Positions 1 through 64,000 of a DNA stretch of 64,000 bases are shown here, one piece after another. The notes under the pieces are model-generated. The model made no database searches. It saw only the letters and a list, made by a program, of their open reading frames with translations, and was not told the origin of the DNA. The position numbers were made by a program, and so were the translations under genes. The stretch comes from Escherichia phage inny: sequence record MN850601.1. One strand, given 5' to 3'. How positions within the stretch are numbered: the stretch's first letter is position 1; each line of letters starts with the position of its first letter.

Positions 1-100
1 CAAAATCCAGCGGTTTGTCTGTTACTGTGTTCAGTGCGGAAATAGACAGACCATCACCAGAAATCAGGGTTACGCAAGATTTGAAATTTTTAGCAAACAT
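1..100 (-). CDS. hypothetical protein, 5' portion only (gene continues past window start)
   Basis: minus-strand ATG at 100..98 with GAGGAG Shine-Dalgarno upstream; frame open to coordinate 1. Confidence 0.35.
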   Translation of the reverse strand, partial: MFAKNFKSCVTLISGDGLSISALNTVTDKPLDF

Positions 101-110
101 AGTTTTCTCC

Positions 111-389
111 TCAAATAATAACTACAAAATATTTTACACCATCATATTCGACAATATGATCAGGATATTTAAATCCTTTATAAGATTTACCAAACAGACT
201 AACAGCCTCATTAGCTTTGTTTTGCGGATTACTCAGCCACTGTTCTTCTGTGTAAAACTTAAACTCTGTTCTCTTACCTTCTTTTTCTAAACCAACAATT
301 TCCTGTGTGATATCTTCAATACCTGCATTCTTCAAGGATTTGATTACCTGACGCAAACCGTGTTTAAAGATATCTTCTGCTGTTAACAT
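111..389 (-). CDS. hypothetical protein (92 aa)
   Basis: ORF track; minus-strand ATG at 389 preceded by GGAGG; tightly packed with neighbours. Confidence 0.5.
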   Translation of the reverse strand: MLTAEDIFKHGLRQVIKSLKNAGIEDITQEIVGLEKEGKRTEFKFYTEEQWLSNPQNKANEAVSLFGKSYKGFKYPDHIVEYDGVKYFVVII

Positions 390-402
390 AATACCTCCAA
401 TA

Positions 403-420
403 AGCCCCCGAAGGGGCTTT
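403..420. terminator. GC hairpin AGCCCCCGAAGGGGCT, intrinsic terminator candidate
   Basis: perfect GC stem just downstream of the stop of the 426..1148 gene; T-rich run on plus strand; same hairpin in reverse complement recurs at 48041..48056. Confidence 0.5.
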
Positions 421-425
421 ATTTC

Positions 426-1148
426 TTAAGCAATGATTGCTGCGATATTAGGTTTAACAAAGGTAGATGGTTTCATAATTTTACCTTTGTCATCAAAGAA
501 TACGTATACCTTTTGAACTTCGTTATATACAGCATGTACCCCAGTATAAGAACCTTCTGCACGATCTTTGCTTCGCATCTCGATAGCATCGCACTCTTTT
601 TCAAGAGCTTCAATAATATCCTTAGTTTCCCAAATAGCCAGGAGTTGCTTCTTGGTAGGATACTTGGACTCATTGCTATTCAACACTTCACGCATAACCT
701 TCTTCTCGTTATAAACAGAACGCACCAAAGTATCTCGTGCCATACGGGTAAGTGTAAGAGACATTAAGGCAAATTGCAAGTCATTTTCTACCATTTTATC
801 AAATTCAATGATAACATCGTAAATGTTCTCTGCCAGAACATCTCCTGTTGGCATTTCCAGAGCTTTATCAACACCTTCTTTACCAAAGAACATAAATGCC
901 AGGTAGGATGCTACCACAAAAATATCTGCTGCTGCATCAAGTAATTCAACGTGATCATTTTCCTGTGCTGCTGCTTGAAACTCTTTAAGTTCTTCTCGTA
1001 CAAAAGAAAGTTGAGCTTCAAACATCTCTTGAGTAAATTCTGGGGTTACTCCACCACGTGCCTTAGCATTCCAAGCAACAATTTGATCGGCAGTTTTGAT
1101 AAAGAAGCTATTGTCCACTTTTACTTGTTTGAAAAAATTCTCGATCAT
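426..1148 (-). CDS. putative nucleotide pyrophosphohydrolase (MazG-like) domain protein
   Basis: 240 aa; acidic helix pair REELKEFQAA / HVELLDAAADIF resembles MazG/HisE-type NTP pyrophosphatase metal-binding helices; motif-level call only. Confidence 0.4.
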   Translation of the reverse strand: MIENFFKQVKVDNSFFIKTADQIVAWNAKARGGVTPEFTQEMFEAQLSFVREELKEFQAAAQENDHVELLDAAADIFVVASYLAFMFFGKEGVDKALEMPTGDVLAENIYDVIIEFDKMVENDLQFALMSLTLTRMARDTLVRSVYNEKKVMREVLNSNESKYPTKKQLLAIWETKDIIEALEKECDAIEMRSKDRAEGSYTGVHAVYNEVQKVYVFFDDKGKIMKPSTFVKPNIAAIIA

Positions 1149-1157
1149 TGTTTCTCC

Positions 1158-1337
1158 TTATTTAAAATATTGTTCTAACAAAACACTAATGCGAACTACC
1201 GATTCGCCCATATACGCCCCAGCACAGAGGAAAACAACAAATCTACAAAAATTGCAGTACCATTTGTCCACTGGAAACGAGGCTAACATTATAATTGCAA
1301 TAGCAATTAACATCATAAGAACTGTTACTAATACCAT
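1158..1337 (-). CDS. small hydrophobic membrane protein (59 aa)
   Basis: ATG at 1337 with AAGAGG SD; long hydrophobic segment VLVTVLMMLIAIAIIMLA; ORF track 1158..1364 trimmed to first SD-backed ATG. Confidence 0.4.
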   Translation of the reverse strand: MVLVTVLMMLIAIAIIMLASFPVDKWYCNFCRFVVFLCAGAYMGESVVRISVLLEQYFK

Positions 1338-1345
1338 ATTACCTC

Positions 1346-2461
1346 TTACTCTGCTGGTTCCCAAGTACCTGGAATCATCTTACGTACACGTACCCCAACA
1401 GGCTTGGTAGGAATACCTTCGTCTGAAAATTCTTCGTACTCTATTTCAACAAATTGACCAATAAGTGTCAAAGCATTTTCTTCTTTACGATAGTTAATGG
1501 TTTCATCTGAATCCTTACGCATCAGGAATTCGACTACTTTACCATTTTCCATCTCTCCTGTCAATACCCCGTCACCATTTTTATCACGCTTTGCACTTAC
1601 CACTTTAACTTCAAGCGTCTGCCGTGGTTTACGTTTAATAACATCATAAGAACGTTTATCGAATTCGTAAACACCTTTTGCGTTACGATACACCACACCT
1701 TCCGCTTTCTCACGTAGAGCTTTTGCATAGAAAGCATCAAACTGTTCTTGGTTTTCAATGTACTCTGTATGTACTACACAAATAAGTTCATCTAAACCTT
1801 TATCTTCAACAACTTCTTTTAGAGCAGCCAAAACTTGAACCCTCTTCTCAAATGGTACAGATGCCACAGGAACATCATATACATAGTATTTAAGAAGTGG
1901 TGTGTTAGCATTATGCTTTTTCCACGCACTATTAATTTGTTGAAGGCTAAGGACACCCAAACCAGCAAAAACTTCACCGTCAAGAGGATGACCAACTACT
2001 TCTTTAATGAAGGTTGGAATTTCTTCCCAGTGAGGTGGAAGTTTATATACCTCCCCAGCTTTAGATAAACATTCACCTTGCATGTTAATCATTGAACGTA
2101 GACCATTCAATTTATATTGTGCATAACCAGGGAACAAAACACGATCAGCATAATCTTTATAATCCTGACATTTCATGGGTGTGGAAGGAACATGGTTTTC
2201 AGCTTCCTCTTTTGTTTTATAGTACCCATTCTTAAGTTGCTTTGTCCATTTGGCAAGAGCTTCTATTTCAGCTTGTTCTTCTGCTGTTGTTTCATTTGAG
2301 CGACCAATATTTTTAGGTTCTGCCGTATAAGATTTGCTAGTGATCTTTCCACCTAATTGACCATGAGCAACAGTTACAACACTACCTTCGGTATAGACTG
2401 ACCACTGTCTAATTTTACCTGTAGAAGTTTTACCATATAATGTAGGATTAGTTTGTTTCAT
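1346..2461 (-). CDS. ATP-dependent polynucleotide ligase (putative DNA ligase)
   Basis: 371 aa from GGAGG-backed ATG at 2461; nucleotidyltransferase motif I candidate YKLNGLR (K-x-[DN]-G-x-R); ORF track start 2509 judged an upstream extension overlapping the previous gene. Confidence 0.6.
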   Translation of the reverse strand: MKQTNPTLYGKTSTGKIRQWSVYTEGSVVTVAHGQLGGKITSKSYTAEPKNIGRSNETTAEEQAEIEALAKWTKQLKNGYYKTKEEAENHVPSTPMKCQDYKDYADRVLFPGYAQYKLNGLRSMINMQGECLSKAGEVYKLPPHWEEIPTFIKEVVGHPLDGEVFAGLGVLSLQQINSAWKKHNANTPLLKYYVYDVPVASVPFEKRVQVLAALKEVVEDKGLDELICVVHTEYIENQEQFDAFYAKALREKAEGVVYRNAKGVYEFDKRSYDVIKRKPRQTLEVKVVSAKRDKNGDGVLTGEMENGKVVEFLMRKDSDETINYRKEENALTLIGQFVEIEYEEFSDEGIPTKPVGVRVRKMIPGTWEPAE

Positions 2462-2651
2462 CTTTAACCTCCAGTTGCGAAAGAACCCATTTAGCCATTT
2501 CAATTTCACCGTGTAGTCTGCCTAGTTCATAGGCATCATCAATATTACCACCAGTGTAATCATCCACCATAAAGTAAGGATCTTCACTACTGTTAGGCGC
2601 GTTTGCAATTCTCGTTAGTTCTTCAATAAATGTCATAGTTAACCTTACCAA
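2448..2651 (-). CDS. hypothetical protein (67 aa)
   Basis: ORF track; stop overlaps ligase start region; compact operon spacing. Confidence 0.4.
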   Translation of the reverse strand: MVRLTMTFIEELTRIANAPNSSEDPYFMVDDYTGGNIDDAYELGRLHGEIEMAKWVLSQLEVKDETN

Positions 2652-2869
2652 TTATACACAAGAGTTTGAATTTCTTCCATCAAATCTTCAAGATCTGTAT
2701 CAACATATTCAGAAGATGTTGCCATAAAGTATGTAATCATTGTGAACCCTTCCGAAGAAAGGGCATCAAGGATATCATTAAACATATCTTCCATTTCAGT
2801 ATTCTCACCAAATGAAAATAACATTTGTTGATCTTCGCTTACACCTTTAACATAGATAGCTGTGCTCAT
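2645..2869 (-). CDS. hypothetical acidic protein (74 aa)
   Basis: ORF track; tight coupling with flanking ORFs. Confidence 0.4.
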   Translation of the reverse strand: MSTAIYVKGVSEDQQMLFSFGENTEMEDMFNDILDALSSEGFTMITYFMATSSEYVDTDLEDLMEEIQTLVYNW

Positions 2870-2872
2870 ATA

Positions 2873-3193
2873 TTAATCCTTAAGACGTTCATTTAAATCT
2901 GCAATAACATCATTTAAATCTTCACATTCCAGTGTTAACTCTGAAACTTGTTCATTCAAACAAGAAACTTCTTCATTTAGATCTGAAATAATGTTTTCTA
3001 ATGAATCTACTTGATCATCATATGAACGTTTTGTTTCTTCAAGGTCTTCCATAAGACTATCAATCAAATGCAGCAAAGATAAGATATAGCCGTCTCCTGT
3101 TTCGTTCCTCCACTCACTTCCGTAGCGATAAATAATAATTTCACCATCATCGACTACTGTAAAATACTTACCTTTACCAGAATAAATTTCCAT
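2873..3193 (-). CDS. hypothetical protein with acidic coiled-coil C-terminus (106 aa)
   Basis: ORF track; heptad-like acidic repeats (DSLENIISDLNEEVSCLNEQVSELTLECEDLNDVIADLNERL). Confidence 0.45.
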   Translation of the reverse strand: MEIYSGKGKYFTVVDDGEIIIYRYGSEWRNETGDGYILSLLHLIDSLMEDLEETKRSYDDQVDSLENIISDLNEEVSCLNEQVSELTLECEDLNDVIADLNERLKD

Positions 3194-3202
3194 AAACTCT
3201 CC

Positions 3203-3607
3203 TTATTGTAGCTTAAGTGAACTGCGAAGACGTTCCTCTTGCTGATCACGAATATGTTGTGGAACCTCATGAATTGAATCGTTACCGTGCCTATTCTCCA
3301 CAACTAAAGAAATAACTTGATAACCAAACTCTTCAGCAAGAGTTAAATAAGGTTTAAGTTCTTTTTCTGTAGTAGAGGTATTAGAAACAATAATCTTTTC
3401 AACACCATACTGCATATATTTTTGTACTTTGACACGACACCATTGGTGTGCTTTATGGATATTCTCTTGTTTCCACTCATACACACCATCTTCAGTGTAG
3501 TGGTATTGATCTGCCTCACAAATAGGCCAATGATTTTCAGAGATAATTTCTGCTACTGTAGATTTACCTGCACCTGAAACACCACGTAAAATGATAAGTT
3601 GTTTCAT
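3203..3607 (-). CDS. P-loop kinase (putative polynucleotide 5'-kinase)
   Basis: 134 aa; Walker A GVSGAGKST at N-terminus; stop/start directly adjacent to the ligase-like gene upstream. Confidence 0.55.
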   Translation of the reverse strand: MKQLIILRGVSGAGKSTVAEIISENHWPICEADQYHYTEDGVYEWKQENIHKAHQWCRVKVQKYMQYGVEKIIVSNTSTTEKELKPYLTLAEEFGYQVISLVVENRHGNDSIHEVPQHIRDQQEERLRSSLKLQ

Positions 3608-4540
3608 TTAGCCTCCAAAGAAGTTTTCTATTTCTTTACGTCGCTCTTGTGGATCGAGAGCAGCCCATTGAGCCTTCGTAAATTTATTTCGAAGCCATTC
3701 TAGCAAAGTATAATATTCTTCGTCAACAATTTGTTTAGCATTGTTTGGGTTGTCCCAAATCATATCCCACTTCTTATTGCCACCACGCATAAGGAATTTC
3801 TTAGCAAGATAGTATGGTGACTTAATCTTTAAGAGTAAGTTAAACGGATAGTTTGTTTCACGAACAACAAAGCCTTCGTGTCTACAATGTTTAGACATTT
3901 CAACAACATCTGAAAATTTAATCATTGGATAAACTTCAGGACGTTTAAATTTTGTAATAGATGCAATCCCATCAAGAACACCTTCAGGTAACATGAAACT
4001 TGTCCCATCAAGATTTTGAATTCTTGCTCCAATTAAGTATGCGCCTGGTTCTTCTTCGACAATATGTGGATCAGAAGGATCACAGATTTCAAAAAGGAAA
4101 GTTGCTTTTGCACTTTCTGTCCACTTAATGAAATACTCTATGTCATCACACTCGGAAACAATACGGTTCTTGGCAATAGTTGCAAAGTCTGACTCTAGGC
4201 TCCCTGTTGTTGATACAACAAGTTGCCCTTTGTACACACCTACAGATGCCATAAAACCGTTTACTTTACGGACAGCATCTACAAATTCATCTCCTGGAAG
4301 ATCTGTACCATTCTCAAAACGATTAAAGATTTTAGTAAAAGGCCAAATAACAATATTATCTTCTGAATCAACAACCAACCCACGACAATCTAAAAGTCGT
4401 TTGTCAACGTTCCACAAGTTATCCCAGAATACATTGTTTTTGTATTTAAGTACAGCAAGACCAGCATACTCTCCAGATTTAACTTCTTTTTTATGCACTA
4501 AACCTTTTGCAATCAGGTCATCACAATTGAACTTAGCCAC
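3608..4540 (-). CDS. nucleotidyltransferase, RNA ligase-like
   Basis: 310 aa; candidate motif I lysine in RKVNGFM; flanked by kinase and metallophosphoesterase genes. Confidence 0.5.
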   Translation of the reverse strand: MAKFNCDDLIAKGLVHKKEVKSGEYAGLAVLKYKNNVFWDNLWNVDKRLLDCRGLVVDSEDNIVIWPFTKIFNRFENGTDLPGDEFVDAVRKVNGFMASVGVYKGQLVVSTTGSLESDFATIAKNRIVSECDDIEYFIKWTESAKATFLFEICDPSDPHIVEEEPGAYLIGARIQNLDGTSFMLPEGVLDGIASITKFKRPEVYPMIKFSDVVEMSKHCRHEGFVVRETNYPFNLLLKIKSPYYLAKKFLMRGGNKKWDMIWDNPNNAKQIVDEEYYTLLEWLRNKFTKAQWAALDPQERRKEIENFFGG

Positions 4541-4541
4541 C

Positions 4542-5093
4542 TTAATCTCCTTTGATTATCTTATGATGATCTACAACAATAATATCACGCTTATCCATAA
4601 TAGAGATGATTTCGTCAAAATGTAAGATTTTCCCGTGTGCATCCCAACCAACATCCAACATTTTCCCATACAAATGATCAGGGAATGATCCGTGAGAGTG
4701 TCCGTGTAGCATGATTGATCCATGCCCTTGTTTATTCCAGGCAGCCATAGGGTAATGACTTAAGACGAAGAACAGCTTCTGATATTTCACTTCGTCATAA
4801 TACACAACTTCTCCATACTCTGCAAGCACTTTTCTGTGTTTACTGTAATCATGGTTCCCAACACAGTAAGTAATATCCCCTTGGAGACGGGAAGCAATCT
4901 TACGGGTATCTTCTTCAGTCCCGAAACAGAAGTCCCCAAGATGGTACATCTTTACTCCTGGTGTTGTGGCACATTTATTCCATGCTTCGATCAGTGCTTC
5001 TGTCATATGCTCCATATCTTCCCACGGGCGATATTCAGGAGCAAACTCTCGGATACGTTTGTGCATAAAATGCAAATCACTTGTAATAAACAT
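4542..5093 (-). CDS. calcineurin-like metallophosphoesterase
   Basis: 183 aa; MPP signature motifs in canonical order: SDLHF, LGDF, VGNHD, LHGHSHG. Confidence 0.75.
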   Translation of the reverse strand: MFITSDLHFMHKRIREFAPEYRPWEDMEHMTEALIEAWNKCATTPGVKMYHLGDFCFGTEEDTRKIASRLQGDITYCVGNHDYSKHRKVLAEYGEVVYYDEVKYQKLFFVLSHYPMAAWNKQGHGSIMLHGHSHGSFPDHLYGKMLDVGWDAHGKILHFDEIISIMDKRDIIVVDHHKIIKGD

Positions 5094-5455
5094 TAGTATA
5101 ATCCCTCGCTGAATAGTTCACTGTTGTGACCATTTCTTTCGTAGTTAATTTGTTTGGCGTTATCTGCAATGATATAAGCATCTTTGCGACTCCACCAGTT
5201 ATAATACTGATCAATAAACCCTTGATTATCAGGTAAGCAAAACAGTTTATCAATCAATCCTGCATCTTTTAAAACATTAAGTTGTGCAGATAGTACAGGA
5301 TTTGCATGCCTAACACAAGGAATAATTAACTCTTCGCCATTATTGAGAATATACTTATTCGCAGCGCAGACTATAACACGTTGAGCATAGTGATCCTCAC
5401 CAAGCCAAGTAAGAGGTTGGTAACAAATATCATGTTGATTAGTAGCGCACATCAA
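5093..5455 (-). CDS. hypothetical protein (120 aa)
   Basis: ORF track; start overlaps stop of next gene. Confidence 0.5.
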   Translation of the reverse strand: MMCATNQHDICYQPLTWLGEDHYAQRVIVCAANKYILNNGEELIIPCVRHANPVLSAQLNVLKDAGLIDKLFCLPDNQGFIDQYYNWWSRKDAYIIADNAKQINYERNGHNSELFSEGLY

Positions 5456-5601
5456 TTTTCTCCATACTCTTTTAATCTATCAGCGAAAAAACTGTAATCA
5501 GGAAGTAAAAGATCATTACTCGTATCGCTACAGTTTTCTTCCTCTTTATAGATAAAATGCCCTTCATCCTCTTCTTGCTCTGACCAAACTGAGTAATGCA
5601 T
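5452..5601 (-). CDS. small acidic hypothetical protein (49 aa)
   Basis: unlisted short ORF read by eye; ATG at 5601, stop overlapping the ATG of the 5093..5455 gene (ATGA-type coupling); weak SD. Confidence 0.25.
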   Translation of the reverse strand: MHYSVWSEQEEDEGHFIYKEEENCSDTSNDLLLPDYSFFADRLKEYGEN

Positions 5602-5610
5602 AATACCTAC

Positions 5611-5952
5611 TTAATAGTTAACACGTTTAATTTCAACACCATAGGATGAAATAAAATTTTCCTTAGCTAACATATATTTACCAGCAGCAGAAGGATTTGA
5701 TGTATGAACATAGATAGTTTTAAGAGCATCCCATTCACCAGCGTACAACATACATTCTACATCTAAGAACGCATGATAGCCTTCTTGATCTTCTCCAAGA
5801 TCATTATCGAAGTGTATTTCTGAGATATTATTGAAATTATCTTCATCTGAAACAAAAGATGACCAATCCCCAAAAGATTTTAACCAAATGGCATCCTCAT
5901 AACCATAATCTTTAGGATCTCTTAAATCGTCTAACCAAATAATTTTAGCCAC
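5611..5952 (-). CDS. hypothetical protein
   Basis: ORF track 5611..5985 trimmed to GTG at 5952 preceded by GGAAGGGGG SD and lying 3 nt after the upstream gene stop. Confidence 0.45.
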   Translation of the reverse strand: MAKIIWLDDLRDPKDYGYEDAIWLKSFGDWSSFVSDEDNFNNISEIHFDNDLGEDQEGYHAFLDVECMLYAGEWDALKTIYVHTSNPSAAGKYMLAKENFISSYGVEIKRVNY

Positions 5953-5954
5953 TA

Positions 5955-6146
5955 TCAACCCCCTTCCTGTTTCTCTTCTTTCCAAGTTTTACCTTTATCT
6001 ACCAATTGCTTAGAAACAGCAAATCTTTCTCCATTGACATAAAACAGATAAAGAATAAAGGATTTTCCTATAGTTACAGTATCTACTACTTCTACACGCT
6101 TTACACCTTGCATGTATTTGGCTTTACCTGAATAAATAAGGAACAT
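5955..6146 (-). CDS. hypothetical protein (63 aa)
   Basis: ORF track. Confidence 0.4.
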   Translation of the reverse strand: MFLIYSGKAKYMQGVKRVEVVDTVTIGKSFILYLFYVNGERFAVSKQLVDKGKTWKEEKQEGG

Positions 6147-6424
6147 TATTTATTCCTTTTGTTGTTGATCACATCTAAAGCTGTATAAGGTTTGTTTGTA
6201 CCGCTGTATTCAAGAATAATTGGTGCATGTTCATAGACAAACTCAAAAGTACCATACACAGAATCTGCAACTGAAATAAGCATTTCAGTGCCTTCATCGT
6301 TCTTAATTAATGAAAACCTTGCCCCTGGTTTATTGAGCACTTCATATTTCTTACCTACTGTCAGCAAACCTGAATACCATTCATTTTGCACAACAGACAA
6401 ACACTTCAGATAGGTTTTTCTCAT
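6146..6424 (-). CDS. hypothetical protein (92 aa)
   Basis: ORF track; start overlaps upstream stop. Confidence 0.5.
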   Translation of the reverse strand: MRKTYLKCLSVVQNEWYSGLLTVGKKYEVLNKPGARFSLIKNDEGTEMLISVADSVYGTFEFVYEHAPIILEYSGTNKPYTALDVINNKRNK

Positions 6425-6762
6425 TTCTTTTTGCTCCTTCTTTTAGGCTTCTCGTATAAACCTAACACAGCAGACTCTTTTGCACAGATAGGAACTGACT
6501 TCATTCCTCGTTTTTTGGCTTCTGGTAGATTCAAAACCCACCAGCCAAACCAATACAATTCATCTTCTGTGAAAGGATCTGCCATAGGATCTGCATCACG
6601 TTCTTCAAATTTAGCAAGAGCTTCTTCTATCTTTTCTATTGGAGTATCAAAGACAAAAGCCTCTGTGTCAAATTTTTGTTTCTTAGGAGCGGCCTTTGCC
6701 GCCCCCTCTTTAGATGCGTGCTTTGTTACGGATCGCTTCTTCGGTGTTTTCGCCATCAACAA
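6421..6762 (-). CDS. hypothetical protein with lysine-rich N-terminus (113 aa)
   Basis: ORF track; basic N-terminal tail (KTPKKRSVTKHASKEGAAKAAPKKQK) suggests nucleic-acid binding. Confidence 0.5.
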   Translation of the reverse strand: MLMAKTPKKRSVTKHASKEGAAKAAPKKQKFDTEAFVFDTPIEKIEEALAKFEERDADPMADPFTEDELYWFGWWVLNLPEAKKRGMKSVPICAKESAVLGLYEKPKRRSKKK

Positions 6763-6949
6763 CCTCCATACGGTGTAAGAAATCTTGCTGGAATCGCCAA
6801 TACTGTTGACCAGTCCTTACATCTTCGTAGATCACAACAGGATCAAACACTTTAGATACACCCGCTGGTTTAGGAAAACCAACTACACGATATAAACCAC
6901 CTTTACTAATACAAGAATATGTTACATCAGTTAAAATTTCTTTTTTCAT
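6710..6949 (-). CDS. hypothetical protein (79 aa), start uncertain
   Basis: ORF track; overlaps downstream gene by about 50 nt. Confidence 0.35.
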   Translation of the reverse strand: MKKEILTDVTYSCISKGGLYRVVGFPKPAGVSKVFDPVVIYEDVRTGQQYWRFQQDFLHRMEVVDGENTEEAIRNKARI

Positions 6950-7143
6950 TTTTTAATAAACTCCAAAACAGGTACGTGATCAGCAGTCAAAGTTACACAA
7001 TTGTAACTTACCTTTTCAACTTCAGAGAATGCTTCAACCCAAAGCAAGAAATTCTCTTTAGCTTCTTCATAATTCAATGTTGACTTAACAACATGGAACT
7101 CACCAAGAATTACTCTATAGATTGTTTGCATAGTTTGATTCAT
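6946..7143 (-). CDS. hypothetical protein (65 aa)
   Basis: ORF track. Confidence 0.4.
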   Translation of the reverse strand: MNQTMQTIYRVILGEFHVVKSTLNYEEAKENFLLWVEAFSEVEKVSYNCVTLTADHVPVLEFIKK

Positions 7144-7209
7144 TTATTTTTCCTTTGTTTAAAATGTGTTAAACAATCGCAAATGCTCGTGACGCACTTT
7201 GTGATCCCA

Positions 7210-7578
7210 CTAATTAACGTCAGCACTATGATTGTTGAGAGTATAGGATACTCCATCGCCCAAGTCAACATGAATCTCAACTCCTAACTGTCTTTCTAAT
7301 GGTAAACGTTTTGAGAATTGATAATTACAAAGTTTGCAATCTAAGTCAAGCAACTCATGTTTGCTTAAACCTGGGATGATAACTTTGCTTCCCACTGTCC
7401 ACTCAATACCTTCAAAGTTATCTCTTCTTTTCAAAATGTCAAGTAAGAAGATGATTTGTTGCCATTCCGTAGACAAGTCTTCTTCATAGAACGCAGAACA
7501 AAAAGTTTTATCATCGTAGAAAGCATACATTATGCCTCCATCTACTGTTTCACTTCTAACGTAACGTGTGACCCTCAT
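7210..7578 (-). CDS. hypothetical protein (122 aa), first gene of the minus-strand block
   Basis: ORF track; AGGAGGG SD upstream of ATG at 7578. Confidence 0.5.
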   Translation of the reverse strand: MRVTRYVRSETVDGGIMYAFYDDKTFCSAFYEEDLSTEWQQIIFLLDILKRRDNFEGIEWTVGSKVIIPGLSKHELLDLDCKLCNYQFSKRLPLERQLGVEIHVDLGDGVSYTLNNHSADVN

Positions 7579-7931
7579 TATTCCCTCCTGTATAGCTCTG
7601 TAACGAGCTAATGGCCTTTAAGATATGCAATCACCTTACCTCACAGTAAAACTCGTTACAATCGTTTTTAGGAGGTTTAGGTTGTACTTAAAAATAATCT
7701 AAAAAGGTGTTGACAAACGCAAAAAAGTATGCTACCCTAACCCCCGAAAAACGCCGAGCGCAGCGAGGGGGTGTTATCTAATCTTGTGATACATGATCTA
7801 ACAGACAACTGAGTAGTCTACATATAGCACTATGTTATGTCTATAATACTAACATACATACTCTATACTAACAATAGATTCTTTATTAATTTTATTATTA
7901 ATTAAATAATAAATTAAATAATAAATATCTA

Positions 7932-7960
7932 TTGACTTTAGATCTATCTGTATGTAGAGT
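7932..7960 (+). promoter_or_regulatory. sigma70-like promoter TTGACT-N17-TGn-TAGAGT
   Basis: -35 at 7932..7937, TG at 7953..7954, -10 at 7955..7960; 40 nt upstream of the prs-like gene. Confidence 0.55.
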
Positions 7961-7999
7961 AGAGAACATAAAGTCCTAACTCAACTAAGGAGATAAACA

Positions 8000-8893
8000 A
8001 TGAAAGTTAGTATTCTACATGGTGTTGACTGTTATGTTACTGATGTAGACGTTAAAGTCTTTACATTCTCTGGTGGAGAACAACATGTTCAACTAGACAC
8101 GAATCTATCAGGTTTCAATCATGCTACAGACAGAATCTTACTCTCTTTAGAAGTAAGATCTGCTAAAGACTTGATGACTTTGGTTATGACTAAGAATGCA
8201 TTGGACAATATGCTATATCATAAACCATATTGTGTTGATTTACTCATGTTGTATGTGCCGTATGCACGACAAGACAGAGTGTGTGAGCCTGGGGAAGCAT
8301 TCGGAGTTAAAGCCTTTGCTTCTATAATTAATTCATTAAATTTCTCACGTGTTATCGTTGCTGATCCACATAGTGATGTTACTCCGGCAGTGTTTGACAG
8401 ACTCTGTGTAATACCTCAAGAAGAGATTGCTTACGAAACTTTAAAGTGGAAGTTACGTATGGAGAATTTTGCTCTTGTTAGTCCTGATGGTGGTGCTCTT
8501 AAGAAAATATTTAAATTATCTAAGAAAATGTCTTTAGATGTGTTCTGTGCAGAGAAGGTTAGAGATACTGCAACAGGTGCTATTGTTCGTACAGACATTT
8601 CTGTACAGGATTTCAATAAGCGTAACCTGATGATCGTAGATGATATCTGTGACGGCGGTAGAACTTTTATTGAATTGGCTAAAGTGCTACGTGCTCGTAA
8701 CGCAGGTAAGATTGAGTTATATGTTACACACGGTATCTTTTCTAAAGGTCTTAAAGAGTTAAGTGAGCACTTTGACTGCATTCATTCTCTTAATGTGTGG
8801 GAAGATAACATCCAAGAAGATTCCGGTGTTCTTGTTAAGAATCAGTCAGATTTGCAACAACAAATTGTATCTCCATACGTGTGGAATTTTTAA
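8000..8893 (+). CDS. prs: ribose-phosphate pyrophosphokinase family protein (Prs-like; possibly an ADP-ribose pyrophosphokinase)
   Basis: 297 aa; Prs hallmark YVPYARQDR and PRPP-binding loop NLMIVDDICDGGRTF; AAGGAG SD. Confidence 0.85.
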   Translation: MKVSILHGVDCYVTDVDVKVFTFSGGEQHVQLDTNLSGFNHATDRILLSLEVRSAKDLMTLVMTKNALDNMLYHKPYCVDLLMLYVPYARQDRVCEPGEAFGVKAFASIINSLNFSRVIVADPHSDVTPAVFDRLCVIPQEEIAYETLKWKLRMENFALVSPDGGALKKIFKLSKKMSLDVFCAEKVRDTATGAIVRTDISVQDFNKRNLMIVDDICDGGRTFIELAKVLRARNAGKIELYVTHGIFSKGLKELSEHFDCIHSLNVWEDNIQEDSGVLVKNQSDLQQQIVSPYVWNF

Positions 8894-8903
8894 ATAATAA
8901 GTG

Positions 8904-8932
8904 TTGACAATAGGGAGTATGCTTAGTAAGAT
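8904..8932 (+). promoter_or_regulatory. sigma70-like promoter TTGACA-N17-TAAGAT embedded in an 8-bp inverted repeat
   Basis: -35 at 8904..8909, -10 at 8927..8932; GGGAGTAT (8912..8919) and ATACTCCC (8930..8937) form a perfect palindrome across the -10. Confidence 0.55.
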
Positions 8933-8964
8933 ACTCCCACACTAACAAACAAGGAGACATAACT

Positions 8965-10698
8965 ATGAATATTTTTGCACCTTTTGCTACTGATTGGTAT
9001 AAACCTGGTCACAAGCAGATGTACAACCAAAATACAAAACTCATTTTCTCTAATTTAACTCCTCGTAATGATAAAAACTTTGCACACTATGCAGATCGTG
9101 AAGCACGTGGTGTAATTGTTTTAGGTATTCGTCGAGCAGTTACTGATGCTCTTGTAACTATGTGGGATAGCTTCTTTAAAATGTCTCGTAGTGCAGCAGT
9201 AAATAAATTTTATCGTATGTCTAAAAATGCATTAGGTGCTTCTGCTCCTTCTGCTGAATGTTGGGGAGAATTGCACGATTTAGGTTATCTTCCGCTGGAA
9301 GTTCGATCTCTGCCAGAAGGTGTTTTGTGTCCTATTGGTGTTCCTGTGTTTACTGTGCATAATACTTTAGAAAAATTCTTTTGGTTAACTAACTATGTGG
9401 AAACACTATTGTCAGATGAAACTTGGAAGACAATGACTAATGCTACAGCAGCTTTTCAGTATAAGCGTATTGCTATGGCATATGCGATGGCAACGTGTGA
9501 TAATATTGATCATGTTAACTTCCAGTGTCATGATTTTAGCCTACGTGGTTTAAGTAATATCGAAGATGGTTATAAGAGTGGTATCGCTCATTTGGCATCT
9601 TTCACAGGAACAGATAACATTCTGGCTATTGAGACTGTGCATGATTATTATGGTATTGATTATGATCAGTTTGTTGCAGGTTCTATTCCGGCAACAGAAC
9701 ATTCAGTAGCAACGACTAACATTGGAGCTATTGTTGAAGATCTGAAGAAACATTTCCCACATCTTAAAGATGATGTTGATGGGCTTCGTTATGTAGCAGA
9801 GAAAGAGTTTCTTCGCCGCTATATTGAAGAAATTGTTCCAGAAGGTTTTTGTTCATATGTAGCAGATTCTTATGACTACTGGGCTGTCTTGACTCGCATT
9901 CTGGTCGAGTTGAAAGATTCCATTATGTCACGAAATGGTCGTCTTGTTATTCGTCCAGATTCAGGAGATCCGGTTAAAGTTGTTGCAGGATACAATGTTG
10001 AATCTTTTGATAACTATGAAGACCTTTTAAATAATGGTATTGCTACAGCCACTGAAGTAGTTCATTTGGCTGATGTTAATAAGTATTACAATGTTCTTCA
10101 GGATTGCAGTGTTGCTGATTGTATTGATGAAACTTATGAGATTCCTTATTGTGAAGCAGTAGGTTCTATTCAAATCCTTTGGGAAGTGTTTGGTGGTACT
10201 ATCAACCGAAAAGGCTACAAGGTTCTTGATCAGCACATCGGTATGATTTATGGTGATTCTATTACTGTTGAACGAGAACACGAAATCTTACGCCGACTGA
10301 AGAAGAAAGGTTTTGCAGCTTCCAATATTGTATTTGGTGTTGGTAGTTATACTTATCAGTTCAATACACGAGATACTTTTGGTTTTGCTGTTAAAGCAAC
10401 AGGTAGTATCATCGGTGAACACGAAATTTTGGTAAGTAAGGAGCCTAAAACTGATCCTGGTAAACGTTCTGCAAAAGGTTTTATTAAGGTTGTTAAGGAT
10501 ACAAACGGTAAACTTTCTCTCGTGGATAATCTTTCTTTTAAAGATATTCAAGATGAAGACAATGAGTTAAAAGTTATCTTCAGGGATGGTACGGTTATTA
10601 CACCACAAGTAGAAGGACGTGATGAAACATTTACGGATATCCGCAATCGTGTTGATGTAGAGGTTCTTCGTACTATGGGAACCATCCAGGTTGACTAA
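8965..10698 (+). CDS. nadV: nicotinamide phosphoribosyltransferase family protein (NAMPT/NadV-like)
   Basis: 577 aa; N-terminal ATDWYKPGHKQMY matches the NAMPT ATDSYK...H.KQY signature; adjacent to the Prs-like gene. Confidence 0.85.
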   Translation: MNIFAPFATDWYKPGHKQMYNQNTKLIFSNLTPRNDKNFAHYADREARGVIVLGIRRAVTDALVTMWDSFFKMSRSAAVNKFYRMSKNALGASAPSAECWGELHDLGYLPLEVRSLPEGVLCPIGVPVFTVHNTLEKFFWLTNYVETLLSDETWKTMTNATAAFQYKRIAMAYAMATCDNIDHVNFQCHDFSLRGLSNIEDGYKSGIAHLASFTGTDNILAIETVHDYYGIDYDQFVAGSIPATEHSVATTNIGAIVEDLKKHFPHLKDDVDGLRYVAEKEFLRRYIEEIVPEGFCSYVADSYDYWAVLTRILVELKDSIMSRNGRLVIRPDSGDPVKVVAGYNVESFDNYEDLLNNGIATATEVVHLADVNKYYNVLQDCSVADCIDETYEIPYCEAVGSIQILWEVFGGTINRKGYKVLDQHIGMIYGDSITVEREHEILRRLKKKGFAASNIVFGVGSYTYQFNTRDTFGFAVKATGSIIGEHEILVSKEPKTDPGKRSAKGFIKVVKDTNGKLSLVDNLSFKDIQDEDNELKVIFRDGTVITPQVEGRDETFTDIRNRVDVEVLRTMGTIQVD

Positions 10699-10719
10699 AT
10701 AAAAACTTCGTGATAAGAT
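10691..10719 (+). promoter_or_regulatory. sigma70-like promoter TTGACT-N17-TAAGAT overlapping the nadV stop
   Basis: -35 at 10691..10696, extended TG, -10 at 10714..10719. Confidence 0.5.
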
Positions 10720-10769
10720 TAAGGTAAGGAGAGCCTGCAACTGCCCTGGATGGGCTTCACGAAGGATTT

Positions 10770-10991
10770 ATGAAACAACATAATTTTTATTTTCGTTGCC
10801 GAGCCTGTAACAGACACTTGACTAATCATTCCCGTAGAGACAGGAATGGTAATATTCAAGAGTCGGATCTATGCTCGATTTGTACAAGTTTGGCATTCGA
10901 CGACAGTCCCGAAAGGGTTTATCAACATCAAAGTGTAACTGATCTTCTTCTAAATTACACAGCACCAGAGGAGGAATTAGATTTCACATAA
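10770..10991 (+). CDS. hypothetical zinc-ribbon protein (73 aa)
   Basis: ORF track; CRAC...CSIC cysteine pairs. Confidence 0.5.
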   Translation: MKQHNFYFRCRACNRHLTNHSRRDRNGNIQESDLCSICTSLAFDDSPERVYQHQSVTDLLLNYTAPEEELDFT

Positions 10992-11004
10992 TTAAGGAAA
11001 CAGT

Positions 11005-11115
11005 ATGTCTACAGAAATTATTTTTGGCTTATCTGTTTTTATTGCTATTGTATCTTTTGTATGCGGTTATACACTAGGTTACAGATCAAGAAAAAATATT
11101 GTAAAAACTAGTTGA
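11005..11115 (+). CDS. small hydrophobic protein (36 aa)
   Basis: unlisted short ORF; AAGGAAA SD 7 nt upstream of ATG; single hydrophobic helix IIFGLSVFIAIVSFVCGYTLGY. Confidence 0.3.
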   Translation: MSTEIIFGLSVFIAIVSFVCGYTLGYRSRKNIVKTS

Positions 11116-11141
11116 CAACATAGCTAGTTATTTGCTAAGAT
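11112..11141 (+). promoter_or_regulatory. sigma70-like promoter TTGACA-N18-TAAGAT
   Basis: -35 at 11112..11117, -10 at 11136..11141. Confidence 0.5.
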
Positions 11142-11171
11142 AAGCACAAGTTAAACAAAAAGGAGAAAACT

Positions 11172-11438
11172 ATGACAGAAAAGACTTATGGTAAAGAATT
11201 GATTGAGAAGCACGTATTGATTGATAATAAAGGTGGAGCAATCTTTATTTTTGAACCTGAATCAGTTCTTACTGAAAACGAAAATGGTAGCGTTAGCCTT
11301 AAAACAGAAAGTTTGGTAATTGACTTCCTTGCTCTTCTGGATGAAATGGGGCTTCCTCACGAAGAAGAAGCAGCTATTGCTTTGATTGCAGTTCTTCTGG
11401 AGAAACGCGAAGCTGGTGAAATGACCCAGTATGCTTAA
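11172..11438 (+). CDS. hypothetical protein (88 aa)
   Basis: ORF track; AAAGGAG SD. Confidence 0.55.
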   Translation: MTEKTYGKELIEKHVLIDNKGGAIFIFEPESVLTENENGSVSLKTESLVIDFLALLDEMGLPHEEEAAIALIAVLLEKREAGEMTQYA

Positions 11439-11445
11439 TATTCAA

Positions 11446-11521
11446 GGTTCCATAGCTCACTGACGAGAGCGCACACCTCATAAGTGTCGAGGGCAGGGAT
11501 TGTAACCCTGGGGAACCACCA
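11446..11521 (+). tRNA. tRNA-Met/Ile2-type (anticodon CAT), non-canonical T-loop
   Basis: hand-folded cloverleaf: acceptor GGTTCC/GGAACC, D-stem GCTC/GAGC, anticodon loop CTCATAA, encoded CCA; T-loop ATTGTAA (A54, T58) instead of TTCGAAT. Confidence 0.6.
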
Positions 11522-11552
11522 TTTAAAAGGAGGTGCTATGCATCTCCTATAT

Positions 11553-11638
11553 GCAAGTGTGGTGGAATTGGTGATACACATTGTGCTTAAAACGCAACGC
11601 TTAAATGATTGAGGGTTCGAATCCCTCCACTTGCACCA
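11553..11638 (+). tRNA. tRNA-Leu (anticodon TAA), type II
   Basis: acceptor GCAAGTG/CACTTGC, 3-bp D-stem, anticodon loop CTTAAAA, long variable arm, T-arm GAGGG-TTCGAAT-CCCTC, A73, CCA. Confidence 0.85.
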
Positions 11639-11640
11639 AC

Positions 11641-11746
11641 GCCTAGTAGGGTATTTGGTAATTCCGAGGCCATCAAAGCCTGAAAAATATGTTAGACCGT
11701 TTTGTCTAACTAAATACGAAATATGGTTCGATTCCATAACTAGGCT
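11641..11746 (+). tRNA. atypical 106-nt tRNA-like element (candidate anticodon TCA)
   Basis: perfect 7-bp acceptor GCCTAGT/ACTAGGC, D-like arm with GG loop, 4-bp stem with loop CATCAAA, extra 7-bp hairpin GTTAGAC-CGTTTT-GTCTAAC, canonical T-arm TATGG-TTCGATT-CCATA; no CCA encoded; too long for a standard tRNA. Confidence 0.3.
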
Positions 11747-11781
11747 CCCGATTTAAATAGTAATTTTTTAATAAAAATATC

Positions 11782-11810
11782 TTGACATTTACTTAGTTTT
11801 TTGTTATAGT
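11782..11810 (+). promoter_or_regulatory. sigma70-like promoter TTGACA-N17-TATAGT with extended TG
   Basis: -35 at 11782..11787, TG at 11802..11803, -10 at 11805..11810; 12 nt upstream of the tRNA at 11822. Confidence 0.6.
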
Positions 11811-11821
11811 CATTATGAAAA

Positions 11822-11903
11822 CGGGGTGTATCTCACCTGACTTCTAATCAGGCGTTAACCGAGTAATTGGAGTATGCAGGTTCGAATCCTGTCACCCCGG
11901 CCA
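11822..11903 (+). tRNA. tRNA-Arg-like (anticodon TCT) lacking a canonical D-arm
   Basis: acceptor CGGGGTG/CACCCCG, only 7 nt (TATCTCA) before a perfect anticodon arm CCTGA-CTTCTAA-TCAGG, 23-nt variable region with CCGA-GTAA-TTGG hairpin, T-arm GCAGG-TTCGAAT-CCTGT, G73, CCA. Confidence 0.45.
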
Positions 11904-11921
11904 AAAAGTTTTAAAAACTAC

Positions 11922-11951
11922 TTGACAAGCAAGATAGTTTTATGTTAGATT
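11922..11951 (+). promoter_or_regulatory. sigma70-like promoter TTGACA-N17/18-TTAGAT
   Basis: -35 at 11922..11927, TG then -10 around 11945..11951. Confidence 0.55.
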
Positions 11952-11966
11952 TAAAGTATGGTAACA

Positions 11967-12056
11967 GGAAGGTAGGGCGCAGCGGTGCGCAACCAGGTTT
12001 GAACCCTGGCCCATTGTAGCGATACGGTGATGGTTCGACTCCATTATCTTCCTCCA
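11967..12056 (+). tRNA. tRNA-Ser (anticodon TGA), type II
   Basis: acceptor GGAAGGT/ATCTTCC, anticodon arm CCAGG-TTTGAAC-CCTGG, 19-nt variable arm, T-arm GATGG-TTCGACT-CCATT, CCA. Confidence 0.85.
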
Positions 12057-12075
12057 AATTCGCTTAGGAGCTTTA

Positions 12076-12227
12076 TGAATTATAAAACTATTGGACAGAT
12101 TGTTACCGGAGTTAAGATTGTAAATAATAAAGTTGTTTATGAGTATTCTAATCTTCAACAATCTGAAGATGGTAAGAATATTCGTATGGTAAAAGCAGAA
12201 CAAAAAGATTCCGGTTGTTTTGAATAA
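12076..12227 (+). CDS. small hypothetical protein (50 aa)
   Basis: ORF track 12027..12227 starts inside tRNA-Ser; trimmed to ATG at 12076 behind TAGGAG SD. Confidence 0.3.
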
Positions 12228-12235
12228 TTAAGAAC

Positions 12236-12321
12236 GGTAGATTGGTGAAATGGTAGCCACAACAGTTTGCTAAACTGTCGTCGGAAACGGCGTGTAGGTT
12301 CAAGTCCTACATCTACCGCCA
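12236..12321 (+). tRNA. tRNA-Ser (anticodon GCT), type II
   Basis: acceptor GGTAGAT/ATCTACC, 3-bp D-stem GTG/CAC, anticodon arm ACAGT-TTGCTAA-ACTGT, long variable arm, T-arm GTAGG-TTCAAGT-CCTAC, G73, CCA. Confidence 0.85.
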
Positions 12322-12377
12322 AGTTATCTTTAATGTAGCTTGTTGCTCTTAGTTGCTTGGTGTAACTTTTTGGAAGG

Positions 12378-12439
12378 ATGGCTGCAACCATCTTACTTTA
12401 ATAGAGTAAACTTTCGGCAGATGGCCCCCACCATCTTAC
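12378..12439 (+). repeat. two near-identical hairpins (GGATGG-loop-CCATCTTAC), spaced about 45 nt
   Basis: 12378..12397 AAGGATGG-CTGCAA-CCATCTT and 12422..12439 AGATGG-CCCCCA-CCATCT; both followed by TTAC; stems resemble the T-stem of the upstream tRNA-Ser. Confidence 0.5.
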
Positions 12440-12491
12440 CGATACCTCATAGTTAGTGGTGCGAACACTGGCTATTTTAAAGATAATTTAT

Positions 12492-12567
12492 ACATCGTTA
12501 GCTTAGTTGGTAGAGCAAGGGGCTTTTAACTCCAAGGTCGAAGGTTCGAATCCTTCACGATGTACCA
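12492..12567 (+). tRNA. tRNA-Lys (anticodon TTT)
   Basis: perfect acceptor ACATCGT/ACGATGT, D-arm GCTT-AGTTGGTA-GAGC, anticodon loop CTTTTAA, T-arm GAAGG-TTCGAAT-CCTTC, A73, CCA. Confidence 0.8.
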
Positions 12568-12572
12568 AACAC

Positions 12573-12659
12573 GTAGGTATCGCATAGCGGCAATTGCTGG
12601 AGACTGTAAATCTCCTGCCCTTCGGGGCTTCGTTGGTTCGAGTCCAACTACCTGCACCA
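12573..12659 (+). tRNA. tRNA-Tyr (anticodon GTA), type II
   Basis: acceptor GTAGGTA/TACCTGC, anticodon arm GGAGA-CTGTAAA-TCTCC, variable hairpin GCCC-TTCG-GGGC, T-arm GTTGG-TTCGAGT-CCAAC, A73, CCA. Confidence 0.85.
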
Positions 12660-12666
12660 AATTAAA

Positions 12667-12751
12667 GATGGATTGGCCTAGTGGTTGGGCGACGGACTGT
12701 TAATCCGTGAACGAAAGTTCTAGCAAGGTTCAAATCCTTGATCCATCGCCA
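12667..12751 (+). tRNA. type II (Ser-like architecture) tRNA with anticodon GTT (Asn-type)
   Basis: acceptor GATGGAT/ATCCATC, 3-bp D-stem GCC/GGC, perfect anticodon arm ACGGA-CTGTTAA-TCCGT, 15-nt variable arm with GAAC-GAAA-GTTC hairpin, T-arm CAAGG-TTCAAAT-CCTTG, G73, CCA. Confidence 0.7.
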
Positions 12752-12830
12752 AATAGTGCTTGTAGAGTTAATAGAAACCTCTAGAATTTTCTAGAATTGT
12801 AGGTATCAAATCCTACCAAGCAAATATTTT

Positions 12831-12905
12831 GCTCCTATCGTATAACGGCTATTACGGTTGCCTTGTAAGCAACTTATCAGGGTTCGAGTCCTTGTGGGAG
12901 CACCA
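12831..12905 (+). tRNA. tRNA-Thr (anticodon TGT)
   Basis: acceptor GCTCCTA/TGGGAGC (one G-U), anticodon arm GTTGC-CTTGTAA-GCAAC, T-arm CAGGG-TTCGAGT-CCTTG, A73, CCA. Confidence 0.8.
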
Positions 12906-12927
12906 ATTTAACTCTAAAGGAGTGTAT

Positions 12928-13251
12928 GTGACAGAAAAAGAGTTAGAGAAATATTTTAATATCAATGTTTTCGATGGTTTTGATGATATTGAAGATGTTG
13001 AAAGATATTATGAAGTAGAGTTAGATAAGGATAACATTGTAATTCTTTCTGCCACTTATGATTGTGCATATTATGAAGGCGAATCTCACGTTTATTTCTA
13101 TGATATGAAAACATCTTTGTTTTATGAAGTACACGCATATCATTGTTCTTGTTATGGCTTAGAAGGTCAGTGGGAACCTGAAGAAATAGGTGATTTGAGC
13201 TTTACGGTTGCATATCTAAACAGACGTGGTGCATCTACTATTTTAAAATAA
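12928..13251 (+). CDS. hypothetical protein (107 aa)
   Basis: ORF track 12829..13251 begins inside tRNA-Thr; trimmed to GTG at 12928 behind AAGGAG SD. Confidence 0.5.
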   Translation: MTEKELEKYFNINVFDGFDDIEDVERYYEVELDKDNIVILSATYDCAYYEGESHVYFYDMKTSLFYEVHAYHCSCYGLEGQWEPEEIGDLSFTVAYLNRRGASTILK

Positions 13252-13265
13252 ATATTAAAAGCCTC

Positions 13266-13295
13266 TTGACAAAGGGGCTAATAATATGTTAGAGT
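13266..13295 (+). promoter_or_regulatory. sigma70-like promoter TTGACA-N18-TGT-TAGAGT
   Basis: -35 at 13266..13271, TG at 13287..13288, -10 at 13290..13295; upstream of tRNA-Gly. Confidence 0.55.
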
Positions 13296-13306
13296 AATAT
13301 TGTTAA

Positions 13307-13381
13307 GCGGGTATAGTGTTAATGGTAGCATATGAGGTTTCCACCCTCCAGGTGCAGGTTCAAGTCCTGTTACTCGCTCCA
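13307..13381 (+). tRNA. tRNA-Gly (anticodon TCC)
   Basis: acceptor GCGGGTA/TACTCGC, anticodon loop TTTCCAC, T-arm GCAGG-TTCAAGT-CCTGT, U73, CCA. Confidence 0.8.
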
Positions 13382-13480
13382 AGATTATTTAAATGGAATC
13401 GCTAGAGAAAATTTCTCTTTTCGCTCATGGTTTTCTCCTTCAAACTCTAGCGGTTCTTTTTAAGTGATTTTTAGTTTTAT

Positions 13481-13555
13481 TGGAGATTAGCCTAGTGGGA
13501 AGGCAACGGCCTTTGAAGTCGTGATGACTAGGTTCGATTCCTAGATCTCCAGCCA
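13481..13555 (+). tRNA. tRNA-Gln (anticodon TTG)
   Basis: acceptor TGGAGAT/ATCTCCA with U1-A72, D-arm GCC-TAGTGGGAA-GGC, anticodon arm ACGGC-CTTTGAA-GTCGT, T-arm CTAGG-TTCGATT-CCTAG, G73, CCA. Confidence 0.8.
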
Positions 13556-13562
13556 ATATTTA

Positions 13563-13638
13563 CAGTGCGTAGCGCAGTTGGTAGCGTGGGAGCCTTGGAC
13601 GCTTCAGGTCGCAGGTTCGAGTCCTGCCGCACTGACCA
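13563..13638 (+). tRNA. tRNA-Pro (anticodon TGG)
   Basis: acceptor CAGTGCG/CGCACTG, D-arm GCGC-AGTTGGTA-GCGT, anticodon arm GGAGC-CTTGGAC-GCTTC, T-arm GCAGG-TTCGAGT-CCTGC, A73, CCA. Confidence 0.85.
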
Positions 13639-13643
13639 AATTT

Positions 13644-13718
13644 GCAGAGATAGCTGAGACGGATTAGTGCTACCCTGAAAAGGTAGAAAGGATGGATCGT
13701 TACCATCTCTCTGCACCA
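13644..13718 (+). tRNA. tRNA-Phe (anticodon GAA), non-canonical T-loop
   Basis: perfect acceptor GCAGAGA/TCTCTGC, perfect anticodon arm CTACC-CTGAAAA-GGTAG, T-arm GATGG-ATCGTTA-CCATC (A54 and T58 swapped relative to consensus), A73, CCA. Confidence 0.7.
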
Positions 13719-13795
13719 GATAACACCATCCAAGGAGAATACTTGGTTAACTGTCAATAGCACATTGAGGCTTCTTACAGTGGTGTACTTATTAT

Positions 13796-13880
13796 GGCTA
13801 AGTGGTGGAATGGTATACACGATACGCTTAGAACGTATTGCCCCAAGGGATTGTGAGTTCGAGTCTCACCTTAGCTACCA
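13796..13880 (+). tRNA. tRNA-Leu (anticodon TAG), type II
   Basis: acceptor GGCTAAG/CTTAGCT, 3-bp D-stem GTG/CAC, anticodon arm ATACG-CTTAGAA-CGTAT, variable hairpin, T-arm GTGAG-TTCGAGT-CTCAC, A73, CCA. Confidence 0.85.
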
Positions 13881-13895
13881 AATTATTACAGGTTT

Positions 13896-13974
13896 CGCGG
13901 GATAGAGGAGTCTGGTCGTCCTCGCCAGTTTCATATGCTGGAGATCGTAGGTTCAAATCCTACTCCCGTTACCA
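13896..13974 (+). tRNA. tRNA-Met/Ile2-type (anticodon CAT), second copy, unpaired 1-72
   Basis: acceptor CGCGGGA/TCCCGTT with C1 opposite U72, D-arm GAGG-(11 nt)-CCTC, anticodon arm CCAGT-TTCATAT-GCTGG, T-arm GTAGG-TTCAAAT-CCTAC, A73, CCA. Confidence 0.65.
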
Positions 13975-14032
13975 ATAAATACCTCCCTTCTGGTGTAATG
14001 ATTAAATTACATTGACACTTCAAGGAACTCAT

Positions 14033-14115
14033 AGCCGGGTAGATTTAAAAGAGTATGGTACTCAATATGGCTCCAAACCATAGATCAGGGGGTTCGATTC
14101 CTCACCTTGCTGCCA
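14033..14115 (+). tRNA. tRNA-Trp-like (anticodon CCA) with expanded D region
   Basis: anticodon arm TATGG-CTCCAAA-CCATA, T-loop TTCGATT, G73, CCA; best acceptor AGCCGGG/CCTTGCT has one C-U mismatch and leaves about 9 extra nt before the D-stem GAGT/ACTC. Confidence 0.4.
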
Positions 14116-14120
14116 ATTAT

Positions 14121-14196
14121 TGTGGTATCGTACAGATGGTTAGTACACTCGACCGATAATCGAGAAACAACGGTTCGACTCCGTTTACCACGACCA
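14121..14196 (+). tRNA. tRNA-Ile (anticodon GAT)
   Basis: acceptor TGTGGTA/TACCACG, D-arm GTAC-AGATGGTTA-GTAC, anticodon arm CTCGA-CCGATAA-TCGAG (C33), T-arm AACGG-TTCGACT-CCGTT, A73, CCA. Confidence 0.75.
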
Positions 14197-14310
14197 AACT
14201 CCGTGCCAGCGGTGTCTTCGAAGAACAAGCCTAGTTCCTTCTGAGATGGAGGGGTGCGACTCCTTAACGCACAACATACTACTACTACTAAATACTTATC
14301 AGGAGATATC

Positions 14311-14580
14311 ATGTATACTTTAAAAGTAATTCGCAAGTTTCCTCAAGAAGAGGAAGTAAGAATTTATAACACTGTACCATTCGTAGTAAATGAAGAAGAA
14401 TTCTTTTATTGCTTAGAAGATGAAGTAATTATTCAATATCATTGGGAAGGTTACGACAGACAAGATGGTGTTGTAGCTTCTGTGCTTGCTGGTGACAGAG
14501 TGTTATTCATTCACAAAACTGAATCAGCATATTTAATGAATGATAAAGGACAAACTGTTAAAGTAATTAACAGACCATAA
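14311..14580 (+). CDS. hypothetical protein (89 aa)
   Basis: ORF track 14254..14580 trimmed to ATG at 14311 behind AGGAG SD. Confidence 0.5.
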   Translation: MYTLKVIRKFPQEEEVRIYNTVPFVVNEEEFFYCLEDEVIIQYHWEGYDRQDGVVASVLAGDRVLFIHKTESAYLMNDKGQTVKVINRP

Positions 14581-14593
14581 AGAATTTTATAAA

Positions 14594-24363: not shown

Positions 24364-24392
24364 TTGCAATAAGTCTGTTTTTGATGTATACT
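24364..24392 (+). promoter_or_regulatory. sigma70-like promoter TTGCAA-N17-TG-TATACT
   Basis: -35 at 24364..24369, -10 at 24387..24392. Confidence 0.5.
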
Positions 24393-24406
24393 AAAAAGGA
24401 GATACA

Positions 24407-24823
24407 ATGCTATTAGACCAATTTACTCTCCTTGATCTAACAACGTATCAGGGTCGTAAAAGAACCTATGTTCAAGATCCTGATTCGCCAATTTCCAATA
24501 TGGGTAATACAGTAGCATACGAAGACTTTACAATAGAGGCTGCAAGTTTGCAACCAATATCAGGTAGAACACTTCAAGCACTGCCAGAAGGATACAGATC
24601 TAAGGCACAATATAGCTTCTGGACAAAAACAGAAATCAGAGGCATCCAGCAAGGATCAGATCAATTATCTGACCAAATACTAATAGATGGACAATGGTTT
24701 TCCATTTATTCTTTGAAAGACTGGACAAGAACATCTTTCTTAATACACACACATTGTGTTGCTATTCTAGATGACCAGAATAACACCTACTCATATTCTG
24801 AGGAGGGTGGTAATTTTGGCTAA
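24407..24823 (+). CDS. hypothetical structural protein (138 aa)
   Basis: ORF track; AAAGGAG SD. Confidence 0.45.
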   Translation: MLLDQFTLLDLTTYQGRKRTYVQDPDSPISNMGNTVAYEDFTIEAASLQPISGRTLQALPEGYRSKAQYSFWTKTEIRGIQQGSDQLSDQILIDGQWFSIYSLKDWTRTSFLIHTHCVAILDDQNNTYSYSEEGGNFG

Positions 24824-25472
24824 TATCTATGAACAAATTGAATTGTATGAAAATACGATATTATTAAATATCGCTAAGTTCTTACAAAGACTAGTGGGGC
24901 TTCCGGTTTATGTTATGGATAAACCATTTGTTAAACCAACAACCCCATATCTGACATTACGTATTGTATCATCTGATGATTCAGGTGGTTGGTCACAAAA
25001 ATATTCTTTTAGTGAAGATGCGTTTTCCTATCTAATGGACAATAAGTATGAAATAGAACTTATGGCTTTTAGAGGAAGACCAATGACACTTTTAAGTTAT
25101 GTTCTTGCGGCACTTCGTGGTGCAGATGAATTAAAATACCAGTATCTTTATTCCAAAGGTATTAGCTTCTTATCTGCAACAAATGTTGCACAGGCTAACA
25201 CTGTTCTGGATGGAGATAAAACTGAACAAAGAGCGAGAATATTTCTTACATTCAATACTACGATGGTTATTGAGGATTTAGTAACTACCGAAATTGAAGC
25301 AATTAATATGAACATTCATTCGTTCAGAGATGATTACGATGATCCTACTCCAATAGATCTTCCTTTGGATAAGATTTACATTGTTGCTCACAGAAGTAAA
25401 ACTTATTACTTTACGACGACTGATGATGGATCATTAATTAAGTATATCCCAACGGATAATTCATTGGAATAA
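24816..25472 (+). CDS. hypothetical structural protein
   Basis: ORF track 24771..25472 trimmed to TTG at 24816 behind AGGAGGG; overlaps previous stop. Confidence 0.4.
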   Translation: MANIYEQIELYENTILLNIAKFLQRLVGLPVYVMDKPFVKPTTPYLTLRIVSSDDSGGWSQKYSFSEDAFSYLMDNKYEIELMAFRGRPMTLLSYVLAALRGADELKYQYLYSKGISFLSATNVAQANTVLDGDKTEQRARIFLTFNTTMVIEDLVTTEIEAINMNIHSFRDDYDDPTPIDLPLDKIYIVAHRSKTYYFTTTDDGSLIKYIPTDNSLE

Positions 25473-25492
25473 AGTTTCTAACAGGAGCATAA

Positions 25493-26899
25493 ATGGCAAC
25501 TTTTCGTGATAAGGTAGTTTCCGTAACCCTTACCTACGGTGCTACTTCAATTAGTGAAACACAGTTTGATATCCCTCTAATTCTTACAGGGCATAACGTT
25601 ACTGGCAATCTTGTAGATTATTTCACTTCTTCAGACGCACTTCTGCAAGCAGGTTTTGGCACTGCCGATCCAGCTTATAAAATGGCAAAACTACTATTTG
25701 ACGGTCTGTTCGCACCAGAACAAGTTATCGTCGGTAAGCGTGATGTTTCTAAAACAACTCTAACTCCAGTAGTTGAAGATAGTGCAACTTACGTTATCAC
25801 TATTAAAGCAAATTCAAAAAGCAAGGACTTCAAGTTTGTTGCCGATGATACTGCAACTGCTCAAGAGATTGTTGTTGGTTTAACAGAAATGATCAACGCA
25901 GACCTAGTGTATAAAGAATTTTTCACTGTGTCAAACGATGGTAGTGTTATCACTGTAACTCCAGTTGCAGGTAAATACGCTACTATGGATAGTTCAGGAT
26001 TCACAACTAAAGTAGAATATGCAAATGATATCTTAGAAGATATTGCTAAAATTGCAGACTATGAAAACAGTTGGTTCTGGTTACTATCTGATTCTCACGC
26101 AGAACAAGATATTATCGATCTAGCAGGTTATGTAGAAGAGCACGATAAAGTGTATTTCTTCTCTACCTCGCAACCAGGTGTTCTAACTAAAGAAGAAGAT
26201 AACATTCTAGAACGCTTAGGTGATATGGGCTACAATAACACTTGTATGGCACTGTGGATGACTAACGCTGATACAGTGTTCCCAGAAGCTGCTGTAGTTG
26301 GTTCTATCTGCTCTGCAACACCAGGTACTACTACCCTGCATGGTAAAACCCTTGTTGGTATCGAGATTGAAAAACTTGGTCAGACAGCAGAAAACTTTAT
26401 CGTTCAACAGAATGGTAATATTTACCGTAAAGAACACGGTGTTCTGTTCTACCGTGATGGCTTCATGGTTAGTGGTTTCTATGTTGACTATGTGGTACAC
26501 GCTCTGTGGTTCAAAGCTCGCGTAGAAGAATCTCTGTTCGCTCTATTCAAGCAGCAATCTATGCTTGGTAGTGGTGTTAGAGCAACTTCTGCTGGTCTTG
26601 CTTTGATTCGTCAGGCTGTTACTGCAAACCCAATCCAAGTAGGTATTAACAATGGTTCTATTGCCAATGAGGTAGTAACTTCAGAGGAAACAGGACTTCT
26701 GGTAAGCCTTAAACCTACTATCTATATCCCATCTCGTGCAGATATGACTGATGCTCAAATCAATGCACGTTTGGTTGATGGTATGGTTATTGAATACGTA
26801 TATGCTGGATTCTTCCACTATGTTAAAGTGCAGGTAAACGTTCTGACGAACCGCACTGCAAATAGCCAGAATTCCAATAGCTCTACTGTATCTTCATAA
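25493..26899 (+). CDS. tail sheath protein (putative)
   Basis: 468 aa; position immediately upstream of tube and tape-measure genes; size typical of contractile sheath proteins. Confidence 0.7.
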   Translation: MATFRDKVVSVTLTYGATSISETQFDIPLILTGHNVTGNLVDYFTSSDALLQAGFGTADPAYKMAKLLFDGLFAPEQVIVGKRDVSKTTLTPVVEDSATYVITIKANSKSKDFKFVADDTATAQEIVVGLTEMINADLVYKEFFTVSNDGSVITVTPVAGKYATMDSSGFTTKVEYANDILEDIAKIADYENSWFWLLSDSHAEQDIIDLAGYVEEHDKVYFFSTSQPGVLTKEEDNILERLGDMGYNNTCMALWMTNADTVFPEAAVVGSICSATPGTTTLHGKTLVGIEIEKLGQTAENFIVQQNGNIYRKEHGVLFYRDGFMVSGFYVDYVVHALWFKARVEESLFALFKQQSMLGSGVRATSAGLALIRQAVTANPIQVGINNGSIANEVVTSEETGLLVSLKPTIYIPSRADMTDAQINARLVDGMVIEYVYAGFFHYVKVQVNVLTNRTANSQNSNSSTVSS

Positions 26900-26907
26900 T
26901 TAAAAGC

Positions 26908-26930
26908 AGCGGGGGAAACCCCGCTTATAT
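26908..26930 (+). terminator. hairpin GCGGGG-GAAA-CCCCGC, weak terminator/attenuator
   Basis: perfect 6-bp GC stem after sheath stop; downstream T-run is weak. Confidence 0.4.
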
Positions 26931-26957
26931 GAAAAGTAGTATAAAAGGAGATCCACT

Positions 26958-27437
26958 TTGGATAAAATGCTTACTGGCGTAATGGCCTATGATCCTTCTC
27001 AAGTAATCCTGTCTTTGGGTGGTTGGGAACCTTGGGGTTTCGCCGCAGATACCAAAATTGTTATTAACAAAACTAACGATATCATCAACCCATATTCAGG
27101 TACTGATGGTGACGTTTCCTTGGCGCTTAGTCGTAACCGTTTAGGTACGCTAACAATGTCACTGCAACGTACTTCCCCAGCAAACGAAGTTCTTGCTGCT
27201 TATGCACAAACGATGTATTCTACTCGTCAAGTAGCATTTAGCGTATATCTGGAAGACCCTCGCGGATATTATATCAGCACAATTGGTTGGATTCAAAGCC
27301 AACCGGACGATACTATTGGTGAAACTATTCAAGAAAACCAATGGGTAATTGGTCTTAAAGATGCAAGCCTACTTCGTTCTACTGTAGGTGTTGGTGTTAA
27401 CGCACTTAACTCTATTAGTGCTCTAACTATTCAGTAA
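26958..27437 (+). CDS. tail tube protein (putative)
   Basis: 159 aa; TTG start behind AAGGAG; located between sheath and chaperone/tape-measure genes. Confidence 0.6.
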   Translation: MDKMLTGVMAYDPSQVILSLGGWEPWGFAADTKIVINKTNDIINPYSGTDGDVSLALSRNRLGTLTMSLQRTSPANEVLAAYAQTMYSTRQVAFSVYLEDPRGYYISTIGWIQSQPDDTIGETIQENQWVIGLKDASLLRSTVGVGVNALNSISALTIQ

Positions 27438-27440
27438 TAA

Positions 27441-27466
27441 AAAGGGCAGAAATGCCCTTTATTTTT
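27441..27466 (+). terminator. intrinsic terminator (GGGC-AGAAAT-GCCC + T-run)
   Basis: hairpin followed by TTTATTTTT. Confidence 0.6.
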
Positions 27467-27480
27467 AAAGAGAGGAAATA

Positions 27481-27963
27481 ATGGAACAACAAAAAGATAA
27501 TACTATTGCAAAATTTGCTCGTCCAGAAGTAATGGTTGAAATTGATCTGGATGAAGGACGCAGTGTAAAATTTAGAGTTCTCAAGTGGAGTCCAACTAAA
27601 GTTTTTGAAAGGATTCCAGAACTAGGTAGTGTACTGGCTGTTCCTATGACAATGTATAATACTGCTCTTATGTCAGCAGACGAAGATCTAGAAGCTCGTA
27701 TTGCTATGGCGCTGATCCAGTTATTCAGTGGTCTGGAAGAAAAAAACTTAGCCGCATTCTTACGTAAAATTTTAGATGAAGTTTACACAGAAGCAGGACA
27801 CAGTGTTTCCGATAATTTTGATGAATTGTTTTTTGCTCACCCAGAATTAGTTGTTGACTTAGCTGCAAAAGTTCTTGAGGTGAACTATGCCCCTTTTTTC
27901 AAACGAGGTTTCGGAAAACTGTTGACCCAATTTCAAGGAATAGAGACTCTAGCGAAGAGTTAA
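27481..27963 (+). CDS. tail assembly chaperone (putative)
   Basis: 160 aa acidic protein immediately upstream of the tape-measure gene. Confidence 0.5.
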   Translation: MEQQKDNTIAKFARPEVMVEIDLDEGRSVKFRVLKWSPTKVFERIPELGSVLAVPMTMYNTALMSADEDLEARIAMALIQLFSGLEEKNLAAFLRKILDEVYTEAGHSVSDNFDELFFAHPELVVDLAAKVLEVNYAPFFKRGFGKLLTQFQGIETLAKS

Positions 27964-28238
27964 GTCCGGCAATTAAATCAGCAATTGAAATTGCCTCACA
28001 AACCCTTAGCTTGACATGGTATGAAGTAATTCTTTGTAAGGTAATTAAGAATACCTCCGAAACCTTGTCCTCGTTAGATAATTATGGTGTAGATTATCTA
28101 CTTAAAATTTATGAATATTTAACATTTGAAGACTATGTACAAGATCTTCACGTTAAAGATGCGGATATTAAACGTGGTCAACAGAGAACAATAAGAGAAC
28201 TGGATACGGCTATGAAAAAATTAATTCCAGATTCATAA
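27879..28238 (+). CDS. -1 frame extension ORF (candidate frameshift product of the tail assembly chaperone)
   Basis: -1 frame is open from 27879 and overlaps the chaperone 3' end; slippery heptamer T-TTT-TTC at 27894..27900 in the zero-frame phase; ORF track lists 28011..28238. Confidence 0.4.
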   Translation, partial: GELCPFFQTRFRKTVDPISRNRDSSEELSPAIKSAIEIASQTLSLTWYEVILCKVIKNTSETLSSLDNYGVDYLLKIYEYLTFEDYVQDLHVKDADIKRGQQRTIRELDTAMKKLIPDS

Positions 28239-28257
28239 GTAATACGGAGGATTACCC

Positions 28258-30237
28258 TTGTTAGAAATTAACACTTCCAAGATTAAGAATACAGTAACGT
28301 TTACTGTAGATAAAGATAGTTTAAAAAATACTAAAGACGCAATTAAAAACCTTAAAACTTTTACAGAATCTATTGAACCATCTTTAAATATGACTAAAAT
28401 GCGTCGTCAATTTAAAAGTATGGAAGAGTATGCTAAAAGAATAAGGCAGCAAATGTCAGGTCTTGGCGGCGGTAATCCTCCACCAATCCCACCAACCGGA
28501 GGTTCAAGCGGTGGTGGAAAAGGAGGAAGTGGTAGAGGTGGTTCTGGATCTTCTGGAGGACGTAAAACACCAGAGGAAAGAGCCGCAGAAGCCGCCGCTA
28601 AACGTGCAGCACTTGCTAATATGAAGCAAGACGATTTTAGTTTTAAAGCTATGCCTTTTACAAAAGCAGACAGCAGAATTCTAGAAAAATCTAAAAAGAT
28701 TGTAGAAGAAACTGTTGAACTTTATCGTAAAGGTGTAATCACTAGCCAACAAATGAATAATACTTTGGCTAGACAGTTAGAAGAACTACGAAGATCTCAT
28801 AAAGAGAAGAATGCACAACTTCTTGATGAAGAGAGAGCTAGACGTAGAATTGCCCGTCTGCAAGAAGCAGAAGATAAAAGAAGACAGCGTATCCGAGAAA
28901 GAGAAAGAAAGGATTTCGAACGTCAGCAAAGAAGAGAAAAAGAAGCAAGACAACGCGACAGACAACGTAAGCTATCTGGTGTAGGTAATGCTGCTATTGC
29001 TCTTAACCCTGCTATGTTTGGTGCTGCTCTTTTAGGTGCTGGTTTATATCAAGGTATAAGTAAAATTGCCGAAGGTATTACTGCATCGGCAGAGCGTGTT
29101 AATATGGTTAGTAGAGGTGGTCAGAACGTACAGGTAAACCCTAACGCAATCTTAACAATGCGTACTTGGGGTGAAATGAACGGTGTAGACTCTGCTAGTA
29201 TTATTAAAGCTATTGATAACCTTAAAGACGTTCGTGAACGTTTAGGTAACACTGTACTCCACTCTGAATTTGATGAAAAATCAGGTAAATGGAAAGGTGG
29301 AGATAGTGGTATTAATGAAATCATGAACCAATTTGGTTGGACAAAAGAAGATGTTGCTAAATTCCAGAATAGACCTTTAGACTTTGTTCAAGCACTTGTT
29401 AATGAAGGTCAAAAAAGAGGAATGAACTCTGCGCAAATTGGTCGTCTGATGGAAAACCTTGGTGATGACTTAATGCACTACCAACGTATGTTTTTGGACA
29501 ATGGTAAAGAGTTTATGGAAGTCCTGGGAATGTTAAGTAATTCAGGCGCAACTCTTAACGACGAAAACATCCAAGCAGCACAAGATTTTGTTAAATTAAG
29601 AGCAAAAATCGATGCAGCAGGAGAAGGTTTTACCAATAACTTACTTGTAGGGTTTATGGATGGTTTAAAATCTGCACCAGATTTTGCAGAAAATATGAAA
29701 ACTTTCCAAGAAGCTGCTCGTGGTCTTGGTGAAATGTCTGGTAGTATTGTAAGTAGCCTTGCAAAAATTGCGAAATATTTCCTTGATTTTTCAAATAAGG
29801 TTGGGCCAAAAAACAATACTAAAGAAGCTGTAAGAGATTATTATAATGGTACGCAGTATGGGTACGATGCACAGGTTGGTGGTAATCCTTGGGCTTATTG
29901 GCCTATTGGAAGAGATCAACATCTGCCTGAAAATCAACCTTTAGGTAACTTTGATAGTAGTTTCTTAACTAGTGCCTTAAATCCAAGTGCTTCTAGTATT
30001 GGTTACAATAGACCTGATTTAACAGCATCTATGCTAACACCACGCCAAGGTGTTCCAATACCGTTAAGTCTAGAGAATACGGTTGTTATCCCAGACAACG
30101 CATTCCAGATTAATGTTATTCCAGATGGTTATGGTTTTAGTAATTATCTAGATGCGACAATGAATACCAGTTTTAGTAACTTCTCACAAGGTTTAACTCT
30201 TCAGTTAAGCAGTGGACAATCTTCTACTGGTGGTTAA
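28258..30237 (+). CDS. tail tape measure protein
   Basis: 659 aa; Gly/Pro low-complexity tract, Arg/Glu-rich coiled coil, hydrophobic segment; canonical position after chaperone genes. Confidence 0.75.
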   Translation: MLEINTSKIKNTVTFTVDKDSLKNTKDAIKNLKTFTESIEPSLNMTKMRRQFKSMEEYAKRIRQQMSGLGGGNPPPIPPTGGSSGGGKGGSGRGGSGSSGGRKTPEERAAEAAAKRAALANMKQDDFSFKAMPFTKADSRILEKSKKIVEETVELYRKGVITSQQMNNTLARQLEELRRSHKEKNAQLLDEERARRRIARLQEAEDKRRQRIRERERKDFERQQRREKEARQRDRQRKLSGVGNAAIALNPAMFGAALLGAGLYQGISKIAEGITASAERVNMVSRGGQNVQVNPNAILTMRTWGEMNGVDSASIIKAIDNLKDVRERLGNTVLHSEFDEKSGKWKGGDSGINEIMNQFGWTKEDVAKFQNRPLDFVQALVNEGQKRGMNSAQIGRLMENLGDDLMHYQRMFLDNGKEFMEVLGMLSNSGATLNDENIQAAQDFVKLRAKIDAAGEGFTNNLLVGFMDGLKSAPDFAENMKTFQEAARGLGEMSGSIVSSLAKIAKYFLDFSNKVGPKNNTKEAVRDYYNGTQYGYDAQVGGNPWAYWPIGRDQHLPENQPLGNFDSSFLTSALNPSASSIGYNRPDLTASMLTPRQGVPIPLSLENTVVIPDNAFQINVIPDGYGFSNYLDATMNTSFSNFSQGLTLQLSSGQSSTGG

Positions 30238-30244
30238 TGCATAA

Positions 30245-30270
30245 AGCCTCGCTTCGGCGGGGCTTTTTAT
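30245..30270 (+). terminator. intrinsic terminator (AGCCTCGC-TTCG-GCGGGGCT + T5)
   Basis: GC hairpin with TTCG loop plus U-tract after tape-measure stop. Confidence 0.7.
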
Positions 30271-30275
30271 TTGTC

Positions 30276-30305
30276 TTGACAAAGAGTTGTTTTTCGTGAT
30301 AAAAT
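30276..30305 (+). promoter_or_regulatory. sigma70-like promoter TTGACA-N18-TG-TAAAAT
   Basis: -35 at 30276..30281, -10 at 30300..30305. Confidence 0.55.
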
Positions 30306-30352
30306 GAGTGATAAGGGAGAAGGTTTCTTATCACATTAAGAGGTAAAATTAT

Positions 30353-31069
30353 ATGGCAGCAAACACTCCAGAACAACACGTTCAAGCGGTTTATAAAGCG
30401 GAACAAGAAATAAATTCTACAAAAAACACAAATAACTCTGCCTCTACTGTGAAAGGGGAGAATGGTTTTTGTATTTTAGCAAGTGTTTACAATAGTGCAA
30501 GTGATCAATATATTCAAAACTACCAAGCTATAGTTTTTGATGCTGTTCCAAATATCGGTGTAAAACGTCAAGCTGATGTTACGAGCTATCCTGTAGAAAA
30601 TGGTGCTAATGTATCGGATCACGTTCAAGTTAAAAATAATACTTTCTCTTTATCAGGAATGATTACAGAGACACCTGTAAGATTGATGCGAGATATGCTA
30701 TATAGTGCTGGTGTTAACGGTACTCGTATCAGTCAAGCAATTACTTACTTAGATAAAATATTTGATCAAAGACAGCCTATCATTTTAATAACAGAACATA
30801 AGGTGTATGAGAATGTTATTTTGAAAGGCATATCATATGAATATCAAACAGAGTATGCAATGCAATTTGACTTGGAATTTGAACAAGTAAGATTAGTTTC
30901 TTACGGAGAAACCAACGCTATTGCACTTAAGACTCAACCAAATAAAAACACAGGTGTTAAGAACAAAACAAACGCAACAGGTAGCAAACCAGATGCTGAT
31001 TTGAACAAACGAGCAGGACAAGCAACAGGCACTGAACATTTGAGTAATGACAGTCCAGATGGTAAGTAA
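30353..31069 (+). CDS. putative tail/baseplate protein (238 aa)
   Basis: ORF track; position in tail module. Confidence 0.45.
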   Translation: MAANTPEQHVQAVYKAEQEINSTKNTNNSASTVKGENGFCILASVYNSASDQYIQNYQAIVFDAVPNIGVKRQADVTSYPVENGANVSDHVQVKNNTFSLSGMITETPVRLMRDMLYSAGVNGTRISQAITYLDKIFDQRQPIILITEHKVYENVILKGISYEYQTEYAMQFDLEFEQVRLVSYGETNAIALKTQPNKNTGVKNKTNATGSKPDADLNKRAGQATGTEHLSNDSPDGK

Positions 31070-31083
31070 TAAGGAGTAATATT

Positions 31084-31503
31084 TTGGCTATTTCATCTTA
31101 TTCAAGAGTAAGTAGAAGCACTTCAAATAGCGGATATAACGCGGTATTTATTGATCAAAAGTTAGGTTATTCTTCTTGGTACTTACCTACAGAACAGTAC
31201 CCAGATCAAACATATACAGTAACTCTCGATGGAGTAGATTATGATATACGTTTGAGATGGAATACAAGAGATCAAGCGTGGCAAATGCAATTAGGATTAT
31301 CAGGAGACAATCCTAGTGTAACTTTTAAAGTAACCAATGGTTTAGATCTTCTAGAACCATATAAGTATATAGAATCTGTGCCGGATGGTCAACTTTATTT
31401 GGTAGATACTGTTAAAATAAACGGTAGACCTAATTACTATGACACAGGTGTAGATAAAAGATTTGCTTTGGTTTATATCGACGCTCTTCCATATCAAGCA
31501 TGA
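31084..31503 (+). CDS. putative tail/baseplate protein (139 aa)
   Basis: ORF track; TTG start. Confidence 0.4.
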   Translation: MAISSYSRVSRSTSNSGYNAVFIDQKLGYSSWYLPTEQYPDQTYTVTLDGVDYDIRLRWNTRDQAWQMQLGLSGDNPSVTFKVTNGLDLLEPYKYIESVPDGQLYLVDTVKINGRPNYYDTGVDKRFALVYIDALPYQA

Positions 31504-31519
31504 TAAAAGGAGTTTTTAA

Positions 31520-32530
31520 ATGGCAGAAGAAAGAAATTACACAAAAGCTCCTGCACCAAATCTAAACAGAGCATACAAACTATTAATAGGTACAGCTACT
31601 AATACTAAAGAAAAAAGGACAAAAAATTCCTCTTTCAAATCTACAGTAGACTTAGATACTAAATTAGGGGATGCTAAAAAATCAACCCCTAATTTGTATG
31701 TTATTACGGAGCACCAAATATCTTTCACAATAAGAAAAGATAATAATAAAGATCCTAATCAAGCCGAGATAACTATTTATAACCTAAGTGATGATACTGT
31801 TAATTATATTAACAAGGGTATTCGTAACAACTTGGCTGTTGCTTTGGCGGTAGGTTATGAAGGTCAAGAGTTAATTATGATCTTTAAGGGAACGGTGCAA
31901 TGGGTGAGTGATACCTTTAACAATACAGACAGACGTACAGTGTTACATTGTCTGGATGGTGGTATTAACATCTCCGAAGCAAGGACAAGCAGAAGTTATC
32001 CGAAAGGTACAAAAGTAAGTAAGGTTGTTAAAGATTTAGTTAAAGATTTAGGTACTACAGAAGGTAATATTCACGTAGACACAGAGAAAACTTTATCATC
32101 TGCAACAGCTATGTGTGGGAACACATCACATTACTTAGAAAGTATCTGTAAAGGTATTGATCACAATGTGTCGATACAAGATGGATCTGTTTACGTAACA
32201 CCAAGATCACAAATGTCTAGCGCAAGATGCGCATATATTAGTGCAGAAACAGGTTTAATTGGTAGTCCAGAACCTTTCCACAACGATATTAAACCGACAC
32301 AAAAAGTAACTAAATCTTCTAAGAAAGCTAAAAAGCCTACAGATGGTGTTAAGTTCAGATGTGAGATGAACGGTGCTATCCTACCAGAAAAAACTGTTTG
32401 GCTCAAGAGCCATAACTACGATGGTGGTTTTAAGGTAGTATCTGTTGTTCATACAGGAGATAGGGAAGGTAAAGACTGGACAACTGAAGTAGAGTCTGTA
32501 TCTGTATCTGCAATTATTAAGAAGGGCTAG
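31520..32530 (+). CDS. putative baseplate protein (336 aa)
   Basis: ORF track; tail module. Confidence 0.45.
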   Translation: MAEERNYTKAPAPNLNRAYKLLIGTATNTKEKRTKNSSFKSTVDLDTKLGDAKKSTPNLYVITEHQISFTIRKDNNKDPNQAEITIYNLSDDTVNYINKGIRNNLAVALAVGYEGQELIMIFKGTVQWVSDTFNNTDRRTVLHCLDGGINISEARTSRSYPKGTKVSKVVKDLVKDLGTTEGNIHVDTEKTLSSATAMCGNTSHYLESICKGIDHNVSIQDGSVYVTPRSQMSSARCAYISAETGLIGSPEPFHNDIKPTQKVTKSSKKAKKPTDGVKFRCEMNGAILPEKTVWLKSHNYDGGFKVVSVVHTGDREGKDWTTEVESVSVSAIIKKG

Positions 32531-32532
32531 AA

Positions 32533-33270
32533 ATGGATGCTTTAAATTTTGTAACAGCAATCCGTGGATTAATCAACGAGCAAGTTGCGGAAGTACATAC
32601 ATCTTTACCTGTAAGGGTAATTGGTGTAGATTATGGATCTAAGACAGTAACTTTAGAATCTATCGTAAAAAATACCAGATCTACTGAAGATGAAATAGAT
32701 TACCCAACATTCCACGATGTTCCTTTTATGGTAAATGGTGGCGGTACAGGTAGAATTTCATTCCCAATCAAAGCAGGAGATATTGGTGTTGTTGTCTTTT
32801 CAGAAAGAGATCCGTCGAATGCTTTCCAGACAGACGGAGATACAGCCAGCAGCGGAACATTAATTCAACCTTGTGGTTTGTATCCAGCCTGTTTTATTCC
32901 TAAGATAGCAACAGCTACAGATTCTTCAGAAGAAGTAGACTCTGAAAAAGTTGTTATCTCAAATAATAAGCAAACTTACGCTTCGTTTGATCCTAACGGT
33001 AATATATCTGTGTACAACACACAAGGTATGAAAATAGATATGACACCAAACAGTATCGTTCTTACTGATGCAGGAGGAGGAAAACTTACACTGCAAGGTG
33101 GGACTATGACATATAAAGGTGGTACTGTAAATTTAAACGGTTTAACAATCACACCTGACGGTCGTATGAAAGATAGTGGTGGCATTGGTTTACACACACA
33201 TACACACCCTGTACGCGGTGTTGAAACTGGTGGTAGCACTGTTACTTCCGACAAACCAAATGGAGGTTAA
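32533..33270 (+). CDS. putative baseplate central spike protein (gpV-like)
   Basis: 245 aa; beta-rich Gly-rich protein with C-terminal HTHTHP histidine cluster typical of metal-binding spike tips; position. Confidence 0.4.
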   Translation: MDALNFVTAIRGLINEQVAEVHTSLPVRVIGVDYGSKTVTLESIVKNTRSTEDEIDYPTFHDVPFMVNGGGTGRISFPIKAGDIGVVVFSERDPSNAFQTDGDTASSGTLIQPCGLYPACFIPKIATATDSSEEVDSEKVVISNNKQTYASFDPNGNISVYNTQGMKIDMTPNSIVLTDAGGGKLTLQGGTMTYKGGTVNLNGLTITPDGRMKDSGGIGLHTHTHPVRGVETGGSTVTSDKPNGG

Positions 33271-33273
33271 CAG

Positions 33274-33909
33274 ATGGGAATACCATTTGATTTAAAACTT
33301 GATGGTTCTAATGATTTAGTGATGGTGGATGGTGATTTAACACTAACCACAACTAAAAGTGAAATTGCATCACAGACGCTTGGAATAACACTTAGAACTT
33401 TCCGTGGAGAATGGTTCCTCAATTCTAATTTTGGGGTTCCATATCTGCAAGAGATTATTGGTGTTGCCAAGAAGAAAGAGATTGTTGATCGCATTTTCTT
33501 ATCAACTATAGCAAGTAATGTTTATATAGATAATATCAATTCCTACACATCCTCTTATGATAGAGATGATAGGTATTACTCAATGAACGTTACTGTTACA
33601 GTTGGTGAACAAGTTGTTAGTGCTCTATTCAGTACACAGCCGTCTGAAGAATATATCTATCCAGAAGCTGGTGATGATAATGCAGCAATCACTTGTGAAG
33701 CATTTGAAATTGTTGAATCTGCAAATAGACTCTATCGCTTTATTAACATTGTTGGTCTTCCTAAAGATACTTATTCTACTTGGTGGAATGAGTGGTCTAA
33801 CGAGGCATTGATTGAAAAATACCTTGTTAACGAAGCCAATAAAGGTCTTGCAACCAATTACAACTATGCTATAACAGCAACAATGGGAGCTACAAATAAT
33901 AATGGCTGA
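33274..33909 (+). CDS. putative baseplate protein (211 aa)
   Basis: ORF track; tail module. Confidence 0.4.
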   Translation: MGIPFDLKLDGSNDLVMVDGDLTLTTTKSEIASQTLGITLRTFRGEWFLNSNFGVPYLQEIIGVAKKKEIVDRIFLSTIASNVYIDNINSYTSSYDRDDRYYSMNVTVTVGEQVVSALFSTQPSEEYIYPEAGDDNAAITCEAFEIVESANRLYRFINIVGLPKDTYSTWWNEWSNEALIEKYLVNEANKGLATNYNYAITATMGATNNNG

Positions 33910-34375
33910 TTTAACTACAATCAAGGTGACTGATCTACCTGTAACAACATCTGTTTCAGACACAGATTATTTTGTAACAGATCAATCAGGCATCACTAAG
34001 AAAACATCATTACGTGTTCTTCTTGCGGGTGCTGGTGTTACACGAAATCGTCTTTCTGCAAGGGGTACTGTTACAAATACCCTAGCTTTAGATATTAGCA
34101 CGGCAGAGTATTTCTCTGCCACTTTATCTAGTCCAACTTGCAGTATTTCATTTAGTAATGTTCCAGTTACAACTAACATTGTTCAAAACTTTACGCTATC
34201 CCTACGTCAAGGCAGTGGAGCAAATAAAGTAACGTGGCCTCAATCTGTTAAATGGAGTTTTGGTCGCGCTCCTGTTTTGAGTTATAAACAGGGAGCTACA
34301 GATATTTTTGAATTTGTTAGTTATGATAATGGAGCTACCTGGATAGGTAGTTTAGTGATGGCAGGAGTGATTTAA
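33902..34375 (+). CDS. putative tail protein (157 aa)
   Basis: ORF track; overlaps neighbours by a few nt. Confidence 0.4.
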   Translation: MADLTTIKVTDLPVTTSVSDTDYFVTDQSGITKKTSLRVLLAGAGVTRNRLSARGTVTNTLALDISTAEYFSATLSSPTCSISFSNVPVTTNIVQNFTLSLRQGSGANKVTWPQSVKWSFGRAPVLSYKQGATDIFEFVSYDNGATWIGSLVMAGVI

Positions 34376-37251
34376 TGTCAAGAATTAAGCACAGAATTGA
34401 CAATGTTTTTCAACTGATCGATGGACATATTCAGTTCTTAGATCGTAATACAGGTTTAACTGTAGATCCTACAGTGCAACACTATGTATTAAACCCACAA
34501 AACGTTCTAGCTAATAACAGACACTTTATAAACTGGACTGCTCAAGAAGGGCAACCAAACGGGGATGCTACAACAGAAGGTCAATCCGTGCTTATTCTTG
34601 GTTGCGCTTATGCATACCTAGCTTCCGGCGATACAAAGTATTTAGACTCTGCTAAAAAATATTGGCAAGCCTATATAGATTACTTCTTTGGTGGTCAACC
34701 TATCCCAGATCCGCCAGCAAAGTATCGCCCTAACTGGATTATTAACGGTAAAGAACCACGTCTTGCACATTATCCTCTTACAGATGATGGCTACCCTACA
34801 CACGGAGGTTTTAAGGGTAGCTTAATGACGTGGACTAACGGTAGAACAGTTATTCCTCATGGTGCTCCACATTGGGGAGAATACCTTGACAAAGCATGGT
34901 TTGCTTTTAATGGTAATCTAGGATGGAACTCTGTAAACGCTACAGTATATGCTGTTAATGCAGATGGTACAACAGATTGGTCTAAGAAGGGAGATCAATG
35001 GGATGTTGATTGGATCATTGATCGCCTAGGACGTAAAGTTGATTGGGATGGAAATATCTTAGAAGAAGGTTTTCCAACATCTCAATACGGAACAGTTCAA
35101 CTAAAAAATACTTCTGTAAATGGTACATATAAATTTAACTACGCGACTTGTAACCCTGTTGAACACGGTGGTTATTTAATGGAGCGTAACACTATGTGGC
35201 ATAACAGACCAGTTAACGTTCCGGTAGAAATGGGTTTTCAGGATAATGCGTCAGATGCTGAAACTTGGTGGTGTGATGCTAATTACCTGATGTACCAAAT
35301 TACAGGAGAAAGAAAATATTGGCTATGCTGGCAGTCTTCACTGTTAGTGTGTCAAGATTATTCAAACATTGATATGTTTGATAAATTCTTCCGTAAGTCT
35401 ACATATGCAACTATTCCGTTTACAGATGGCATCTCTTACGATTATTCGTATCCATCTACAGCAATACCTAAATATTCAAGAGATACTTTAGGTTATATTG
35501 TTATTAGACAAGATGTTGCTGCTCAAACAACATTAGAACAGCAATCCATTTGGTTTAAAGTTGATCAGAACTCTAAGTTACGAGTTCAGTTCCAAGGTGT
35601 AGATGACGCAGGACATGGTATTCTTTTCCGTCCAGAATTGGAGCTAAGTAAGACCAAAGATGAAAATAACACAGTAACTTACCGTTGTGGCTTACCATTA
35701 GGTACAGCTAATATGACAAGCATGGATATTCCATTATCCAGCTTTATGAGAAGTACCCCTCCAAATGGTGGAACATATATTATCGCAGATCCGCGAATTA
35801 TTGTTGACTGGGGTGACAATACTGTGGTACAATTTAAGTATGTAACAGGTATTACTGGAACTAATGATGACCAGATTGTTACTGCATCAATGGATACGGA
35901 TGGTGGTGTCACTGTTGGTTTTTGGTTAACCCCTACATCAAAAGCTAATGTTAAGTCTATCACATATAGAACATATGAAGATGACTTTAACATGACTATC
36001 ACGGATGCTCAAGGTTGGAGATGGTGGGCTATGCTACCTAAAACGCAAGGAGCATGGAGTACGAAGACTTTATCAGCCTCTGATTTTAAGTTAAGTGCTT
36101 ACCAGCCTAATCATCCAGAAACAGATCCTAAACCTTCAGCAATAAATCTTACTGCTGTAGATCAGGTAAATTTAGTTCTCGATACGGCTCCTGTCAATGG
36201 TTTAACAGGAACAATAGATTTCTATTGTATTAACGATGTGCCTGAAAGATATTCGTCATCTTCTGGTGATGATTATACCATGTACTTCCGTATCACTGTA
36301 CAGGCTTCAAGTCCTCATACTGCTAAGTTAGGTGATTGTACTATTATTGACTATAAGTTAAATAGTCTTAATTACACACCAGGAATAATTCCATTCTCTA
36401 ATATTAGTGACCCAAACACTGCATTGTATGATGGCTGGCGTGGTATTCCATACCCAGGATACCAATACCCTTCCTTATACTGTTTTGCAGGTAGAGATAT
36501 TGATTGGACGCGTTTAAATAACAGTATCAATTTCTTGTATGATTCTCAAATGTGGTTTTATAACACATTCGATCCTGTGATGCCTGGGCCTATGGCACAA
36601 GCGTATGTGTGGGATCGTTGGGATGCAAGAAAATACGGTGAACCAAATACGTTCACAATGAAACACTGGAATGAAAAAGCGTGGGATGGTTATGAAGCTC
36701 GTGCATTCTACTGTGCTTGTCATGCTGTATACGAACTTGTACAAAGAGGAGAAACACCTCCTGAAAAACTAGTAACAGTTTGTAAAAATTGGATCAACTA
36801 TCTTAAATGGTTCCAAGACAATAATGATGGAAGAACACCAACTATCTTTAACCCAGATGGTACAGTTCTTGCGCCTATAGATGACTTTACTAGTCATATG
36901 TCTGCACTGTTTATGGCGGGTTGTTCAATCATGGGCTTGGCAGGTTATGATTCACAAATTCCAAACATTGGTATTGTAGCAGACAGATGTTTTGATCTGA
37001 TTCAGCAAAACTATATTGTGCTTTCCCCTAACCATCCGATGAATGGTTCCTGGAGTGTTGCACCACGCCCAGATTCAGATAACGGAATGTTCTTTGGTTT
37101 CCATGCTGGAGAACTATTACGTGGTTTTGGTTTATATGCCTTGTATCGTAAACTAAACCCTCAAAACGCTTTACCAATTTTGGATAATAGTAACATACCA
37201 ACACTAACTGTTCTAACTATGAATGATATTAGTGTTGATGTAACCAAATAA
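34375..37251 (+). CDS. large tail/baseplate structural protein (958 aa)
   Basis: ORF track; Trp/Tyr/Asn-rich composition typical of carbohydrate-interacting tail proteins. Confidence 0.5.
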   Translation: MSRIKHRIDNVFQLIDGHIQFLDRNTGLTVDPTVQHYVLNPQNVLANNRHFINWTAQEGQPNGDATTEGQSVLILGCAYAYLASGDTKYLDSAKKYWQAYIDYFFGGQPIPDPPAKYRPNWIINGKEPRLAHYPLTDDGYPTHGGFKGSLMTWTNGRTVIPHGAPHWGEYLDKAWFAFNGNLGWNSVNATVYAVNADGTTDWSKKGDQWDVDWIIDRLGRKVDWDGNILEEGFPTSQYGTVQLKNTSVNGTYKFNYATCNPVEHGGYLMERNTMWHNRPVNVPVEMGFQDNASDAETWWCDANYLMYQITGERKYWLCWQSSLLVCQDYSNIDMFDKFFRKSTYATIPFTDGISYDYSYPSTAIPKYSRDTLGYIVIRQDVAAQTTLEQQSIWFKVDQNSKLRVQFQGVDDAGHGILFRPELELSKTKDENNTVTYRCGLPLGTANMTSMDIPLSSFMRSTPPNGGTYIIADPRIIVDWGDNTVVQFKYVTGITGTNDDQIVTASMDTDGGVTVGFWLTPTSKANVKSITYRTYEDDFNMTITDAQGWRWWAMLPKTQGAWSTKTLSASDFKLSAYQPNHPETDPKPSAINLTAVDQVNLVLDTAPVNGLTGTIDFYCINDVPERYSSSSGDDYTMYFRITVQASSPHTAKLGDCTIIDYKLNSLNYTPGIIPFSNISDPNTALYDGWRGIPYPGYQYPSLYCFAGRDIDWTRLNNSINFLYDSQMWFYNTFDPVMPGPMAQAYVWDRWDARKYGEPNTFTMKHWNEKAWDGYEARAFYCACHAVYELVQRGETPPEKLVTVCKNWINYLKWFQDNNDGRTPTIFNPDGTVLAPIDDFTSHMSALFMAGCSIMGLAGYDSQIPNIGIVADRCFDLIQQNYIVLSPNHPMNGSWSVAPRPDSDNGMFFGFHAGELLRGFGLYALYRKLNPQNALPILDNSNIPTLTVLTMNDISVDVTK

Positions 37252-37259
37252 GGAAAATA

Positions 37260-39335
37260 ATGAAACAGGCTATTTTTACTGTAACTCGAAATACGAGAGT
37301 AAATGCCAGTTCATTCAGCTATAAGACCGTCGATGGAACGGCGGTCGCTGGTAGAGATTATGTAGCTAAACAGGGAACAGTAACGTTCCCTTCTGATGCA
37401 GATTCTGTTACTGTAGTAGTTGATGTATATGAACGTCCGGCAAACTCTTTAGATCTTTATTTTACTCTTGAGATTACTAGCATAAGTCAAAATAACATGA
37501 TGATCAATGAAGAAATTCGTTGTGTTATTACGACTAATCAATCGAATACAACCCCGCTAACTTGGCCTGTTGTGAAGTCTAGAATGTTTGATCCTAAGTT
37601 TTGGACAATAGATTCTCAAGCAACAGAGAGTTGTTCTATTATCTCTAATGGTGATTCTTTCACAGCAAGAATGGTTAATAGGACAGTGGCTGGTCTTGCT
37701 GGGATTATTTGGTCAACTTACGATAAATATGATCACAAAGGATTAGGCTACCAAGAACATTCTGACTTAAGTAAAGAGAAACTTTGGTTTAAAATGGAAC
37801 TTAGTCAAGGTGTTCCTGGATTAAAAGAAGAAAAATTATTGCCATCCTTAACAGTGACACTGAAGGATGAAACAGTTCATTATGTATCTCTAAACTTTTA
37901 TGCAGAAGAAGTTTCAGAGGACGGTAAAACAGCAATAATCAAATTAGATTTCTCAAATTTAAAATCTGGGCCAGAAAATGATATTGTTGTTGACACTACA
38001 CAGATAGATAACATGTTCTTCTCCTTGATTTCCGCAAGGTATCAAGAAATTGAAGATGTTATACCAGTAGACAATATAGATCTTTCCTTTAAGTTTACCA
38101 TACTAGAGCCTGATACTGGTTACAGTATGATGAATATGGGTAATTTAAATGTTCCGGCGCACACCATAAGAATGTGTACATCTTATGATGATATGTATAA
38201 CCTAACCCCAGAGCGAGTTATTTCTAACACCTATAGATTAGGTTATAGAGATATGATTAACCATTATAATGGTATGTCACACTATTATCAATTTAGTTGG
38301 GATGCTGGATCTAATAAATGGGCTTTGAACAGAACAGAATATTTAAACCCAGCAACAGAAGCCTGGTTTGATAATTTCCACGCTAATGCAAAAGCTATGG
38401 GCTACACAGTAATGAACTCCTTAAGTTTTGAAATTATGAGTACAGTGTGTCCTGTAGAATGGGTACAACATACTTGGAATGATGATCTGGCTGCTACAGG
38501 TTATGAGCCACCAAGTTATGTTTTATCTCCTTCAATTGATGAAGGGATGAATTATTTACAAGGTGTAATAAATAAGATAGCTTCTATATCCGCTGCTAAT
38601 GATCTTCCGGTTATTATTCAGGTTGGTGAACCGTGGTGGTGGTATAACACAGCTACCAATCTACCGTGTATTTATGATTATGCAACCAAAGTTGCATTTA
38701 ATAATGAAACTGGGTTATATGCACAAGATGTTGGTACAGTTAAGAATTATAAAACTGGTACACCATATGATGAATATTATGCATTCCTATCTAAAACATT
38801 AGGACTGCGTGTTGCTAAATTTGCAACAGATACTAAATTAGCCTATCCTGGAGCTAAAGTTACATTATTACCATTTGTGCCATCCATTTTAGGTAATGGT
38901 ATGATGGAGTTTGTTAACTTCCCTAAAGATTATTATATCCCAGAAAACTTTGACTTTTATTGTTCAGAATGTTATGACTGGTTGTTGGAAGGTCAGATGG
39001 AAAGATCTTTCGACGCTATTAAAATACCTAATGAGCAACTAGGTTTTAGTTATGATAAGATACATTATCTTGCAGGGTTTGTTCCAGATGCAACTCTAGC
39101 ACCATTATATGGCTTTGATCCTGAATCAGACTACAGAACATATTTGTGGAAAATGATTATAGGTAATATCGTATTGAACGACCAGAAGTTTGTTGGTTTG
39201 TATCAATACATATGGGCTTATCCACAAATTATGGCAGATTCATTAACTGTTCTTAATTCAAAATCCCAAGTTTTTTATATGGGTAACGTACCTCTGAATG
39301 TCTTTTTACAAGATACAGTATATGTTTCTTCTTAA
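37260..39335 (+). CDS. tail/baseplate structural protein (691 aa)
   Basis: ORF track. Confidence 0.5.
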   Translation: MKQAIFTVTRNTRVNASSFSYKTVDGTAVAGRDYVAKQGTVTFPSDADSVTVVVDVYERPANSLDLYFTLEITSISQNNMMINEEIRCVITTNQSNTTPLTWPVVKSRMFDPKFWTIDSQATESCSIISNGDSFTARMVNRTVAGLAGIIWSTYDKYDHKGLGYQEHSDLSKEKLWFKMELSQGVPGLKEEKLLPSLTVTLKDETVHYVSLNFYAEEVSEDGKTAIIKLDFSNLKSGPENDIVVDTTQIDNMFFSLISARYQEIEDVIPVDNIDLSFKFTILEPDTGYSMMNMGNLNVPAHTIRMCTSYDDMYNLTPERVISNTYRLGYRDMINHYNGMSHYYQFSWDAGSNKWALNRTEYLNPATEAWFDNFHANAKAMGYTVMNSLSFEIMSTVCPVEWVQHTWNDDLAATGYEPPSYVLSPSIDEGMNYLQGVINKIASISAANDLPVIIQVGEPWWWYNTATNLPCIYDYATKVAFNNETGLYAQDVGTVKNYKTGTPYDEYYAFLSKTLGLRVAKFATDTKLAYPGAKVTLLPFVPSILGNGMMEFVNFPKDYYIPENFDFYCSECYDWLLEGQMERSFDAIKIPNEQLGFSYDKIHYLAGFVPDATLAPLYGFDPESDYRTYLWKMIIGNIVLNDQKFVGLYQYIWAYPQIMADSLTVLNSKSQVFYMGNVPLNVFLQDTVYVSS

Positions 39336-39346
39336 GGATCTCTAGT

Positions 39347-39592
39347 ATGAGAAAATTTTTAATAGGTATGTTTTGTACATATCCTGATAATAAAGTCAGT
39401 TCTACTAAAGTTTGGAATGCTATTGGTATGATTGTTATGTCCAGTATGTTTATTTATTTGGGAATTGATAAAGAAATTCCTGAGTGGATGGGCTGGGCTT
39501 TTGTTTTTATGATCACACCATCCAGACTAATGAAGAATTTAATAGATTTACGTTGGGGCAGATCACCTGCCCCTGATAAGGAGGATAACTAA
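39347..39592 (+). CDS. small membrane protein (81 aa)
   Basis: ORF track; hydrophobic segments VWNAIGMIVMSSMFIYLGI and WMGWAFVFMITP. Confidence 0.45.
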   Translation: MRKFLIGMFCTYPDNKVSSTKVWNAIGMIVMSSMFIYLGIDKEIPEWMGWAFVFMITPSRLMKNLIDLRWGRSPAPDKEDN

Positions 39593-41079
39593 TGGCAGAT
39601 TATGGTTTAACAGATGCTGGTTTTGTCATTCCAACGTTTGATGATATTTTAAATAATTATATGACAGCATTGAAAAACACTTTTGGTGCAGATACAGCTA
39701 CATCTGAAGATACTGTCTTTGGTCAACTGTTTCGTATTATTGCATATACAGATTACACCCTTTGGGAAGGTATGCAAGGTGTTTACAATACCCAAACCTT
39801 AGATGGTGCAGAAGGTATTTACCTTGATGAAATTTTCTCTAAGAGAGGTTTTTATCGTAAGGCAGCTTCTGCTGGTAGTGGTTATGCTTATGTTAAATCT
39901 AACAATAAGGCAGCTTGGACTTATGAACTAAGCACCGATGTTTATTTTAATGCCGATAACGATTTGACATATTATGTCAGTGCACCAACAATGTTGAATG
40001 CTAAGATTGGAGCATATACCATTTCTAAAGCAAACGCAACAGCTTCTGGTGAAACTTCTATTACTTTCTACATTCAAAGTGCTATTGACGGTGGTCTTAA
40101 CAGTAAAACACTAAGTCCTAGCAATACAAACTTTATTTTAGATCTCACGAATTTCATTAAAGCTAACGTATCAACAACAGATCGTGCTTTAGTATGGAAT
40201 GATGCTAGTAATGTTTACATGGGTTATAATCCAGAAGATAATGTTAACCCAATAGGTCTAGTAACACCAGTGAAATTTTACGCATCTATTGCAATTGGTA
40301 CAAAATGGAGTGAAATTCCAGTTACGTGTTCAGACGTTGGTTATAATCCAGTAGGTACAGAAAGTATTACAGGTATTTCTTCAACGTTTACAGGCTTTTT
40401 AGATACAGGTAACTTCTACCCATTCTCTCCAGGTACGGATGTTGAAACAGATGCAGAATTCCGTTCTCGTTTCAATGATAATATGGATGAAGCTAATGCT
40501 GCTACTCGTGCTGCTATTGTTAAAGCTCTGCTACTGACAGATGGTGTGACAAAGGTTAAGATTTATGATAACCCTACATTACATGATCAGGAACATGCTC
40601 CAGCTATGACATTCCAGACTATTGTGTATGGCGGTACAGCAGAAGAAGTTGCACAGGTTATTTATAATACTAAGCCTATTAACACCTTAACCTATGGTAC
40701 AACAGCAATTACTATTATAACAGAAGACGGCGGTCAAGAAGTAATTCGTTTTTCTCCTGGTGACAATGCTGAATATTCACTTAGACTAGTATATCAAACT
40801 GGCAATGGTAGTGTGTTAAGTACAACAGAAAGAGAAAATATTGTTTCTGCTCTTTCAAATCTACAGGCTTATTTTGAGCTAGGGTCAACAGTAACTAACG
40901 ATCAGATAAAAGGTGTAATTTATTCTGCACTTGCGTTCGGACGCTTGACTTCTCTCCGTGTTTATGTTAAACTTAATACTGAGGATGACAGTAAATATAA
41001 TGAGGGAGATATCACTCCAGCGTACAATGTTGTACCATCCTTTGACCTTGATAATATTTCCTACGAGTACGGAGTCTAA
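39592..41079 (+). CDS. putative baseplate wedge protein (495 aa)
   Basis: ORF track; AGGAGG SD; tail module. Confidence 0.4.
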   Translation: MADYGLTDAGFVIPTFDDILNNYMTALKNTFGADTATSEDTVFGQLFRIIAYTDYTLWEGMQGVYNTQTLDGAEGIYLDEIFSKRGFYRKAASAGSGYAYVKSNNKAAWTYELSTDVYFNADNDLTYYVSAPTMLNAKIGAYTISKANATASGETSITFYIQSAIDGGLNSKTLSPSNTNFILDLTNFIKANVSTTDRALVWNDASNVYMGYNPEDNVNPIGLVTPVKFYASIAIGTKWSEIPVTCSDVGYNPVGTESITGISSTFTGFLDTGNFYPFSPGTDVETDAEFRSRFNDNMDEANAATRAAIVKALLLTDGVTKVKIYDNPTLHDQEHAPAMTFQTIVYGGTAEEVAQVIYNTKPINTLTYGTTAITIITEDGGQEVIRFSPGDNAEYSLRLVYQTGNGSVLSTTERENIVSALSNLQAYFELGSTVTNDQIKGVIYSALAFGRLTSLRVYVKLNTEDDSKYNEGDITPAYNVVPSFDLDNISYEYGV

Positions 41080-41081
41080 AA

Positions 41082-41711
41082 ATGGCAGTGAGTGTTGACC
41101 ATGTGACAACGTGGGATAGTATCAATGAAGATGTTAAAGACCTACTGATTGAAGATTTTAAATCTTCTCCGAACATTGTCAAACTACTCTATATCATTTC
41201 TAGCGAAAAACAAAAGATAGATCAGGCAATGATCTATCTTGCCAAACACCGCTTGATCTCTACTGCAACTGGTAAGTATTTAGATCTTATTGGTGAAGAG
41301 ATGGGGATGGAAAGAAATGGTGCTACAGATGAAGAGTATCGTACAATATTAAAAATCAGGGCTTATCGTGTTGCGTCTTCTGGTACGCGAGATGATATCA
41401 TTGATATGTTCGCTCGTTTTACAGGAACAGAAAAAGAAACGATCAATACATACGTTGGATTAAATAAAACATTCGACGTATTCTTTTATAATTTGTGTCT
41501 ACAATCCGATCAGGCAGTAGCACAGTTACTTAACGTTTTCCCGATCCTAAGTAGTTATCGCTTAGGTGCGAAAGCGGGTTCAGCCTTTGGTTTCACTTCC
41601 TATTATGCCACAACTCCACCTCATGGCATAGGTGGTTTAGGTTCTCTTTACACAGAGGCTGAAGGAGATGATACAGGGCGAATGACTATGCTGATAGCTC
41701 AAATAGAATAA
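41082..41711 (+). CDS. putative baseplate/tail protein (209 aa)
   Basis: ORF track. Confidence 0.4.
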   Translation: MAVSVDHVTTWDSINEDVKDLLIEDFKSSPNIVKLLYIISSEKQKIDQAMIYLAKHRLISTATGKYLDLIGEEMGMERNGATDEEYRTILKIRAYRVASSGTRDDIIDMFARFTGTEKETINTYVGLNKTFDVFFYNLCLQSDQAVAQLLNVFPILSSYRLGAKAGSAFGFTSYYATTPPHGIGGLGSLYTEAEGDDTGRMTMLIAQIE

Positions 41712-41724
41712 GGAGTTACCCTTA

Positions 41725-42705
41725 ATGGCAAAGCCACAATACTACCCTGACTGGGCGACACAAACAGTAACCCTCCCAGGAACGGGAAACACAAACAAGA
41801 TTAGACCAAAAGAAACCATCCGTAATGTTGGTATGGACTTTGGTCAGATTATGACTTGTGAAGAAATGAACTGGATCTTAAACAATATTGGGTCTTGGAT
41901 TCGCTATATGCAAGATGAATTCTTCCCAACATTGCCTACTACATATCTTCCTATAGTCGGTACTAAAATTACAATGGCAGGTGATGCTACAGGTGAAGTT
42001 ACATGGAATGGTAATGCTGCTGTAACATTATCTATTCAAGTAGTAGATAACAGTCATAATCACTTATCAGCTAACATTACAGACGCAACATCGAACCAAG
42101 TTGTAGGAAATGTCCTTGTTAAGCGTGATAATGGTGGTGCTATCTATGCAGGTGATATTTACACTTGTGGTACAGGTGCTACAGATCCTGCAACATTATT
42201 TTTTAGAAACTATAATGGACAAACAGTAGGCAATATGTCTTCTGAACCAGGTGCAGGTGGTCAACTCTATATTTATAGAATAAATCCATCTACTGGAGGA
42301 ACATCTTGTGGAGTCCGTTTGTATGATGCAGGTTATGTTTTAATAGACAATCCTCGTTCTAATTCTGGTCAAGATACTGGCAATGGTAATGCTCTTGTAA
42401 GATTAGATTATCTTAACTCAAGACTAAACTCATTGCAAAGTACACTGCAAAATAATATTAACAACGTTAATAGCAACTTGCAAGGCCAAATTAATAACAT
42501 TAACAACAGAGTTTCTTCTGTTGTGTCTTCTATCCGTCTAGGTACACGTATTAAAGCTGGTGTATCTGAATCTCCTTTCTATGCTGGTCACGTGATCACA
42601 GGTTGGGGTTTTGGTGATAAGAAAGAACTTCGTGGTGCTTGGTATTGGTCTGCTCCGCTACAATATTACATTAATGGTAGCTGGATAACAGTAACCAACG
42701 TTTAG
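41725..42705 (+). CDS. putative tail fibre protein with Asn-rich coiled coil (326 aa)
   Basis: ORF track; NSRLNSLQSTLQNNINNVNSNLQGQINNINNRVSSV heptad segment. Confidence 0.45.
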   Translation: MAKPQYYPDWATQTVTLPGTGNTNKIRPKETIRNVGMDFGQIMTCEEMNWILNNIGSWIRYMQDEFFPTLPTTYLPIVGTKITMAGDATGEVTWNGNAAVTLSIQVVDNSHNHLSANITDATSNQVVGNVLVKRDNGGAIYAGDIYTCGTGATDPATLFFRNYNGQTVGNMSSEPGAGGQLYIYRINPSTGGTSCGVRLYDAGYVLIDNPRSNSGQDTGNGNALVRLDYLNSRLNSLQSTLQNNINNVNSNLQGQINNINNRVSSVVSSIRLGTRIKAGVSESPFYAGHVITGWGFGDKKELRGAWYWSAPLQYYINGSWITVTNV

Positions 42706-42717
42706 TAAGGAGAACAC

Positions 42718-43269
42718 ATGAAAAAAGATGTTATTTACACTGGCTTTGAACTATATCAACCAGAATTGACAGAAGAAAATGTCATCTATCTTTCAATAGG
42801 TGCTGGTTTTCTTAAAGATAAAGATGGTAATGATTGGTACGAAATTCAGAAATATTTATCCAAAAATTACCCTGATGCCTATTTCTTAACTCTAGATCAC
42901 AACAATGTAGTTGTTGCAGCTACGAAAGATGTTTCTACATATTTTCCCGCTGGTCTTACTGTTCTTGTAACATACAATGTTCCAGATAAAATAGAAGAAG
43001 AAAGCAACCTAGGGTCGTGGAGATATGACAATGGTAAGTTTATTTCTCATAATGGGTTTGCAATAGAAGATGCCAACCTTAAAATGGAAAAAGAATTAAC
43101 TTGGGCCACAAATCAAATATCTGCAATTCAAGATTTAGAGGAATTACAAGGTTTATCTGAAGAACAAAAAGATTGGTTAGGAAAAGTTAAACTCTATCGT
43201 GCAACATTAATTCAAATTAACGTTGAAGATGCACCTAATATAACTTGGCCTACAAGACCTAAGAAATAG
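42718..43269 (+). CDS. hypothetical tail-associated protein (183 aa)
   Basis: ORF track. Confidence 0.4.
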   Translation: MKKDVIYTGFELYQPELTEENVIYLSIGAGFLKDKDGNDWYEIQKYLSKNYPDAYFLTLDHNNVVVAATKDVSTYFPAGLTVLVTYNVPDKIEEESNLGSWRYDNGKFISHNGFAIEDANLKMEKELTWATNQISAIQDLEELQGLSEEQKDWLGKVKLYRATLIQINVEDAPNITWPTRPKK

Positions 43270-43278
43270 GGGCAATGT

Positions 43279-43620
43279 ATGGAGCTAACAGAAGTATGGG
43301 ATATCGCTAAAGAGGCGATTATCCCTCTTATTGGCGTAATCTGGGTGGTCTTCAAACAGAAGATAGATGATATGGCAAGTGATTTGGATAAAATGGAAGA
43401 CAAATACCGCGAACTAGAAAAGAAGTTGGTGTTTGTTGAATCCACTTATGCTACCAAAGCAGAACTTGCTCAAATGCTTAACCAGATCAACTCTACATTA
43501 ATGGCAAATAATACTGCCTTAGAACAGAAGATTGAAAAAATAATGGATTTAAAAAATGCTCCTGTTCAATTAATGCTAGAGGAGATTACAAAGCGCACAC
43601 AAAGTAAGGACAAAAATTAA
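43279..43620 (+). CDS. hypothetical coiled-coil protein (113 aa)
   Basis: ORF track. Confidence 0.4.
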   Translation: MELTEVWDIAKEAIIPLIGVIWVVFKQKIDDMASDLDKMEDKYRELEKKLVFVESTYATKAELAQMLNQINSTLMANNTALEQKIEKIMDLKNAPVQLMLEEITKRTQSKDKN

Positions 43621-46034
43621 TGGCGAATTTTCCAACATATCCTGCTACGACACTAGAACAAGGTGTTGATCTGGTTATATTCTCGTCTAACCAGATGCAT
43701 GATGTTATTAATGGGGATGCTACAGCAACTGTAGAAACCGAAACAGGTTTAATACCTACACTGCGTAAAGCACTTGTTGATAACTTCTTCTTTAAGAGTC
43801 CTGTTGCTTGGTCAGCAGGATCAACTGAAACTGTATTTAACCAGTTACGTTATTTTGAAAACGGTATCTTGAGTGGGTACTATTATGCCCCATCTGCCAC
43901 TACTGCGAACCCTGTACCTATGCAGGGCACACCTGTAGGGGACAGTAACTGGACTCTGTACGCTCTTAAAACTGAACAGTTAGCTTCAGATGTGTATCCT
44001 TGGTATTTTAAAGGTGCTACAGGATATGAAACAGAAATCAGTCCTCCTTATATCTTTGATAATGCTATTGTCACCATTAACGGTGTAATTCAGATTCAAG
44101 GTGAAGCATTTACTATCAAAGATAGTAAAATTATTCTGGCAGAACCATTAGGTTTAGATCCGTCTACTGGTCTACCTAACAAATTGTTTGCTTTTATTGG
44201 TAAAACAACAGCCTCTACTTCTTACGTAGAGAAAAACCTTTTGTCATCTACCACTGGTGCAGCAATGGTTGGTCTTCCATCTGGAGGCAACCTGTTACAA
44301 GCTCAATACTTTGTAACGCCTGAGCAGTTTGGTGCAATTGGTGATGGAGTTACCGATGATACTCAAGCAATTTTAAAAACTATTACTTTCGCTAACACGA
44401 ATAACATTCAAGTACGTGCAGATAAGAATTATAGATTCACAAGCTCAATTGCTATGTCTGGTATTCGTTGGTATGGTGGTACATTCACTGGTAACGGTGG
44501 AACAATGATTTCTACTGTGTCCTGTTGGATGGAAAACGTTCGCTTTGAAAAATGTTATGTTAAGATGTTAGGTGGTGATTGCCGATTCTATCGTAATATC
44601 TTCTCCAACGCAACATCTACAGCAGCATTCTTAATGCAAGCAATGACAAGTGAAGGTACGTTGGACTTCAGTTACAACGAAATGTATGGTTGTAAATATG
44701 CGATCCTGCAACAAGGTACTGGAGAAGTAATGACCTACGGGCGTTACTCTAACAACTATATTCACGATATTAAAGGTGATGCTATTGAACTTAACGTAGT
44801 TCAAAAACACTACACTGAAGGTTTGATTATCGAGAATAACCACATTGCTAACGTAGATGCTTCTGGACAAGGGGCAAACTGGGGTATTGGTATTGGTGTA
44901 GCAGGTAGTGGCCCATATGGTGTTGATGTTCCTGATTCACAATATGTACGTAACTTCAGTATCGTTGGGAATAGGGTTTACAATTGCCGTCAATGTTTAC
45001 ACGTTGAAATGGGTAAAAACTTCACAATACGTGATAATGAAGTTTATCCTAACACAGCAGTTTCAACAGGTACAGGTTTAACTACTTGTGGTGTTGCATT
45101 ATACGGATGCCAAGATTTTGAAGTTGATGGTTTAACTGGTTATCTGCTTAATGATCCGTCTGTTTCAACACGCATGGTCTTTATTGATTGGGGTGTTAAC
45201 AGTGGAAGATATGCGGGGCCACCAATTAACTTTACAATTAAGAATTTGGATATTCCAGAATCCTCAATTGAGATTGCAACCTCTGGATCAGATGCTTGGG
45301 AAAACTCTACAATTGTTAGTAATATCAATTGTAATGTTTTTAAATGGCGTGGGCTACCATCTAGCTCTACTTTTAATAATATTCGTTGCCGTAGTATTGA
45401 CTTTATTGGTCAACACGGAAGCGGAGAAGGAAGTGGTGGCGGTTTCTATACTCGCAGCCAATTCACGTATATGAAGTGGGTAGGATGTACAGCACTTAGC
45501 GGAGATGAAACAACAGTTTCTTTTGCTAAAATCTACACTGATCGTTGCGATCAGGTTGGAAATAACTTTGGTGTTCCAACTGCTGTTGATGGTACAGGTC
45601 ATCGTGGGCCAGTTTTAACTACTATTTCTGAACAATATTTTACAGCTTATGATGAATTCCCAGGTGGGCGTGAATTCCCTACTGGAACAGTTATTCATTG
45701 TGCAAGCGGTAAAAAACATGTTGTTACAGTAGGTGGTGCTTTCTTTAGTGCCAACGAGAAAATAAAAGCAACTGTTACAGGTCAAACCTATCTACAGTCT
45801 AATGCTTTAAACTGGGCTAGTAATGGCTACGCTAAAGCAGCAGGTACTAAAATTGTTATTCCAGGTGCAGGTGCAAATGGCGGCGATCTTGTGACAACTA
45901 TAGCACGTGCTACATACGTGACAAATAGTTTGTACACAATAGATATTGCAGATCCAATTGTAACACCTACAGCAGAGAATACACAAATTAAAGCTCTGAA
46001 TCCTGTTACTTTTGTTACTGTCAACAATGCTTAA
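43620..46034 (+). CDS. tailspike-like protein with parallel beta-helix (pectate-lyase-fold) repeats
   Basis: 804 aa; repeated N/G/I-rich beta-helix rungs (IIENNHIANVDASGQG, FSIVGNRVYNCRQCLHVEMGKNFTIRDNEVYPN); followed by terminator. Confidence 0.55.
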   Translation: MANFPTYPATTLEQGVDLVIFSSNQMHDVINGDATATVETETGLIPTLRKALVDNFFFKSPVAWSAGSTETVFNQLRYFENGILSGYYYAPSATTANPVPMQGTPVGDSNWTLYALKTEQLASDVYPWYFKGATGYETEISPPYIFDNAIVTINGVIQIQGEAFTIKDSKIILAEPLGLDPSTGLPNKLFAFIGKTTASTSYVEKNLLSSTTGAAMVGLPSGGNLLQAQYFVTPEQFGAIGDGVTDDTQAILKTITFANTNNIQVRADKNYRFTSSIAMSGIRWYGGTFTGNGGTMISTVSCWMENVRFEKCYVKMLGGDCRFYRNIFSNATSTAAFLMQAMTSEGTLDFSYNEMYGCKYAILQQGTGEVMTYGRYSNNYIHDIKGDAIELNVVQKHYTEGLIIENNHIANVDASGQGANWGIGIGVAGSGPYGVDVPDSQYVRNFSIVGNRVYNCRQCLHVEMGKNFTIRDNEVYPNTAVSTGTGLTTCGVALYGCQDFEVDGLTGYLLNDPSVSTRMVFIDWGVNSGRYAGPPINFTIKNLDIPESSIEIATSGSDAWENSTIVSNINCNVFKWRGLPSSSTFNNIRCRSIDFIGQHGSGEGSGGGFYTRSQFTYMKWVGCTALSGDETTVSFAKIYTDRCDQVGNNFGVPTAVDGTGHRGPVLTTISEQYFTAYDEFPGGREFPTGTVIHCASGKKHVVTVGGAFFSANEKIKATVTGQTYLQSNALNWASNGYAKAAGTKIVIPGAGANGGDLVTTIARATYVTNSLYTIDIADPIVTPTAENTQIKALNPVTFVTVNNA

Positions 46035-46036
46035 TT

Positions 46037-46060
46037 AAAAAGGGGCGAAAGCCCCTTTAT
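46037..46060 (+). terminator. intrinsic terminator (AGGGGC-GAAA-GCCCCT + T-run)
   Basis: GC hairpin after tailspike stop. Confidence 0.65.
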
Positions 46061-46075
46061 AAAAGGAGTAGTAAA

Positions 46076-48037
46076 GTGATTTTAACACGTCCAAATAGTG
46101 CCATTGCAGACATGGTAGAGTCTCGCTATAGAAAGCGTAGAAGTTTTGCAAGTGGTTTTACCTTAAGAGATGCTCGTGAAGCATTGCTCTTTGAAACTGA
46201 CGGTAACTACTATCAGTGGAAAGGTTCTCTACCTAAAGTTGTACCTGCTAACTCTACTCCTACATCTACTGGAGGGATTTCAGATACAGCTTGGAAAAAT
46301 GTGGGTAATGCAGATGACATTGCTCAAATAGAATCAGAATTAGATGCTATTGAAGCTGAAATTGAAGATCTTAGAGAATCCATTCCAGAAGCTGGTAAAT
46401 CAGCTTACCAGATTGCCGTAGACAATGGTTTCCAAGGTACTGAGACAGACTGGTTGGCTTCTTTAAAAGGTGATCCAGGTGCTCCATTAAAGCTGCTAGG
46501 GACGCTATCTAATACCAACCAATTACCTACAACTGGAAACAATGCAGGAGATGCATGGATTGTAGGCGAGAATATGTATGCTTGGGATGGTACTGCTTGG
46601 AGAAAAGTAAACTCACAGGGGCCAGAAGGTAAATCAGCTTATCAAGTTTGGCTTGCAGCAGGAAACCAAGGTACAGAACTAGATTATCTTGCTTCAATTA
46701 AAGGTGATAAAGGGGAGCCTGGCCCAGAGGGGCCACAAGGTGTGCCAGGTAACAATGCTAATGGTTTTGATTACCAAGGTGCAGCTAATTCCGTTTCAGA
46801 TCTTCCTTCTGCATCTCCTGGAAACACATCTCAAGCATGGAGTATTGGTACATATCTATACGTGTCAAACGGTGTAGAATGGATCAATATGGGTGCTATA
46901 GTGGGGCCAAAAGGAGATAAAGGCGACAAAGGAGATAAGGGTAACACTGGTGATTCAGCTTATCAAGTCTGGTTAAATGCTGGTAACGTTGGTACTATTG
47001 ACGAATATATTGCCTCTCTGAAAGGAGAAAAAGGTGATAAGGGAGACAAGGGTGATCAAGGTGAGCAGGGTATACAAGGCTTGACGGGGCCAACTGGTGC
47101 AGGGTTGACCATTATTGATATTCTGACTGACACTTCTGAACTACCAGGAACTGGAGAAGATGGTGATGGTTATCTGATCAATAATGAACTTTGGGTTTGG
47201 TTGCAAGGAGCCACACAGTGGACAAATGTTGGTCGTTTAGCTGGTACTCCAATCACTGCAAAAGGACACGTTGCATCTGCAAGTGCACTTCCTCCTACAT
47301 CCAATTACGGTGATGCTTATCTGACGGAAGATACAGGTCATCTTTACATTTACACCTATGATGAACAAACTCAAACTGCTGAATATGTAGATATGGGTAG
47401 TTTGAAAGGTGATAAGGGTGAGAAAGGTGACGCTGGTACTAACGGTACGGATGGCGCAACTTGGATTGTTAAAACAACAGATCCAATCTCTAGGGATGGT
47501 AAACAAGGGGATTATGCCTTTAATATCTCCACTGGCGAGGTGTTCTTAAAAACATCTGCAACTGTCTGGACTTCTCAAGGTACACTACCTAGCATCACAG
47601 ATGCACCTAGTGACGGTAAAATCTATGCTCGTAAAGATGGAGCATGGGAAGAACTCACTAGTTCTGTAGATGGTCAAGATATAGTTCCAACAAAAGTAAC
47701 AACTAATTTTATAGAGGTTACAGCATACACCAACAACTCTGTTACAGGGGACTGGACACCTCCAGGAACACATAACATGAATGTGTTGAATCTTACTGGT
47801 AACTCTACTATAAAAGCATGGCCTGGTGTCGAAGATAGCACAAAACCTAAACCATTCTCTGCAATAGTTTATCTTATCCAAGATGCCACTGGGGGTCGTA
47901 CTGTTACTTTAGACCCATCTTACAAAGTAATTGGTTCTAGTGATATTAATACAGATCCTAACGGAGTAACAATACTACAACTAACATATTGTGGTGTTGG
48001 TGATTACGTGGATGCTATTGTTGCTAAACGCACATAA
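46076..48037 (+). CDS. tail fibre protein with collagen-like Gly-X-Y tracts
   Basis: 653 aa; GTG start behind AAGGAG; tracts GPKGDKGDKGDKGNTGD and KGEKGDKGDKGDQGEQGIQGLTGPTG; internal repeats SAYQ(I/V)..(N/D)..G(T/N)...(Y/W)LAS(L/I)KG. Confidence 0.6.
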   Translation: MILTRPNSAIADMVESRYRKRRSFASGFTLRDAREALLFETDGNYYQWKGSLPKVVPANSTPTSTGGISDTAWKNVGNADDIAQIESELDAIEAEIEDLRESIPEAGKSAYQIAVDNGFQGTETDWLASLKGDPGAPLKLLGTLSNTNQLPTTGNNAGDAWIVGENMYAWDGTAWRKVNSQGPEGKSAYQVWLAAGNQGTELDYLASIKGDKGEPGPEGPQGVPGNNANGFDYQGAANSVSDLPSASPGNTSQAWSIGTYLYVSNGVEWINMGAIVGPKGDKGDKGDKGNTGDSAYQVWLNAGNVGTIDEYIASLKGEKGDKGDKGDQGEQGIQGLTGPTGAGLTIIDILTDTSELPGTGEDGDGYLINNELWVWLQGATQWTNVGRLAGTPITAKGHVASASALPPTSNYGDAYLTEDTGHLYIYTYDEQTQTAEYVDMGSLKGDKGEKGDAGTNGTDGATWIVKTTDPISRDGKQGDYAFNISTGEVFLKTSATVWTSQGTLPSITDAPSDGKIYARKDGAWEELTSSVDGQDIVPTKVTTNFIEVTAYTNNSVTGDWTPPGTHNMNVLNLTGNSTIKAWPGVEDSTKPKPFSAIVYLIQDATGGRTVTLDPSYKVIGSSDINTDPNGVTILQLTYCGVGDYVDAIVAKRT

Positions 48038-48040
48038 TCA

Positions 48041-48066
48041 AAGCCCCTTCGGGGGCTTATTGTTTA
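48041..48066 (+). terminator. intrinsic terminator (AGCCCC-TTCG-GGGGCT + T-run)
   Basis: hairpin is the exact reverse complement of the one at 403..420. Confidence 0.65.
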
Positions 48067-48076
48067 AGGAGATTAA

Positions 48077-50896
48077 ATGTATCCTATTCCTTTATTTATG
48101 TCAACAACATCAGCTTCAGTAGTAACAGCTACATCTATAACTACTTCCTCTATTGGTATTGCAATAGTTGGTGGTAAAAAACAACTGACATACACAGTTA
48201 CACCGGAAGATGGTGCATTATTTGATATAGCTTTTTCATCTTCAGATAATACCAAAATGGTTATAGATAATAGTGGTATGATGGAGTTTGTTGCCGAAGG
48301 TGGTTTTGATGCAATAATGACAGCTAAAAATAATTTAGGTGCTGTCTTAACTGATCAATCTGGTGGTTATGCTTCAGAATTAAGTGTGTACACTGAAAGT
48401 CTATCGGCTATGGATGTAGGCACTACTCAACAGTTGGTTGCTACAATCAGTCCAGAAGGTGCTAAAGACCTTCCAGATATGGTAATTACATACACCACAA
48501 CAGATCCAGAAGTAGCTACTGTAAGCCCTACAGGGTTAATAACTGCTCTTAAAGATGGCGGTTGCCGTATAGGTTGTACTGCAACGTATCAAGGAACAGT
48601 TGTGGCCTCTGATAGTTCTTATTTAGGTGTTAATGCTATTCCTGTTATTTCTAATGTAACAGCCGTGGCAAACAGCTATGGAGACGTTCGTGTTGCTTGG
48701 GATGTAACTGATCCTCTAGATGGTGATACTTATACTGTAGAAGTATTAGATTTAAGTAATAATAGTGTTCAGTGGACTACAACAACCACGAATACTCATG
48801 CTTACTTTGATATCTCTGACTCTATTCCTCTTTATGGGTTTGCTCCAACATACCTTAAAATTAGCGTTAAGAGCACCAAAGCAGCAGCCGTTATCTTTAA
48901 TAACTCAATAGCTACAGATGATTCGTTCATTAAAGAAGTTATTGTCTTTGCTGGACAAGATAACGTAAATGCACACTTTACAGAACTATCTGGTGCAAAT
49001 AAAGCAGCAATGGGTAGCACAACAGCCCGTAATGCATATGCTACGCAACGTGGTTTAGCAAATGCTGAAGTTCTTCCGTTAAATACAGCTTCTGGATCAT
49101 CAGCAGCAGATAAATATGCTGACGATAAAGCTGGAACAGGTACACCAGATAACTACTGGTATGATCTGGATAACACAGCAGATGGGCCATGCTTAACTAA
49201 CTTTATCACTAAAGTCACACCTTATGCAAGTAAGGTTAAAGCAATTATTTGGGGACAAGGTGAAAATGATGCTGTATCAGCATCTTCGACTGTTGCAGGT
49301 AGGTACAGTAACACTACACGTTACCATGATGCTACGATAGCTATCTTTGATAAGATGCGTACAATAGTTCCTGCTTCTCAAGCAAAAATTGTTTGGCAGA
49401 TCCTAGGACGTTCTTATTTATATGGTGTAGAAGTTAATGGTGTGGATTGGCAGAAGTACAGAAATGTACAAAGAACCATCTCTACAGCACGTGATGATGT
49501 TATCATTGGTTCTTGGGTAGATGGTGCTGAACGTTACAGTGGTTATGTTTATGAAGAAGGTATTGATGGTCGTATCCATTATATTTCTTCTGTATACCAA
49601 ACAGCAGCTACAAAACTTGCTAAATCAGCAGCAGACGGTACAGACTTAACATCAACGTCACCTGTTTGGGTTGATATGGCTGTTCCAACTGGAGCAACAG
49701 CTACTTCCCAACCTAATCAAGATACAATTTTAGCATGGGATGCTCAAGGCTATAGTAAACACTACTTCCGTAATATTAACGTCTTAACCGCATCTGTATT
49801 AACTGAACAAACGCTTAATACGAACAGTTATACGTTTACCTATGCAGATCAAGTAGAACAATATGGTTTTGCAGCAGGAACTACTATATTTGATGTTGCA
49901 TATTATGACGAAGCAAATGATGTGTTATCTCCTTTAGTACGTTTTAATGTTAACGTTACAGCAGGAACCGTAGAAGATAAACCTGTCGTGATGGACTATG
50001 ATTTGACGCAAGAAACTCTTCCATCAGATGTTAAGGTTAATGGTGGGAACTCTTTTGCTCGTGCTTCTGGAGATATACTTGTAGCCACTAACACCTTGGT
50101 TGCTCCGTTGGAGTATGTTGGTAATACCCCTGTAGGTAGACGTGTAACAGCTAACACAGCTTCACAAATTTTTGTCAACAACGCCTTAACAAGTGCAAGC
50201 CCGTGGGTAAAGACCAACTTAACTGTTGCAGCTTCATCTGATAAATCTCCGGCTGGAACTACTGCCAATGTATTCAAATTAACTCCGACTACAACCTCTG
50301 GTAGTCATATCTTAACTGCAACATATACTAACGCGTACAACATATCTGCCGGACGTAACTGGTCTGCCTCTGTTTTCTTGAAAGCAAACGGGATTACTAA
50401 GGCCAAACTAAGATTAAAAGCAGGAACTGAAGTTAATGAGGGTACTTTTGATTTAGCAGCAGGTACATTCACAGGAAGTGAAGCTAATATTATATCTATG
50501 GGCAACGGTTGGTATCGTGCTATTCTGCATAAAACAGGGATAGCCAAACAGTCCTTCATAAGTTTTGAAATAATTGCCTTGGATGCAACTGGTGCGGAGA
50601 TTTTCGCTGGAGATGGTACTAGTAACCTTGCAGTTTGGTTGCCACAGCTTGAAGGTGCTTCTACAGGAGAAACATCAAAAGCTGGATCGCCTTATGTCTG
50701 CACATATCCTGGAAATTTAGGAGGAGTATCCTTCACTATACCAAGGAACGGACATACTGGTGTGGATGTTTACTATTCCAACGGAGACGTTGTTCGTGAC
50801 GTATTCTCTGGTACGGCATCTACTTGGACAATAAACTACTCCAGTTTGTACGATTGGGGATCAGTCTTTATTACAGGTTTGAAATATTACGACTAA
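48077..50896 (+). CDS. tail fibre/receptor-binding protein with sialate-O-acetylesterase-like (SASA) domain
   Basis: 939 aa; AAGGAG SD; Thr/Ser-rich Ig-like N-terminal repeats; esterase-type motifs VFAGQDNVNAHF and IIWGQGENDA. Confidence 0.5.
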   Translation: MYPIPLFMSTTSASVVTATSITTSSIGIAIVGGKKQLTYTVTPEDGALFDIAFSSSDNTKMVIDNSGMMEFVAEGGFDAIMTAKNNLGAVLTDQSGGYASELSVYTESLSAMDVGTTQQLVATISPEGAKDLPDMVITYTTTDPEVATVSPTGLITALKDGGCRIGCTATYQGTVVASDSSYLGVNAIPVISNVTAVANSYGDVRVAWDVTDPLDGDTYTVEVLDLSNNSVQWTTTTTNTHAYFDISDSIPLYGFAPTYLKISVKSTKAAAVIFNNSIATDDSFIKEVIVFAGQDNVNAHFTELSGANKAAMGSTTARNAYATQRGLANAEVLPLNTASGSSAADKYADDKAGTGTPDNYWYDLDNTADGPCLTNFITKVTPYASKVKAIIWGQGENDAVSASSTVAGRYSNTTRYHDATIAIFDKMRTIVPASQAKIVWQILGRSYLYGVEVNGVDWQKYRNVQRTISTARDDVIIGSWVDGAERYSGYVYEEGIDGRIHYISSVYQTAATKLAKSAADGTDLTSTSPVWVDMAVPTGATATSQPNQDTILAWDAQGYSKHYFRNINVLTASVLTEQTLNTNSYTFTYADQVEQYGFAAGTTIFDVAYYDEANDVLSPLVRFNVNVTAGTVEDKPVVMDYDLTQETLPSDVKVNGGNSFARASGDILVATNTLVAPLEYVGNTPVGRRVTANTASQIFVNNALTSASPWVKTNLTVAASSDKSPAGTTANVFKLTPTTTSGSHILTATYTNAYNISAGRNWSASVFLKANGITKAKLRLKAGTEVNEGTFDLAAGTFTGSEANIISMGNGWYRAILHKTGIAKQSFISFEIIALDATGAEIFAGDGTSNLAVWLPQLEGASTGETSKAGSPYVCTYPGNLGGVSFTIPRNGHTGVDVYYSNGDVVRDVFSGTASTWTINYSSLYDWGSVFITGLKYYD

Positions 50897-50898
50897 TA

Positions 50899-50930
50899 AA
50901 AAAGGAGCCATTAGGCTCCTTTTCTTTTAT
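50899..50930. terminator. bidirectional terminator (AGGAGCC-ATTA-GGCTCCT flanked by A-run and T-run)
   Basis: sits between convergent plus-strand fibre gene and minus-strand genes. Confidence 0.7.
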
Positions 50931-50931
50931 C

Positions 50932-51363
50932 TTAATCAGTGAAAATTACGCTTACATCTTCTTTAGAGAAGAGTTTATGATCTTCACCTTTTGTCTCAAG
51001 AGTTTCATACAGGTTAAGAAGTTCTGAAACATCTTTCTCTACCAGTTTCTTCAATGTTGCAATTTTCTGTTTGCGACTCTTAATACGTTCAGCTACAACC
51101 TTACGCTGGTATCCGGCAGTACGATAACCTGAGAAAGTTACACCAGTGAGACTTGCAGTTACAGGATCGTAGTGACGTTCAATCTGAAACTTATTAAAAG
51201 GTACAGCGTCATCACGAATAATCTTACCGCCATTACTTACCTGACGAAGACCAGTAACTTGTTCCAGTCGTGCCATAGAAATCTTTGGAGACAGACCAGA
51301 GTCCAGGTTCATACCGTTGTTAATCAGTGCTTTCAGGGTGATTTTGCTGTTCAGTGTACTCAT
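50932..51363 (-). CDS. hypothetical protein (143 aa)
   Basis: ORF track; ATG at 51363 behind GGAGGAA; overlaps methyltransferase stop. Confidence 0.5.
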   Translation of the reverse strand: MSTLNSKITLKALINNGMNLDSGLSPKISMARLEQVTGLRQVSNGGKIIRDDAVPFNKFQIERHYDPVTASLTGVTFSGYRTAGYQRKVVAERIKSRKQKIATLKKLVEKDVSELLNLYETLETKGEDHKLFSKEDVSVIFTD

Positions 51364-52051
51364 TTAGTCGTTCCTCCGCTTGCTTAAAAATATTTACATC
51401 GGCTTCACAGCCTAAGTATTCTCTACCTGTTAAAAGTGCCGCAACTTGTGTTGTTGCACTTCCAGAGAAGAAGTCTAAGACTACATCTCCTTCGTTGGTG
51501 TGTATATTAATAAGGTCACAAAACAAAGTCAAGTGTTTTTGTGTTGGATGAAAACGATCTGCTCCTTGATAGATAGGATACTCAAACACACCCTTATGGT
51601 AGGAAGCATTGAAGGTTGGCTTCGAACCTTTAACACAAACAATAGCCATCTCTTTAGCGTTACTAAGATAGTTAACACCACTGTTGATGGGTACAGGGTT
51701 TGTTTTAATCCATTCGATAGTACGGAACATACGAAAACCAAGCGGTTCAAGGATTTCACGTAGCTCCTGGATCTTCCAGATATCATACCAAACTATGCAA
51801 GTACCACCTTTTCTAAGCACCCTGTAGGCTTCTTTGAATACTTCTTTAAAATAAGGAATATCTACAACATCCCAATCACCGAAGTTGTAAGATACACGGA
51901 ATCTATCCGTATCTTTTCCAGTAGGCTCTCCAGACTGAAAATTTGTGTCACGAGAAATAGCATATGGTGGGTCAGTAAGAATCAAATCTACACTATTGCT
52001 TTCGAGGGTTTGCAGGTAGTTTAATGCAGTGTTGTTTACAAATTCGCTCAT
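51320..52051 (-). CDS. DNA methyltransferase (N6-adenine/N4-cytosine class, DPPY motif)
   Basis: 243 aa; motif IV LILTDPPYAIS preceding motif I VVLDFFSGSATT. Confidence 0.85.
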   Translation of the reverse strand: MSEFVNNTALNYLQTLESNSVDLILTDPPYAISRDTNFQSGEPTGKDTDRFRVSYNFGDWDVVDIPYFKEVFKEAYRVLRKGGTCIVWYDIWKIQELREILEPLGFRMFRTIEWIKTNPVPINSGVNYLSNAKEMAIVCVKGSKPTFNASYHKGVFEYPIYQGADRFHPTQKHLTLFCDLINIHTNEGDVVLDFFSGSATTQVAALLTGREYLGCEADVNIFKQAEERLNEYTEQQNHPESTD

Positions 52052-52070
52052 TATATCTCCTTCAAAGAAA

Positions 52071-52088
52071 AGGAGCCGTTAGGCTCCT
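52071..52088 (-). terminator. intrinsic terminator hairpin AGGAGCC-GTTA-GGCTCCT
   Basis: near-identical to hairpin at 50903..50920; A-run on plus strand gives U-tract for minus-strand transcripts ending after the SSB-like gene. Confidence 0.55.
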
Positions 52089-52111
52089 TATATTCACACA
52101 ATACTTAACTA

Positions 52112-53059
52112 TTAGAAACAGTGCAGGAAGTTTCGACCATACTGCAAACCAATAGGAGCAAATGGGATATCATCATCGAAATCTTGAACAACAGGTTCTG
52201 GTTCTTTCGGTGCTGGTTCTTTCTTCTCTACTTTTTTAGTTTCTTTCTTAACTTCTTGTACTGGGGTAGACATTCCACGGATAGCAGCAGCTACTTTATC
52301 AGACAAAGCAAGAACTTCACGAGCAGCTTCAATAATCTCTTCTGCCGTTACAGTTTTACCTGTATGATCACGACAAGCGTTAAGAATTGCGTGTCCAACT
52401 GAAGCACCAAGATCATAGTCAGTCACATCAACGCCACGATCTTTAGCAATTTCTGCTTTCAGAGTAACAGTTGCAGATTGTACCACACCAGCCAAGTCGA
52501 AAGCATCACCTTTCACACCAGCACGTAGAAGCTCCAGAGCGCCGTTTACAGCGTGTCCTGTTTCAATCCCTACGGTATCACGTTTTTTGTAGTTAGGCTT
52601 GCTACCTTCGTTATTAGATGGCTTATTTCCACCTTTTGAAGAAGATTGTGCTTGCTGAACACCTTCTGTTGAAAGAATAGTGATTTTACCTTTAGAGGAA
52701 TTGTAGTATGTTTTGCCATTCCATTCAGAAGGTTTAACATCCATAGTTAGTTCTACACCTTTTTCGATAGTAACCCACTTATCACCATCTTTAACTTGCA
52801 GGTTTTCATGTTCTGGGTGCAGTTTAACTTCACCTAGGCTAACCCAAACACCTTTATCATCAGCACCAGCACCTTTCTCTTTAATAAGCAGGGATGCTTT
52901 GTGAGTTGATTCAATTTTCTTATCTGGTTGACCTGCAACCTTAATATAAGAGACTTTCATTTCATCAAACTTATCCAGTTTGACATATTCAACGATACCT
53001 TCAGCCCAGAATGCTTCTTTTTTAGTACGACGGTCGATTTCAGAATTAATTACTGGCAT
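52112..53059 (-). CDS. putative single-stranded DNA-binding protein
   Basis: 315 aa; acidic DFDDDIPF motif (classic SSB tail) 15 residues from the C-terminus; Gly/Ser/Asn-rich linker; replication-module context. Confidence 0.5.
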   Translation of the reverse strand: MPVINSEIDRRTKKEAFWAEGIVEYVKLDKFDEMKVSYIKVAGQPDKKIESTHKASLLIKEKGAGADDKGVWVSLGEVKLHPEHENLQVKDGDKWVTIEKGVELTMDVKPSEWNGKTYYNSSKGKITILSTEGVQQAQSSSKGGNKPSNNEGSKPNYKKRDTVGIETGHAVNGALELLRAGVKGDAFDLAGVVQSATVTLKAEIAKDRGVDVTDYDLGASVGHAILNACRDHTGKTVTAEEIIEAAREVLALSDKVAAAIRGMSTPVQEVKKETKKVEKKEPAPKEPEPVVQDFDDDIPFAPIGLQYGRNFLHCF

Positions 53060-53075
53060 AAATTCTCCTCTATAA

Positions 53076-53474
53076 TTACATTACTTTAACACAAAACTCT
53101 CGTAAAAGAGTAGCGTCAGTTTCTTCCAACAGGTATTTACCAAGACCAATACCAAATCCTATTTCACCACTTTCGAAATGGAGGATTTGTATCTTTTCTC
53201 CACCAAGATTAATTACTTTTGCTTTTCCAGGATTATCCAAAACATCTCGTATTGTATCCTGTAGTAACATAAGCTCACGTTTTGTGATAGTGGTTTCAGA
53301 TATCTCTTTGTTTTCTACTCTCACTGTTAAACGATTGTATCCACCAAAGAGACATAGTATTTGAATAAAAAAGGTATTATCTTGAGGTTCAACATCTTTT
53401 TTGGTTAGCTCAAGACGATTAGTTTCTCTACTGTAGAACGTCTCGACTAAGATTTTAGAACGATTATCTGTCAT
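53076..53474 (-). CDS. hypothetical protein (132 aa)
   Basis: ORF track. Confidence 0.5.
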   Translation of the reverse strand: MTDNRSKILVETFYSRETNRLELTKKDVEPQDNTFFIQILCLFGGYNRLTVRVENKEISETTITKRELMLLQDTIRDVLDNPGKAKVINLGGEKIQILHFESGEIGFGIGLGKYLLEETDATLLREFCVKVM

Positions 53475-53517
53475 TCAAGTCCTCATAATAACACATAATT
53501 ATAATGTTTGTCAACAC

Positions 53518-54111
53518 TTAAATTTTAAATTCTTCATTGTTAAATGAATCCAGTGTACGTACTTCTGGTTCTTTGGGAATGAAAACGTCTTTTACAAAAC
53601 GGAACATAGGGAAACGTTCTGCCATTTTACGGACGTGTGCTTCTTTACCCGTGTATCGGTGATTAATAGTACAAATATTAGTTTTCAGTGCAAATTCAAA
53701 ATCTGGATGATATACGTAATTTTGACCATCCCAGTAACACAAGCAAATAGCTACATCAAAGTTCCATACGATTTCACTGCGTACACCTTCTTCCATGATC
53801 ATAAAGTTAAACTTAAGATCTTTATAGTATGCTTCAAATACCCATTTCAAATGTGGTAGTTCGGCATAAGTGTGTTCTGTTTGCTTAGTAAGTTGTTTAA
53901 CATTACGTGCACCAACACCCAACATCAAAAATTTCTCTACTAGTACGAGTGTATTGTGGTTAGGCATACGCAAGTAAATATCAATATCTTGCGCAGGTTT
54001 CTCTAATCGCCAGTCACGTACAGCGCCGCCAGCTACAATTGCAAACGGATCTACCAGTTGGCACATACGTAATACTTCTAAAGCTCGTACTTTTTGATCT
54101 TCAATATTCAT
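53518..54111 (-). CDS. Pol-beta-superfamily nucleotidyltransferase, CCA-adding-enzyme head-domain-like
   Basis: 197 aa; N-terminal IVAGGAVRDWRL...DIDIYL matches the GG(A/S)VRD...DxD motif of class II tRNA nucleotidyltransferases. Confidence 0.5.
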   Translation of the reverse strand: MNIEDQKVRALEVLRMCQLVDPFAIVAGGAVRDWRLEKPAQDIDIYLRMPNHNTLVLVEKFLMLGVGARNVKQLTKQTEHTYAELPHLKWVFEAYYKDLKFNFMIMEEGVRSEIVWNFDVAICLCYWDGQNYVYHPDFEFALKTNICTINHRYTGKEAHVRKMAERFPMFRFVKDVFIPKEPEVRTLDSFNNEEFKI

Positions 54112-54250
54112 ATTTTCTCCTATCTCTTATGGTCTTTGCGTTATTCTAGATGTTCAAACATCTAATTATGAAATGGTTTAAAAGTGCGGAACAACCTTGG
54201 CAATCACAGATTGTTCCACATAAAAACTCCTTATAAAACAATATGTTAGA

Positions 54251-56830
54251 CTAGTGACAAGACGCCCATGAGTTACCAACATCGTAACCAGCAGTGAGAG
54301 GTACATTAAGATTGTAATACTCACCAGCTTTATTAACAGCGATAGATGCTAATTCTCCAGCACGACTGTAGGCTGTAAACCAACCACCTTTCGGAGATTC
54401 ATGTACGTTAGCCCAAATCTTGCCAGTACGTTTCTCTTCCTCTTCTTTCCAGGCATTAACCTTATCCAAACATTCTTTATCAATTTTCTTTTGTTCTTCT
54501 GGATCATCAACTTGAGTCCAACCTAAAGATTCTTTAGAAAACCATTTAAAATGCACCAGATCACGAGTTACTTCAAGCTGTGCTTCATCGTGATATGCAA
54601 TCATTTGTTGAACGAATGACTTATTTTTCCAGTCATCAACAAAAAAGTCAACAGCTAATCCTTCTTCTTCGATAAGATCGTCGTAGATAACCATTGCTCT
54701 TTTTGCACAAATAACACCACCACTCTGGAACAGAGAGTTAAGTATTGCGTGTGCAGATCGTGTAGGTACTTTTCTACCATCAATACCAAGAATGTATTTC
54801 TTACCTGTTTTAACCCAAAAATCATGCAGACGTTCTTTAAGAAGCGCAAGAGGTTTTGCAGCTTCCCAGAAAGCATCGTATACAAGTTGTCCTGTATACA
54901 TATCACTACCTATAGTTTTTGCTACTTTTGCAGCTTGAGCACCATAAGTAATACCATACTTAACAGATTTAGCAGGGCTTCGTTCAAACTTACGACCAAT
55001 AGTGTCAGAAATACGTCGAGCCATCATTGTATGAACATCATTAGGTTTTTCCAATAATAGAGCATTACAATATTCGTGTGGTTCCTGCTCGTACCGCCAA
55101 CAGTAGTGTGATTCTATTTTTGCCTCAAGAGAATCAAAGTCATAACCAATTTGGAAGTATTTTGGAACTTCTACACCAAATAAGTTACGCATTTCATATC
55201 CGTACAGAGATGTTACACGTGGGATATTTGCTACTAACCTATGTTTCATACGAGACGTAGCTGCATCACACGTTGCAGCAGGGGTTGGTATACGACCATC
55301 AGCCCTTACTGCCGCCAGATAACCTTTATCGTAATCCTCTTCATCTTCTTCCCAATCAGCACCACCACCTAGGATAGAGTTTCTACGATGTTTATACGTA
55401 AGATATTGCACAATCTGCGTAGCATAAGGAAACTTTTCACCCAGTGCTTCCAAGTTAGGACAAATATCTTTCTCTTGCCCTTTTGTAAAGGAAGGGTTAG
55501 TAAGCACTTTAACACCACGACCTTTAGCTTTAGCAATACGATCTCTTAGTTTCCATTCCAAAGTTTCTGGTGTGCACTCCAGATGATCACATCTGTCCTG
55601 GCAGAAGTTAGATGCTAATGTTTGATCAACATAGTCACGAATAGCTTTCTCCATTTGTGCTTCATCTTTCTTAATCTTAGTGCCAGATTTAAGAGTGATA
55701 TCTTTATCTTTATATTCAGATGGACTCCAACCTAAACCAACTAACCAGTTTTTAATATGTGTAGTGTCGTCTAAAGTAGCAGGTACTGTAGGATCACAAA
55801 TAGGTTCTTCTGCTGGAATAGGGAGTTTAAACTCTTTACCTAATGCAAATAGCCACCAACCATCTTCTTTTTGTACAAGTTCACCAGAATGTTTCTCTGC
55901 AAACTTTATCATGTTACTTGAAGGTTCACCATTCTTTTTAAACTGTAGTTTAGGTGGAATGAATGATTTCAAATAACCTTTAGTAGCAGGTTTAGGAGGT
56001 AACACAGGTTCTGCCTCTAAACGACATGCTTCCATTCGAGCATCCAGATCACGAATATTATCTTCTGCTTGTTTCATATTGAAAGCAAAGCCACGGTGCT
56101 CTTGACGTGTAATAATATCAGCTACACGTTGTTCTAAGTTAAAGGGTTCAGACCATTTATTATAATCACCCCACTCTTCCATCAAATAACGGAATACTGC
56201 GGTGTTAGCTTTGTTATCGTAAATACAGTAATACAGCATATCTGCTGCAAATGTTTTAAATCTTTCAGTTTCAGGAATGTTTTTTCTAAAATCAATTTTA
56301 ACATCCCCTCCAGCTTTCTTAGATAACTCTGCCAGACTATGACCACCGAAGCGATCAGGGTTTAGTGTCTTACTTAAGATCATAGTATCACAAATTTCAA
56401 TGTTACTATTACCCCAAGTATTGTACTTAATACTGTAGTTGAGTTTAAAAAATAATTTAATTGCCAGTAAGTCAAAGTTAATGATGTTATGTCCAACTAC
56501 TTTGGTAATTTTATAGTTTGAATTACCTTTAAATTTACCTGTTCCATTTACAAAATCAGGAAAATCTTTAAGAGGGAAATGGGTATATTCTAAATGCTCA
56601 TATTCCTCCAGTCGGTATTCATACTTTCCGTCAGTCTCAACATACGGACGACCATCGAAAAGATATTTATCACCATCATGGAAAGCAATAATCTCTCCAG
56701 TATCATGACTTTCGCACACAATACAGTGCATTGCAAAACTATCTTTTAAACGATATGGACTTGCCAAGTAATCTACACTTTCGTCATTAAGCAAGTTGTT
56801 ACTTTCAATGTCGAAAGTAAAAGCTCCCAT
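54251..56830 (-). CDS. DNA polymerase, family A, with 3'-5' exonuclease domain
   Basis: 859 aa; Exo I FDIES near N-terminus; motif B KSVKYGITYGA and motif C YHDEAQLE. Confidence 0.9.
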   Translation of the reverse strand: MGAFTFDIESNNLLNDESVDYLASPYRLKDSFAMHCIVCESHDTGEIIAFHDGDKYLFDGRPYVETDGKYEYRLEEYEHLEYTHFPLKDFPDFVNGTGKFKGNSNYKITKVVGHNIINFDLLAIKLFFKLNYSIKYNTWGNSNIEICDTMILSKTLNPDRFGGHSLAELSKKAGGDVKIDFRKNIPETERFKTFAADMLYYCIYDNKANTAVFRYLMEEWGDYNKWSEPFNLEQRVADIITRQEHRGFAFNMKQAEDNIRDLDARMEACRLEAEPVLPPKPATKGYLKSFIPPKLQFKKNGEPSSNMIKFAEKHSGELVQKEDGWWLFALGKEFKLPIPAEEPICDPTVPATLDDTTHIKNWLVGLGWSPSEYKDKDITLKSGTKIKKDEAQMEKAIRDYVDQTLASNFCQDRCDHLECTPETLEWKLRDRIAKAKGRGVKVLTNPSFTKGQEKDICPNLEALGEKFPYATQIVQYLTYKHRRNSILGGGADWEEDEEDYDKGYLAAVRADGRIPTPAATCDAATSRMKHRLVANIPRVTSLYGYEMRNLFGVEVPKYFQIGYDFDSLEAKIESHYCWRYEQEPHEYCNALLLEKPNDVHTMMARRISDTIGRKFERSPAKSVKYGITYGAQAAKVAKTIGSDMYTGQLVYDAFWEAAKPLALLKERLHDFWVKTGKKYILGIDGRKVPTRSAHAILNSLFQSGGVICAKRAMVIYDDLIEEEGLAVDFFVDDWKNKSFVQQMIAYHDEAQLEVTRDLVHFKWFSKESLGWTQVDDPEEQKKIDKECLDKVNAWKEEEEKRTGKIWANVHESPKGGWFTAYSRAGELASIAVNKAGEYYNLNVPLTAGYDVGNSWASCH

Positions 56831-56898
56831 TCTCCCTCCTTAAAATATTTCTAAAGTCTTAATTTGTTAATACTGTACCACAAATTAATTGTTTTGTA

Positions 56899-56925
56899 AA
56901 GGGGCTTTCGCCCCTTCTTGTTATT
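56899..56925. terminator. GC hairpin GGGGC-TTTC-GCCCC with T-run
   Basis: between DNA polymerase start and the stop of the 56921..57316 gene. Confidence 0.5.
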
Positions 56926-57316
56926 TATTGTCAGCACTTAGTTGTACTTTAATAAGGCAATTAGGGACACCATTGGTATTTCTCAAGCCTACACGTTCAA
57001 TTTTAACAGTGCCTGTCAAACCATTAAAAGTGGAAACAATGTTATTAATGTTTTCATCCTTACTAGTGATATCAAGAATAACTTTATCACTAACATTTTT
57101 CAACATACGATCTACAAGCTCTCCCACAAAACCACTGGTAGTTTGAATGAGAAGGTATAGACAACCATCTTCAAACCACAAATGTTCACCATAAGCATAA
57201 CCGTATGGTTCTAATTCTGATCCGTCTTGAAATTTAAACTTAGCAATAGTTTTCGTATAATCATACGCTAAAGCAGAAGGGCATACCCCATAGAGGATAT
57301 TTTCGTTGTCTTTCAT
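56921..57316 (-). CDS. hypothetical protein (131 aa)
   Basis: ORF track 56921..57445 trimmed to ATG at 57316 behind AAGGAG, removing overlap with primase-helicase. Confidence 0.5.
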   Translation of the reverse strand: MKDNENILYGVCPSALAYDYTKTIAKFKFQDGSELEPYGYAYGEHLWFEDGCLYLLIQTTSGFVGELVDRMLKNVSDKVILDITSKDENINNIVSTFNGLTGTVKIERVGLRNTNGVPNCLIKVQLSADNK

Positions 57317-57326
57317 ATTTTTCTCC

Positions 57327-59099
57327 TTAATAAGAACCAGCAGAAATATTTTCTGGGTTACTTGTGTATTGATCGTAATCGTGAAGTGTAGCTGTTTTAA
57401 TCTCATAAAAGAAACTACCTGCTGCACCAGTCTCTGAAAACTCACGGTTCTTTAGAATGTAGCAATATGTGCGGTTACGTTCCATAGGATCTTCAGCTTG
57501 TTTATCACGCTCCAGCGCAATTGTGATACCAGCACCTTTAGCAAGGAAGCTACTACCCATTGCATCATCTTCTACAATATGTTCATTACTATTGTTAGAA
57601 GACTTTTTAACGTGTGAAATTACAACAATGGTTATTGCGTACTCTTTCATAATGCGTTTCAGCCACGTCGCAAGTTCCTCTTGTTGTGACACGTCCATAC
57701 CAGAAAGCAAGTCAGAATAAGGGTCGATAACAAGAATGGTTACTCCGAAATAAATAATCATTTCCAGAACCTTCTCTTTAATCACATCTACGTTAGCTCC
57801 ACGATCATCACAAACATAGAAACGTGGTGTTCCATCTTCTCGTTCGTAAAAATCACGAATCTTTTCTTCATTATCTTTTAAAATCTTTTCCTTCTCTTCT
57901 TTCGTTTTACGGTGAAGAGGGATATGCAAGAATGAAGACAGTAAGTTACGAGAATACTTCTTATACGTTGCCTCCAAAGATAAAATACCAAGAGTATGTT
58001 CTGGGTGTGCAAGAATAATGTGTTTCGTAATCTCGTTAACCAACAGTGTCTTACCGATACTTGTTTTTGCAAGTATAACAGTAATTTCTTCTTCTACCAA
58101 GCCTCCACCTAACATATTTGAAGCAACACGCATGAATGGAGGAAGGGTGATCATTTTAGCTTCCAGGCATTCCAAGGCTGCTTCATACAGTACGTTAGAA
58201 GCGTAAACACCAGCAGGTGTGTACAGTTTAGCTTTGAAAAAGCGATCAATAAAATGATCAATTTTTCCTTCTACTAGTGCCTGGTTAGGATCTTTAACAT
58301 CAGTTAGTTCCATCACGTAAACTTTATTACGTGGTAAGATTTTAACACATTTCTCAACTGCTGCACGTCCAGCTTCATCATTATCCATACATAGAACAAT
58401 CTTTTTAAATTGGTCTAAGAATTTATAACGATGTTGAAGCTGCTTATGCAGAGATGTTTCGCCACAAGTACCAGATACTACAGCAGGAACAGGATATTTA
58501 CCACCCTTGTTATAATCTTTTAGCATCTGTGTTGCAGCCAGCATATCGTGTTCACCACCAACGATTAGAATAGTACCGCTGTGGTTACGATATTTAAACT
58601 CCCCAAAAAGATCACAATCCTTTCCTGTTTCACCGATAGGATGTGAGAAATCTTTTGGATCGATACGTTGTTTATACCCAGCAATATTGTAATCTTTAGT
58701 TGTAGGGTATAGTGTTGAAATTACTTCGCCAGTAGCTTCATCGTACATATAACGTACACCGAAAGGCTTAGAGATATCTTCACGAATACCGCGATAACCT
58801 TTTGGATTAGTTCCAGTGCTGGCTTTTAGTTTATCATGTACTTCTGGATTAAACTCACTACCCAAGATATCCTCCTCTTCAATTTCTTCGCCGTGTGCAT
58901 TTAACCATTTTTGATCAGGGATAGTAAAGCCACAAGAAAAACAATGTGCGCCTCGATGGTCTTCATCGGCATCTAAGCCATATACCATCAAATTGTTTTG
59001 TGATCGATCACGCCCTCCTTTCATACAACGAGGACACCCAGTATGTCCTTCTTGACTCAGATCAATGTTATACCCATATTTATTTACAACATAAGACAC
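57327..59099 (-). CDS. DNA primase-helicase (zinc-ribbon plus DnaB-like P-loop helicase)
   Basis: 590 aa; N-terminal CPRC...CFSC zinc ribbon; Walker A AKTSIGKT; Walker B-like VLVIDPYSD. Confidence 0.8.
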   Translation of the reverse strand: MSYVVNKYGYNIDLSQEGHTGCPRCMKGGRDRSQNNLMVYGLDADEDHRGAHCFSCGFTIPDQKWLNAHGEEIEEEDILGSEFNPEVHDKLKASTGTNPKGYRGIREDISKPFGVRYMYDEATGEVISTLYPTTKDYNIAGYKQRIDPKDFSHPIGETGKDCDLFGEFKYRNHSGTILIVGGEHDMLAATQMLKDYNKGGKYPVPAVVSGTCGETSLHKQLQHRYKFLDQFKKIVLCMDNDEAGRAAVEKCVKILPRNKVYVMELTDVKDPNQALVEGKIDHFIDRFFKAKLYTPAGVYASNVLYEAALECLEAKMITLPPFMRVASNMLGGGLVEEEITVILAKTSIGKTLLVNEITKHIILAHPEHTLGILSLEATYKKYSRNLLSSFLHIPLHRKTKEEKEKILKDNEEKIRDFYEREDGTPRFYVCDDRGANVDVIKEKVLEMIIYFGVTILVIDPYSDLLSGMDVSQQEELATWLKRIMKEYAITIVVISHVKKSSNNSNEHIVEDDAMGSSFLAKGAGITIALERDKQAEDPMERNRTYCYILKNREFSETGAAGSFFYEIKTATLHDYDQYTSNPENISAGSY

Positions 59100-59111
59100 A
59101 GGATTCTCCTA

Positions 59112-59381
59112 CTAAAATGATTCGTTTGTCTCCATAATATATTGCATTTCCAAATCTTCCATATGTTTCTTAAATTGGTAAACAATTTCCGATGGGGAAA
59201 TATCTATATCAAAAAGTTCTTTTGTACCAGAATAAAATCTAATACCATCAACAATAAGACCACCATAATAATCCCAATCACTTTCTCGTGAGAAAGGGTT
59301 AGGTTCTTCATAATAGTAATCTACTTCAACAATAATAGGTTCTTTATTATCTTGTTTATACTCAAAATCAAAAGTGTTCAT
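59112..59381 (-). CDS. hypothetical protein (89 aa)
   Basis: ORF track. Confidence 0.45.
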   Translation of the reverse strand: MNTFDFEYKQDNKEPIIVEVDYYYEEPNPFSRESDWDYYGGLIVDGIRFYSGTKELFDIDISPSEIVYQFKKHMEDLEMQYIMETNESF

Positions 59382-60325
59382 TATAAATCCTCGATAAGCA
59401 GTCTGCGGGTTTCATTTAAATCATCAATATTGTAGTTATCTCTTACATACTTAGCAAGAGCCAATCCCTTCTCAATACAAACATCAGGAGATTCGATTAA
59501 GTATTCTACAATATCTTTCCACTCTTTAACTGAATCAGCAAAGAAGATTAGATCTTTAAATTCTTCAGTATAATAGTTCTCTCGTGGTGAACAAACGAGT
59601 GGCAAACCTTTAGCACCAGCTTCAAGAATTTTTAAATTACTTTTGGCATTATTAAAATGATTATTTACTAATGGAGCTATGGAGATTTGATGACCATCGT
59701 ATGCTTCCATATAACACTCATAAGGACGAATACCTTCATAAACACAATCTGGTTGAATATCTTCTTTAATTTGCAACCATTGAGCACTACTTAACTCTTC
59801 GTGATCTCTACGAAATCCACATAAAGTTAAATCTTTACCAAAACCAGGAAGAATTGCTAAATCATGTTTATGTGTTTCACTTCCCGCCCAAACTAGTGGA
59901 CTTTTAGAATAACGGTCTTTCGTAAGAACAAACTGTCCTTCATCAAAAGGTAATCCGTTAGGCACAATATGTACATTATCATTGTATTGGCTTAATTCAA
60001 CCTTTAATGCCGGAGTTGTTGTAGTTACAAGATCGCTTCTTTCAAGGAACCATTTTAGGTCATCTCGGATTTGATTTTCAAATAGTCCTTCAAGCATATG
60101 CCCTTCAGGAATAATTAAAGAATCATCCAGATCCATTACCAATTTAAACCCAAGTTGTTTAAGAGCCAGGAAACCTGGCTTTCCACGTGTTGGTACTCCA
60201 TTGAACACAAAAATATTATGCTTAGGATTAATTGTCAGTTTGCGTTTATATGGCAAAATGATTCTATGAAAATCACATATACTATACTTTTCATTTCCGC
60301 GTGTGTCAAGAATAATATTAGGCAT
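59381..60325 (-). CDS. glycosyltransferase-like protein, paralogue 1 (GT-B-like)
   Basis: 314 aa; shares blocks with the next gene (VFNGVPTRG / VFNRVYSRG; KSNLKILEAGAKGLP identical in both; C-terminal YNxxDxNExRR). Confidence 0.5.
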   Translation of the reverse strand: MPNIILDTRGNEKYSICDFHRIILPYKRKLTINPKHNIFVFNGVPTRGKPGFLALKQLGFKLVMDLDDSLIIPEGHMLEGLFENQIRDDLKWFLERSDLVTTTTPALKVELSQYNDNVHIVPNGLPFDEGQFVLTKDRYSKSPLVWAGSETHKHDLAILPGFGKDLTLCGFRRDHEELSSAQWLQIKEDIQPDCVYEGIRPYECYMEAYDGHQISIAPLVNNHFNNAKSNLKILEAGAKGLPLVCSPRENYYTEEFKDLIFFADSVKEWKDIVEYLIESPDVCIEKGLALAKYVRDNYNIDDLNETRRLLIEDL

Positions 60326-60336
60326 ATATCTCCTTG

Positions 60337-61350
60337 TTAAAGACTTTCAATAACTTGACGACGCAGTTCATTGGCATCTGCAAGATTATAATTAAGACGA
60401 ACGTGTTCTGCAAGCATCATACCACGATCTTCTGTGTATCTAGGGTTCCTCATTAGCTTGACAACTTCATAATGCCAAGATGCTTTAGAGTCTGCATAGA
60501 TAACAGCCTTTGCATCTACCGGATTGAAGTACGGCAGCACAGGAGAACAGATAATAGGAAGACCCTTTGCACCTGCTTCCAAAATCTTCAAATTGCTTTT
60601 ACAGTTGTTGAAGTCATTATCTACCAGGGGAGCAATTGCAATACTGTGACCGTCATACACAGACATATACTCACCTAAATTTTTAATAGCTGGTTTATAC
60701 TGTGCATTTGGAATCTTACGTTTTATTTTAACCCACTCCGCAGTAGTTAGATACTGACTATTATTTCCAACAGGTGCAGAAGGATACACTTCATACCCTG
60801 CAATTGTCAATAGTGTATCATCAAATGTATTAGCTACAAGAGATAAATCAGGTTCGTGGCTTGCTCCTCCAGCCCAGATAATAGGCGTGTCAGAATTACG
60901 GTCTTTTGTCAAAGTAAATTGACCTTCGTCGTAAGGTAGTGCGTTTCTAATAACGACAACATTACGATTTAAATGACGAATTTTGTAAGCTAGGTATTCT
61001 GTTGTTACAGTAACAACATCTGCTAACTTGACCATCTCTACAATAGTCTTTGAGTGATTAGTAAATACGCCAGCCATATAATGTTCAGGATTAAGTGAAT
61101 AAAAATCATCTAAATCAACAATAATCTTAACACCTTGTGCCTTCAGGCGTTTAACCTCGTCTGCTCCACGAGAATACACTCTATTAAAAACTAAAACGTC
61201 TTTCTTAGGTTTAAACGTATTTCCAGCAAATGGCATTACAATACGATGGTAATCACAACCACTGCCTAACTTATTATCACACTTAAGTACAGGAGTATTA
61301 GGATTTACCATATTTTTGAGCCTCCTCATAAGAGATAAAAGTTTTACCAT
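60337..61350 (-). CDS. glycosyltransferase-like protein, paralogue 2 (GT-B-like)
   Basis: 337 aa; tandem paralogue of 59381..60325 with conserved KSNLKILEAGAKGLP block. Confidence 0.5.
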   Translation of the reverse strand: MVKLLSLMRRLKNMVNPNTPVLKCDNKLGSGCDYHRIVMPFAGNTFKPKKDVLVFNRVYSRGADEVKRLKAQGVKIIVDLDDFYSLNPEHYMAGVFTNHSKTIVEMVKLADVVTVTTEYLAYKIRHLNRNVVVIRNALPYDEGQFTLTKDRNSDTPIIWAGGASHEPDLSLVANTFDDTLLTIAGYEVYPSAPVGNNSQYLTTAEWVKIKRKIPNAQYKPAIKNLGEYMSVYDGHSIAIAPLVDNDFNNCKSNLKILEAGAKGLPIICSPVLPYFNPVDAKAVIYADSKASWHYEVVKLMRNPRYTEDRGMMLAEHVRLNYNLADANELRRQVIESL

Positions 61351-61984
61351 TGCGAAGATCCTCCAGTGATTGTTTATATTGTTCCCAGTTTACACCAATC
61401 CCCTGTTCTTTCTCTTCTTTTGACAGATTCGCAAAAGGTAAAGGATTATCTCCAAATACATCATCAGGATGGATAAACGCCATAATTCGAATAGGACATG
61501 GCACGCCTTGAATACCTCGGTTCAAACCTGCCAGTGGAACGCGATGAATCCACTCTGCATCTTCATATCCATAACCGTGGGTGTATGAGCGGAAATAGCC
61601 AGCTTTCTCAATAACTGCACGGGAATACATACCAAACTGGCACATACCTAGTTCCCAAATAACCACTTCCCCTTCAATACCTTTTACTTTATCTTTAAAG
61701 TATTCAGGCATACCAAAGAAATCCCAACCATTTTCCTTCGCCTGTTTTACAAAATATGTTTCCCAACCTTGAACAACAGGATAGCAATCATCATCAAAAA
61801 TAAACCAGTAATCATACCCTTCATCATAAAACTTTTTCATCAGTTCATTACGAGCATATGCAACACCTTTTCGTTCACGATCATACTGTACAACAAAAGT
61901 AGCATTAGGATCAGTCACAAGATAATCTTTAAGAGGACGCTTACCTACAGTAATAACACCAACACCAATTTTTGTATTTTCCAA
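61298..61984 (-). CDS. glycosyltransferase, GT-A-like with DxD motif
   Basis: 228 aa; N-terminal GVGVITVGKRP nucleotide-binding start and WFIFDDDCYP acidic motif. Confidence 0.55.
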   Translation of the reverse strand: MENTKIGVGVITVGKRPLKDYLVTDPNATFVVQYDRERKGVAYARNELMKKFYDEGYDYWFIFDDDCYPVVQGWETYFVKQAKENGWDFFGMPEYFKDKVKGIEGEVVIWELGMCQFGMYSRAVIEKAGYFRSYTHGYGYEDAEWIHRVPLAGLNRGIQGVPCPIRIMAFIHPDDVFGDNPLPFANLSKEEKEQGIGVNWEQYKQSLEDLRNGKTFISYEEAQKYGKS

Positions 61985-61993
61985 AATAACTCC

Positions 61994-62557
61994 TTAAATA
62001 ATTTTATTCATGTCTTGACAATGTAAAAGGTGTGAAACAGCTTTTCTAGGATCATCATTACCTAAACGGTAGGTGTGAAATAAATATAACCCACGTAATA
62101 AACCTAGCCTTTTGTTGTTAGCATGTAATGCTTTAGAGAAAATTATATCAAACTGTATTGACCTTTCCTCAAAAGGGATTTCATTCCACAGACTCTTACG
62201 AAAGAGAAGAAAGAATCCTGCTAAGATAGCATCTGTAGGTACTTCCTCTATTGAGTTTCCCCATTCTAGATGTGCTCTTTTTGCAATCTCAATGTGGTGT
62301 AATATATTCGGATCTTCACTTCTTTCATTATTAAATAATTGATATGTTGATCCCAATCTGTTACAAGATGCACCAAGAACATCAAAATCAGGATTTGAAC
62401 GGACAATTGATTCCAGCCAAGCAGGTTGTTCTGGAAGAAGAAACATTGTATCAATGTCTCTTAGGCAAATCCAACTATCTTCTGGTAAGACACTTATTGT
62501 GTCATTGATACCTTTTCCAATATCTCCAGAAAGATAGGGAGTTATGTGAAATATCAT
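61994..62557 (-). CDS. hypothetical protein, possible fourth sugar-transfer enzyme
   Basis: 187 aa; CLRDIDTMF DxD-like motif; co-oriented with the three glycosyltransferase genes. Confidence 0.35.
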   Translation of the reverse strand: MIFHITPYLSGDIGKGINDTISVLPEDSWICLRDIDTMFLLPEQPAWLESIVRSNPDFDVLGASCNRLGSTYQLFNNERSEDPNILHHIEIAKRAHLEWGNSIEEVPTDAILAGFFLLFRKSLWNEIPFEERSIQFDIIFSKALHANNKRLGLLRGLYLFHTYRLGNDDPRKAVSHLLHCQDMNKII

Positions 62558-62614
62558 ACTCCCTCCGTATTATTACTTTAGCATTTTTAGACTAAAAAGT
62601 CCAAATGGTTTTAC

Positions 62615-62809
62615 CTATTGATTACGTTTTGCGAGTTCCATTTGGATAGCTAAACTGTGATCTCGTGCTTCCATATACTCTTTATATGTTTCATTAAGAT
62701 GATCACAACAAACATCACGCAGTTTAATCAGTTTATCTGTAGGGATACCACTAAGATCATCCCAAGATTTTACAACTTCACCAGTATCATTGATCCCAAT
62801 GGTTTTCAT
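62615..62809 (-). CDS. hypothetical protein (64 aa)
   Basis: ORF track. Confidence 0.4.
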   Translation of the reverse strand: MKTIGINDTGEVVKSWDDLSGIPTDKLIKLRDVCCDHLNETYKEYMEARDHSLAIQMELAKRNQ

Positions 62810-63065
62810 CTACAACCTCCTTAATTGCTACAGCACAGTTTTTGCAGATACACTGCCCTTTACCTTTAGAAATCTGAATGTAAGGTTCATTTTCATTTTC
62901 GCCCTTACGTGAGTCATATATTACAGTATTGAAGCACACAACGCAAATATTTTTTAAGATTGTATACTTATCAACTTTCTTTTTTGTTTTAAAGTTAACT
63001 TCAATAACATCAGCCATCAGTGTAACACTCCCAGTATGTTGCTTTGTGACATAACCATAGAACAT
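62787..63065 (-). CDS. hypothetical zinc-ribbon protein (92 aa)
   Basis: ORF track; CVVC...CICKNC cysteine pairs. Confidence 0.4.
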   Translation of the reverse strand: MFYGYVTKQHTGSVTLMADVIEVNFKTKKKVDKYTILKNICVVCFNTVIYDSRKGENENEPYIQISKGKGQCICKNCAVAIKEVVDENHWDQ

Positions 63066-63295
63066 TCAACATTATCGTGACTACGTGAAAAACGTTCCCA
63101 AACCTCTTCATCGACTCGTAAAGCTATACAAGGATAGACGTTATCATTGATCATTTCAATTGAATAAACATCCATATTGTCTTCGTCTTCGATGAACATC
63201 ATTGCAAACTGTTCTAAATGTTTCCTAATGTAATGTACATCCTCTTCTGTAAGACCAATAACAAGATAACTTGCAACGATAACGCCATCTTTCAT
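63017..63295 (-). CDS. hypothetical protein (92 aa)
   Basis: ORF track. Confidence 0.4.
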   Translation of the reverse strand: MKDGVIVASYLVIGLTEEDVHYIRKHLEQFAMMFIEDEDNMDVYSIEMINDNVYPCIALRVDEEVWERFSRSHDNVECSMVMSQSNILGVLH

Positions 63296-63305
63296 CTATA
63301 TCTCC

Positions 63306-63815
63306 TTAGCGATAAAATTGATGTTCTTTGTAGCGGTACACTAGAACCATATCTTTTTCCCAGTGTGCTCTTATTGTAGATTTTTTAAAGTATAATGCTC
63401 CTTTTGTAATATCTAATGCAATTCGTAATTCTGGAAAATGCGTATCGAGATAAAGTAGACGTTCTGCTATAGCCTTAGCTTCCTTCCACTTATCACGTTC
63501 CATAACGTTGAATGTCTTTGTGTAAGAGAATTGTCCTTTTTGAAACAAAACTTCTTTTATAGTATCAGGGAAATATGAATCTCTAGCCCTATTCAATACT
63601 ACATTACCAACAGCAGACATACCGCGCTTTCCTTGATTACGACTTTCTGCATAGATTGCACAAGCTAATAGATTTTCTTTACTATCACGCTTTGTACACT
63701 TGTGAACTACTTTAGCAGTTTTTACGTTTGCAGCTTCGGCTTGCGCCACAACAGGTGTAAATGTAAAAGCAGTTAAGGATAGTAACGCAATTGCGACAAA
63801 GGTTTTTATTGACAA
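63306..63815 (-). CDS. secreted cell-wall hydrolase, SleB-like domain
   Basis: 169 aa; TTG start behind AGGAGG; signal peptide ending VVAQA; SleB-family block AIYAESRNQGKRGMSAVGNVVLNRARDSYFPDTIKEVLFQKGQFS. Confidence 0.55.
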   Translation of the reverse strand: MSIKTFVAIALLSLTAFTFTPVVAQAEAANVKTAKVVHKCTKRDSKENLLACAIYAESRNQGKRGMSAVGNVVLNRARDSYFPDTIKEVLFQKGQFSYTKTFNVMERDKWKEAKAIAERLLYLDTHFPELRIALDITKGALYFKKSTIRAHWEKDMVLVYRYKEHQFYR

Positions 63816-63908
63816 ACTTGCCTCCTATTTTGTTAAACGAACTTTTATTGTAACACAGAAGAGGCTGTTTTGCAAGTGGAGGGGGGATAATCCCCCTCTT
63901 AGACTCTG

Positions 63909-64000
63909 TTAGATATTGTAAACCTTTGTATGAGTTACTACACCATCTTCTACAAAATCAATACGTTCTTGATCCGTAACTAGTGCAGACAACACTTTAA
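63909..64000 (-). CDS. hypothetical protein, 3' end only (gene starts beyond window end)
   Basis: minus-strand frame open from window edge to TAA at 63911..63909; followed by GC hairpin at 63879..63898. Confidence 0.3.
   Translation of the reverse strand, partial: KVLSALVTDQERIDFVEDGVVTHTKVYNI

Follow-up and report, generated by a model that had tools for sequence, protein, structure and literature searches.

A predicted split RNA repair cassette in the phi92-like Escherichia phage inny

Many anti-phage systems cut tRNA, among them PrrC, RloC, PARIS, retron effectors and OLD, and phages counter this with spare tRNAs and with RNA repair. In T4, tRNA repair by Pnkp (pseT) and Rnl1 (rnlA) counters the anticodon nuclease PrrC, and to our knowledge work on phage repair enzymes has been confined essentially to T4. 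Do three adjoining genes of Escherichia phage inny, a phi92-like E. coli phage, encode another such repair system? The window analysed here is a stretch of 64,000 nt from this phage (MN850601.1), in which the cassette occupies positions 3,203-5,093 on the minus strand. An earlier note on this DNA had taken the three genes for the enzyme triad of T4 Pnkp/Rnl1 and of bacterial Pnkp systems. From sequence comparison and analogy, we consider it reasonably probable that the three genes make up a split heal-and-seal module for RNA repair, which would mend tRNA or other RNA after cleavage by defence nucleases of the host.

The cassette and its surroundings

The cassette, from its upstream to its downstream gene, comprises:
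4542-5093, minus strand: metallophosphoesterase (MPP), 183 aa, phi92 gp097
3608-4540, minus strand: predicted Rnl1/Trl1-type ATP-dependent RNA ligase, 310 aa, GTG start, phi92 gp096
3203-3607, minus strand: predicted stand-alone polynucleotide 5'-kinase-type P-loop kinase, 134 aa, phi92 gp095

Around it lie:
426-1148, minus strand: MazG-like nucleotide pyrophosphohydrolase, phi92 gp089 (PRA-PH, 3.2e-7; phrog_671, 2.4e-28)
1346-2461, minus strand: ATP-dependent DNA ligase, phi92 gp091 (PF01068, 3e-11; phrog_114, 7.4e-75; NCBIfam DNA ligase, 1.3e-19)
5093-5452, minus strand: gp098, 119 aa (phrog_839, annotated as of unknown function)
5611-5952, minus strand: cREC (cyclic-phosphate-processing receiver) protein, phi92 gp100 (PF20274, 4.1e-13)
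8000-10698, plus strand: Prs-like and NAMPT-like pair, divergently transcribed (Pfam Pribosyltran/Pribosyl_synth; NAPRTase, 5.7e-38)
11446-14196, plus strand: tRNA array of 15-16 genes including tRNA-Lys(UUU) (ARAGORN 15; Rfam 14)

The three minus-strand ORFs of the cassette were all confirmed at the places claimed for them, with matching gene calls in the annotations of phi92, Paula and Eryne, and the motifs attributed to their products were found as well: D6 and H8 through to H134 in the MPP, K92-V-N94-G95 as motif I of the ligase, and the P-loop of the kinase. A single base separates the TAA stop of the MPP from the GTG of the ligase, with AGGAG inside the MPP 3' end, and the kinase ATG directly follows the ligase TAA, with GGAGG inside the ligase 3' end; these junctions are compatible with the proposed translational coupling of the triad. 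The coupled block is in fact larger than three genes, since the gp098 stop overlaps the MPP start (TAATG). When positions 1-8200 were scanned, 33 promoter-like sites were counted against 28 +/- 4.3 in shuffled sequence, which is no excess. The same scan gave one convincing hairpin, at about 402-419, which corresponds to a terminator in the annotation of phage Paula, and no terminator hairpin inside the cassette, a distribution that supports a long co-directional block.

Close by are the tRNA array and the NARP1-like NAD+ counter-defence pair. The array is smaller than the 18 genes reported in the earlier note: ARAGORN called 15 and Rfam 14, one of them extra (11822-11900), giving a union of 16. 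Nor do we accept the CCA-adding-like enzyme proposed for the ORF at 53518-54111 (197 aa), because its sole match, to the PolyA_pol head domain only, is sub-threshold (E=0.0017, 19.1 bits against a 23-bit cut-off). The Prs-like/NAMPT-like pair is probably NARP1 (Adps/Namat), a gene pair with a demonstrated role (bioRxiv 10.1101/2024.02.11.579819), and would serve NAD+ reconstitution.

The ligase and the kinase

The 310-aa protein matches PF09511 (RNA_lig_T4_1) over model positions 2-227 of 227, with 53.0 bits against a cut-off of 28.3 (E 5.6e-14), and phrog_562 with 7e-67; the profile check thus favours the earlier view of it as an RNA ligase. Its AF2 model (pLDDT 90), compared with the PDB using Foldseek, had Trl1-LIG and T4 Rnl1 as top matches (E 5e-13 to 2e-11), followed further down by Rnl3 (1e-10) and then Rnl2 (1e-6), while the best DNA ligases reached about 1e-5 and most only 1e-4 to 1e-3. 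Given the PF09511 match and a fold that resembles Trl1-LIG and T4 Rnl1 far better than DNA ligases, the protein is therefore neither a DNA-ligase-only protein nor a capping enzyme. Plain PDB searches with the single sequence or with a 20-sequence profile HMM returned chance matches only and did not reach T4 Rnl1; hhalign against T4 Rnl1, its sequence taken from the T4 genome, gave 96% probability (E 2e-9) with the catalytic residues aligned.

The family-invariant residues R53, K70, F72, K92, G95 and E151 of the phage ligase correspond to R54, K75, F77, K99, G102 and E159 of T4 Rnl1, and the likewise invariant R173, E222, G223, K238, K240 and Y244 to R182, E227, G228, K240, K242 and Y246. Overall, 13 of 15 functional residues of T4 Rnl1 are kept, and the two changed positions are D101, replaced by N94, and K119, replaced by T112. 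At the six Rnl1-specific positions that T4 Rnl1 mutagenesis points to outside the shared motifs (R54, K75, F77, K119, R182 and Y246), five are retained (R53, K70, F72, R173 and Y244) and the sixth is the K119 to Thr112 change. The residues of motifs I, III, IV and V (K92/G95, E151, E222/G223 and K238/K240) are invariant in 20 ligase homologs. By Pfam match, profile alignment and predicted fold, gp096 is a member of the Rnl1/Trl1 family of RNA ligases, predicted from its sequence to carry out ATP-dependent sealing of RNA 3'-OH/5'-PO4 ends. A specificity for tRNA is unproven, because the helical C-terminal region (residues 242-307) measures about 65 aa, compared with about 120 aa in T4 Rnl1.

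The kinase, with the P-loop G9-VSGAG-K15-S16, matches AAA_33 (1.8e-10) and the polynucleotide kinase family phrog_505 (1.3e-9), and its profile found in the PDB Pnkp1 (4XRP; 8.5e-6), the CthPnkp kinase domain (4GP7; 8e-5) and T4 Pnk (4e-4). With hhalign it aligned to residues 1-149 of T4 Pnkp, the whole kinase domain (97%, E 7.5e-11), its K15, S16 and D33 falling on K15, S16 and D35. His36 occupies the position of T4 Pnkp Arg38, the acceptor-phosphate-binding residue, and the family has H or F there. The small Walker-A protein had been proposed to be a polynucleotide kinase, and its best PDB relatives are indeed RNA-repair polynucleotide kinases; dNMP kinases match it at the P-loop only. On these comparisons, gp095 is a stand-alone homolog of the 5'-kinase domain of T4 Pnkp, CthPnkp and Pnkp1 and not a dNMP kinase. 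No HAD (DxDxT) 3'-phosphatase domain was detected in the protein, which stops at residue 134.

The suggestion that one ligase of this region would be DNA-specific and the other RNA-specific also held, the gene at 1346-2461 matching DNA ligase families and the 310-aa protein an RNA ligase family; gp091 is a neighbour outside the RNA module. Both the cassette's position amid replication, recombination and nucleotide-metabolism genes and the properties of T4 proteins raise an alternative, namely that kinase and ligase process DNA ends in replication or recombination together with the DNA ligase, or that gp096 is mainly a tail-fibre attachment factor. T4 Pnkp acts on DNA too, tail-fibre attachment is the second activity of T4 gp63, and 'tail fiber protein attachment catalyst' forms part of the PHROG name of the inny ligase. 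We nevertheless regard this alternative as highly improbable. The fold and sequence family of gp096 are specific to RNA ligases, a dedicated DNA ligase is already encoded, and the ligase is consistently paired, and in places fused, with a polynucleotide kinase. Moreover, the adenylyltransferase residues are all invariant across the ligase family, a constraint that a merely structural or chaperone function would not call for.

The metallophosphoesterase and gene linkage across phages

The MPP carries the motifs D6-L-H8, G53-D54-F55, G79-N80-H81-D82, H113 and G131-H132-S133-H134, and these, including all the canonical metal ligands (D6, H8, D54, N80, H81, H113, H132 and H134), show no variation among 28 homologs. 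It matches the phosphoesterase family phrog_547 (8.5e-55), and Pfam Metallophos_2 with 4.8e-4 and 20.6 bits, under the 27-bit cut-off. Its AF2 model (pLDDT 94) has the MPP sandwich fold, and in fold it comes closest to Aquifex aq_1665 (1XM7; E 3.7e-9, TM 0.72), also the sole PDB match of the MPP profile HMM. This member of an orphan clade is the only close solved relative; other near folds are the diesterases and pyrophosphatases LpxH, MJ0936 and SapH. Lambda phosphatase came at rank 34 (E 0.011), and the CthPnkp phosphatase was absent from the top 50 fold matches. Sequence and model together place gp097 as an MPP with a complete metal site, in the aq_1665 clade and not in the lambda-phosphatase/CthPnkp clade. 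The earlier equation of the triad with the T4 Pnkp/Rnl1 and bacterial Pnkp enzymes thus survives for the ligase and the kinase, but homology of the MPP to Pnkp phosphatases does not extend beyond the superfamily. It is linkage that makes gp097 a candidate 2',3'-cyclic phosphodiesterase/3'-phosphatase for RNA end healing.

Linkage was assessed in 80 IMG/VR loci carrying the ligase at 39-98% identity, which form 26 clusters at 55% identity. A kinase gene lies near the ligase in 75 of the 80 loci (24/26 clusters) and an MPP gene in 64 (23/26 clusters). The gene order is MPP-ligase-kinase in 36 loci and kinase-ligase-MPP in 19, and the triad occurs as ligase-kinase-MPP in Vibrio phage Chloris; in a further 12 loci kinase and ligase are fused in one ORF, and all of these are without a gp097-type MPP. 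The ligase is present in only 660 of 50,697 phage records, yet 41 of 80 loci with MPP homologs carry it, which again speaks for linkage. Both the linkage and the kinase-ligase fusions are conserved in diverse phages, which supports a joint function. The conserved core across phages is ligase, kinase and MPP, and neither cREC nor MazG belongs to it. The cREC gene is a lineage-specific accessory (10/80 loci, 2/26 clusters) that separates the ligase from the kinase gene in PVP-SE1-type relatives, a MazG-like gene occurs in 13 of the 80 loci, and gp098, which gave no Pfam match, in only three. Among the ligase loci, sirtuin, cREC and MazG are limited to one enterobacterial myovirus supergroup. In 41 of the 80 loci, a NAMPT-like gene is found no more than 10 kb from the ligase.

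The same survey shows that the MPP is separable from the ligase-kinase pair. Kinase and ligase alone may then be the repair unit and the MPP an independent phosphoesterase acting on a nucleotide, ADP-ribose-derived or signalling-nucleotide substrate, which would adjoin them owing to the clustering of genes for counter-defence and nucleotide metabolism. About half of the MPP-family loci are without ligase or kinase, and 36 of the 80 lack ligase, kinase and NAD genes alike. One phi92-like relative (locus L089) is missing both ligase and kinase, lost together, but retains MPP and cREC, in Aeromonas phage TS3 the MPP is close to Prs and NAMPT with no ligase, and the fusion loci do without it. The nearness of the fold to the orphan clade and to LpxH, MJ0936 and SapH, and not to the Pnkp phosphatase, points the same way. 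However, in 23 of 26 divergent clusters an MPP gene is found a few kb at most from the ligase, in two gene orders, and without selection such an arrangement is unlikely to have persisted. The MPP is also translationally coupled to the ligase in the inny window, and seven of the 39 ligase-less MPP loci have another, Rnl2/5-like RNA ligase. Furthermore, the phosphatase demonstrated to accompany NARP1 is a Macro-domain protein and not an MPP. On balance, we judge an independent MPP unlikely and retain the three-enzyme module.

A more specific assignment of the MPP, as the ADPR-1''-phosphate phosphatase of NARP1, is set aside as a direct account: Adpp, the phosphatase extending NARP1, has been demonstrated to be that Macro-domain protein (2026 preprint), and Vibrio phage Chloris has a Macro gene in its Prs/NAMPT operon in addition to the MPP beside ligase and kinase.

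The predicted repair route and its relation to known systems

If the cassette is a heal-and-seal module, a single early or middle transcription unit would supply all three enzymes, and these would act on tRNA or other RNA that a ribonuclease of the host, typically one cutting anticodons, has cleaved, leaving one end with a 5'-OH and the other with a 2',3'-cyclic phosphate. The 134-aa kinase would move the gamma-phosphate of an NTP onto the 5'-OH in the manner of T4 Pnkp, with Lys15 and Ser16 in its P-loop and Asp33 serving as general base. The binuclear-metal MPP would open and remove the 2',3'-cyclic phosphate or the 3'-phosphate to give a 3'-OH, an assignment modelled on the phosphatase domain, likewise an MPP, of Clostridium thermocellum Pnkp, and the upstream cREC protein may assist the opening of cyclic phosphates. 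The ligase, adenylylated on Lys92, would then transfer AMP to the 5'-phosphate and seal the break, as T4 Rnl1 does. Here we infer tRNA as the substrate, the role of the MPP at the 3' end and the biological purpose. In the literature searched we found no enzymatic or genetic work on any member of the ligase, kinase or MPP clade, and no relevant experiments on the RNA ligase of phi92 or Justusliebigvirus.

A Trl1-like route has also to be weighed, in which cREC or the MPP opens the cyclic phosphate to a 2'-phosphate, the ligase seals 2'-PO4/3'-OH ends, and the 2'-phosphate is removed in an NAD+-dependent step. Such a route would explain the frequent NAD+-rebuilding neighbours, with NAMPT-like genes at half of the ligase loci, and, in relatives, the sirtuin. 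Trl1-LIG is the top structural match of the ligase, whose motif I reads KxNG, the Trl1 form, compared with KEDG in T4 Rnl1. A cREC gene does lie within the gene block of the cassette, and relatives have a SIR2 gene between kinase and DNA ligase, as proposed by Iyer, Burroughs, Anantharaman & Aravind (2022; PMC9503650). Yet the window holds no sirtuin, KptA/Tpt1 or 2H enzyme, as judged from Pfam searches of small ORFs and annotations of relatives; the rV5-type SIR2 found nothing better than E=3 in it by tblastn and is absent from the phi92-type loci L009 and L010. Together, cREC and SIR2 accompany only two of the 26 ligase clusters, and the Prs/NAMPT pair already has a demonstrated role in NARP1. 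The 2'-phosphate specificity of Trl1 comes from arginines in its large C-terminal domain, with R334 and R337 shaping the 2'-phosphate pocket, and this domain is far shorter in the phage ligase. We hold the Trl1-like route to be improbable and prefer healing to a 3'-OH followed by Rnl1-type sealing.

An RNA repair reading is not new in itself: phi92 records are already annotated 'putative RNA ligase / RNA repair', and a related neighbourhood was predicted to serve RNA repair (PMC9503650). The inny cassette confirms that annotation and that published computational prediction, and nothing about it is unexpected. More tentatively, it is possible that the aq_1665-type MPP represents an unrecognised, widespread class of enzymes healing RNA 2',3'-phosphate ends, recruited independently of the T4 Pnkp HAD domain, the bacterial Pnkp MPP (lambda-phosphatase-like) and the Trl1 2H domain, and that the triad is the commonest phage RNA repair system; the ligase would then be an intermediate between Rnl1 and Trl1. 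If so, a minimal ligase-kinase-MPP triad, often adjoining NARP1, would be at work in hundreds of phage genomes. Since this short ligase family is found in 660 sequenced phages with consistent partners, biochemical characterization would define the repair route of a large fraction of medium-sized phages, among them therapeutic candidates and phages of the BASEL collection, one of which, EmilieFrey, is 99% identical to the window, and would also establish what the orphan aq_1665-type phosphoesterases do.

Among known systems, the sirtuin-centred phage RNA repair neighbourhood, with Escherichia phage V5 and Proteus phage Mydo as prototypes (PMC9503650), shares with inny a T4-like tRNA ligase, cREC, a nucleotide kinase, MazG and a calcineurin-like phosphoesterase, all five on the minus strand within 426-5952. 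We confirmed the full sirtuin-type neighbourhood in one rV5-like locus; its defining sirtuin, however, is absent from the inny window and from phi92-type loci. Fungal and plant Trl1 (LIG-KIN-CPD) resembles the phage system in its ligase domain, the best structural match, and in its polynucleotide kinase partner, which is fused to the ligase in some phages. Unlike in Trl1, the kinase precedes the ligase in the phage fusions, a 2H cyclic phosphodiesterase is missing and the C-terminal domain is much shorter.

The bacterial Pnkp systems (CthPnkp-Hen1 and Pnkp1-Rnl-Hen1) likewise combine a P-loop 5'-kinase, a metallophosphoesterase and an adenylyltransferase/ligase, and the kinases of Pnkp1 and CthPnkp are the best PDB matches of gp095. 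In contrast to their single polypeptide, inny has three ORFs with their own starts and stops, an MPP of the aq_1665 clade instead of the lambda-phosphatase clade and a ligase of Rnl1/Trl1-like type; no Hen1 methyltransferase was seen among the annotations examined. With T4 Pnkp/Rnl1 the cassette shares the ligase family, including the 13 conserved Rnl1 residues and a nucleotidyltransferase core followed by a helical C-terminal domain, a kinase that is a homolog of the N-terminal domain of Pnkp and retains its P-loop and catalytic Asp, and the logic of healing before sealing. It differs in that the kinase is a stand-alone protein of 134 aa lacking the HAD (DxDxT) phosphatase, the candidate for 3'-end healing being an unrelated binuclear metallophosphoesterase, and in that the ligase has 310 instead of 374 aa, a C-terminal domain of about half the length, N for D in motif I and T for K119. 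Finally, whereas pseT and rnlA of T4 lie several genes apart, the inny genes are contiguous and coupled.

Arrangement of the cassette and its neighbours

The window comes from a phi92-like Escherichia myovirus of the genus Justusliebigvirus, its first 9 kb being 99.2% identical to EmilieFrey and 97.8% to phi92. We confirmed that the three minus-strand open reading frames described in the earlier note lie exactly where it had placed them, and that they contain all the motifs cited for the phosphoesterase (MPP), the ligase and the kinase.

Genes of the cassette and its surroundings (gp numbers as in phi92)
1346-2509, minus: DNA ligase, longest open reading frame (387 aa, GTG start at 2509)
3203-3607, minus: kinase gp095 (134 aa)
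3608-4540, minus: ligase gp096 (310 aa, GTG start)
4542-5093, minus: phosphoesterase (MPP) gp097 (183 aa)
5093-5452, minus: gp098 (phrog_839), predicted to be coupled to the MPP
5611-5952, minus: gp100, cyclic-phosphate-processing receiver (cREC) domain (PF20274, 4e-13)
8000-8893, plus: Prs-like gene
8965-10698, plus: NAMPT-like gene
11446-14196, plus: 15-16 tRNA genes
53518-54111, minus: gp158 (197 aa; phrog_1614 'nucleotidyltransferase', 2e-34), adjoining DNA polymerase

The MPP/ligase and ligase/kinase junctions read TAA-G-GTG and TAA-ATG, with Shine-Dalgarno sequences inside the 3' coding end of each upstream cassette gene, an arrangement compatible with the translational coupling previously suggested. 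gp098 overlaps the MPP start via TAATG, and the coupled block would therefore exceed three genes. A gp098 homolog in Aeromonas phage TS3 (L005:11681-11986) has a precomputed Pfam match to PF26092 (T4_Y16D). gp100 lies upstream in the same direction as the cassette; its designation as a 'nudix hydrolase' in one public record has no Pfam support, and in PVP-SE1-type relatives its homolog sits between ligase and kinase. Downstream follow the ATP-dependent DNA ligase, which all public records start at 2461 (371 aa), behind GGAGG and overlapping the upstream gp092, and a MazG-like pyrophosphohydrolase.

The tRNA genes, beyond the divergent Prs/NAMPT pair, had been counted as 18; ARAGORN finds 15 and Rfam 14, one by Rfam only (11822-11900) and tRNA-Met (11446-11521) and tRNA-Ser (11967-12056) by ARAGORN only. 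The array contains tRNA-Lys(UUU), the classical PrrC target. The proposal of a CCA-adding-like enzyme at gp158 fared poorly, the match to the PolyA_pol head domain being sub-threshold (E 0.0017) and 197 aa too short for the canonical form.

Family assignment and active sites of the three proteins

The ligase belongs to Pfam RNA_lig_T4_1 (E 5.6e-14, 53 bits, cut-off 28.3) and to phrog_562, the T4 gp63/Rnl1 family (7e-67). It is a divergent member, since neither its sequence nor a 20-member profile retrieved T4 Rnl1 from the PDB in a plain HMM search. Profile alignment with rnlA from the T4 genome nonetheless reached a probability of 96% (E 2e-9) between residues 47-246 of gp096 and 48-248 of the T4 enzyme, pairing R53/R54, K70/K75, F72/F77, K92/K99, G95/G102, E151/E159, R173/R182, E222-G223/E227-G228, K238-K240/K240-K242 and Y244/Y246. 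The T4 residues, whose identities we confirmed against the T4 sequence, are functionally essential positions, and their gp096 partners are invariant across the phage ligase family. The two enzymes differ at T112 (K119 in T4) and at N94 (D101), the latter creating the motif KxNG, the form that Trl1 has. An AlphaFold model (pLDDT 90, pTM 0.86) matched the Candida glabrata Trl1 ligase domain best in the PDB (E 5e-13), followed by T4 Rnl1 (about 1e-12), archaeal Rnl3 (1e-10 to 1e-8), T4 Rnl2 (1e-6) and DNA ligases (1e-5 or worse). Family membership, residue alignment and model matches therefore lead us to assign gp096, its active site intact, to the RNA ligases of the Rnl1/Trl1 type, with a substrate specificity not readable from sequence.

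Given that Trl1 is the top structural match, it may be that sealing depends on a 2'-phosphate, as in a Trl1-like variant. Yet the 2'-phosphate specificity of Trl1 resides in C-terminal-domain arginines, which could not be mapped onto the shorter helical C-terminal region of gp096 (about 65 residues in the model, compared with about 120 in T4 Rnl1), and the phage has no candidate 2'-phosphotransferase. Sir2, KptA and 2H are not annotated in the rest of the window, which holds structural and replication genes.

The kinase matches AAA_33 (1.8e-10) and, at 1.3e-9, the 'polynucleotide kinase' family phrog_505; families of dNMP and thymidylate kinases match it at the P-loop only. The best PDB relatives of its 23-member profile include Pnkp1 (4XRP, 8.5e-6), the C. 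thermocellum Pnkp kinase domain (4GP7, 8e-5) and two fungal kinases, with T4 polynucleotide kinase at 4e-4. hhalign covers the complete T4 Pnkp kinase domain (residues 1-149; 97% probability, E 7.5e-11), so that K15, S16 and D33 fall on K15, S16 and D35, the last being the general base in T4. His36 occupies the R38 position, the fit at the lid arginines is imperfect (R106 against T4 R122) and the HAD phosphatase domain is absent; gp095 is therefore predicted to be a stand-alone Pnk-type kinase rather than a Pnkp.

The MPP retains all canonical binuclear-metal ligands, invariant in 28 homologs, with a Pfam match below threshold. Among solved structures, sequence searching turned up a single relative, the uncharacterised protein aq_1665 of Aquifex (1XM7, profile E 1e-21), also the best PDB match of the model (pLDDT 94; E 3.7e-9, TM 0.72), ahead of Mre11, MPE, LpxH and MJ0936 (about 1e-4) and lambda phosphatase (E 0.011). 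The CthPnkp phosphatase is not among the top 50. Because structure and profile both point to aq_1665, a role in 2',3'-phosphate healing is proposed from MPP chemistry and gene linkage, not from the Pnkp phosphatase clade; we infer this role, as we do the substrate and biological target of the cassette. In such a pathway gp095 would generate the 5'-phosphate, gp097 the 3'-OH, and gp096 would seal through Lys92-AMP.

Linkage across phages

Of 50,697 phage records, 660 encode a member of the ligase family; the hosts of these phages include Escherichia, Pseudomonas, Vibrio, Streptomyces, Klebsiella, Acinetobacter and Campylobacter. We scored open reading frames with local profiles in 80 IMG/VR loci (ligase identity 39-98%).

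Number of the 80 loci with a given partner gene no more than 10 kb from the ligase
Kinase: 75
MPP: 64
NAMPT-like: 41
Prs-like: 33
DNA ligase: 32
MazG: 13
cREC: 10

SIR2 was found in 11 of these loci. When the ligases were clustered at 55% identity, 24 of the 26 clusters had the kinase and 23 the MPP, while cREC and SIR2 each appeared in only two. What is conserved among phages is a simpler core, the ligase-kinase-MPP triad, ordered MPP-ligase-kinase (36 loci), kinase-ligase-MPP (19) or, in Vibrio phage Chloris, ligase-kinase-MPP. Twelve loci of uncultured phages (L054, L055, L061, L065-L073) fuse a full-length N-terminal kinase to the ligase in one frame of about 420 aa (e.g. L055:9581-10846), a classic indication of joint function, and lack this MPP. 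L055 also encodes an OB-fold Rnl2/5-like ligase (PF09414 and PF21189) ahead of a Prs-like and a NAMPT-like gene.

Among the best 80 MPP-homolog loci, 41 have the ligase, far exceeding the 1.3% of phage genomes that carry it, and 31 the kinase; 36 lack ligase, kinase and NAD genes alike. In seven of all the loci without this ligase, one of the Rnl2/5-like kind takes its place. In L089, a 153-kb phi92-like IMG/VR contig, an unrelated 123-aa frame without a Pfam match (10525-10893) replaces ligase and kinase as a unit, synteny of cREC, gp098, MPP, gp094 and DNA ligase being kept. Ligase-less MPP loci, this replacement and the MPP-less fusions therefore identify kinase and ligase as the tight unit and the MPP as a frequent yet separable partner.

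RNA repair and NAD+ rebuilding genes recurrently co-localise, as the NAMPT-like counts illustrate. The Prs/NAMPT pair fits NARP1 (Adps/Namat), an NAD+ reconstitution pathway discovered in BASEL phages (bioRxiv 10.1101/2024.02.11.579819), rather than classical PRPP/NMN synthesis. The phosphatase extending NARP1 is a Macro-domain protein, leaving the MPP unsupported in that capacity. In Chloris (OQ095916, 5533-15441), a dense counter-defence island of 10 kb holds, besides the triad, a second MPP (249 aa), an RNA ligase of the Rnl2 type and a Prs-Macro-NAMPT operon, the layout already published as NARP1-AP.

Relation to known systems

Our analysis shows homology, active-site integrity and linkage, and the RNA-repair reading of the earlier note is backed by every computational test that it proposed. 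Our literature searches found no experimental study of the ligase, the kinase or the MPP clade; the cassette is widespread and could assign a function to the aq_1665 phosphoesterase clade. Phi92-derived annotations already call gp096 a 'putative RNA ligase / RNA repair' protein and gp097 a 'putative phosphoesterase'. A neighbourhood in which a sirtuin gene is linked with a T4-like tRNA ligase, cREC, nucleotide kinase, MazG and a calcineurin-like phosphoesterase has been described, with Escherichia phage V5 and Proteus phage Mydo as type phages (Iyer et al. 2022, PMC9503650), and an rV5-like locus does read ligase-cREC-SIR2-MazG (SIR2 at 1e-26). SIR2 is, however, missing from the window and from phi92-type loci, so the cassette is a sirtuin-less member of this computationally described group. 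It is genuine but unremarkable, one more example of a type of system already known, whose annotation and computational prediction both predate this analysis.

Follow-up and report, generated by a model that had tools for sequence, protein, structure and literature searches.

[quoted passage not shown] The ADPR-PP and NAD+ activities of the pathway have been demonstrated only for the homologues from SPbetaL1, ICP1, DyoEdafos and P. foliorum, and protection against NAD+-depleting defence without host NMN salvage has been demonstrated for Bas63 and Bacillus phages. An adjacent Namat gene was reported for 97% of Adps-clade genes and almost never for bacterial prs genes (Osterman et al. 2024). The same Adps and Namat core is found in NARP1-AP of Vibrio phage Gary (Adps-Macro phosphatase-Namat) and in the RyDEP-containing NARP1 of mycobacteriophage DyoEdafos. 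NARP2 (the NadV Nampt and NatV Nmnat of KVP40), human NAMPT and H. ducreyi NadV (9KE8) share with the NAMPT-like protein described here the NAMPT fold, its catalytic core and the catalytic histidine; however, NARP2 and the cellular Nampt/NadV enzymes prefer PRPP and have no Adps partner.

The window analysed, a 64,000-nt stretch of Escherichia phage inny (MN850601.1), is from a phi92-like Justusliebigvirus phage and shares 99.9% identity with phage vB-Eco-KMB37. The sequence-only reading had placed a Prs-like and a NAMPT-like gene back to back, and the list of open reading frames gives exactly these two ATG-start ORFs, referred to here as adps (8000..8893, + strand; 297 aa, a PRPS-fold protein) and namat (8965..10698, + strand; 577 aa, a NAMPT-fold protein), adjacent and co-oriented on the + strand with a gap of 71 nt. 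Its assignment of the products to the PRPP-synthetase and NAMPT families was borne out by matches of the 297-aa protein to PF00156 and PF14572, more weakly to PF13793, and to PHROG 619 ("ribose-phosphate pyrophosphokinase"; E 5e-91), and of the 577-aa protein to PF04095 (E 6e-38) and PHROG 448 ("nicotinamide phosphoribosyl transferase"; E 7e-188). GenBank records of the lineage all annotate the pair as ribose-phosphate pyrophosphokinase and nicotinamide phosphoribosyltransferase. Under the vicinity criterion for NARP1, Prs-family and Nampt-family genes lie within 10 genes of each other; here they are adjacent and on the same strand. Taken with the residue-level comparisons below, the pair is very probably the NARP1 of a virulent, phi92-like phage of E. 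coli.

The presence of NARP1 in the phi92 lineage is already known, having been catalogued by Osterman et al. 2024, whose supplementary tables include proteins at least 99% identical to those in the window (from phi92, Bas60 and Bas61). Proteins of phi92, EmilieFrey (Bas61), PaulScherrer (Bas60) and JohannJBalmer appear in Table S1 of that study with the entry "Namat within 10 genes: Yes", and the homologues of phi92, EmilieFrey and PaulScherrer are labelled "Adps-associated" in Table S2. Because the lineage is already present in these tables, the assignment is conceptually nothing new. No paper tying phi92-like phages to NARP1 by experiment was found in the literature.

Twelve substrate and catalytic residues of Adps have been defined on the Vibrio phage ICP1 enzyme, for which structures with ADPR/ATP and with ADPR-PP/AMP are available (PMC13586617). 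An alignment of the 297-aa protein with Prs and phage Adps proteins had been proposed as a check, and it identified 10 of these 12 residues in the 297-aa protein, with ICP1 Adps the closest match. F23, R90, H124, D163 and K186 correspond to F18, R87, H121, D161 and K185 of ICP1 Adps, and D214, D215, D218, T222 and F223 to D212, D213, D216, S220 and F221. These ten residues were 99 to 100% conserved in 89 homologues, all except D218 being invariant. The adenine/ATP contacts F92 and F223 of ICP1 Adps are replaced by C95 and E225, and Bas63 and SPbetaL1 Adps also do without them. Lys186 (codon at 8555..8557, + strand), invariant in the 89 homologues, aligns with the essential catalytic-site lysine (Lys185 of ICP1 Adps and Lys162 of SPbetaL1 Adps), and the enzymes lose all activity when it is changed to alanine (K185A, K162A; PMC13586617; Osterman et al. 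2024, Table S3). The "PP loop" region, DDICDGGRTF (aa 214 to 223; 8639..8668, + strand), is identical to that of Bas63 Adps and shares DDICDG with ICP1 Adps (DDICDGAASF), and it differs from the loops of SPbetaL1 Adps (DDLSSFGGTF) and E. coli Prs (DDMIDTGGTL). Seven of its positions (I216, C217, D218, G219, G220, T222 and F223) were 96 to 100% conserved in the 89 homologues.

In pairwise BLASTP comparisons the 297-aa protein scored 157 bits with ICP1 Adps, the closest validated Adps, followed by Bas63 (136), DyoEdafos (90) and SPbetaL1 (83) Adps and E. coli Prs (73), so that the margin between SPbetaL1 Adps and E. coli Prs is small; it shares 28% identity with E. coli Prs and 40% with ICP1 Adps. 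The NCBIfam Prs model TIGR01251 gave the protein a score of 118.8, within the range of four experimentally supported Adps proteins (82 to 139), versus 423 for E. coli Prs. Canonical Prs was rejected as an identity for the protein, as the broad TIGR01251 model was the only one passed, narrowly (cut-off 113), and scores fell below the cut-offs of NF002320 (99.6 versus 297; E. coli Prs scores 533), NF002095 (98 versus 296) and nine other Prs models. The AF2 model (pLDDT 95) has the PRPS fold. Loss of the C-terminal alpha11-alpha12 filament module of PRPS is a published signature of Adps, and the 297-aa protein, compared with 315 aa for E. coli Prs, has one C-terminal helix in its model (residues 282 to 295). 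With this predicted helix it is 17 residues longer than ICP1 Adps; only 38% of homologues have the helix, at 7% identity. Judged by these sequence features, the 297-aa protein is probably an ADP-ribose pyrophosphokinase (Adps) rather than a canonical Prs.

The best PDB sequence matches of the 577-aa protein were the structures of SPbetaL1 Namat (9W5X and 9W5W; E 8e-118), with weaker matches to H. ducreyi NadV, the second-best solved relative (E 6e-100), and human NAMPT (4e-48). Using Foldseek, its predicted fold matched the SPbetaL1 Namat crystal structure with a TM score of 0.94 (normalised to the target). Scores on the model NF006629 do not tell Namat and Nampt apart (461 for the 577-aa protein, 508 for KVP40 and 594 for SPbetaL1). 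Ten core residues (D10, Y12, F191, R194, D217, H246, R330, D332, G430 and D431) were invariant in 66 sequences and have as counterparts in SPbetaL1 Namat D13, Y15, F189, R192, D215, the catalytic His, R306, D308, G360 and D361. The residues of SPbetaL1 Namat that contact NAM, the ribose-phosphate and AMP (PMC12774641) are all conserved or conservatively replaced, F392, Y396 and R40 becoming Y462, F466 and K37. SPbetaL1 Namat is 39% identical to the 577-aa protein but is 86 residues shorter and lacks its insertions.

The Namat clamp motif has been defined in PMC12774641. The selectivity-clamp helix (SCH) of the 577-aa protein, GSYTYQFNTRD (aa 460 to 470; 10342..10374, + strand), has aromatics at both adenine-stacking positions, Y462 and F466, and in the clade position 3 was Y or F in 66 of 66 homologues and position 7 in 63 of 66. 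The bona fide Nampt proteins of KVP40, H. ducreyi (NadV) and human (NAMPT) gave lower scores and are without the aromatic pair, the corresponding motifs being GGGLLQQLDRD in KVP40 and GAQTYQRNTRD in H. ducreyi NadV. The selectivity-clamp loop (SCL) region (aa 35 to 47, NDKNFAHYADREA; 9067..9105, + strand) was aligned to T38-S39-R40 of SPbetaL1 and S40-D41-K42-W43 of Bas63. The published rule calls for R, K or Y as the third SCL residue and puts the stacking residue at position 3 or 4, and W43 of Bas63 is reported to stack on adenine. Here K37 (conserved in 64 of 66) occupies the third position, and the fourth, where Bas63 has W43 and most of the clade has L, is taken by N38. The nearest conserved aromatic is F39 (63 of 66), one residue after N38; together with H41 (66 of 66) it may take over stacking, although the SCL acts from the partner protomer and the model is a monomer. 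Two insertions relative to SPbetaL1 Namat were identified. The first (aa ~252 to 278; 9718..9798, + strand) is predicted to form a helical-hairpin extension (AF2 helices 245 to 263 and 271 to 290), with 97% occupancy in 65 homologues. The second (aa 343 to 399; 9991..10161, + strand) comes directly after the ribose-binding RPDSGDP motif and is a predicted small alpha/beta subdomain of strands and helices (pLDDT ~89 to 96), with 93% occupancy and only 26% identity in homologues; it is absent from the SPbetaL1, ICP1 and KVP40 proteins and has a longer counterpart in Bas63. From its sequence, the 577-aa protein is probably a nicotinamide ADP-ribose transferase (Namat).

The NARP1 of Bas63 (JohannRWettstein; genes 79 and 80; Osterman et al. 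2024, bioRxiv 10.1101/2024.02.11.579819) has the same order of a Prs-like gene followed by a NAMPT-like gene on one strand. Bas63 is also an E. coli myovirus, although it belongs to the Ounavirinae and the window phage to the Stephanstirmvirinae. Its clamp helix (GSYTYQYMTRD) differs at two positions from that of the 577-aa protein, and a large insertion after the RPDSGDP motif is common to both. However, identity to the window proteins is only 35% (Adps) and 40% (Namat), the intergenic gap is 45 nt rather than 71 nt with its own promoter-like site, and Bas63 NARP1 was tested in vivo whereas the phi92-like pair is known from sequence. SPbetaL1 Adps is about 35% identical to the 297-aa protein, and the SPbetaL1 genes overlap in a tight operon, unlike the separated genes of the window. 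Two further arrangements were considered and rejected. NARP2 does not fit, as the clamp of the 577-aa protein is Namat-type, only 33% identity (134 bits) links it to KVP40 Nampt and its phi92 homologue is "Adps-associated", not "Nmnat-associated", in Table S2 of Osterman et al. 2024; a scan of ORFs across 1 to 16 kb turned up no Nmnat domain, and the annotation of the remaining part of the window lists none. NARP1-AP and RyDEP-extended NARP1 were rejected as there is no third gene between or beside adps and namat; the small flanking ORFs had no Pfam match to a Macro-domain Adpp or an RyR-domain RyDEP, and the gap measures just 71 nt.

Promoter-like sites were located by a scan for the sigma-70-like consensus. 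Upstream of adps lies TTGACT-17 nt-TAGAGT (7932..7960, + strand; 9 of 12 consensus positions), and in the gap upstream of namat lies TTGACA-17 nt-TAAGAT (8904..8932, + strand; 10 of 12). At the first site, phi92, Antha and PaulScherrer all have the same -35 hexamer, the last with one substitution in the spacer; the second site is identical in the three relatives, the PaulScherrer gap differing at one base upstream of it. The earlier suggestion that each gene has its own strong promoter is partly supported, in that a sigma-70-like site precedes each gene, "strong" being an inference from the consensus only. Sites of the form TTGAC-N17-20-TAAGAT occur three times in the whole window (at 8904, 10691 and 11112, all on the + strand and just upstream of ORFs) versus 0.28 expected, and none of 100 shuffles reached three; generic promoter-like matches were not enriched in 7400 to 11500 (19 versus 14.9 ± 4 expected). 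A perfect 8-bp inverted repeat with a 10-nt loop (GGGAGTAT / ATACTCCC; 8913..8938, + strand) overlaps the -10 element in the gap, is conserved in relatives, and may be an operator or an RNA hairpin. No terminator-like site was seen on the + strand between adps and namat, and therefore namat may also be co-transcribed with adps, starting at the first promoter. The Shine-Dalgarno sequence AAGGAG lies 7 to 8 nt upstream of the ATG in both genes (7987..7992 and 8951..8956, + strand), and both ribosome-binding sites are annotated in phi92.

A quite improbable alternative is classical nicotinamide salvage, with the 297-aa protein acting as a PRPP synthetase, the 577-aa protein as a Nampt/NadV that makes NMN, and host NadR or PncC finishing NAD+. 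It agrees with the annotation of the pair in all GenBank records, yet the same annotations have been shown to be mistaken for the homologues from Bas63 and SPbetaL1. The 297-aa protein does lie just over the TIGR01251 cut-off, but it fails the tighter Prs models and scores in the range of validated Adps, and SPbetaL1 Adps yielded no PRPP-synthetase product. NF006629 has no power to split Namat from Nampt, and among solved structures H. ducreyi NadV ranks second in its match to the 577-aa protein; against this, the 577-aa protein carries the ADPR-PP-specific clamp aromatics, which H. ducreyi NadV and KVP40 Nampt lack. Namat keeps about half of the PRPP activity of human Nampt in vitro (PMC12774641), and by analogy some residual PRPP-dependent NMN synthesis by the 577-aa protein is conceivable. 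However, pncC and nadR were dispensable for protection by Bas63, and no Nmnat gene was found in 1 to 16 kb of the window, which also speaks against salvage. The sequence-only reading had proposed that the pair may rebuild NAD+ from ADP-ribose and nicotinamide, with which the Namat clamp motif, the Adps-like scores and the catalogued homologues agree; it had also held that sequence alone cannot tell which substrate the Prs-like enzyme uses, and this has since been overtaken, as published structure-based signatures now permit a fairly confident sequence-based call.

It is very unlikely that the pair derives from NARP1 but has an altered specificity (for another ADPR derivative) or an expression uncoupled from the first gene. 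The two Namat insertions are predicted with confidence to be folded and persist in 65 homologues, but Bas63 Namat functions in vivo as NARP1 despite a larger insertion at the same place as the second; N38 replaces the stacking W43 of Bas63, but functional Namats are reported to vary in their clamp loop, and the core and clamp-helix residues are all canonical. The promoter-like site and conserved inverted repeat in the gap and the lineage-specific C-terminal helix of Adps would also suit such a change, against which no accessory gene (Macro/Adpp or RyR/RyDEP) was found in or near the operon. Another proposal, that phi92/PVP-SE1-type Namats, with two conserved insertions, a divergent clamp loop and a separate promoter overlapped by a conserved inverted repeat, form a NARP1 sub-class with an added property that the SPbetaL1 prototype does not show, is considered unlikely; that property may be regulated expression, oligomeric state, interaction with Adps or another ADPR-derived substrate. 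That the genes are decaying or non-functional remnants carried in the phage genome is extremely improbable, and no evidence in favour was found. Neither reading frame is disrupted in the three relatives examined closely (phi92, Antha and PaulScherrer), 55 of the 56 records of related phages retain the whole region at 95% identity or more, the catalytic residues are all invariant across 66 to 89 homologues, and both genes have strong RBS sites. Among comparisons having synonymous differences, pN/pS was 0 to 0.04 for adps (two comparisons) and 0.03 to 0.09 for namat, at most 0.09 overall, and both genes are under strong purifying selection.

As NARP1, the pair would act after a NAD+-depleting defence (SIR2-HerA/Nezha, DSR2, type I Thoeris, SPARSA, Kongming or similar) has cut NAD+ to ADP-ribose and nicotinamide. 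The 297-aa Adps would pyrophosphorylate ADP-ribose at the distal-ribose 1'' hydroxyl, using the beta,gamma-pyrophosphate group of ATP, to give ADPR-pyrophosphate and AMP, and the 577-aa Namat would join ADPR-PP and nicotinamide to NAD+ and PPi directly, with no host salvage enzyme. We infer both enzymatic activities and the protection against defence in the phi92-like lineage from the characterised homologues. The NARP1 assignment corrects the GenBank annotations of the phi92-like lineage. Phi92-like phages, which are coliphages of broad host range in therapeutic use, are predicted to resist NAD+ depletion of the SIR2, TIR and DSR types. By published logic, the absence of a Macro phosphatase should leave them sensitive to NAD+ phosphorolysis of the aRES type.

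The two adjacent frames described in the sequence-only reading match the ORF list exactly: a Prs-like gene at 8000-8893 (plus strand, 297 aa) and a NAMPT-like gene at 8965-10698 (plus strand, 577 aa), separated by an intergenic gap of 71 nt, with AAGGAG upstream of both start codons. The 297-aa protein matched PF00156 and PF14572, PF13793 more weakly, and PHROG 619; the 577-aa protein matched PF04095 and PHROG 448. As the genes to the left of the pair lie on the minus strand, the pair is the start of a rightward transcription block, which continues into the 15 clustered tRNA genes of 11446-14196. The GC skew changes sign at approximately 8000.

Using 7600-11000 as a megablast query, 56 phage records were matched, all from phi92-like phages (Justusliebigvirus, Stephanstirmvirinae), with 55 spanning the region at 95-99.9% identity and vB-Eco-KMB37 the top match (99.9%). 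In all annotated records the products are named "ribose-phosphate pyrophosphokinase" and "nicotinamide/nicotinate phosphoribosyltransferase"; the remainder of the window, following the KMB37 annotation, holds structural and replication genes. Both genes are intact in phi92, Antha, and PaulScherrer, and pN/pS was 0 to 0.09 in the five of six comparisons with these phages that had synonymous differences. Four of the matching records are labeled "Campylobacter phage" (host C. jejuni), including Campylobacter phage C3 (MG065656.1), whose homologue of the 297-aa protein shares 98.7% amino acid identity; mislabeling, or contamination of the isolates, is the probable explanation. The GenBank record of phi92 places a 151-nt "hypothetical tRNA" within the NAMPT-like gene (1946-2096 of the phi92 segment L011; window ~9557-9707). 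As ARAGORN found no tRNA at that position, this feature is probably an annotation artifact.

The NARP1 pathway consists of Adps and Namat. The SPbetaL1 Prs-like enzyme converts ADPR and ATP to ADPR-PP and yields no PRPP-synthetase product; of ADPR-PP and PRPP, the NAMPT-like enzyme favors the former; and genes 79-80 of Bas63 protect against SIR2-HerA independently of host pncC or nadR (Osterman et al., bioRxiv 10.1101/2024.02.11.579819). Structures of SPbetaL1 Namat (9W5X and 9W5W) define a "selectivity clamp" with two elements, a variable loop (SCL) and a helix whose conserved motif is GS-X-Phi-X-Phi-X-Phi-TRD (Lan et al., PMC12774641). Those of ICP1 Adps, solved as ADPR/ATP and ADPR-PP/AMP complexes, define contact residues, an essential Lys185, and a "PP loop," and they lack the alpha11-alpha12 module found at the C terminus of PRPS (Liu et al., PMC13586617).

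The 577-aa protein was aligned with the Namat enzymes of SPbetaL1, Bas63, and ICP1 and with KVP40 Nampt. Its clamp helix motif, GSYTYQFNTRD (aa 460-470), resembles those of the three Namat enzymes (GSFTYQYNTRD, GSYTYQYMTRD, and GSYTYQYVTRD, respectively), whereas KVP40 Nampt has GGGLLQQLDRD at the same place. The nearest solved bona fide Nampt-type enzyme, H. ducreyi NadV (9KE8; GAQTYQRNTRD), has the motif backbone in common with the 577-aa protein but lacks both aromatic clamp residues. Position 3 of the motif is Y or F in all 66 clade homologues and position 7 in 63 of them, and the catalytic core, including the catalytic histidine H246, is invariant across the 66. The top PDB sequence matches were 9W5X/9W5W (E value of 8e-118), compared with 4e-48 for human NAMPT, and the AlphaFold2 model (pLDDT 91) superimposed on 9W5X with a target-normalized TM score of 0.94, against ~0.89 for human NAMPT. 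NCBIfam model NF006629 was uninformative as a discriminator, because both Namat and Nampt enzymes exceed its cutoff. The 577-aa protein is of the Namat type. The clamp loop, which is variable according to published work, gives a less clear picture: the "third residue" is K37 (equivalent to R40 in SPbetaL1 and K42 in Bas63), and W43 of Bas63 is replaced by N38; F39 and H41 are conserved across the clade and may take over the stacking on adenine.

Relative to SPbetaL1 Namat, the protein carries two insertions that are also missing from the ICP1 and KVP40 enzymes, both predicted with high confidence by AlphaFold2: an extended helical hairpin at aa ~252-278 (window 9718-9798) and a compact alpha/beta subdomain at aa 343-399 (window 9991-10161). 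Both are present in all 65 of the closest homologues, which come from phage contigs of ~150 kb, the second being poorly conserved in sequence. Bas63 Namat works in vivo with a still larger insertion at the second position, so insertions of this kind are compatible with NARP1 function. A metagenomic homologue of 867 aa (P0217), suspected of being an Adps-Namat fusion, proved instead to be a Namat split by an intein-like element of ~290 aa, located within the catalytic RPD|SGDP motif, beginning with Cys, ending in VCGN followed by Ser, and having a homing-endonuclease-like middle.

Whether the Prs-like enzyme makes PRPP or phosphorylates ADPR had been left undecided by the sequence-only reading. 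In an alignment with Prs and phage Adps, the 297-aa protein kept the equivalents of ICP1 F18, R87, H121, D161, K185, D212, D213, D216, S220, and F221, and across 89 homologues these positions were 99 to 100% conserved, all being invariant except D218 of the window protein. Its PP loop, DDICDGGRTF, is exactly that of Bas63 and differs from that of E. coli Prs (DDMIDTGGTL). The ICP1 contacts F92 and F223 are changed, as they are in Bas63 and SPbetaL1. BLASTP scores were 157 bits against ICP1 Adps (40% identity), 136 against Bas63, 90 against DyoEdafos, and 83 against SPbetaL1, compared with 73 bits (28%) against E. coli Prs. The protein scored 118.8 with TIGR01251, for which four experimentally supported Adps enzymes ranged from 82 to 139 and E. 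coli Prs reached 423, and it failed every tighter Prs model. The AlphaFold2 model (pLDDT 95) adopts a PRPS fold; against PRPS structures of 20 to 25% identity, its TM scores were ~0.73-0.75. In both PDB libraries the matches were PRPS structures only, the ICP1 Adps entries (PMC13586617) not being among them. The signature of a lost C-terminal module is ambiguous in this protein, as the model has one C-terminal helix (282-295); this helix has an equivalent in only 38% of homologues and therefore looks like a lineage-specific tail. By these comparisons, the 297-aa protein behaves like an Adps.

The proposal that the pair reconstitutes NAD+ was supported by the Namat clamp motif, the Adps residues, and near-identical relatives already tabulated by Osterman et al. 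(bioRxiv 10.1101/2024.02.11.579819), and we consider it very probable that the gene pair is NARP1. Their Supplementary Table 1 includes phi92 gene FR775895_00103, whose product differs from the window's 297-aa protein by D10G, together with the EmilieFrey (Bas61), PaulScherrer (Bas60), and JohannJBalmer proteins, all four phages being marked "Namat within 10 genes: Yes," and Table 2 lists the 577-aa proteins of phi92, EmilieFrey, and PaulScherrer as "Adps-associated" (bioRxiv 10.1101/2024.02.11.579819). The finding is therefore real and already known. A literature search found no experiment on phi92, Bas60, or Bas61 with NAD+-depleting systems and no publication testing NARP1 in a phi92-like phage. 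A purely classical Prs/Nampt salvage route is improbable in light of the Adps and Namat signatures. Since Namat retains PRPP activity in vitro, which speaks for salvage, NARP1 and classical salvage are not fully exclusive. The small remaining probability is divided between a functional variant and decay.

Sigma-70-like sites precede both genes, at 7932-7960 (TTGACT-17-TAGAGT) for the first and 8904-8932 (TTGACA-17-TAAGAT) for the second. The claim that each gene has its own promoter is plausible. These consensus-like sites are essentially kept in phi92, Antha, and PaulScherrer; the sole departures are in PaulScherrer, where a single change falls within the gene 1 spacer and another precedes the -35 element in the 71-nt gap. 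Generic sigma-70-like matches in the region showed no excess over shuffles, and the generic scan was dropped as promoter evidence. The arrangement TTGAC-N17-20-TAAGAT occurs three times in the whole window against 0.28 expected (at 8904, 10691, and 11112), all on the plus strand within 2.3 kb and with an ORF directly downstream, and may represent a phage- or class-specific promoter consensus of the rightward block. Between the genes, a perfect 8-bp inverted repeat (GGGAGTAT/ATACTCCC; 8913-8920 and 8931-8938, 10-nt spacer) shares bases with the -10 element of the second site and is identical in the same three phages. It may serve as an operator or form an RNA hairpin; lacking a T-run, it is not a typical terminator. 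A riboswitch or other RNA element was discounted, as the sole Rfam match across 7400-11500 at a permissive E value was a subthreshold GA-cis hit (E value of 0.36; 21 bits versus a gathering score of 34.7).

Other NARP types carry further or different genes: NARP2 comprises Nampt and Nmnat, as in KVP40, NARP3 comprises PnuC and NadR, in NARP1-AP a Macro phosphatase directed against aRES joins the pair, and the NARP1 of DyoEdafos contains a RyR-domain glycosidase. Pfam scans of selected ORFs across 111-13251 identified no Macro/Adpp, RyR/RyDEP, Nudix, Nmnat, or PnuC/NadR domain, and the KMB37 annotation names no accessory NARP gene in the whole window; thus, NARP1-AP, NARP2, and NARP3 are unsupported at this locus. 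In the chromosome of Geminocystis sp. NIES-3708 (AP014815.1; segment L009, 6001-9191), an Adps-like gene (product P0062, 45% identical to the 297-aa protein) is followed by a NAMPT-like gene and an NrtR-type Nudix/winged-helix regulator. NrtR regulators respond to ADP-ribose; if this holds here, the set would represent a NARP1-like pair in a cellular genome, controlled through ADPR sensing.

The phage DNA ligase (1346-2461, minus strand) is of the ATP-dependent type (PF01068) and not NAD+ dependent, so the interest of the phage in NAD+ is not explained by its own ligase. Also on the minus strand, 2 to 5 kb upstream of the NARP1 genes, lies an RNA-repair-like cluster (3203-5985) of an AAA_33 nucleotide kinase (3203-3607), a T4 Rnl1-type RNA ligase (3608-4540), a metallophosphoesterase (4542-5093), and a 124-aa protein with a PF20274 "cyclic-phosphate processing receiver" domain (5611-5985; E value of 4e-13). 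This cluster looks like a tRNA-repair counterdefense set and, if so, would be a second anti-immunity module beside NARP1. As the pair has no third gene between its members or next to it, and the scanned ORFs have none of the Macro, RyR, Nudix, or Nmnat domains, the locus reads as a minimal two-gene NARP1, which by published logic would fail against aRES-type cleavage to ADPR-1''-phosphate.

Follow-up and report, generated by a model that had tools for sequence, protein, structure and literature searches.

Inverted repeats found at gene junctions can belong to quite different kinds of genetic element. Operators of the lac, lambda and LexA type are inverted repeats that overlap the core promoter, and intrinsic (Rho-independent) terminators place a stable G/C-based hairpin, followed by a U-tract, in the intergenic gap directly past a stop codon. 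In the T4 genes e, soc and 49 the promoter lies inside a hairpin, so that the hairpin exists only in read-through transcripts, where it sequesters the Shine-Dalgarno sequence (SD) or the AUG and keeps the long transcript from being translated. Protective stem-loops of the ompA type sit at the 5' end of the transcript. T4-type phages also contain promoter-early stem-loops, or PeSL cassettes (Arbiol et al. 2010, PMC2839356; Comeau et al. 2014, PMC4122927). These are made up of a stop codon within an AT-rich tract, the -35 and -10 boxes of a strong sigma70-like promoter, a stem-loop that is mostly located between the boxes or over the -10 and sometimes a little further downstream, an SD and the ATG; their stems tolerate G-T pairs, and recombination break-points are found at the cassette (PMC2839356). 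The stem-loop has been proposed to act as an attenuator or terminator of incoming upstream transcription, an activity that has been shown experimentally for one of them (PMC2839356, PMC4122927).

Which of these elements does a dyad within the promoter of a phage NAD+ gene most resemble? The dyad in question lies in the window, a stretch of 64,000 nucleotides from Escherichia phage inny (MN850601.1), which is a phi92-like E. coli myovirus (Justusliebigvirus, Stephanstirmvirinae). Here a Prs-like (Adps-type) gene is followed by a NAMPT-like (Namat-type) gene, and the gap of 71 nt between them holds both a promoter and the dyad. Such a pair has been described as NARP1, a "two-gene operon" (Adps + Namat) through which phages rebuild NAD+ and evade NAD+-depleting defence systems (bioRxiv 10.1101/2024.02.11.579819). 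Over the region 7900-10800 the identity is 100% with phage vB-Eco-KMB37 and 98-99% with around 55 other records including phi92, and the junction is 99.3% identical in the BASEL phage Bas60 PaulScherrer, a carrier of the gene pair. In the curated phi92 record only ribosome-binding sites are annotated at the junction, with no promoter or operator, and the literature on the Vequintavirinae and Stephanstirmvirinae yielded no transcription start site, transcript-end or transcriptome data. RNA that reads through the Prs-like/NAMPT-like junction is predicted to originate from the sigma70-like promoter upstream of the Prs-like gene, the -35 and AT-rich upstream tract of which are partly kept in Klebsiella phages. 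The dyad itself is considered here, with a somewhat better than even probability, to be the DNA image of a cis-acting RNA hairpin within a compact promoter-hairpin-leader cassette and not a repressor site.

Table 1. Features of the Prs-like/NAMPT-like junction in the window, and the corresponding hairpins of the eight lineages (5' arm, loop as a length in nt or as a sequence, 3' arm).
Feature	Position	Strand	Sequence and basis	Stem 3' end to SD (nt)
Prs-like/Adps promoter	7932..7960	+	sigma70-like TTGACT, 17 nt, TAGAGT; consensus scan, prediction only	
Prs-like (Adps-type) gene	8000..8893	+	ORF; Pfam PF00156/PF14572; relatives annotated ribose-phosphate pyrophosphokinase	
-35 hexamer, NAMPT-gene promoter	8904..8909	+	TTGACA; consensus scan	
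Left (5') arm	8913..8920	+	GGGAGTAT; inside promoter spacer	
Loop	8921..8930	+	GCTTAGTAAG, 10 nt; includes first four bases of the -10 hexamer	
-10 hexamer	8927..8932	+	TAAGAT, 17 nt from the -35; consensus scan	
Right (3') arm	8931..8938	+	ATACTCCC; fills discriminator through position -1	
Predicted start (A8939) and A-rich leader	8939..8951	+	ACACTAACAAACA; start 7 nt past the -10, inferred from promoter geometry	
Shine-Dalgarno sequence	8952..8956	+	AGGAG; annotated ribosome-binding site in phi92	
NAMPT-like (Namat-type) gene	8965..10698	+	ORF; Pfam PF04095; annotations in relatives	
Hairpin, window			GGGAGTAT-10-ATACTCCC	13
Hairpin, KP13-26			GGAGAGGA-8-TCTTCTCC	18
Hairpin, VIK251 (Mydovirus)			GGGCG-[TACAAT]-CGCCC	14
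Hairpin, 4MG (Seunavirus)			GGGGTG-[TAGAAT]-CACCCC	14
Hairpin, pEp_SNUABM_01			GGGGAGA-CAT-TCTCCCC	14
Hairpin, Hena1			GGGGAC-GACTT-GTCCCC	14
Hairpin, ChuuTotoro			GGGGAGG-CAT-CCTCCCC	17
Hairpin, CR8			GGGGCA-CAT-TGCCCC	9

The promoter of the NAMPT-like gene is of a near-consensus sigma70 type (Table 1), and the stop codon of the Prs-like gene is found within an AT-rich tract just 5' of its -35. A first-pass annotation of this DNA had recorded a perfect 8-bp inverted repeat bracketing the -10 hexamer. The repeat exists, but had been placed one base too far to the left, and it brackets the hexamer only in part: the left arm does lie in the spacer, but the right arm begins within the hexamer, taking in its final AT (8931-8932), and, beyond the -10, supplies the six bases that reach to the predicted +1. 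The leader that follows has no significant fold (z +0.8), and the SD is located outside the stem and is unpaired. Rfam matched no family at 8900-8960, a tRNA cluster being its only match. A mini-ORF starting from the ATG at 8919 was dismissed, since its SD spacing is just 1 nt and its position is not conserved, and an outer helix, AGUGU/ACACU, placed around the stem by RNAfold was rejected as it is not kept in the Klebsiella-type relatives.

In its overall layout the junction is close to the PeSL cassettes. The same elements follow each other in less than 100 nt, here from the TAA at 8891-8893 to the ATG; a stable stem-loop occupies the promoter core (the 26-nt hairpin folds as RNA with a dG of -11.4 kcal/mol, z -4.1); and the cassette accompanies the downstream gene, marking a break-point where upstream genes differ. 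The composite promoter/stem-loop cassette is of a known type, and one that is previously undescribed in this phage group. There are also differences, in that the PeSLs form a repeated, sequence-similar family in T4-like hyperplastic regions, whereas the hairpin described here belongs to one gene of a phi92-like phage and has no U-tract. The last point also separates it from the intrinsic terminators, with which it has in common a stable G/C-based hairpin situated right behind a stop codon in the intergenic gap: the tail after the stem is ACACUAAC in place of a U-tract, and a terminator scan does not report the hairpin, on account of which efficient intrinsic termination at this site would appear unlikely. 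The likeness to the T4 genes e, soc and 49 is that RNA from upstream would have the full hairpin and that RNA from the internal promoter would be without the 5' arm. In contrast to those genes, the SD here is 13 nt away from the stem.

How much of this could be due to chance? Perfect inverted repeats with arms of 8 bp or more and loops of 3-20 nt are fairly common in the 64 kb, where 46 distinct examples compare with 21.4 +/- 3.6 after dinucleotide shuffling. Of the ten strong promoter -10 boxes, one or more come to lie within a repeat of this kind in 7.7% of the shuffles, and two boxes, as observed here for the promoters at 8904 and 19781, do so in 0.3%. The 71-nt promoter region has a z of -2.9, and 3.3% of random genome windows are as low; the promoter core with the hairpin is distinguished from hexamer-preserving shuffles at p = 0.004. 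Taken by itself, the dyad exceeds chance by a small margin only. These frequencies, together with natural single-base variants that break terminal pairs, speak for a chance or neutral relic, a functionless repeat that happens to overlap a promoter. On sequence comparison, it is the conservation in relatives that establishes the dyad as a real feature and, by the same comparative evidence, as a functional one.

Among close relatives, some 28 records are identical over the junction, and the variants that are found in E. coli phages fall in the loop, in the outermost pair (AMO3598) or in the innermost pair (metagenome contig L031). The informative relatives are the Klebsiella phages KP13-26, phi1_175008 and FKP3 and a set of metagenome and IMG/VR contigs (L021, L025, L026, L029, L032, L033 and L035). 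The useful variants came from DNA-pattern scans of IMG/VR and metagenomes, and a protein-based search for the locus in IMG/VR returned mostly near-identical relatives. Throughout the relatives the -35 is TTGACA or TTGACT, muut excepted (TTGATA). In the Klebsiella-type relatives the promoter reads TTGACT, 17 nt, TAATCT, with GGAGAGGA/TCTTCTCC as the dyad. In comparison with the window stem, two pairs are changed on both sides, one A-U has become G-U, and the stem has gained one pair and lost another. An alignment of 14 sequences has 88% of its cells paired, as against 46-70% with slid partners, and the three allele types have dG values of -11.4, -13.3 and -13.1. The stem of L032 contains nine pairs, two of which are G.T, and G.T pairs are found solely in the orientation in which the sense RNA has G.U. 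The fold is also stronger in sense than in antisense, with -13.3 versus -8.6 for KP13-26 and -13.1 versus -9.0 for L032; as proof of a role in RNA this asymmetry was downgraded, since 22 of 34 control promoters likewise fold better in sense. The covariation within the Stephanstirmvirinae favours pairing, and is only suggestive because it represents essentially one phylogenetic split.

The relatives also reveal what the promoter is attached to. The upstream gene varies, being a small ORF, an HNH endonuclease or one of several unrelated genes, and the promoter stays with the NAMPT-like gene. Across at least five upstream contexts (prs, small ORF, HNH and contigs L032, L033 and L035) the homology begins at AATAA-NTGTTGAC, which corresponds to the stop codon, the AT-rich tract and the -35. 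The cassette appears to be a recombination break-point between differing flanking genes, the exchange presumably having taken place by recombination at this point. Since the promoter remains with the NAMPT-like gene when its upstream neighbour is exchanged, it is plausible that transcription of this gene is initiated independently. To this extent the first-pass proposal that the gene is regulated separately from the Prs-like gene can be retained, as it has its own strong sigma70-type promoter, conserved with it despite the upstream swaps, but the operator to which the separate regulation had been attributed is not supported by the comparison.

Under the operator proposal a dimeric repressor would bind the dyad over the -10 and silence the NAMPT-like gene separately from the Prs-like one. 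The overlap of the dyad with the promoter core is as would be required, the outer GGAG/CTCC is invariant among the Stephanstirmvirinae relatives with its two halves about two helical turns apart, and a symmetric change in both arms could follow an altered specificity of the repressor. What is kept, however, is the pairing and not the sequence of the half-sites, which changes from GGGAGTAT/ATACTCCC to GGAGAGGA/TCTTCTCC in the Klebsiella-type relatives and is unrelated between lineages. Nor is the spacing fixed, since across the eight lineages considered below the dyad has a total length of 15-26 bp and loops of 3-10 nt, and is located either over the -10 or +9 to +12 past it. A dyad of such variable length, with unrelated inner sequence and in two registers, does not fit a single DNA-binding dimer, and in sequence terms a dyad that varies in this way fits a selected hairpin. 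Moreover, the G.T positions would be mismatches in duplex DNA.

The dyad is also unique. A genome-wide search, covering the window together with KMB37 1-39200 and 100000-148640, gave no further copy in the ~149-kb genome with up to two mismatches per arm, bar a look-alike at 62537-62563 on the minus strand. As a second operator this look-alike was rejected, for all of it belongs to a glycosyltransferase gene, being composed of that gene's SD GGAGGGAG, ATG and Thr-Pro codons ACTCCC, and the encoded protein has a conserved N-terminus, MI[FY][HY]ITPY, at this site. The look-alike stays GGGAG-ATG...ACTCCC in KP13-26, Citrobacter phage Tr1 and Phapecoctavirus ECO340P1. In KP13-26 it is unchanged and the promoter dyad has switched its sequence, and the two therefore share no binding protein. 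Pfam finds no DNA-binding domain in the four small ORFs that were scanned as near neighbours. In having neither a second site nor, among its near neighbours, a candidate regulator, the locus again differs from the lac, lambda and LexA type of operator, and control by a repressor bound at the dyad is regarded as highly unlikely.

The same association of promoter and hairpin recurs in distant phi92/rV5-like phages. It was followed through eight lineages, namely Justusliebigvirus, the Klebsiella Stephanstirmvirinae, Mydovirus, Seunavirus, two of Henunavirus, ChuuTotoro and Certrevirus, with the hairpins of the distant lineages recognised by eye and by minimum free energy (MFE), a procedure in which some selection bias remains. 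All eight have a sigma70-like promoter and a GG(G)...(C)CC-based hairpin of 5-8 bp, with unrelated inner sequence and a dG of about -8.6 to -12.5 kcal/mol. The stem positions are all paired in the eight lineages, with positions 3-6 varying between G-C, A-T, C-G, T-A and G-T. The distance from the 3' end of the stem to the SD is mostly 13 or 14 nt, with a range of 9-18. An A-rich leader follows the stem, in which different lineages share the motif AACAAAC/ATCAAAAC, and UUUU after the stem is seen in ChuuTotoro only. A different stem, of 9 bp, fills the spacer in the IMG/VR contig L005. The promoter-core MFE of six independent NAMPT promoters ranges from -3.4 to -14.4 kcal/mol, with five of the six at or below -8.7, and these promoters differ from 35 control KMB37 promoters, with a mean core MFE of -3.7, at a Mann-Whitney p of 5e-4; for a longer region, the eight lineages differ from controls at p = 0.0035.

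The hairpin and promoter are also absent together. Neither is found in Agtrevirus P46FS4, the Felix-O1-like phages Mushroom and Arno162 or Klebsiella 05F01, in which the NAMPT-like gene overlaps, abuts or is translationally coupled to its upstream neighbour. The compensatory changes within and between lineages, the recurrence in eight lineages with a near-constant distance to the SD, and the difference between NAMPT promoters and controls all argue against a repeat that arose by chance or is a neutral relic, and this explanation is judged to be quite unlikely.

The eight lineages differ in where the hairpin is located with respect to the start of transcription. In the window, KP13-26, VIK251 and 4MG the -10 is inside the hairpin and the stem ends 5-6 nt past it, which places the predicted +1 at 0-1 nt beyond the stem, and the RNA made from the promoter itself would therefore be without the hairpin. 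The loop coincides exactly with the -10 hexamer in VIK251 and 4MG, and so the arms sit in positions of the promoter that are free of sequence constraint, as is expected for a hairpin and a promoter packed into a gap of 53-71 nt. In pEp_SNUABM_01, Hena1, ChuuTotoro and CR8 the stem starts 9-12 nt past the -10, at around +2 to +5 of the predicted transcript, and would, from the predicted start sites, form the 5' end of the mRNA. In these four lineages the hairpin would thus lie within the gene's own mRNA, and that one mechanism is common to all eight is an assumption.

This second arrangement raises the question of whether the hairpin is there to stabilise the 5' end of the NAMPT-gene mRNA, which in the phi92-like phages would have to come about through processing of read-through RNA or through a weak start upstream of the stem. 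The geometry of the stem in those four lineages would be that of the known protective 5' stem-loops, by analogy, and the steady distance of ~14 nt to the SD suits a leader element. Against this, in the four lineages with the nested promoter the main transcript would begin after the stem and lack it, yet the pairing is still kept, and in the window the sole alternative -10 upstream (AATAAT, 8893-8898) has a poor -35. Stabilisation of the 5' end is therefore a rather unlikely purpose for the hairpin as a whole.

In the nested arrangement the right arm doubles as the discriminator, and this is a C- or GC-rich element (ACTCCC, TCTCCC, CGCCCT or CACCCC) with a C two bases past the -10. In the rRNA promoters of E. 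coli, discriminators of this kind give short-lived open complexes. The feature could accordingly be one of the promoter DNA, with the spacer and C-rich discriminator tuning the stability of the open complex, or with the dyad extruding as a cruciform, and with complementarity of the arms a secondary matter. Such a DNA-level feature would leave the covariation between spacer and discriminator unexplained; the same hairpin is found downstream of the start in the four other lineages, where the discriminators are AT-rich; and an 8-bp arm with a 10-nt loop makes for a poor cruciform. It is considered very unlikely that the dyad is explained in this way.

The preferred explanation, that of an RNA hairpin carried in a promoter cassette, would account for these observations as follows. 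The order of the cassette would be a stop codon in an AT-rich tract, a sigma70 promoter, the hairpin, an A-rich leader and the ribosome-binding site, with selection maintaining the pairing rather than the sequence. In the phi92-like phages the promoter would be nested within the hairpin, with the -35 just upstream, the -10 in the loop and the 3' arm, and the start directly after the stem, the hairpin having been squeezed into the sequence-free positions of the promoter for want of space in the gap. RNA begun at the nested promoter would have no hairpin and an open A-rich leader, and RNA reading through from the Prs-like gene, or from whichever other gene is found upstream, would carry the hairpin. 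On such read-through RNA the hairpin would most likely act in cis, whether by attenuation, as a protective barrier for RNA ends or as a structural insulator between transcription units, a role like that proposed for the PeSL stem-loops; an insulator would shield the leader from the variable sequence upstream.

A more specific version of the hairpin explanation is that the placement of the promoter within the hairpin constitutes a switch that senses the origin of the transcript and thereby fixes how much Namat is made relative to Adps in NARP1. The read-through RNA would be attenuated, processed or bound by a factor, and the RNA from the nested promoter would be freely translated, such that the stage of infection, the traffic of RNA polymerase or a hairpin-binding protein would control the amount of the second enzyme. 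As a specific proposal this is unlikely.

If the hairpin explanation is correct, then the Adps/Namat pair of the phi92/rV5-like phages is not a simple operon, since the Namat gene would possess a strong promoter of its own, joined to a hairpin preserved through compensatory changes in at least eight lineages. This would provide a handle on how the expression of the two NARP1 enzymes is balanced, although the effect on the biology of the phage is probably more quantitative than fundamental, and would extend the idea of the promoter/stem-loop cassette (PeSL) beyond the T4-type phages. It would also act as a caution that a dyad over a -10 box need not mean an operator.

Within its own genome the hairpin is gene-specific and is not a member of a repeated PeSL-like family, because the promoters of the phage are not generally enriched in hairpins. 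A general family would be expected on most promoters and was rejected, with the 26 early-region promoters having a mean z of -0.08. Six of 36 promoters have a z below -2, compared with 10% of random genome windows, and only four of the 35 other KMB37 promoters have a significant core fold at p <= 0.05. What the early-region promoters have in common is a different conserved leader. Elsewhere in the phage, around 20 genes have a hairpin 9-18 nt before the SD, and these are mostly canonical terminators. The promoter at 10691 in the window resembles the case of T4 e, soc and 49 more closely.

A second promoter nested within a hairpin is present in the window, lying inside the portal gene at its 3' end. 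Its stem runs to approximately 18 bp, with the -10 element lying close to the tip, and the core pairs CAAATATCC (19793-19801) with GGGATATTTG. The hairpin gives a z-score of -4.6, and its folding is biased towards the sense strand (-19.2 kcal/mol as against -8.1 kcal/mol for the antisense). The version found in the Klebsiella phages is almost identical, with a G-to-A change that converts a G.U pair into A-U.

A further hairpin is associated with the promoter inside the terminase 3' end, where it lies 12 nt past the -10 and takes the form TCTACCCC-TTCAAT-GGGGTAGA. In the Klebsiella phages the corresponding arms read TCTGCCCT...AGGGCAGA, a change of two compensatory pairs. Three more promoters in the window carry short stems across the -35 box, and these are listed with the other features in the table.

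Promoter-associated stems and the hairpin at the glycosyltransferase gene start
Feature	Window position	Strand	Elements	Remarks
Promoter overlapping NAMPT-like gene end	10691-10772 region		TTGACT, 17 nt, TAAGAT	
-35-straddling stem	11106-11135		AACTAG/CTAGTT	
-35-straddling stem	11914-11946		AAAACTA/TAGTTTT	
-35-straddling stem	13260-13281		AGCCTC/GGGGCT	z -2.5; tRNA gene downstream
Promoter inside terminase 3' end	18128-18149 (hairpin)		TTGACA/TAAAGT	
Portal-gene promoter	19781-19831		TTGACA, 17 nt, TAGACT	
Hairpin at glycosyltransferase gene start	62537-62563	minus	GGGAGU-AUGAUAUUUCACAUA-ACUCCC	

Where the NAMPT-like gene ends, the promoter that overlaps it has CTTCGTG in its spacer (about 10708-10714), a sequence complementary to CACGAAG directly 5' of the ATG at 10770. 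Pairing of these arms would enclose both the -10 and the SD sequence AAGGAG. Both arms are kept in the Klebsiella phages, where the sequence that they enclose is different. The arrangement resembles that of e/soc in T4, in which the ribosome-binding site is sequestered in the read-through RNA only. At the start of the glycosyltransferase gene the predicted hairpin would sequester the SD together with the start codon of the gene; its GGGAG, ATG and ACTCCC are all kept in Klebsiella phage KP13-26, Citrobacter phage Tr1 and the Phapecoctavirus ECO340P1.

Outside the window, the small-ORF region of the relative KMB37 (about 136-145 kb; 36030-45114 of record L037) contains at least 12 sigma70-like early promoters. 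Each is followed, approximately 4 nt past the -10, by the conserved leader CACATAGGGCGGGAAATGG, of which CATAGAGCGGGG and CGTAGGGCGGCAATAG are variants. The promoter-plus-leader unit of this region is a repeated cassette.

Upstream of the Prs-like gene, approximately 420 nt of non-coding DNA (7578-7999) separates this gene from a divergent minus-strand block of DNA-metabolism genes. A 62-aa ORF is annotated here in KMB37 (7624-7812), but read in the window's frame this ORF is interrupted by four stop codons. Also in this region are a TTGACA whose -10 is poor and, at about 7740-7770, an inverted repeat rich in G/C.

The phi92 record (L001) annotates a 151-nt 'hypothetical tRNA' at 3158-3308, within the NAMPT-like coding sequence. 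This annotation is probably spurious, since an Rfam scan of window 7400-20200 returned no tRNA at the equivalent position (about 9557-9707). A weak tRNA-Sec-like match at 11967-12052 fell under the Rfam threshold. The window departs from KMB37 (L016) at about 12300-12500: from about 12.4 kb onward its tRNAs sit 36 nt further along (one at 12492 in the window, 12456 in KMB37), so the tRNA cluster contains an indel.

Four records labelled 'Campylobacter phage' (MG065639, MG065645, MG065656 and MG065689; names A150, A145, C3 and A110a; ~146 kb) closely match this E. coli phi92-like region, with Campylobacter jejuni as their stated host. The 151-nt junction is 100% identical in all four, and A145 retains ~98% identity across 2.9 kb. 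The host label of these records may be wrong, or they may represent contaminant phages.

Follow-up and report, generated by a model that had tools for sequence, protein, structure and literature searches.

The DNA analysed here, a 64,000-nt window from Escherichia phage inny (MN850601.1), carries a real and conserved set of sigma-70-type promoters that splits its NAD, tRNA and virion genes into transcription units. The window belongs to a phi92-like (Justusliebigvirus) E. coli myovirus to which the phages ESCO32 and VEcB are approximately 99% identical; the records of its nearest relatives carry no annotation of these promoter sites, and hypothetical genes make up more than half of the gene set. 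For this phage group, the searchable literature yielded no experimental data on start sites, transcription in vitro or time courses.

The enrichment of the sites is real and restricted to their top tier. Strong sites were counted at 24 against 6.5 expected, and at 20 against 5.5. Within the intergenic DNA (5.1 kb), 12 strong sites were counted, with 0.37 expected from dinucleotide-preserving shuffles of this intergenic DNA itself (0 of 1000 shuffles reach 12), and all 12 are oriented with the genes, none being antisense (p=0.0005). A chance origin of the matches in A/T-rich intergenic DNA would be in agreement with two null results: a relaxed 9/12 consensus scan of the window in thirds showed no enrichment over shuffles (67 vs 61, 70 vs 66 and 70 vs 61), and TGNTANNNT by itself was not enriched in intergenic DNA. 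However, this origin is refuted by the intergenic shuffles and by the conservation of the positions in relatives across genera, and the 12 to 0 orientation also stands against it, so that it retains next to no probability.

Promoters of the NAD, tRNA and virion genes

Identification of the downstream genes confirmed what the preliminary description of this stretch had proposed from twelve listed sites, namely that they precede the NAD genes (PRPP synthase and NAMPT), tRNA sub-clusters (four of them) and head/tail operons (portal, prohead-protease-like to major capsid, minor head protein and baseplate/fibre). The promoters would cut the rightward genome block into short transcription units: PRPP synthase, NAMPT, two small ORFs and four tRNA sub-operons, then lysis/terminase, portal, prohead protease to major capsid, neck and tail genes, and one baseplate/fibre unit of approximately 20 kb. 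The sites of the first part are as follows.

7846..7874, minus strand: weaker candidate divergent partner of P7932, TTGTTA-N17-TGtTAGTAT
7932..7960, plus strand: P7932, TTGACT-N17-TAGAGT, TG one base off
8904..8932, plus strand: P8904, TTGACA-N17-TAAGAT, no TG, precedes NAMPT (8965-10698)
10691..10719, plus strand: P10691, TTGACT-N17-TGaTAAGAT, overlaps the NAMPT stop codon and precedes ORF 10770-10991
11112..11141, plus strand: P11112, TTGACA-N18-TGcTAAGAT, upstream of ORF 11172-11438 and the first tRNAs
11782..11810, plus strand: P11782, TTGACA-N17-TGtTATAGT
11922..11951, plus strand: P11922, TTGACA-N18-TGtTAGATT
13266..13295, plus strand: P13266, TTGACA-N18-TGtTAGAGT
14638..14666, plus strand: P14638, TTTACA-N17-TGtTATCCT, upstream of ORF 14687-14977

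P7932 has a long A/T tract upstream and is separated by 40 nt from the PRPP synthase gene (8000-8893); its candidate minus-strand partner would share this tract and point at the minus-strand gene block. The -10 of P8904 is spanned by an 8-bp inverted repeat, GGGAGTAT/ATACTCCC. The NAMPT-flanking promoters are found even at 40% protein identity, in relative L020, where TTGACT-N17-TAGAAT lies upstream of NAMPT in a position equivalent to P8904, and where NAMPT is followed by a terminator plus a TG-promoter. Promoters also precede the orthologue of ORF 10770-10991 in L013 and L009.

In the tRNA cluster, the distance from the end of the -10 to the first tRNA is constant at three sites (12-16 nt), and the predicted starts would fall only about 5-10 nt upstream of the first tRNA of each sub-operon. 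It amounts to 12 nt between P11782 and the tRNA(TCT)-like gene 11822-11900 (38.6 bits in Rfam, no ARAGORN call), a layout matched by the promoter and tRNA-Arg(TCT) of L007, to 16 nt between P11922 and tRNA-Ser(TGA) at 11967, which is preceded by a promoter in L013, L009 and L011, and to 12 nt between P13266, which L007 and L013 also have, and tRNA-Gly(TCC) at 13307. Among relatives, the promoters of tRNA-Ser, tRNA-Gly and tRNA-Arg are conserved in position. The -35 of P13266 sits within the loop of a small hairpin, and P14638, conserved upstream of the orthologous ORF in L007 and L013, follows a terminator (14591-14615).

The virion genes and the minus-strand block carry the following features.

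18087..18116, plus strand: P18087, TTGACA-N18-TGtTAAAGT, terminase/portal junction
18128..18149, plus strand: G+C hairpin in the portal leader, directly downstream of P18087
19781..19809, plus strand: P19781, TTGACA-N17-TAGACT, TG one base off
19790..19831, plus strand: hairpin of 15-18 bp enclosing the P19781 -10, U-rich 3' side, z about -4.1 to -4.5
22894..22924, plus strand: strong intrinsic terminator after the major capsid gene
24364..24392, plus strand: P24364, TTGCAA-N17-TATACT, weak -35, TG off, precedes the minor head protein (24407)
30243..30266, plus strand: terminator between the tape-measure gene and P30276, adjoining the latter
30276..30305, plus strand: P30276, TTGACA-N18-TGaTAAAAT, precedes the baseplate/fibre gene run of approximately 20 kb (30353-50896)
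53485..53514, minus strand: additional member, TTGACA-N18-TGtTATTAT, 11 nt before ORF 53474-53076
56872..56900, minus strand: additional member, TTTACA-N17-TGgTACAGT, precedes the DNA polymerase gene (56830-54251)

P18087 was found in every lineage compared, with diverging spacer and flanks, and the hairpin behind it retains its structure while its sequence changes from lineage to lineage; its equivalent in rV5 is annotated as terminator t064. P19781, between the portal gene and the run of genes from prohead-protease-like to major capsid, is conserved in all lineages together with its upstream A/T tract. Between lineages, the hairpin around it differs by G-U and compensatory changes, and it would serve to terminate or process the transcript arriving from the portal gene. 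Since no promoter follows the 22894..22924 terminator in any lineage examined, the downstream genes need read-through, and expression of promoterless late genes by partial read-through would fit a low virion copy number. At the position of P24364, TTGCA(A/T)-N17-TATACT is kept in L007, L013, L009 and L011. P30276 occurs in L021 and, as TTGACA-N18-TGcTATCAT, in L023, and is absent from the junction in the relatives L025-L029 (73-76%); it is lineage-specific. In the 56872..56900 member, the -35 is built from the tail of the GGGGCGAAAGCCCC hairpin.

The view that strong promoters populate the late region stands only in part: of the 12 sites on the list, only 4 are found among the virion genes, one of them weak (24364) and one lineage-specific (30276). 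Approximately 30 kb of late genes rely on two to four promoters and terminator read-through. The majority of promoters directly follow a hairpin or terminator or sit inside one; therefore the incoming transcript would be ended or attenuated where the next begins.

Motif and architecture of the sites

The family had been written as TTGACA-N17/18-TGnTAnAnT, which, read literally, has 0 matches in the window because the TG falls within the 17/18-bp spacer, this value being the distance from the -35 to the -10 hexamer. Written as TTGACA-N14/15-TGNTANNNT, the motif has 9 matches against 0.24 expected (0 of 100 shuffles reach 9), 6 of which coincide with the listed sites. Each of the twelve coordinates does hold a -35-like followed by a -10-like hexamer, so that only the formula is inexact. 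TTGACA is perfect in 8 of them, three match it at 5/6 and one at 4/6 (TTGACT at 7932 and 10691, TTTACA at 14638, TTGCAA at 24364), the -35 box being weak in 2 of the 12. The extended -10 TG is likewise properly placed (-15/-14) in 8 of 12; it lies one base too near the -10 at 7932, 19781 and 24364 and is missing at 8904. As for the -10, the form TA-N-A-N-T does not accommodate TAAGAT (three sites) and TATCCT, whereas TAnnnT, with A2 and T6 invariant, and a 17- or 18-bp spacer describe all 12 listed sites and the two minus-strand members (53485-53514 and 56872-56900), which had been missed and both have the TG at -15/-14. Furthermore, the start given for the family, 10691, excludes its own members 7932 and 8904.

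In its strict sense (PMC3950348), the extended -10 class lacks any discernible -35 and is thereby independent of sigma region 4. In contrast, the window sites keep a consensus, conserved -35, and by their hexamers they are -35/-10 promoters additionally bearing TG. The predicted promoter combines a -35 (mostly TTGACA), a 17- or 18-bp spacer and a sub-consensus -10 (TAnnnT); the TG present at -15/-14 in about two thirds of sites would compensate for the weak -10 and long spacer, and the upstream A/T-rich tract may serve as an UP element.

Polymerase proposed to read the sites

Relatives with anchor-protein identities of 40-89% carry promoters at NAMPT, at the pre-tRNA small ORFs, at the tRNA-Ser/Gly/Arg junctions and, among the virion genes, at the portal, prohead-protease-like and minor head protein junctions. 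In those with 73-89% portal identity, the strong matches are all intergenic and upstream of the same orthologues. At orthologous sites the hexamers are retained and the spacers changed. The preservation of both -35 and -10 in diverged relatives argues for recognition by the host sigma-70 holoenzyme, sigma region 4 included. In agreement with this, the annotation of VEcB, from which the evidence on polymerase and sigma genes was read, contains no phage RNA polymerase or sigma factor and no anti-sigma or RNAP-binding protein, and the T4-type, gp55-dependent late promoter (TATAAATA) gave 6 matches against 7.4 expected and 0 in the plus-strand late intergenic gaps. The proposal that host RNA polymerase reads the window promoters is therefore well supported; whether this enzyme is modified lies beyond the DNA sequence. 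From the motif enrichment, intergenic location, orientation and conservation of positions and hexamers, we infer transcription start at the sites, the enzyme form and an insulating role of the hairpins; the sites are very probably functional promoters of the sigma-70 holoenzyme, often paired with or enclosed by hairpins.

Outside the window, VEcB carries at 137-146 kb (block E) a denser second promoter class of roughly 20 promoters with 16/17-bp spacers, TG mostly absent and a conserved CACATAGGGCGGGAAAtggTTTCCCGC leader (hairpin). The window family, with 17/18-bp spacers and TG(T)TA and without this leader, differs in architecture and is therefore a distinct sub-class. The presence of a second, different class in the whole genome hints at differential rather than uniform control, and suggests a regulatory layer outside the host-promoter explanation.

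The TG-extended, long-spacer sites could be imagined as a temporally distinct, middle/late class, a phage protein displacing or masking sigma region 4, as T4 AsiA and gp39 of Thermus phage P23-45 do (PMC3950348), silencing TG-less early promoters while the TG promoters of the NAD/tRNA/virion block fire on after early shut-off; the polymerase would then be a modified one. A spacer of 18 is found in 6/14 window but 0/20 block E promoters (p=0.002), a spacer of 16 in 0/14 against 11/20 (p=0.0007) and TG in 10/14 against 5/20 (p=0.013), and the CACATAGGGCGGGAAA leader is missing from the window family, unlike block E. The rV5 list trends likewise (TG 4/6 vs 9/27), without reaching significance (p=0.18), and the MEME motif called 'late' in rV5, TGGTAAAAT, is an extended -10. 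There is precedent in the escape of extended -10 promoters from gp39 and AsiA (PMC3950348), and the CB7 authors also suspected RNAP takeover (PMC7344957). Nevertheless, we consider such a mechanism unlikely. The majority of window sites have a perfect TTGACA that is retained from lineage to lineage, which implies that sigma region 4 contact is under selection, unlike in true -35-less extended -10 promoters; besides the lack of an annotated candidate protein in VEcB, the 'Srd-like' gp11 of rV5 matches no Pfam family and is without a homologue in both VEcB and the window, and the early timing of block E is an assumption. Equally doubtful is a temporal programme of the phage group that is written in the architecture of sigma-70 promoters alone and needs no phage sigma factor. 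Its immediate-early promoters would have 16/17-bp spacers, no TG and a conserved leader hairpin, and its delayed promoters, those of the NAD-salvage, tRNA and virion genes, 17/18-bp spacers and TG(T)TA; a putative small phage protein or changed template topology would make the switch, and hairpin-enclosed promoters would act as insulators between units.

The sites could also be mainly copies of a repeated intergenic promoter and stem-loop cassette spread by duplication or recombination, marking recombination or shuffling points with promoter activity being secondary. T4-type phages carry comparable promoter-early-stem-loop (PeSL) cassettes. Sites 11112, 11922, 13266 and 18087 are 64-76% identical to one another over 38-45 nt, spacer and upstream A-tract included, many sites adjoin or lie in inverted repeats, relatives differ in tRNA-cluster gene content, and in block E the promoters clearly recur as a cassette whose leader hairpin is conserved. 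However, most window sites are alike only at polymerase-contact positions and are strictly co-oriented with the genes, and orthologues keep their hexamers while spacers and flanks drift, a signature of selection on promoter function and not of recent copying. This origin thus appears quite improbable, and sigma-70 promoters remain the preferred reading.

Comparison with known phages

Sigma-70-type promoters were predicted in rV5 by Kropinski et al. 2013 (PMC3606486; regulatory features in NC_011041), with an extended -10 in 11/33, and its authors considered that RNAP modification 'might not occur' (PMC3606486). rV5 belongs to the Vequintavirinae and the window phage to the Stephanstirmvirinae, yet the same architecture (e.g. 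rV5 P075, TTGACA-N17-TGATAAGAT) occurs at equivalent junctions: P(tRNA) before tRNA-Arg, P74 and P75 before the small ORFs leading the tRNA cluster, P51 within the tail module, and P064 with hairpin t064 between terminase and the portal-position gene. In contrast, all spacers of the rV5 structural/tRNA unit are 17 bp whereas about half of those in the window are 18 bp, and NAMPT/PRPP-synthase promoters are absent from the rV5 region inspected. Both promoter sets are predicted only. Since equivalent promoters and their interpretation were published for rV5 in 2013, the window finding is an ordinary one; the host-promoter inference, caveat included, is already in the literature (PMC3606486).

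What is added is a map of transcription units that can be used for phi92-like phages, a group under development for therapy whose GenBank records lack regulatory annotation, together with comparative evidence, beyond motif matching, of selection on the host-type promoters before the portal, head and tail genes; the remainder confirms the earlier proposal for rV5. Strong sigma-70 promoters before virion genes do not account for the temporal delay of late genes. For rV5/phi92/Felix-O1-like myoviruses this sharpens the question of how late genes are delayed with no identified phage polymerase or sigma factor, and the two promoter architectures offer a concrete, testable handle on it.

The Certreviruses CB7 and CR3 carry an early sigma-70-like promoter cluster (PMC7344957), and belong to the same broad group as the window phage, with no RNAP of their own. 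This cluster and the VEcB 137-146 kb class share with the window the host-type -35/-10 and an A-rich upstream element, and, unlike the window family, lie in a small-ORF region and are presumed early. The P23-45 middle/late and T4 AsiA-resistant promoters resemble the window sites in the TG at -15/-14, the later-acting genes and the use of host RNAP, but have no recognisable -35 and involve a sigma-4-displacing factor, whereas the window sites have a consensus, conserved -35 (PMC3950348).

Motif composition and enrichment

The window belongs to a phi92-like E. coli myovirus (Stephanstirmvirinae, Justusliebigvirus), with a Megablast identity of 98-99% to ESCO32, VEcB (NC_052663) and others, and has the following layout.

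1-7578, minus strand: DNA-metabolism genes
7579-7999: A/T-rich divergent region
8000-50896, plus strand: PRPP synthase, NAMPT, small ORFs, tRNA cluster, spanin, terminase, portal and head/tail/baseplate/fibre genes
50932-64000, minus strand: replication genes

The 123-aa protein of 5611-5982 (-), hypothetical in relatives, matches Pfam cREC_REC (PF20274, a cyclic-phosphate processing receiver domain) at 4e-13, above the curated cut-off. The gene after portal, 19834-20325 (+), is annotated as a DNA methyltransferase in VEcB and in the relative rV5; since its product also matches head-maturation-protease PHROGs (1e-12) and it lies where the prohead protease is expected, this label is probably wrong.

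The preliminary description had listed twelve candidate sigma-70-type promoters, here named by the start of the -35 (7932, 8904, 10691, 11112, 11782, 11922, 13266, 14638, 18087, 19781, 24364 and 30276), and at all twelve a -10-like hexamer does follow a -35-like one. The formula given for them, TTGACA-N17/18-TGnTA(N)A(N)T, has no match in the window when taken literally, because the TG falls within the 17/18-bp spacer; with the TG placed inside the spacer, TTGACA-N14/15-TGNTANNNT finds 9 sites where 0.24 are expected. The common consensus holds in part, TTGACA being perfect at 8 of the 12 sites and the TG correctly placed at 8 of the 12, while the others deviate (TG off by one base in P7932, P19781 and P24364, and absent from P8904). 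Two further members, absent from the initial list, lie on the minus strand at 53485-53514 and 56872-56900.

Using strong-site criteria set independently of the window (at least 5/6 matches in the -35; at least 4/6 in the -10, A2 and T6 among them; in addition, either a TG or a perfect -35), 24 sites against 6.5 expected and 20 against 5.5 expected were obtained relative to Markov simulations. When both data and null were restricted to intergenic DNA (5.1 kb), 12 co-oriented sites were found for 0.37 expected, a number reached by none of 1000 dinucleotide shuffles, and antisense sites were 0 (p=0.0005). The enrichment is confined to the top tier: a relaxed scan at 9/12 consensus gave about as many sites in the window as in shuffles and is therefore uninformative, and TGNTANNNT by itself is neither enriched nor concentrated in intergenic DNA, so that it is unusable for finding members devoid of a -35. 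Weak candidates are the following.

7854, minus strand
15086, plus strand
62583, minus strand
63855, minus strand

Conservation, a second promoter class and the polymerase

Comparison loci of diverged relatives were fetched from IMG/VR with three proteins as anchors, namely portal (identity 73-89%), NAMPT (40%) and the first protein of the baseplate module (73-76%). In each diverged relative the strong hits are all intergenic and lie ahead of the same orthologues: portal and the gene that follows it, the counterparts of 14687 and 10770, and the tRNA region. The promoter in front of portal keeps its -35 and a TGTTAnnnT / TGTACAAT -10, with a spacer and flanks that vary; after portal, the entire promoter is kept across relatives, A/T tract included. 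A promoter lies 5' of tRNA-Ser(TGA) in four lineages, of tRNA-Gly(TCC) in three and of tRNA-Arg(TCT) in two, and at three sites of the window the end of the -10 is 12, 16 and 12 nt from the first tRNA. Even P24364, the weakest of the listed sites, is kept as TTGCA(A/T)-N17-TATACT in four lineages, and the phage with 40% NAMPT identity has TTGACT-N17-TAGAAT upstream of NAMPT and a terminator followed by TTGACT-N16-TGaTATACT downstream of it. P30276 is lineage-specific, being found in locus L021 and, as TTGACA-N18-TGcTATCAT, in L023, with no counterpart in L025-L029. Conserved contact hexamers combined with drifting spacers are the pattern predicted by selection on promoter function.

A genome-wide motif search, as proposed in the preliminary description, was run for strong sites on the whole VEcB genome, rebuilt for this analysis (~99% identical), and returned 70 co-oriented versus 13 antisense sites. 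Some 20 of these sites are densely clustered outside the window, at 137-146 kb (137.0-146.2), where one repeated, early-type promoter cassette stands upstream of nearly each small hypothetical gene (such cassettes occur in loci L014 and L016 too). Its architecture is an A-rich tract, TTGACA, N16/17 and TAnnnT, then the leader CACATAGGGCGGGAAAtggTTTCCCGC, a conserved hairpin within the transcribed part. This cluster corresponds to the Certrevirus "early" sigma-70-like promoter (PMC7344957) and differs from the window family in spacer, TG and leader.

Promoter features in the window family and in the VEcB 137-146 kb cluster
Feature; window family; VEcB cluster; p
18-bp spacer; 6/14; 0/20; 0.002
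16-bp spacer; 0/14; 11/20; 0.0007
Correctly placed TG; 10/14; 5/20; 0.013
CACATA-type leader; 0/14; 9/20; 0.004

In the published rV5 list, re-analysed here, 16-bp spacers are confined to the P174-P205 group, and TG is present in 4/6 structural/tRNA-unit promoters versus 9/27 elsewhere, a trend that is not significant (p=0.18).

Recognition of the window promoters by the host sigma-70 holoenzyme is well supported by these sequence data, the conserved -35 implying a contact with sigma region 4. The VEcB annotations include no RNAP, sigma or anti-sigma factor, and the T4-type late motif TATAAATA is not enriched in the window. The "Srd-like" gp11 of rV5 was considered as evidence of an anti-sigma factor and rejected, having neither a Pfam family nor a homologue here. 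Two distinct promoter architectures, together with early genes that are mostly hypothetical, leave room for a switch like P23-45 gp39 or T4 AsiA, factors of a type that spares TG-bearing promoters (PMC3950348). Host-type transcription had already been proposed by Kropinski et al. 2013 (PMC3606486), whose rV5-wide prediction yielded 33 sigma-70-like promoters (11 with an extended -10) and who came to the same inference as the preliminary description; the rV5 GenBank record annotates its promoters, including at junctions equivalent to those of the window. No transcriptomics or experimental start-site mapping was found in the literature on Vequintavirinae, Stephanstirmvirinae and phi92. The window promoters are thus a further instance of the type described for rV5, and what is new here is the corrected motif, the two added members, the statistical and comparative support, the contrast with a second promoter class and the promoter-hairpin coupling.

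Hairpins and transcription units

The plus-strand block would be divided into transcription units by its promoters. In all lineages, several late-gene gaps have no elements other than a ribosome-binding site and a hairpin or terminator, and their genes therefore depend on read-through.

22894-22924, plus-strand block: gap after the major capsid gene
Gap after the sheath gene
27441-27460, plus-strand block: gap
Near 46040, plus-strand block: gap

Coupling of promoters to hairpins is typical. P14638, P30276 and P56900 each have a terminator immediately 5' of them, and P18087 is directly followed by a G+C hairpin (18128-18149) that five lineages retain as a structure with differing sequences; its equivalent in rV5 is the terminator t064, annotated downstream of P064. 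At P19781 the -10 is enclosed by a stem of 15-18 bp, U-rich on its 3' side (19790-19831; z about -4.1 to -4.5), in which G-U and compensatory changes occur between lineages. Since the 5' arm of this stem would be missing from transcripts initiated at P19781, we infer that the stem, which overlaps the next promoter, terminates or processes the portal transcript arriving from upstream.

Other inverted repeats were observed at promoters: a perfect 12-bp repeat (TTGTACATCAGT / ACTGATGTACAA) surrounds the whole promoter at 1384-1440 of L023, and smaller ones extend across the -10 of P8904 and, at P11112 and P13266, across the -35. A common operator was considered and rejected, the repeat sequences varying from site to site, which makes a shared repressor site unlikely.

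The divergent region at 7579-7999 (420 bp, A/T-rich, no convincing ORF) has back-to-back candidate promoters, P7932 (+) and TTGTTA-N17-TGTTAGTAT (-), a further TTGACA-N17-TGcTACCCT at 7710 within a small ORF annotated gp103 in VEcB, and, around 7752-7765, a G+C hairpin. The region may harbour a small RNA or be a regulatory hub.

The tRNA cluster

ARAGORN detects 15 tRNAs in the window, and Rfam adds one that it missed, at 11822-11900 (+) (38.6 bits, threshold 29), which by eye shows an Arg anticodon loop (TCT), a long variable region and a D region that is very short; L007, the locus of a diverged relative, carries an intact tRNA-Arg(TCT) at 120-196, at the equivalent position behind the same promoter. 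The first tRNA-Met of ARAGORN, 11446-11521 (+), has no Rfam counterpart at E<=0.1 and is unannotated in VEcB; it is perhaps a degenerate tRNA or an erroneous prediction. tRNA-like remnants, with the T-arm GGTTCGATTCC and a CCA-like end, occupy gaps of the cluster.

11650-11740, plus strand: tRNA-like remnant
14040-14117, plus strand: tRNA-like remnant, including the example at 14091-14117, in repeat family D3
14197-14253, plus strand: tRNA-like remnant

Relatives have 17-20 tRNAs versus 15-16 in the window, which suggests that tRNA genes undergo decay or turnover. The cluster is also a site of homing-endonuclease gain and loss, and an HNH endonuclease gene present in VEcB between tRNA-Gln and tRNA-Pro (53110-53469) is absent from the window (13555-13563).
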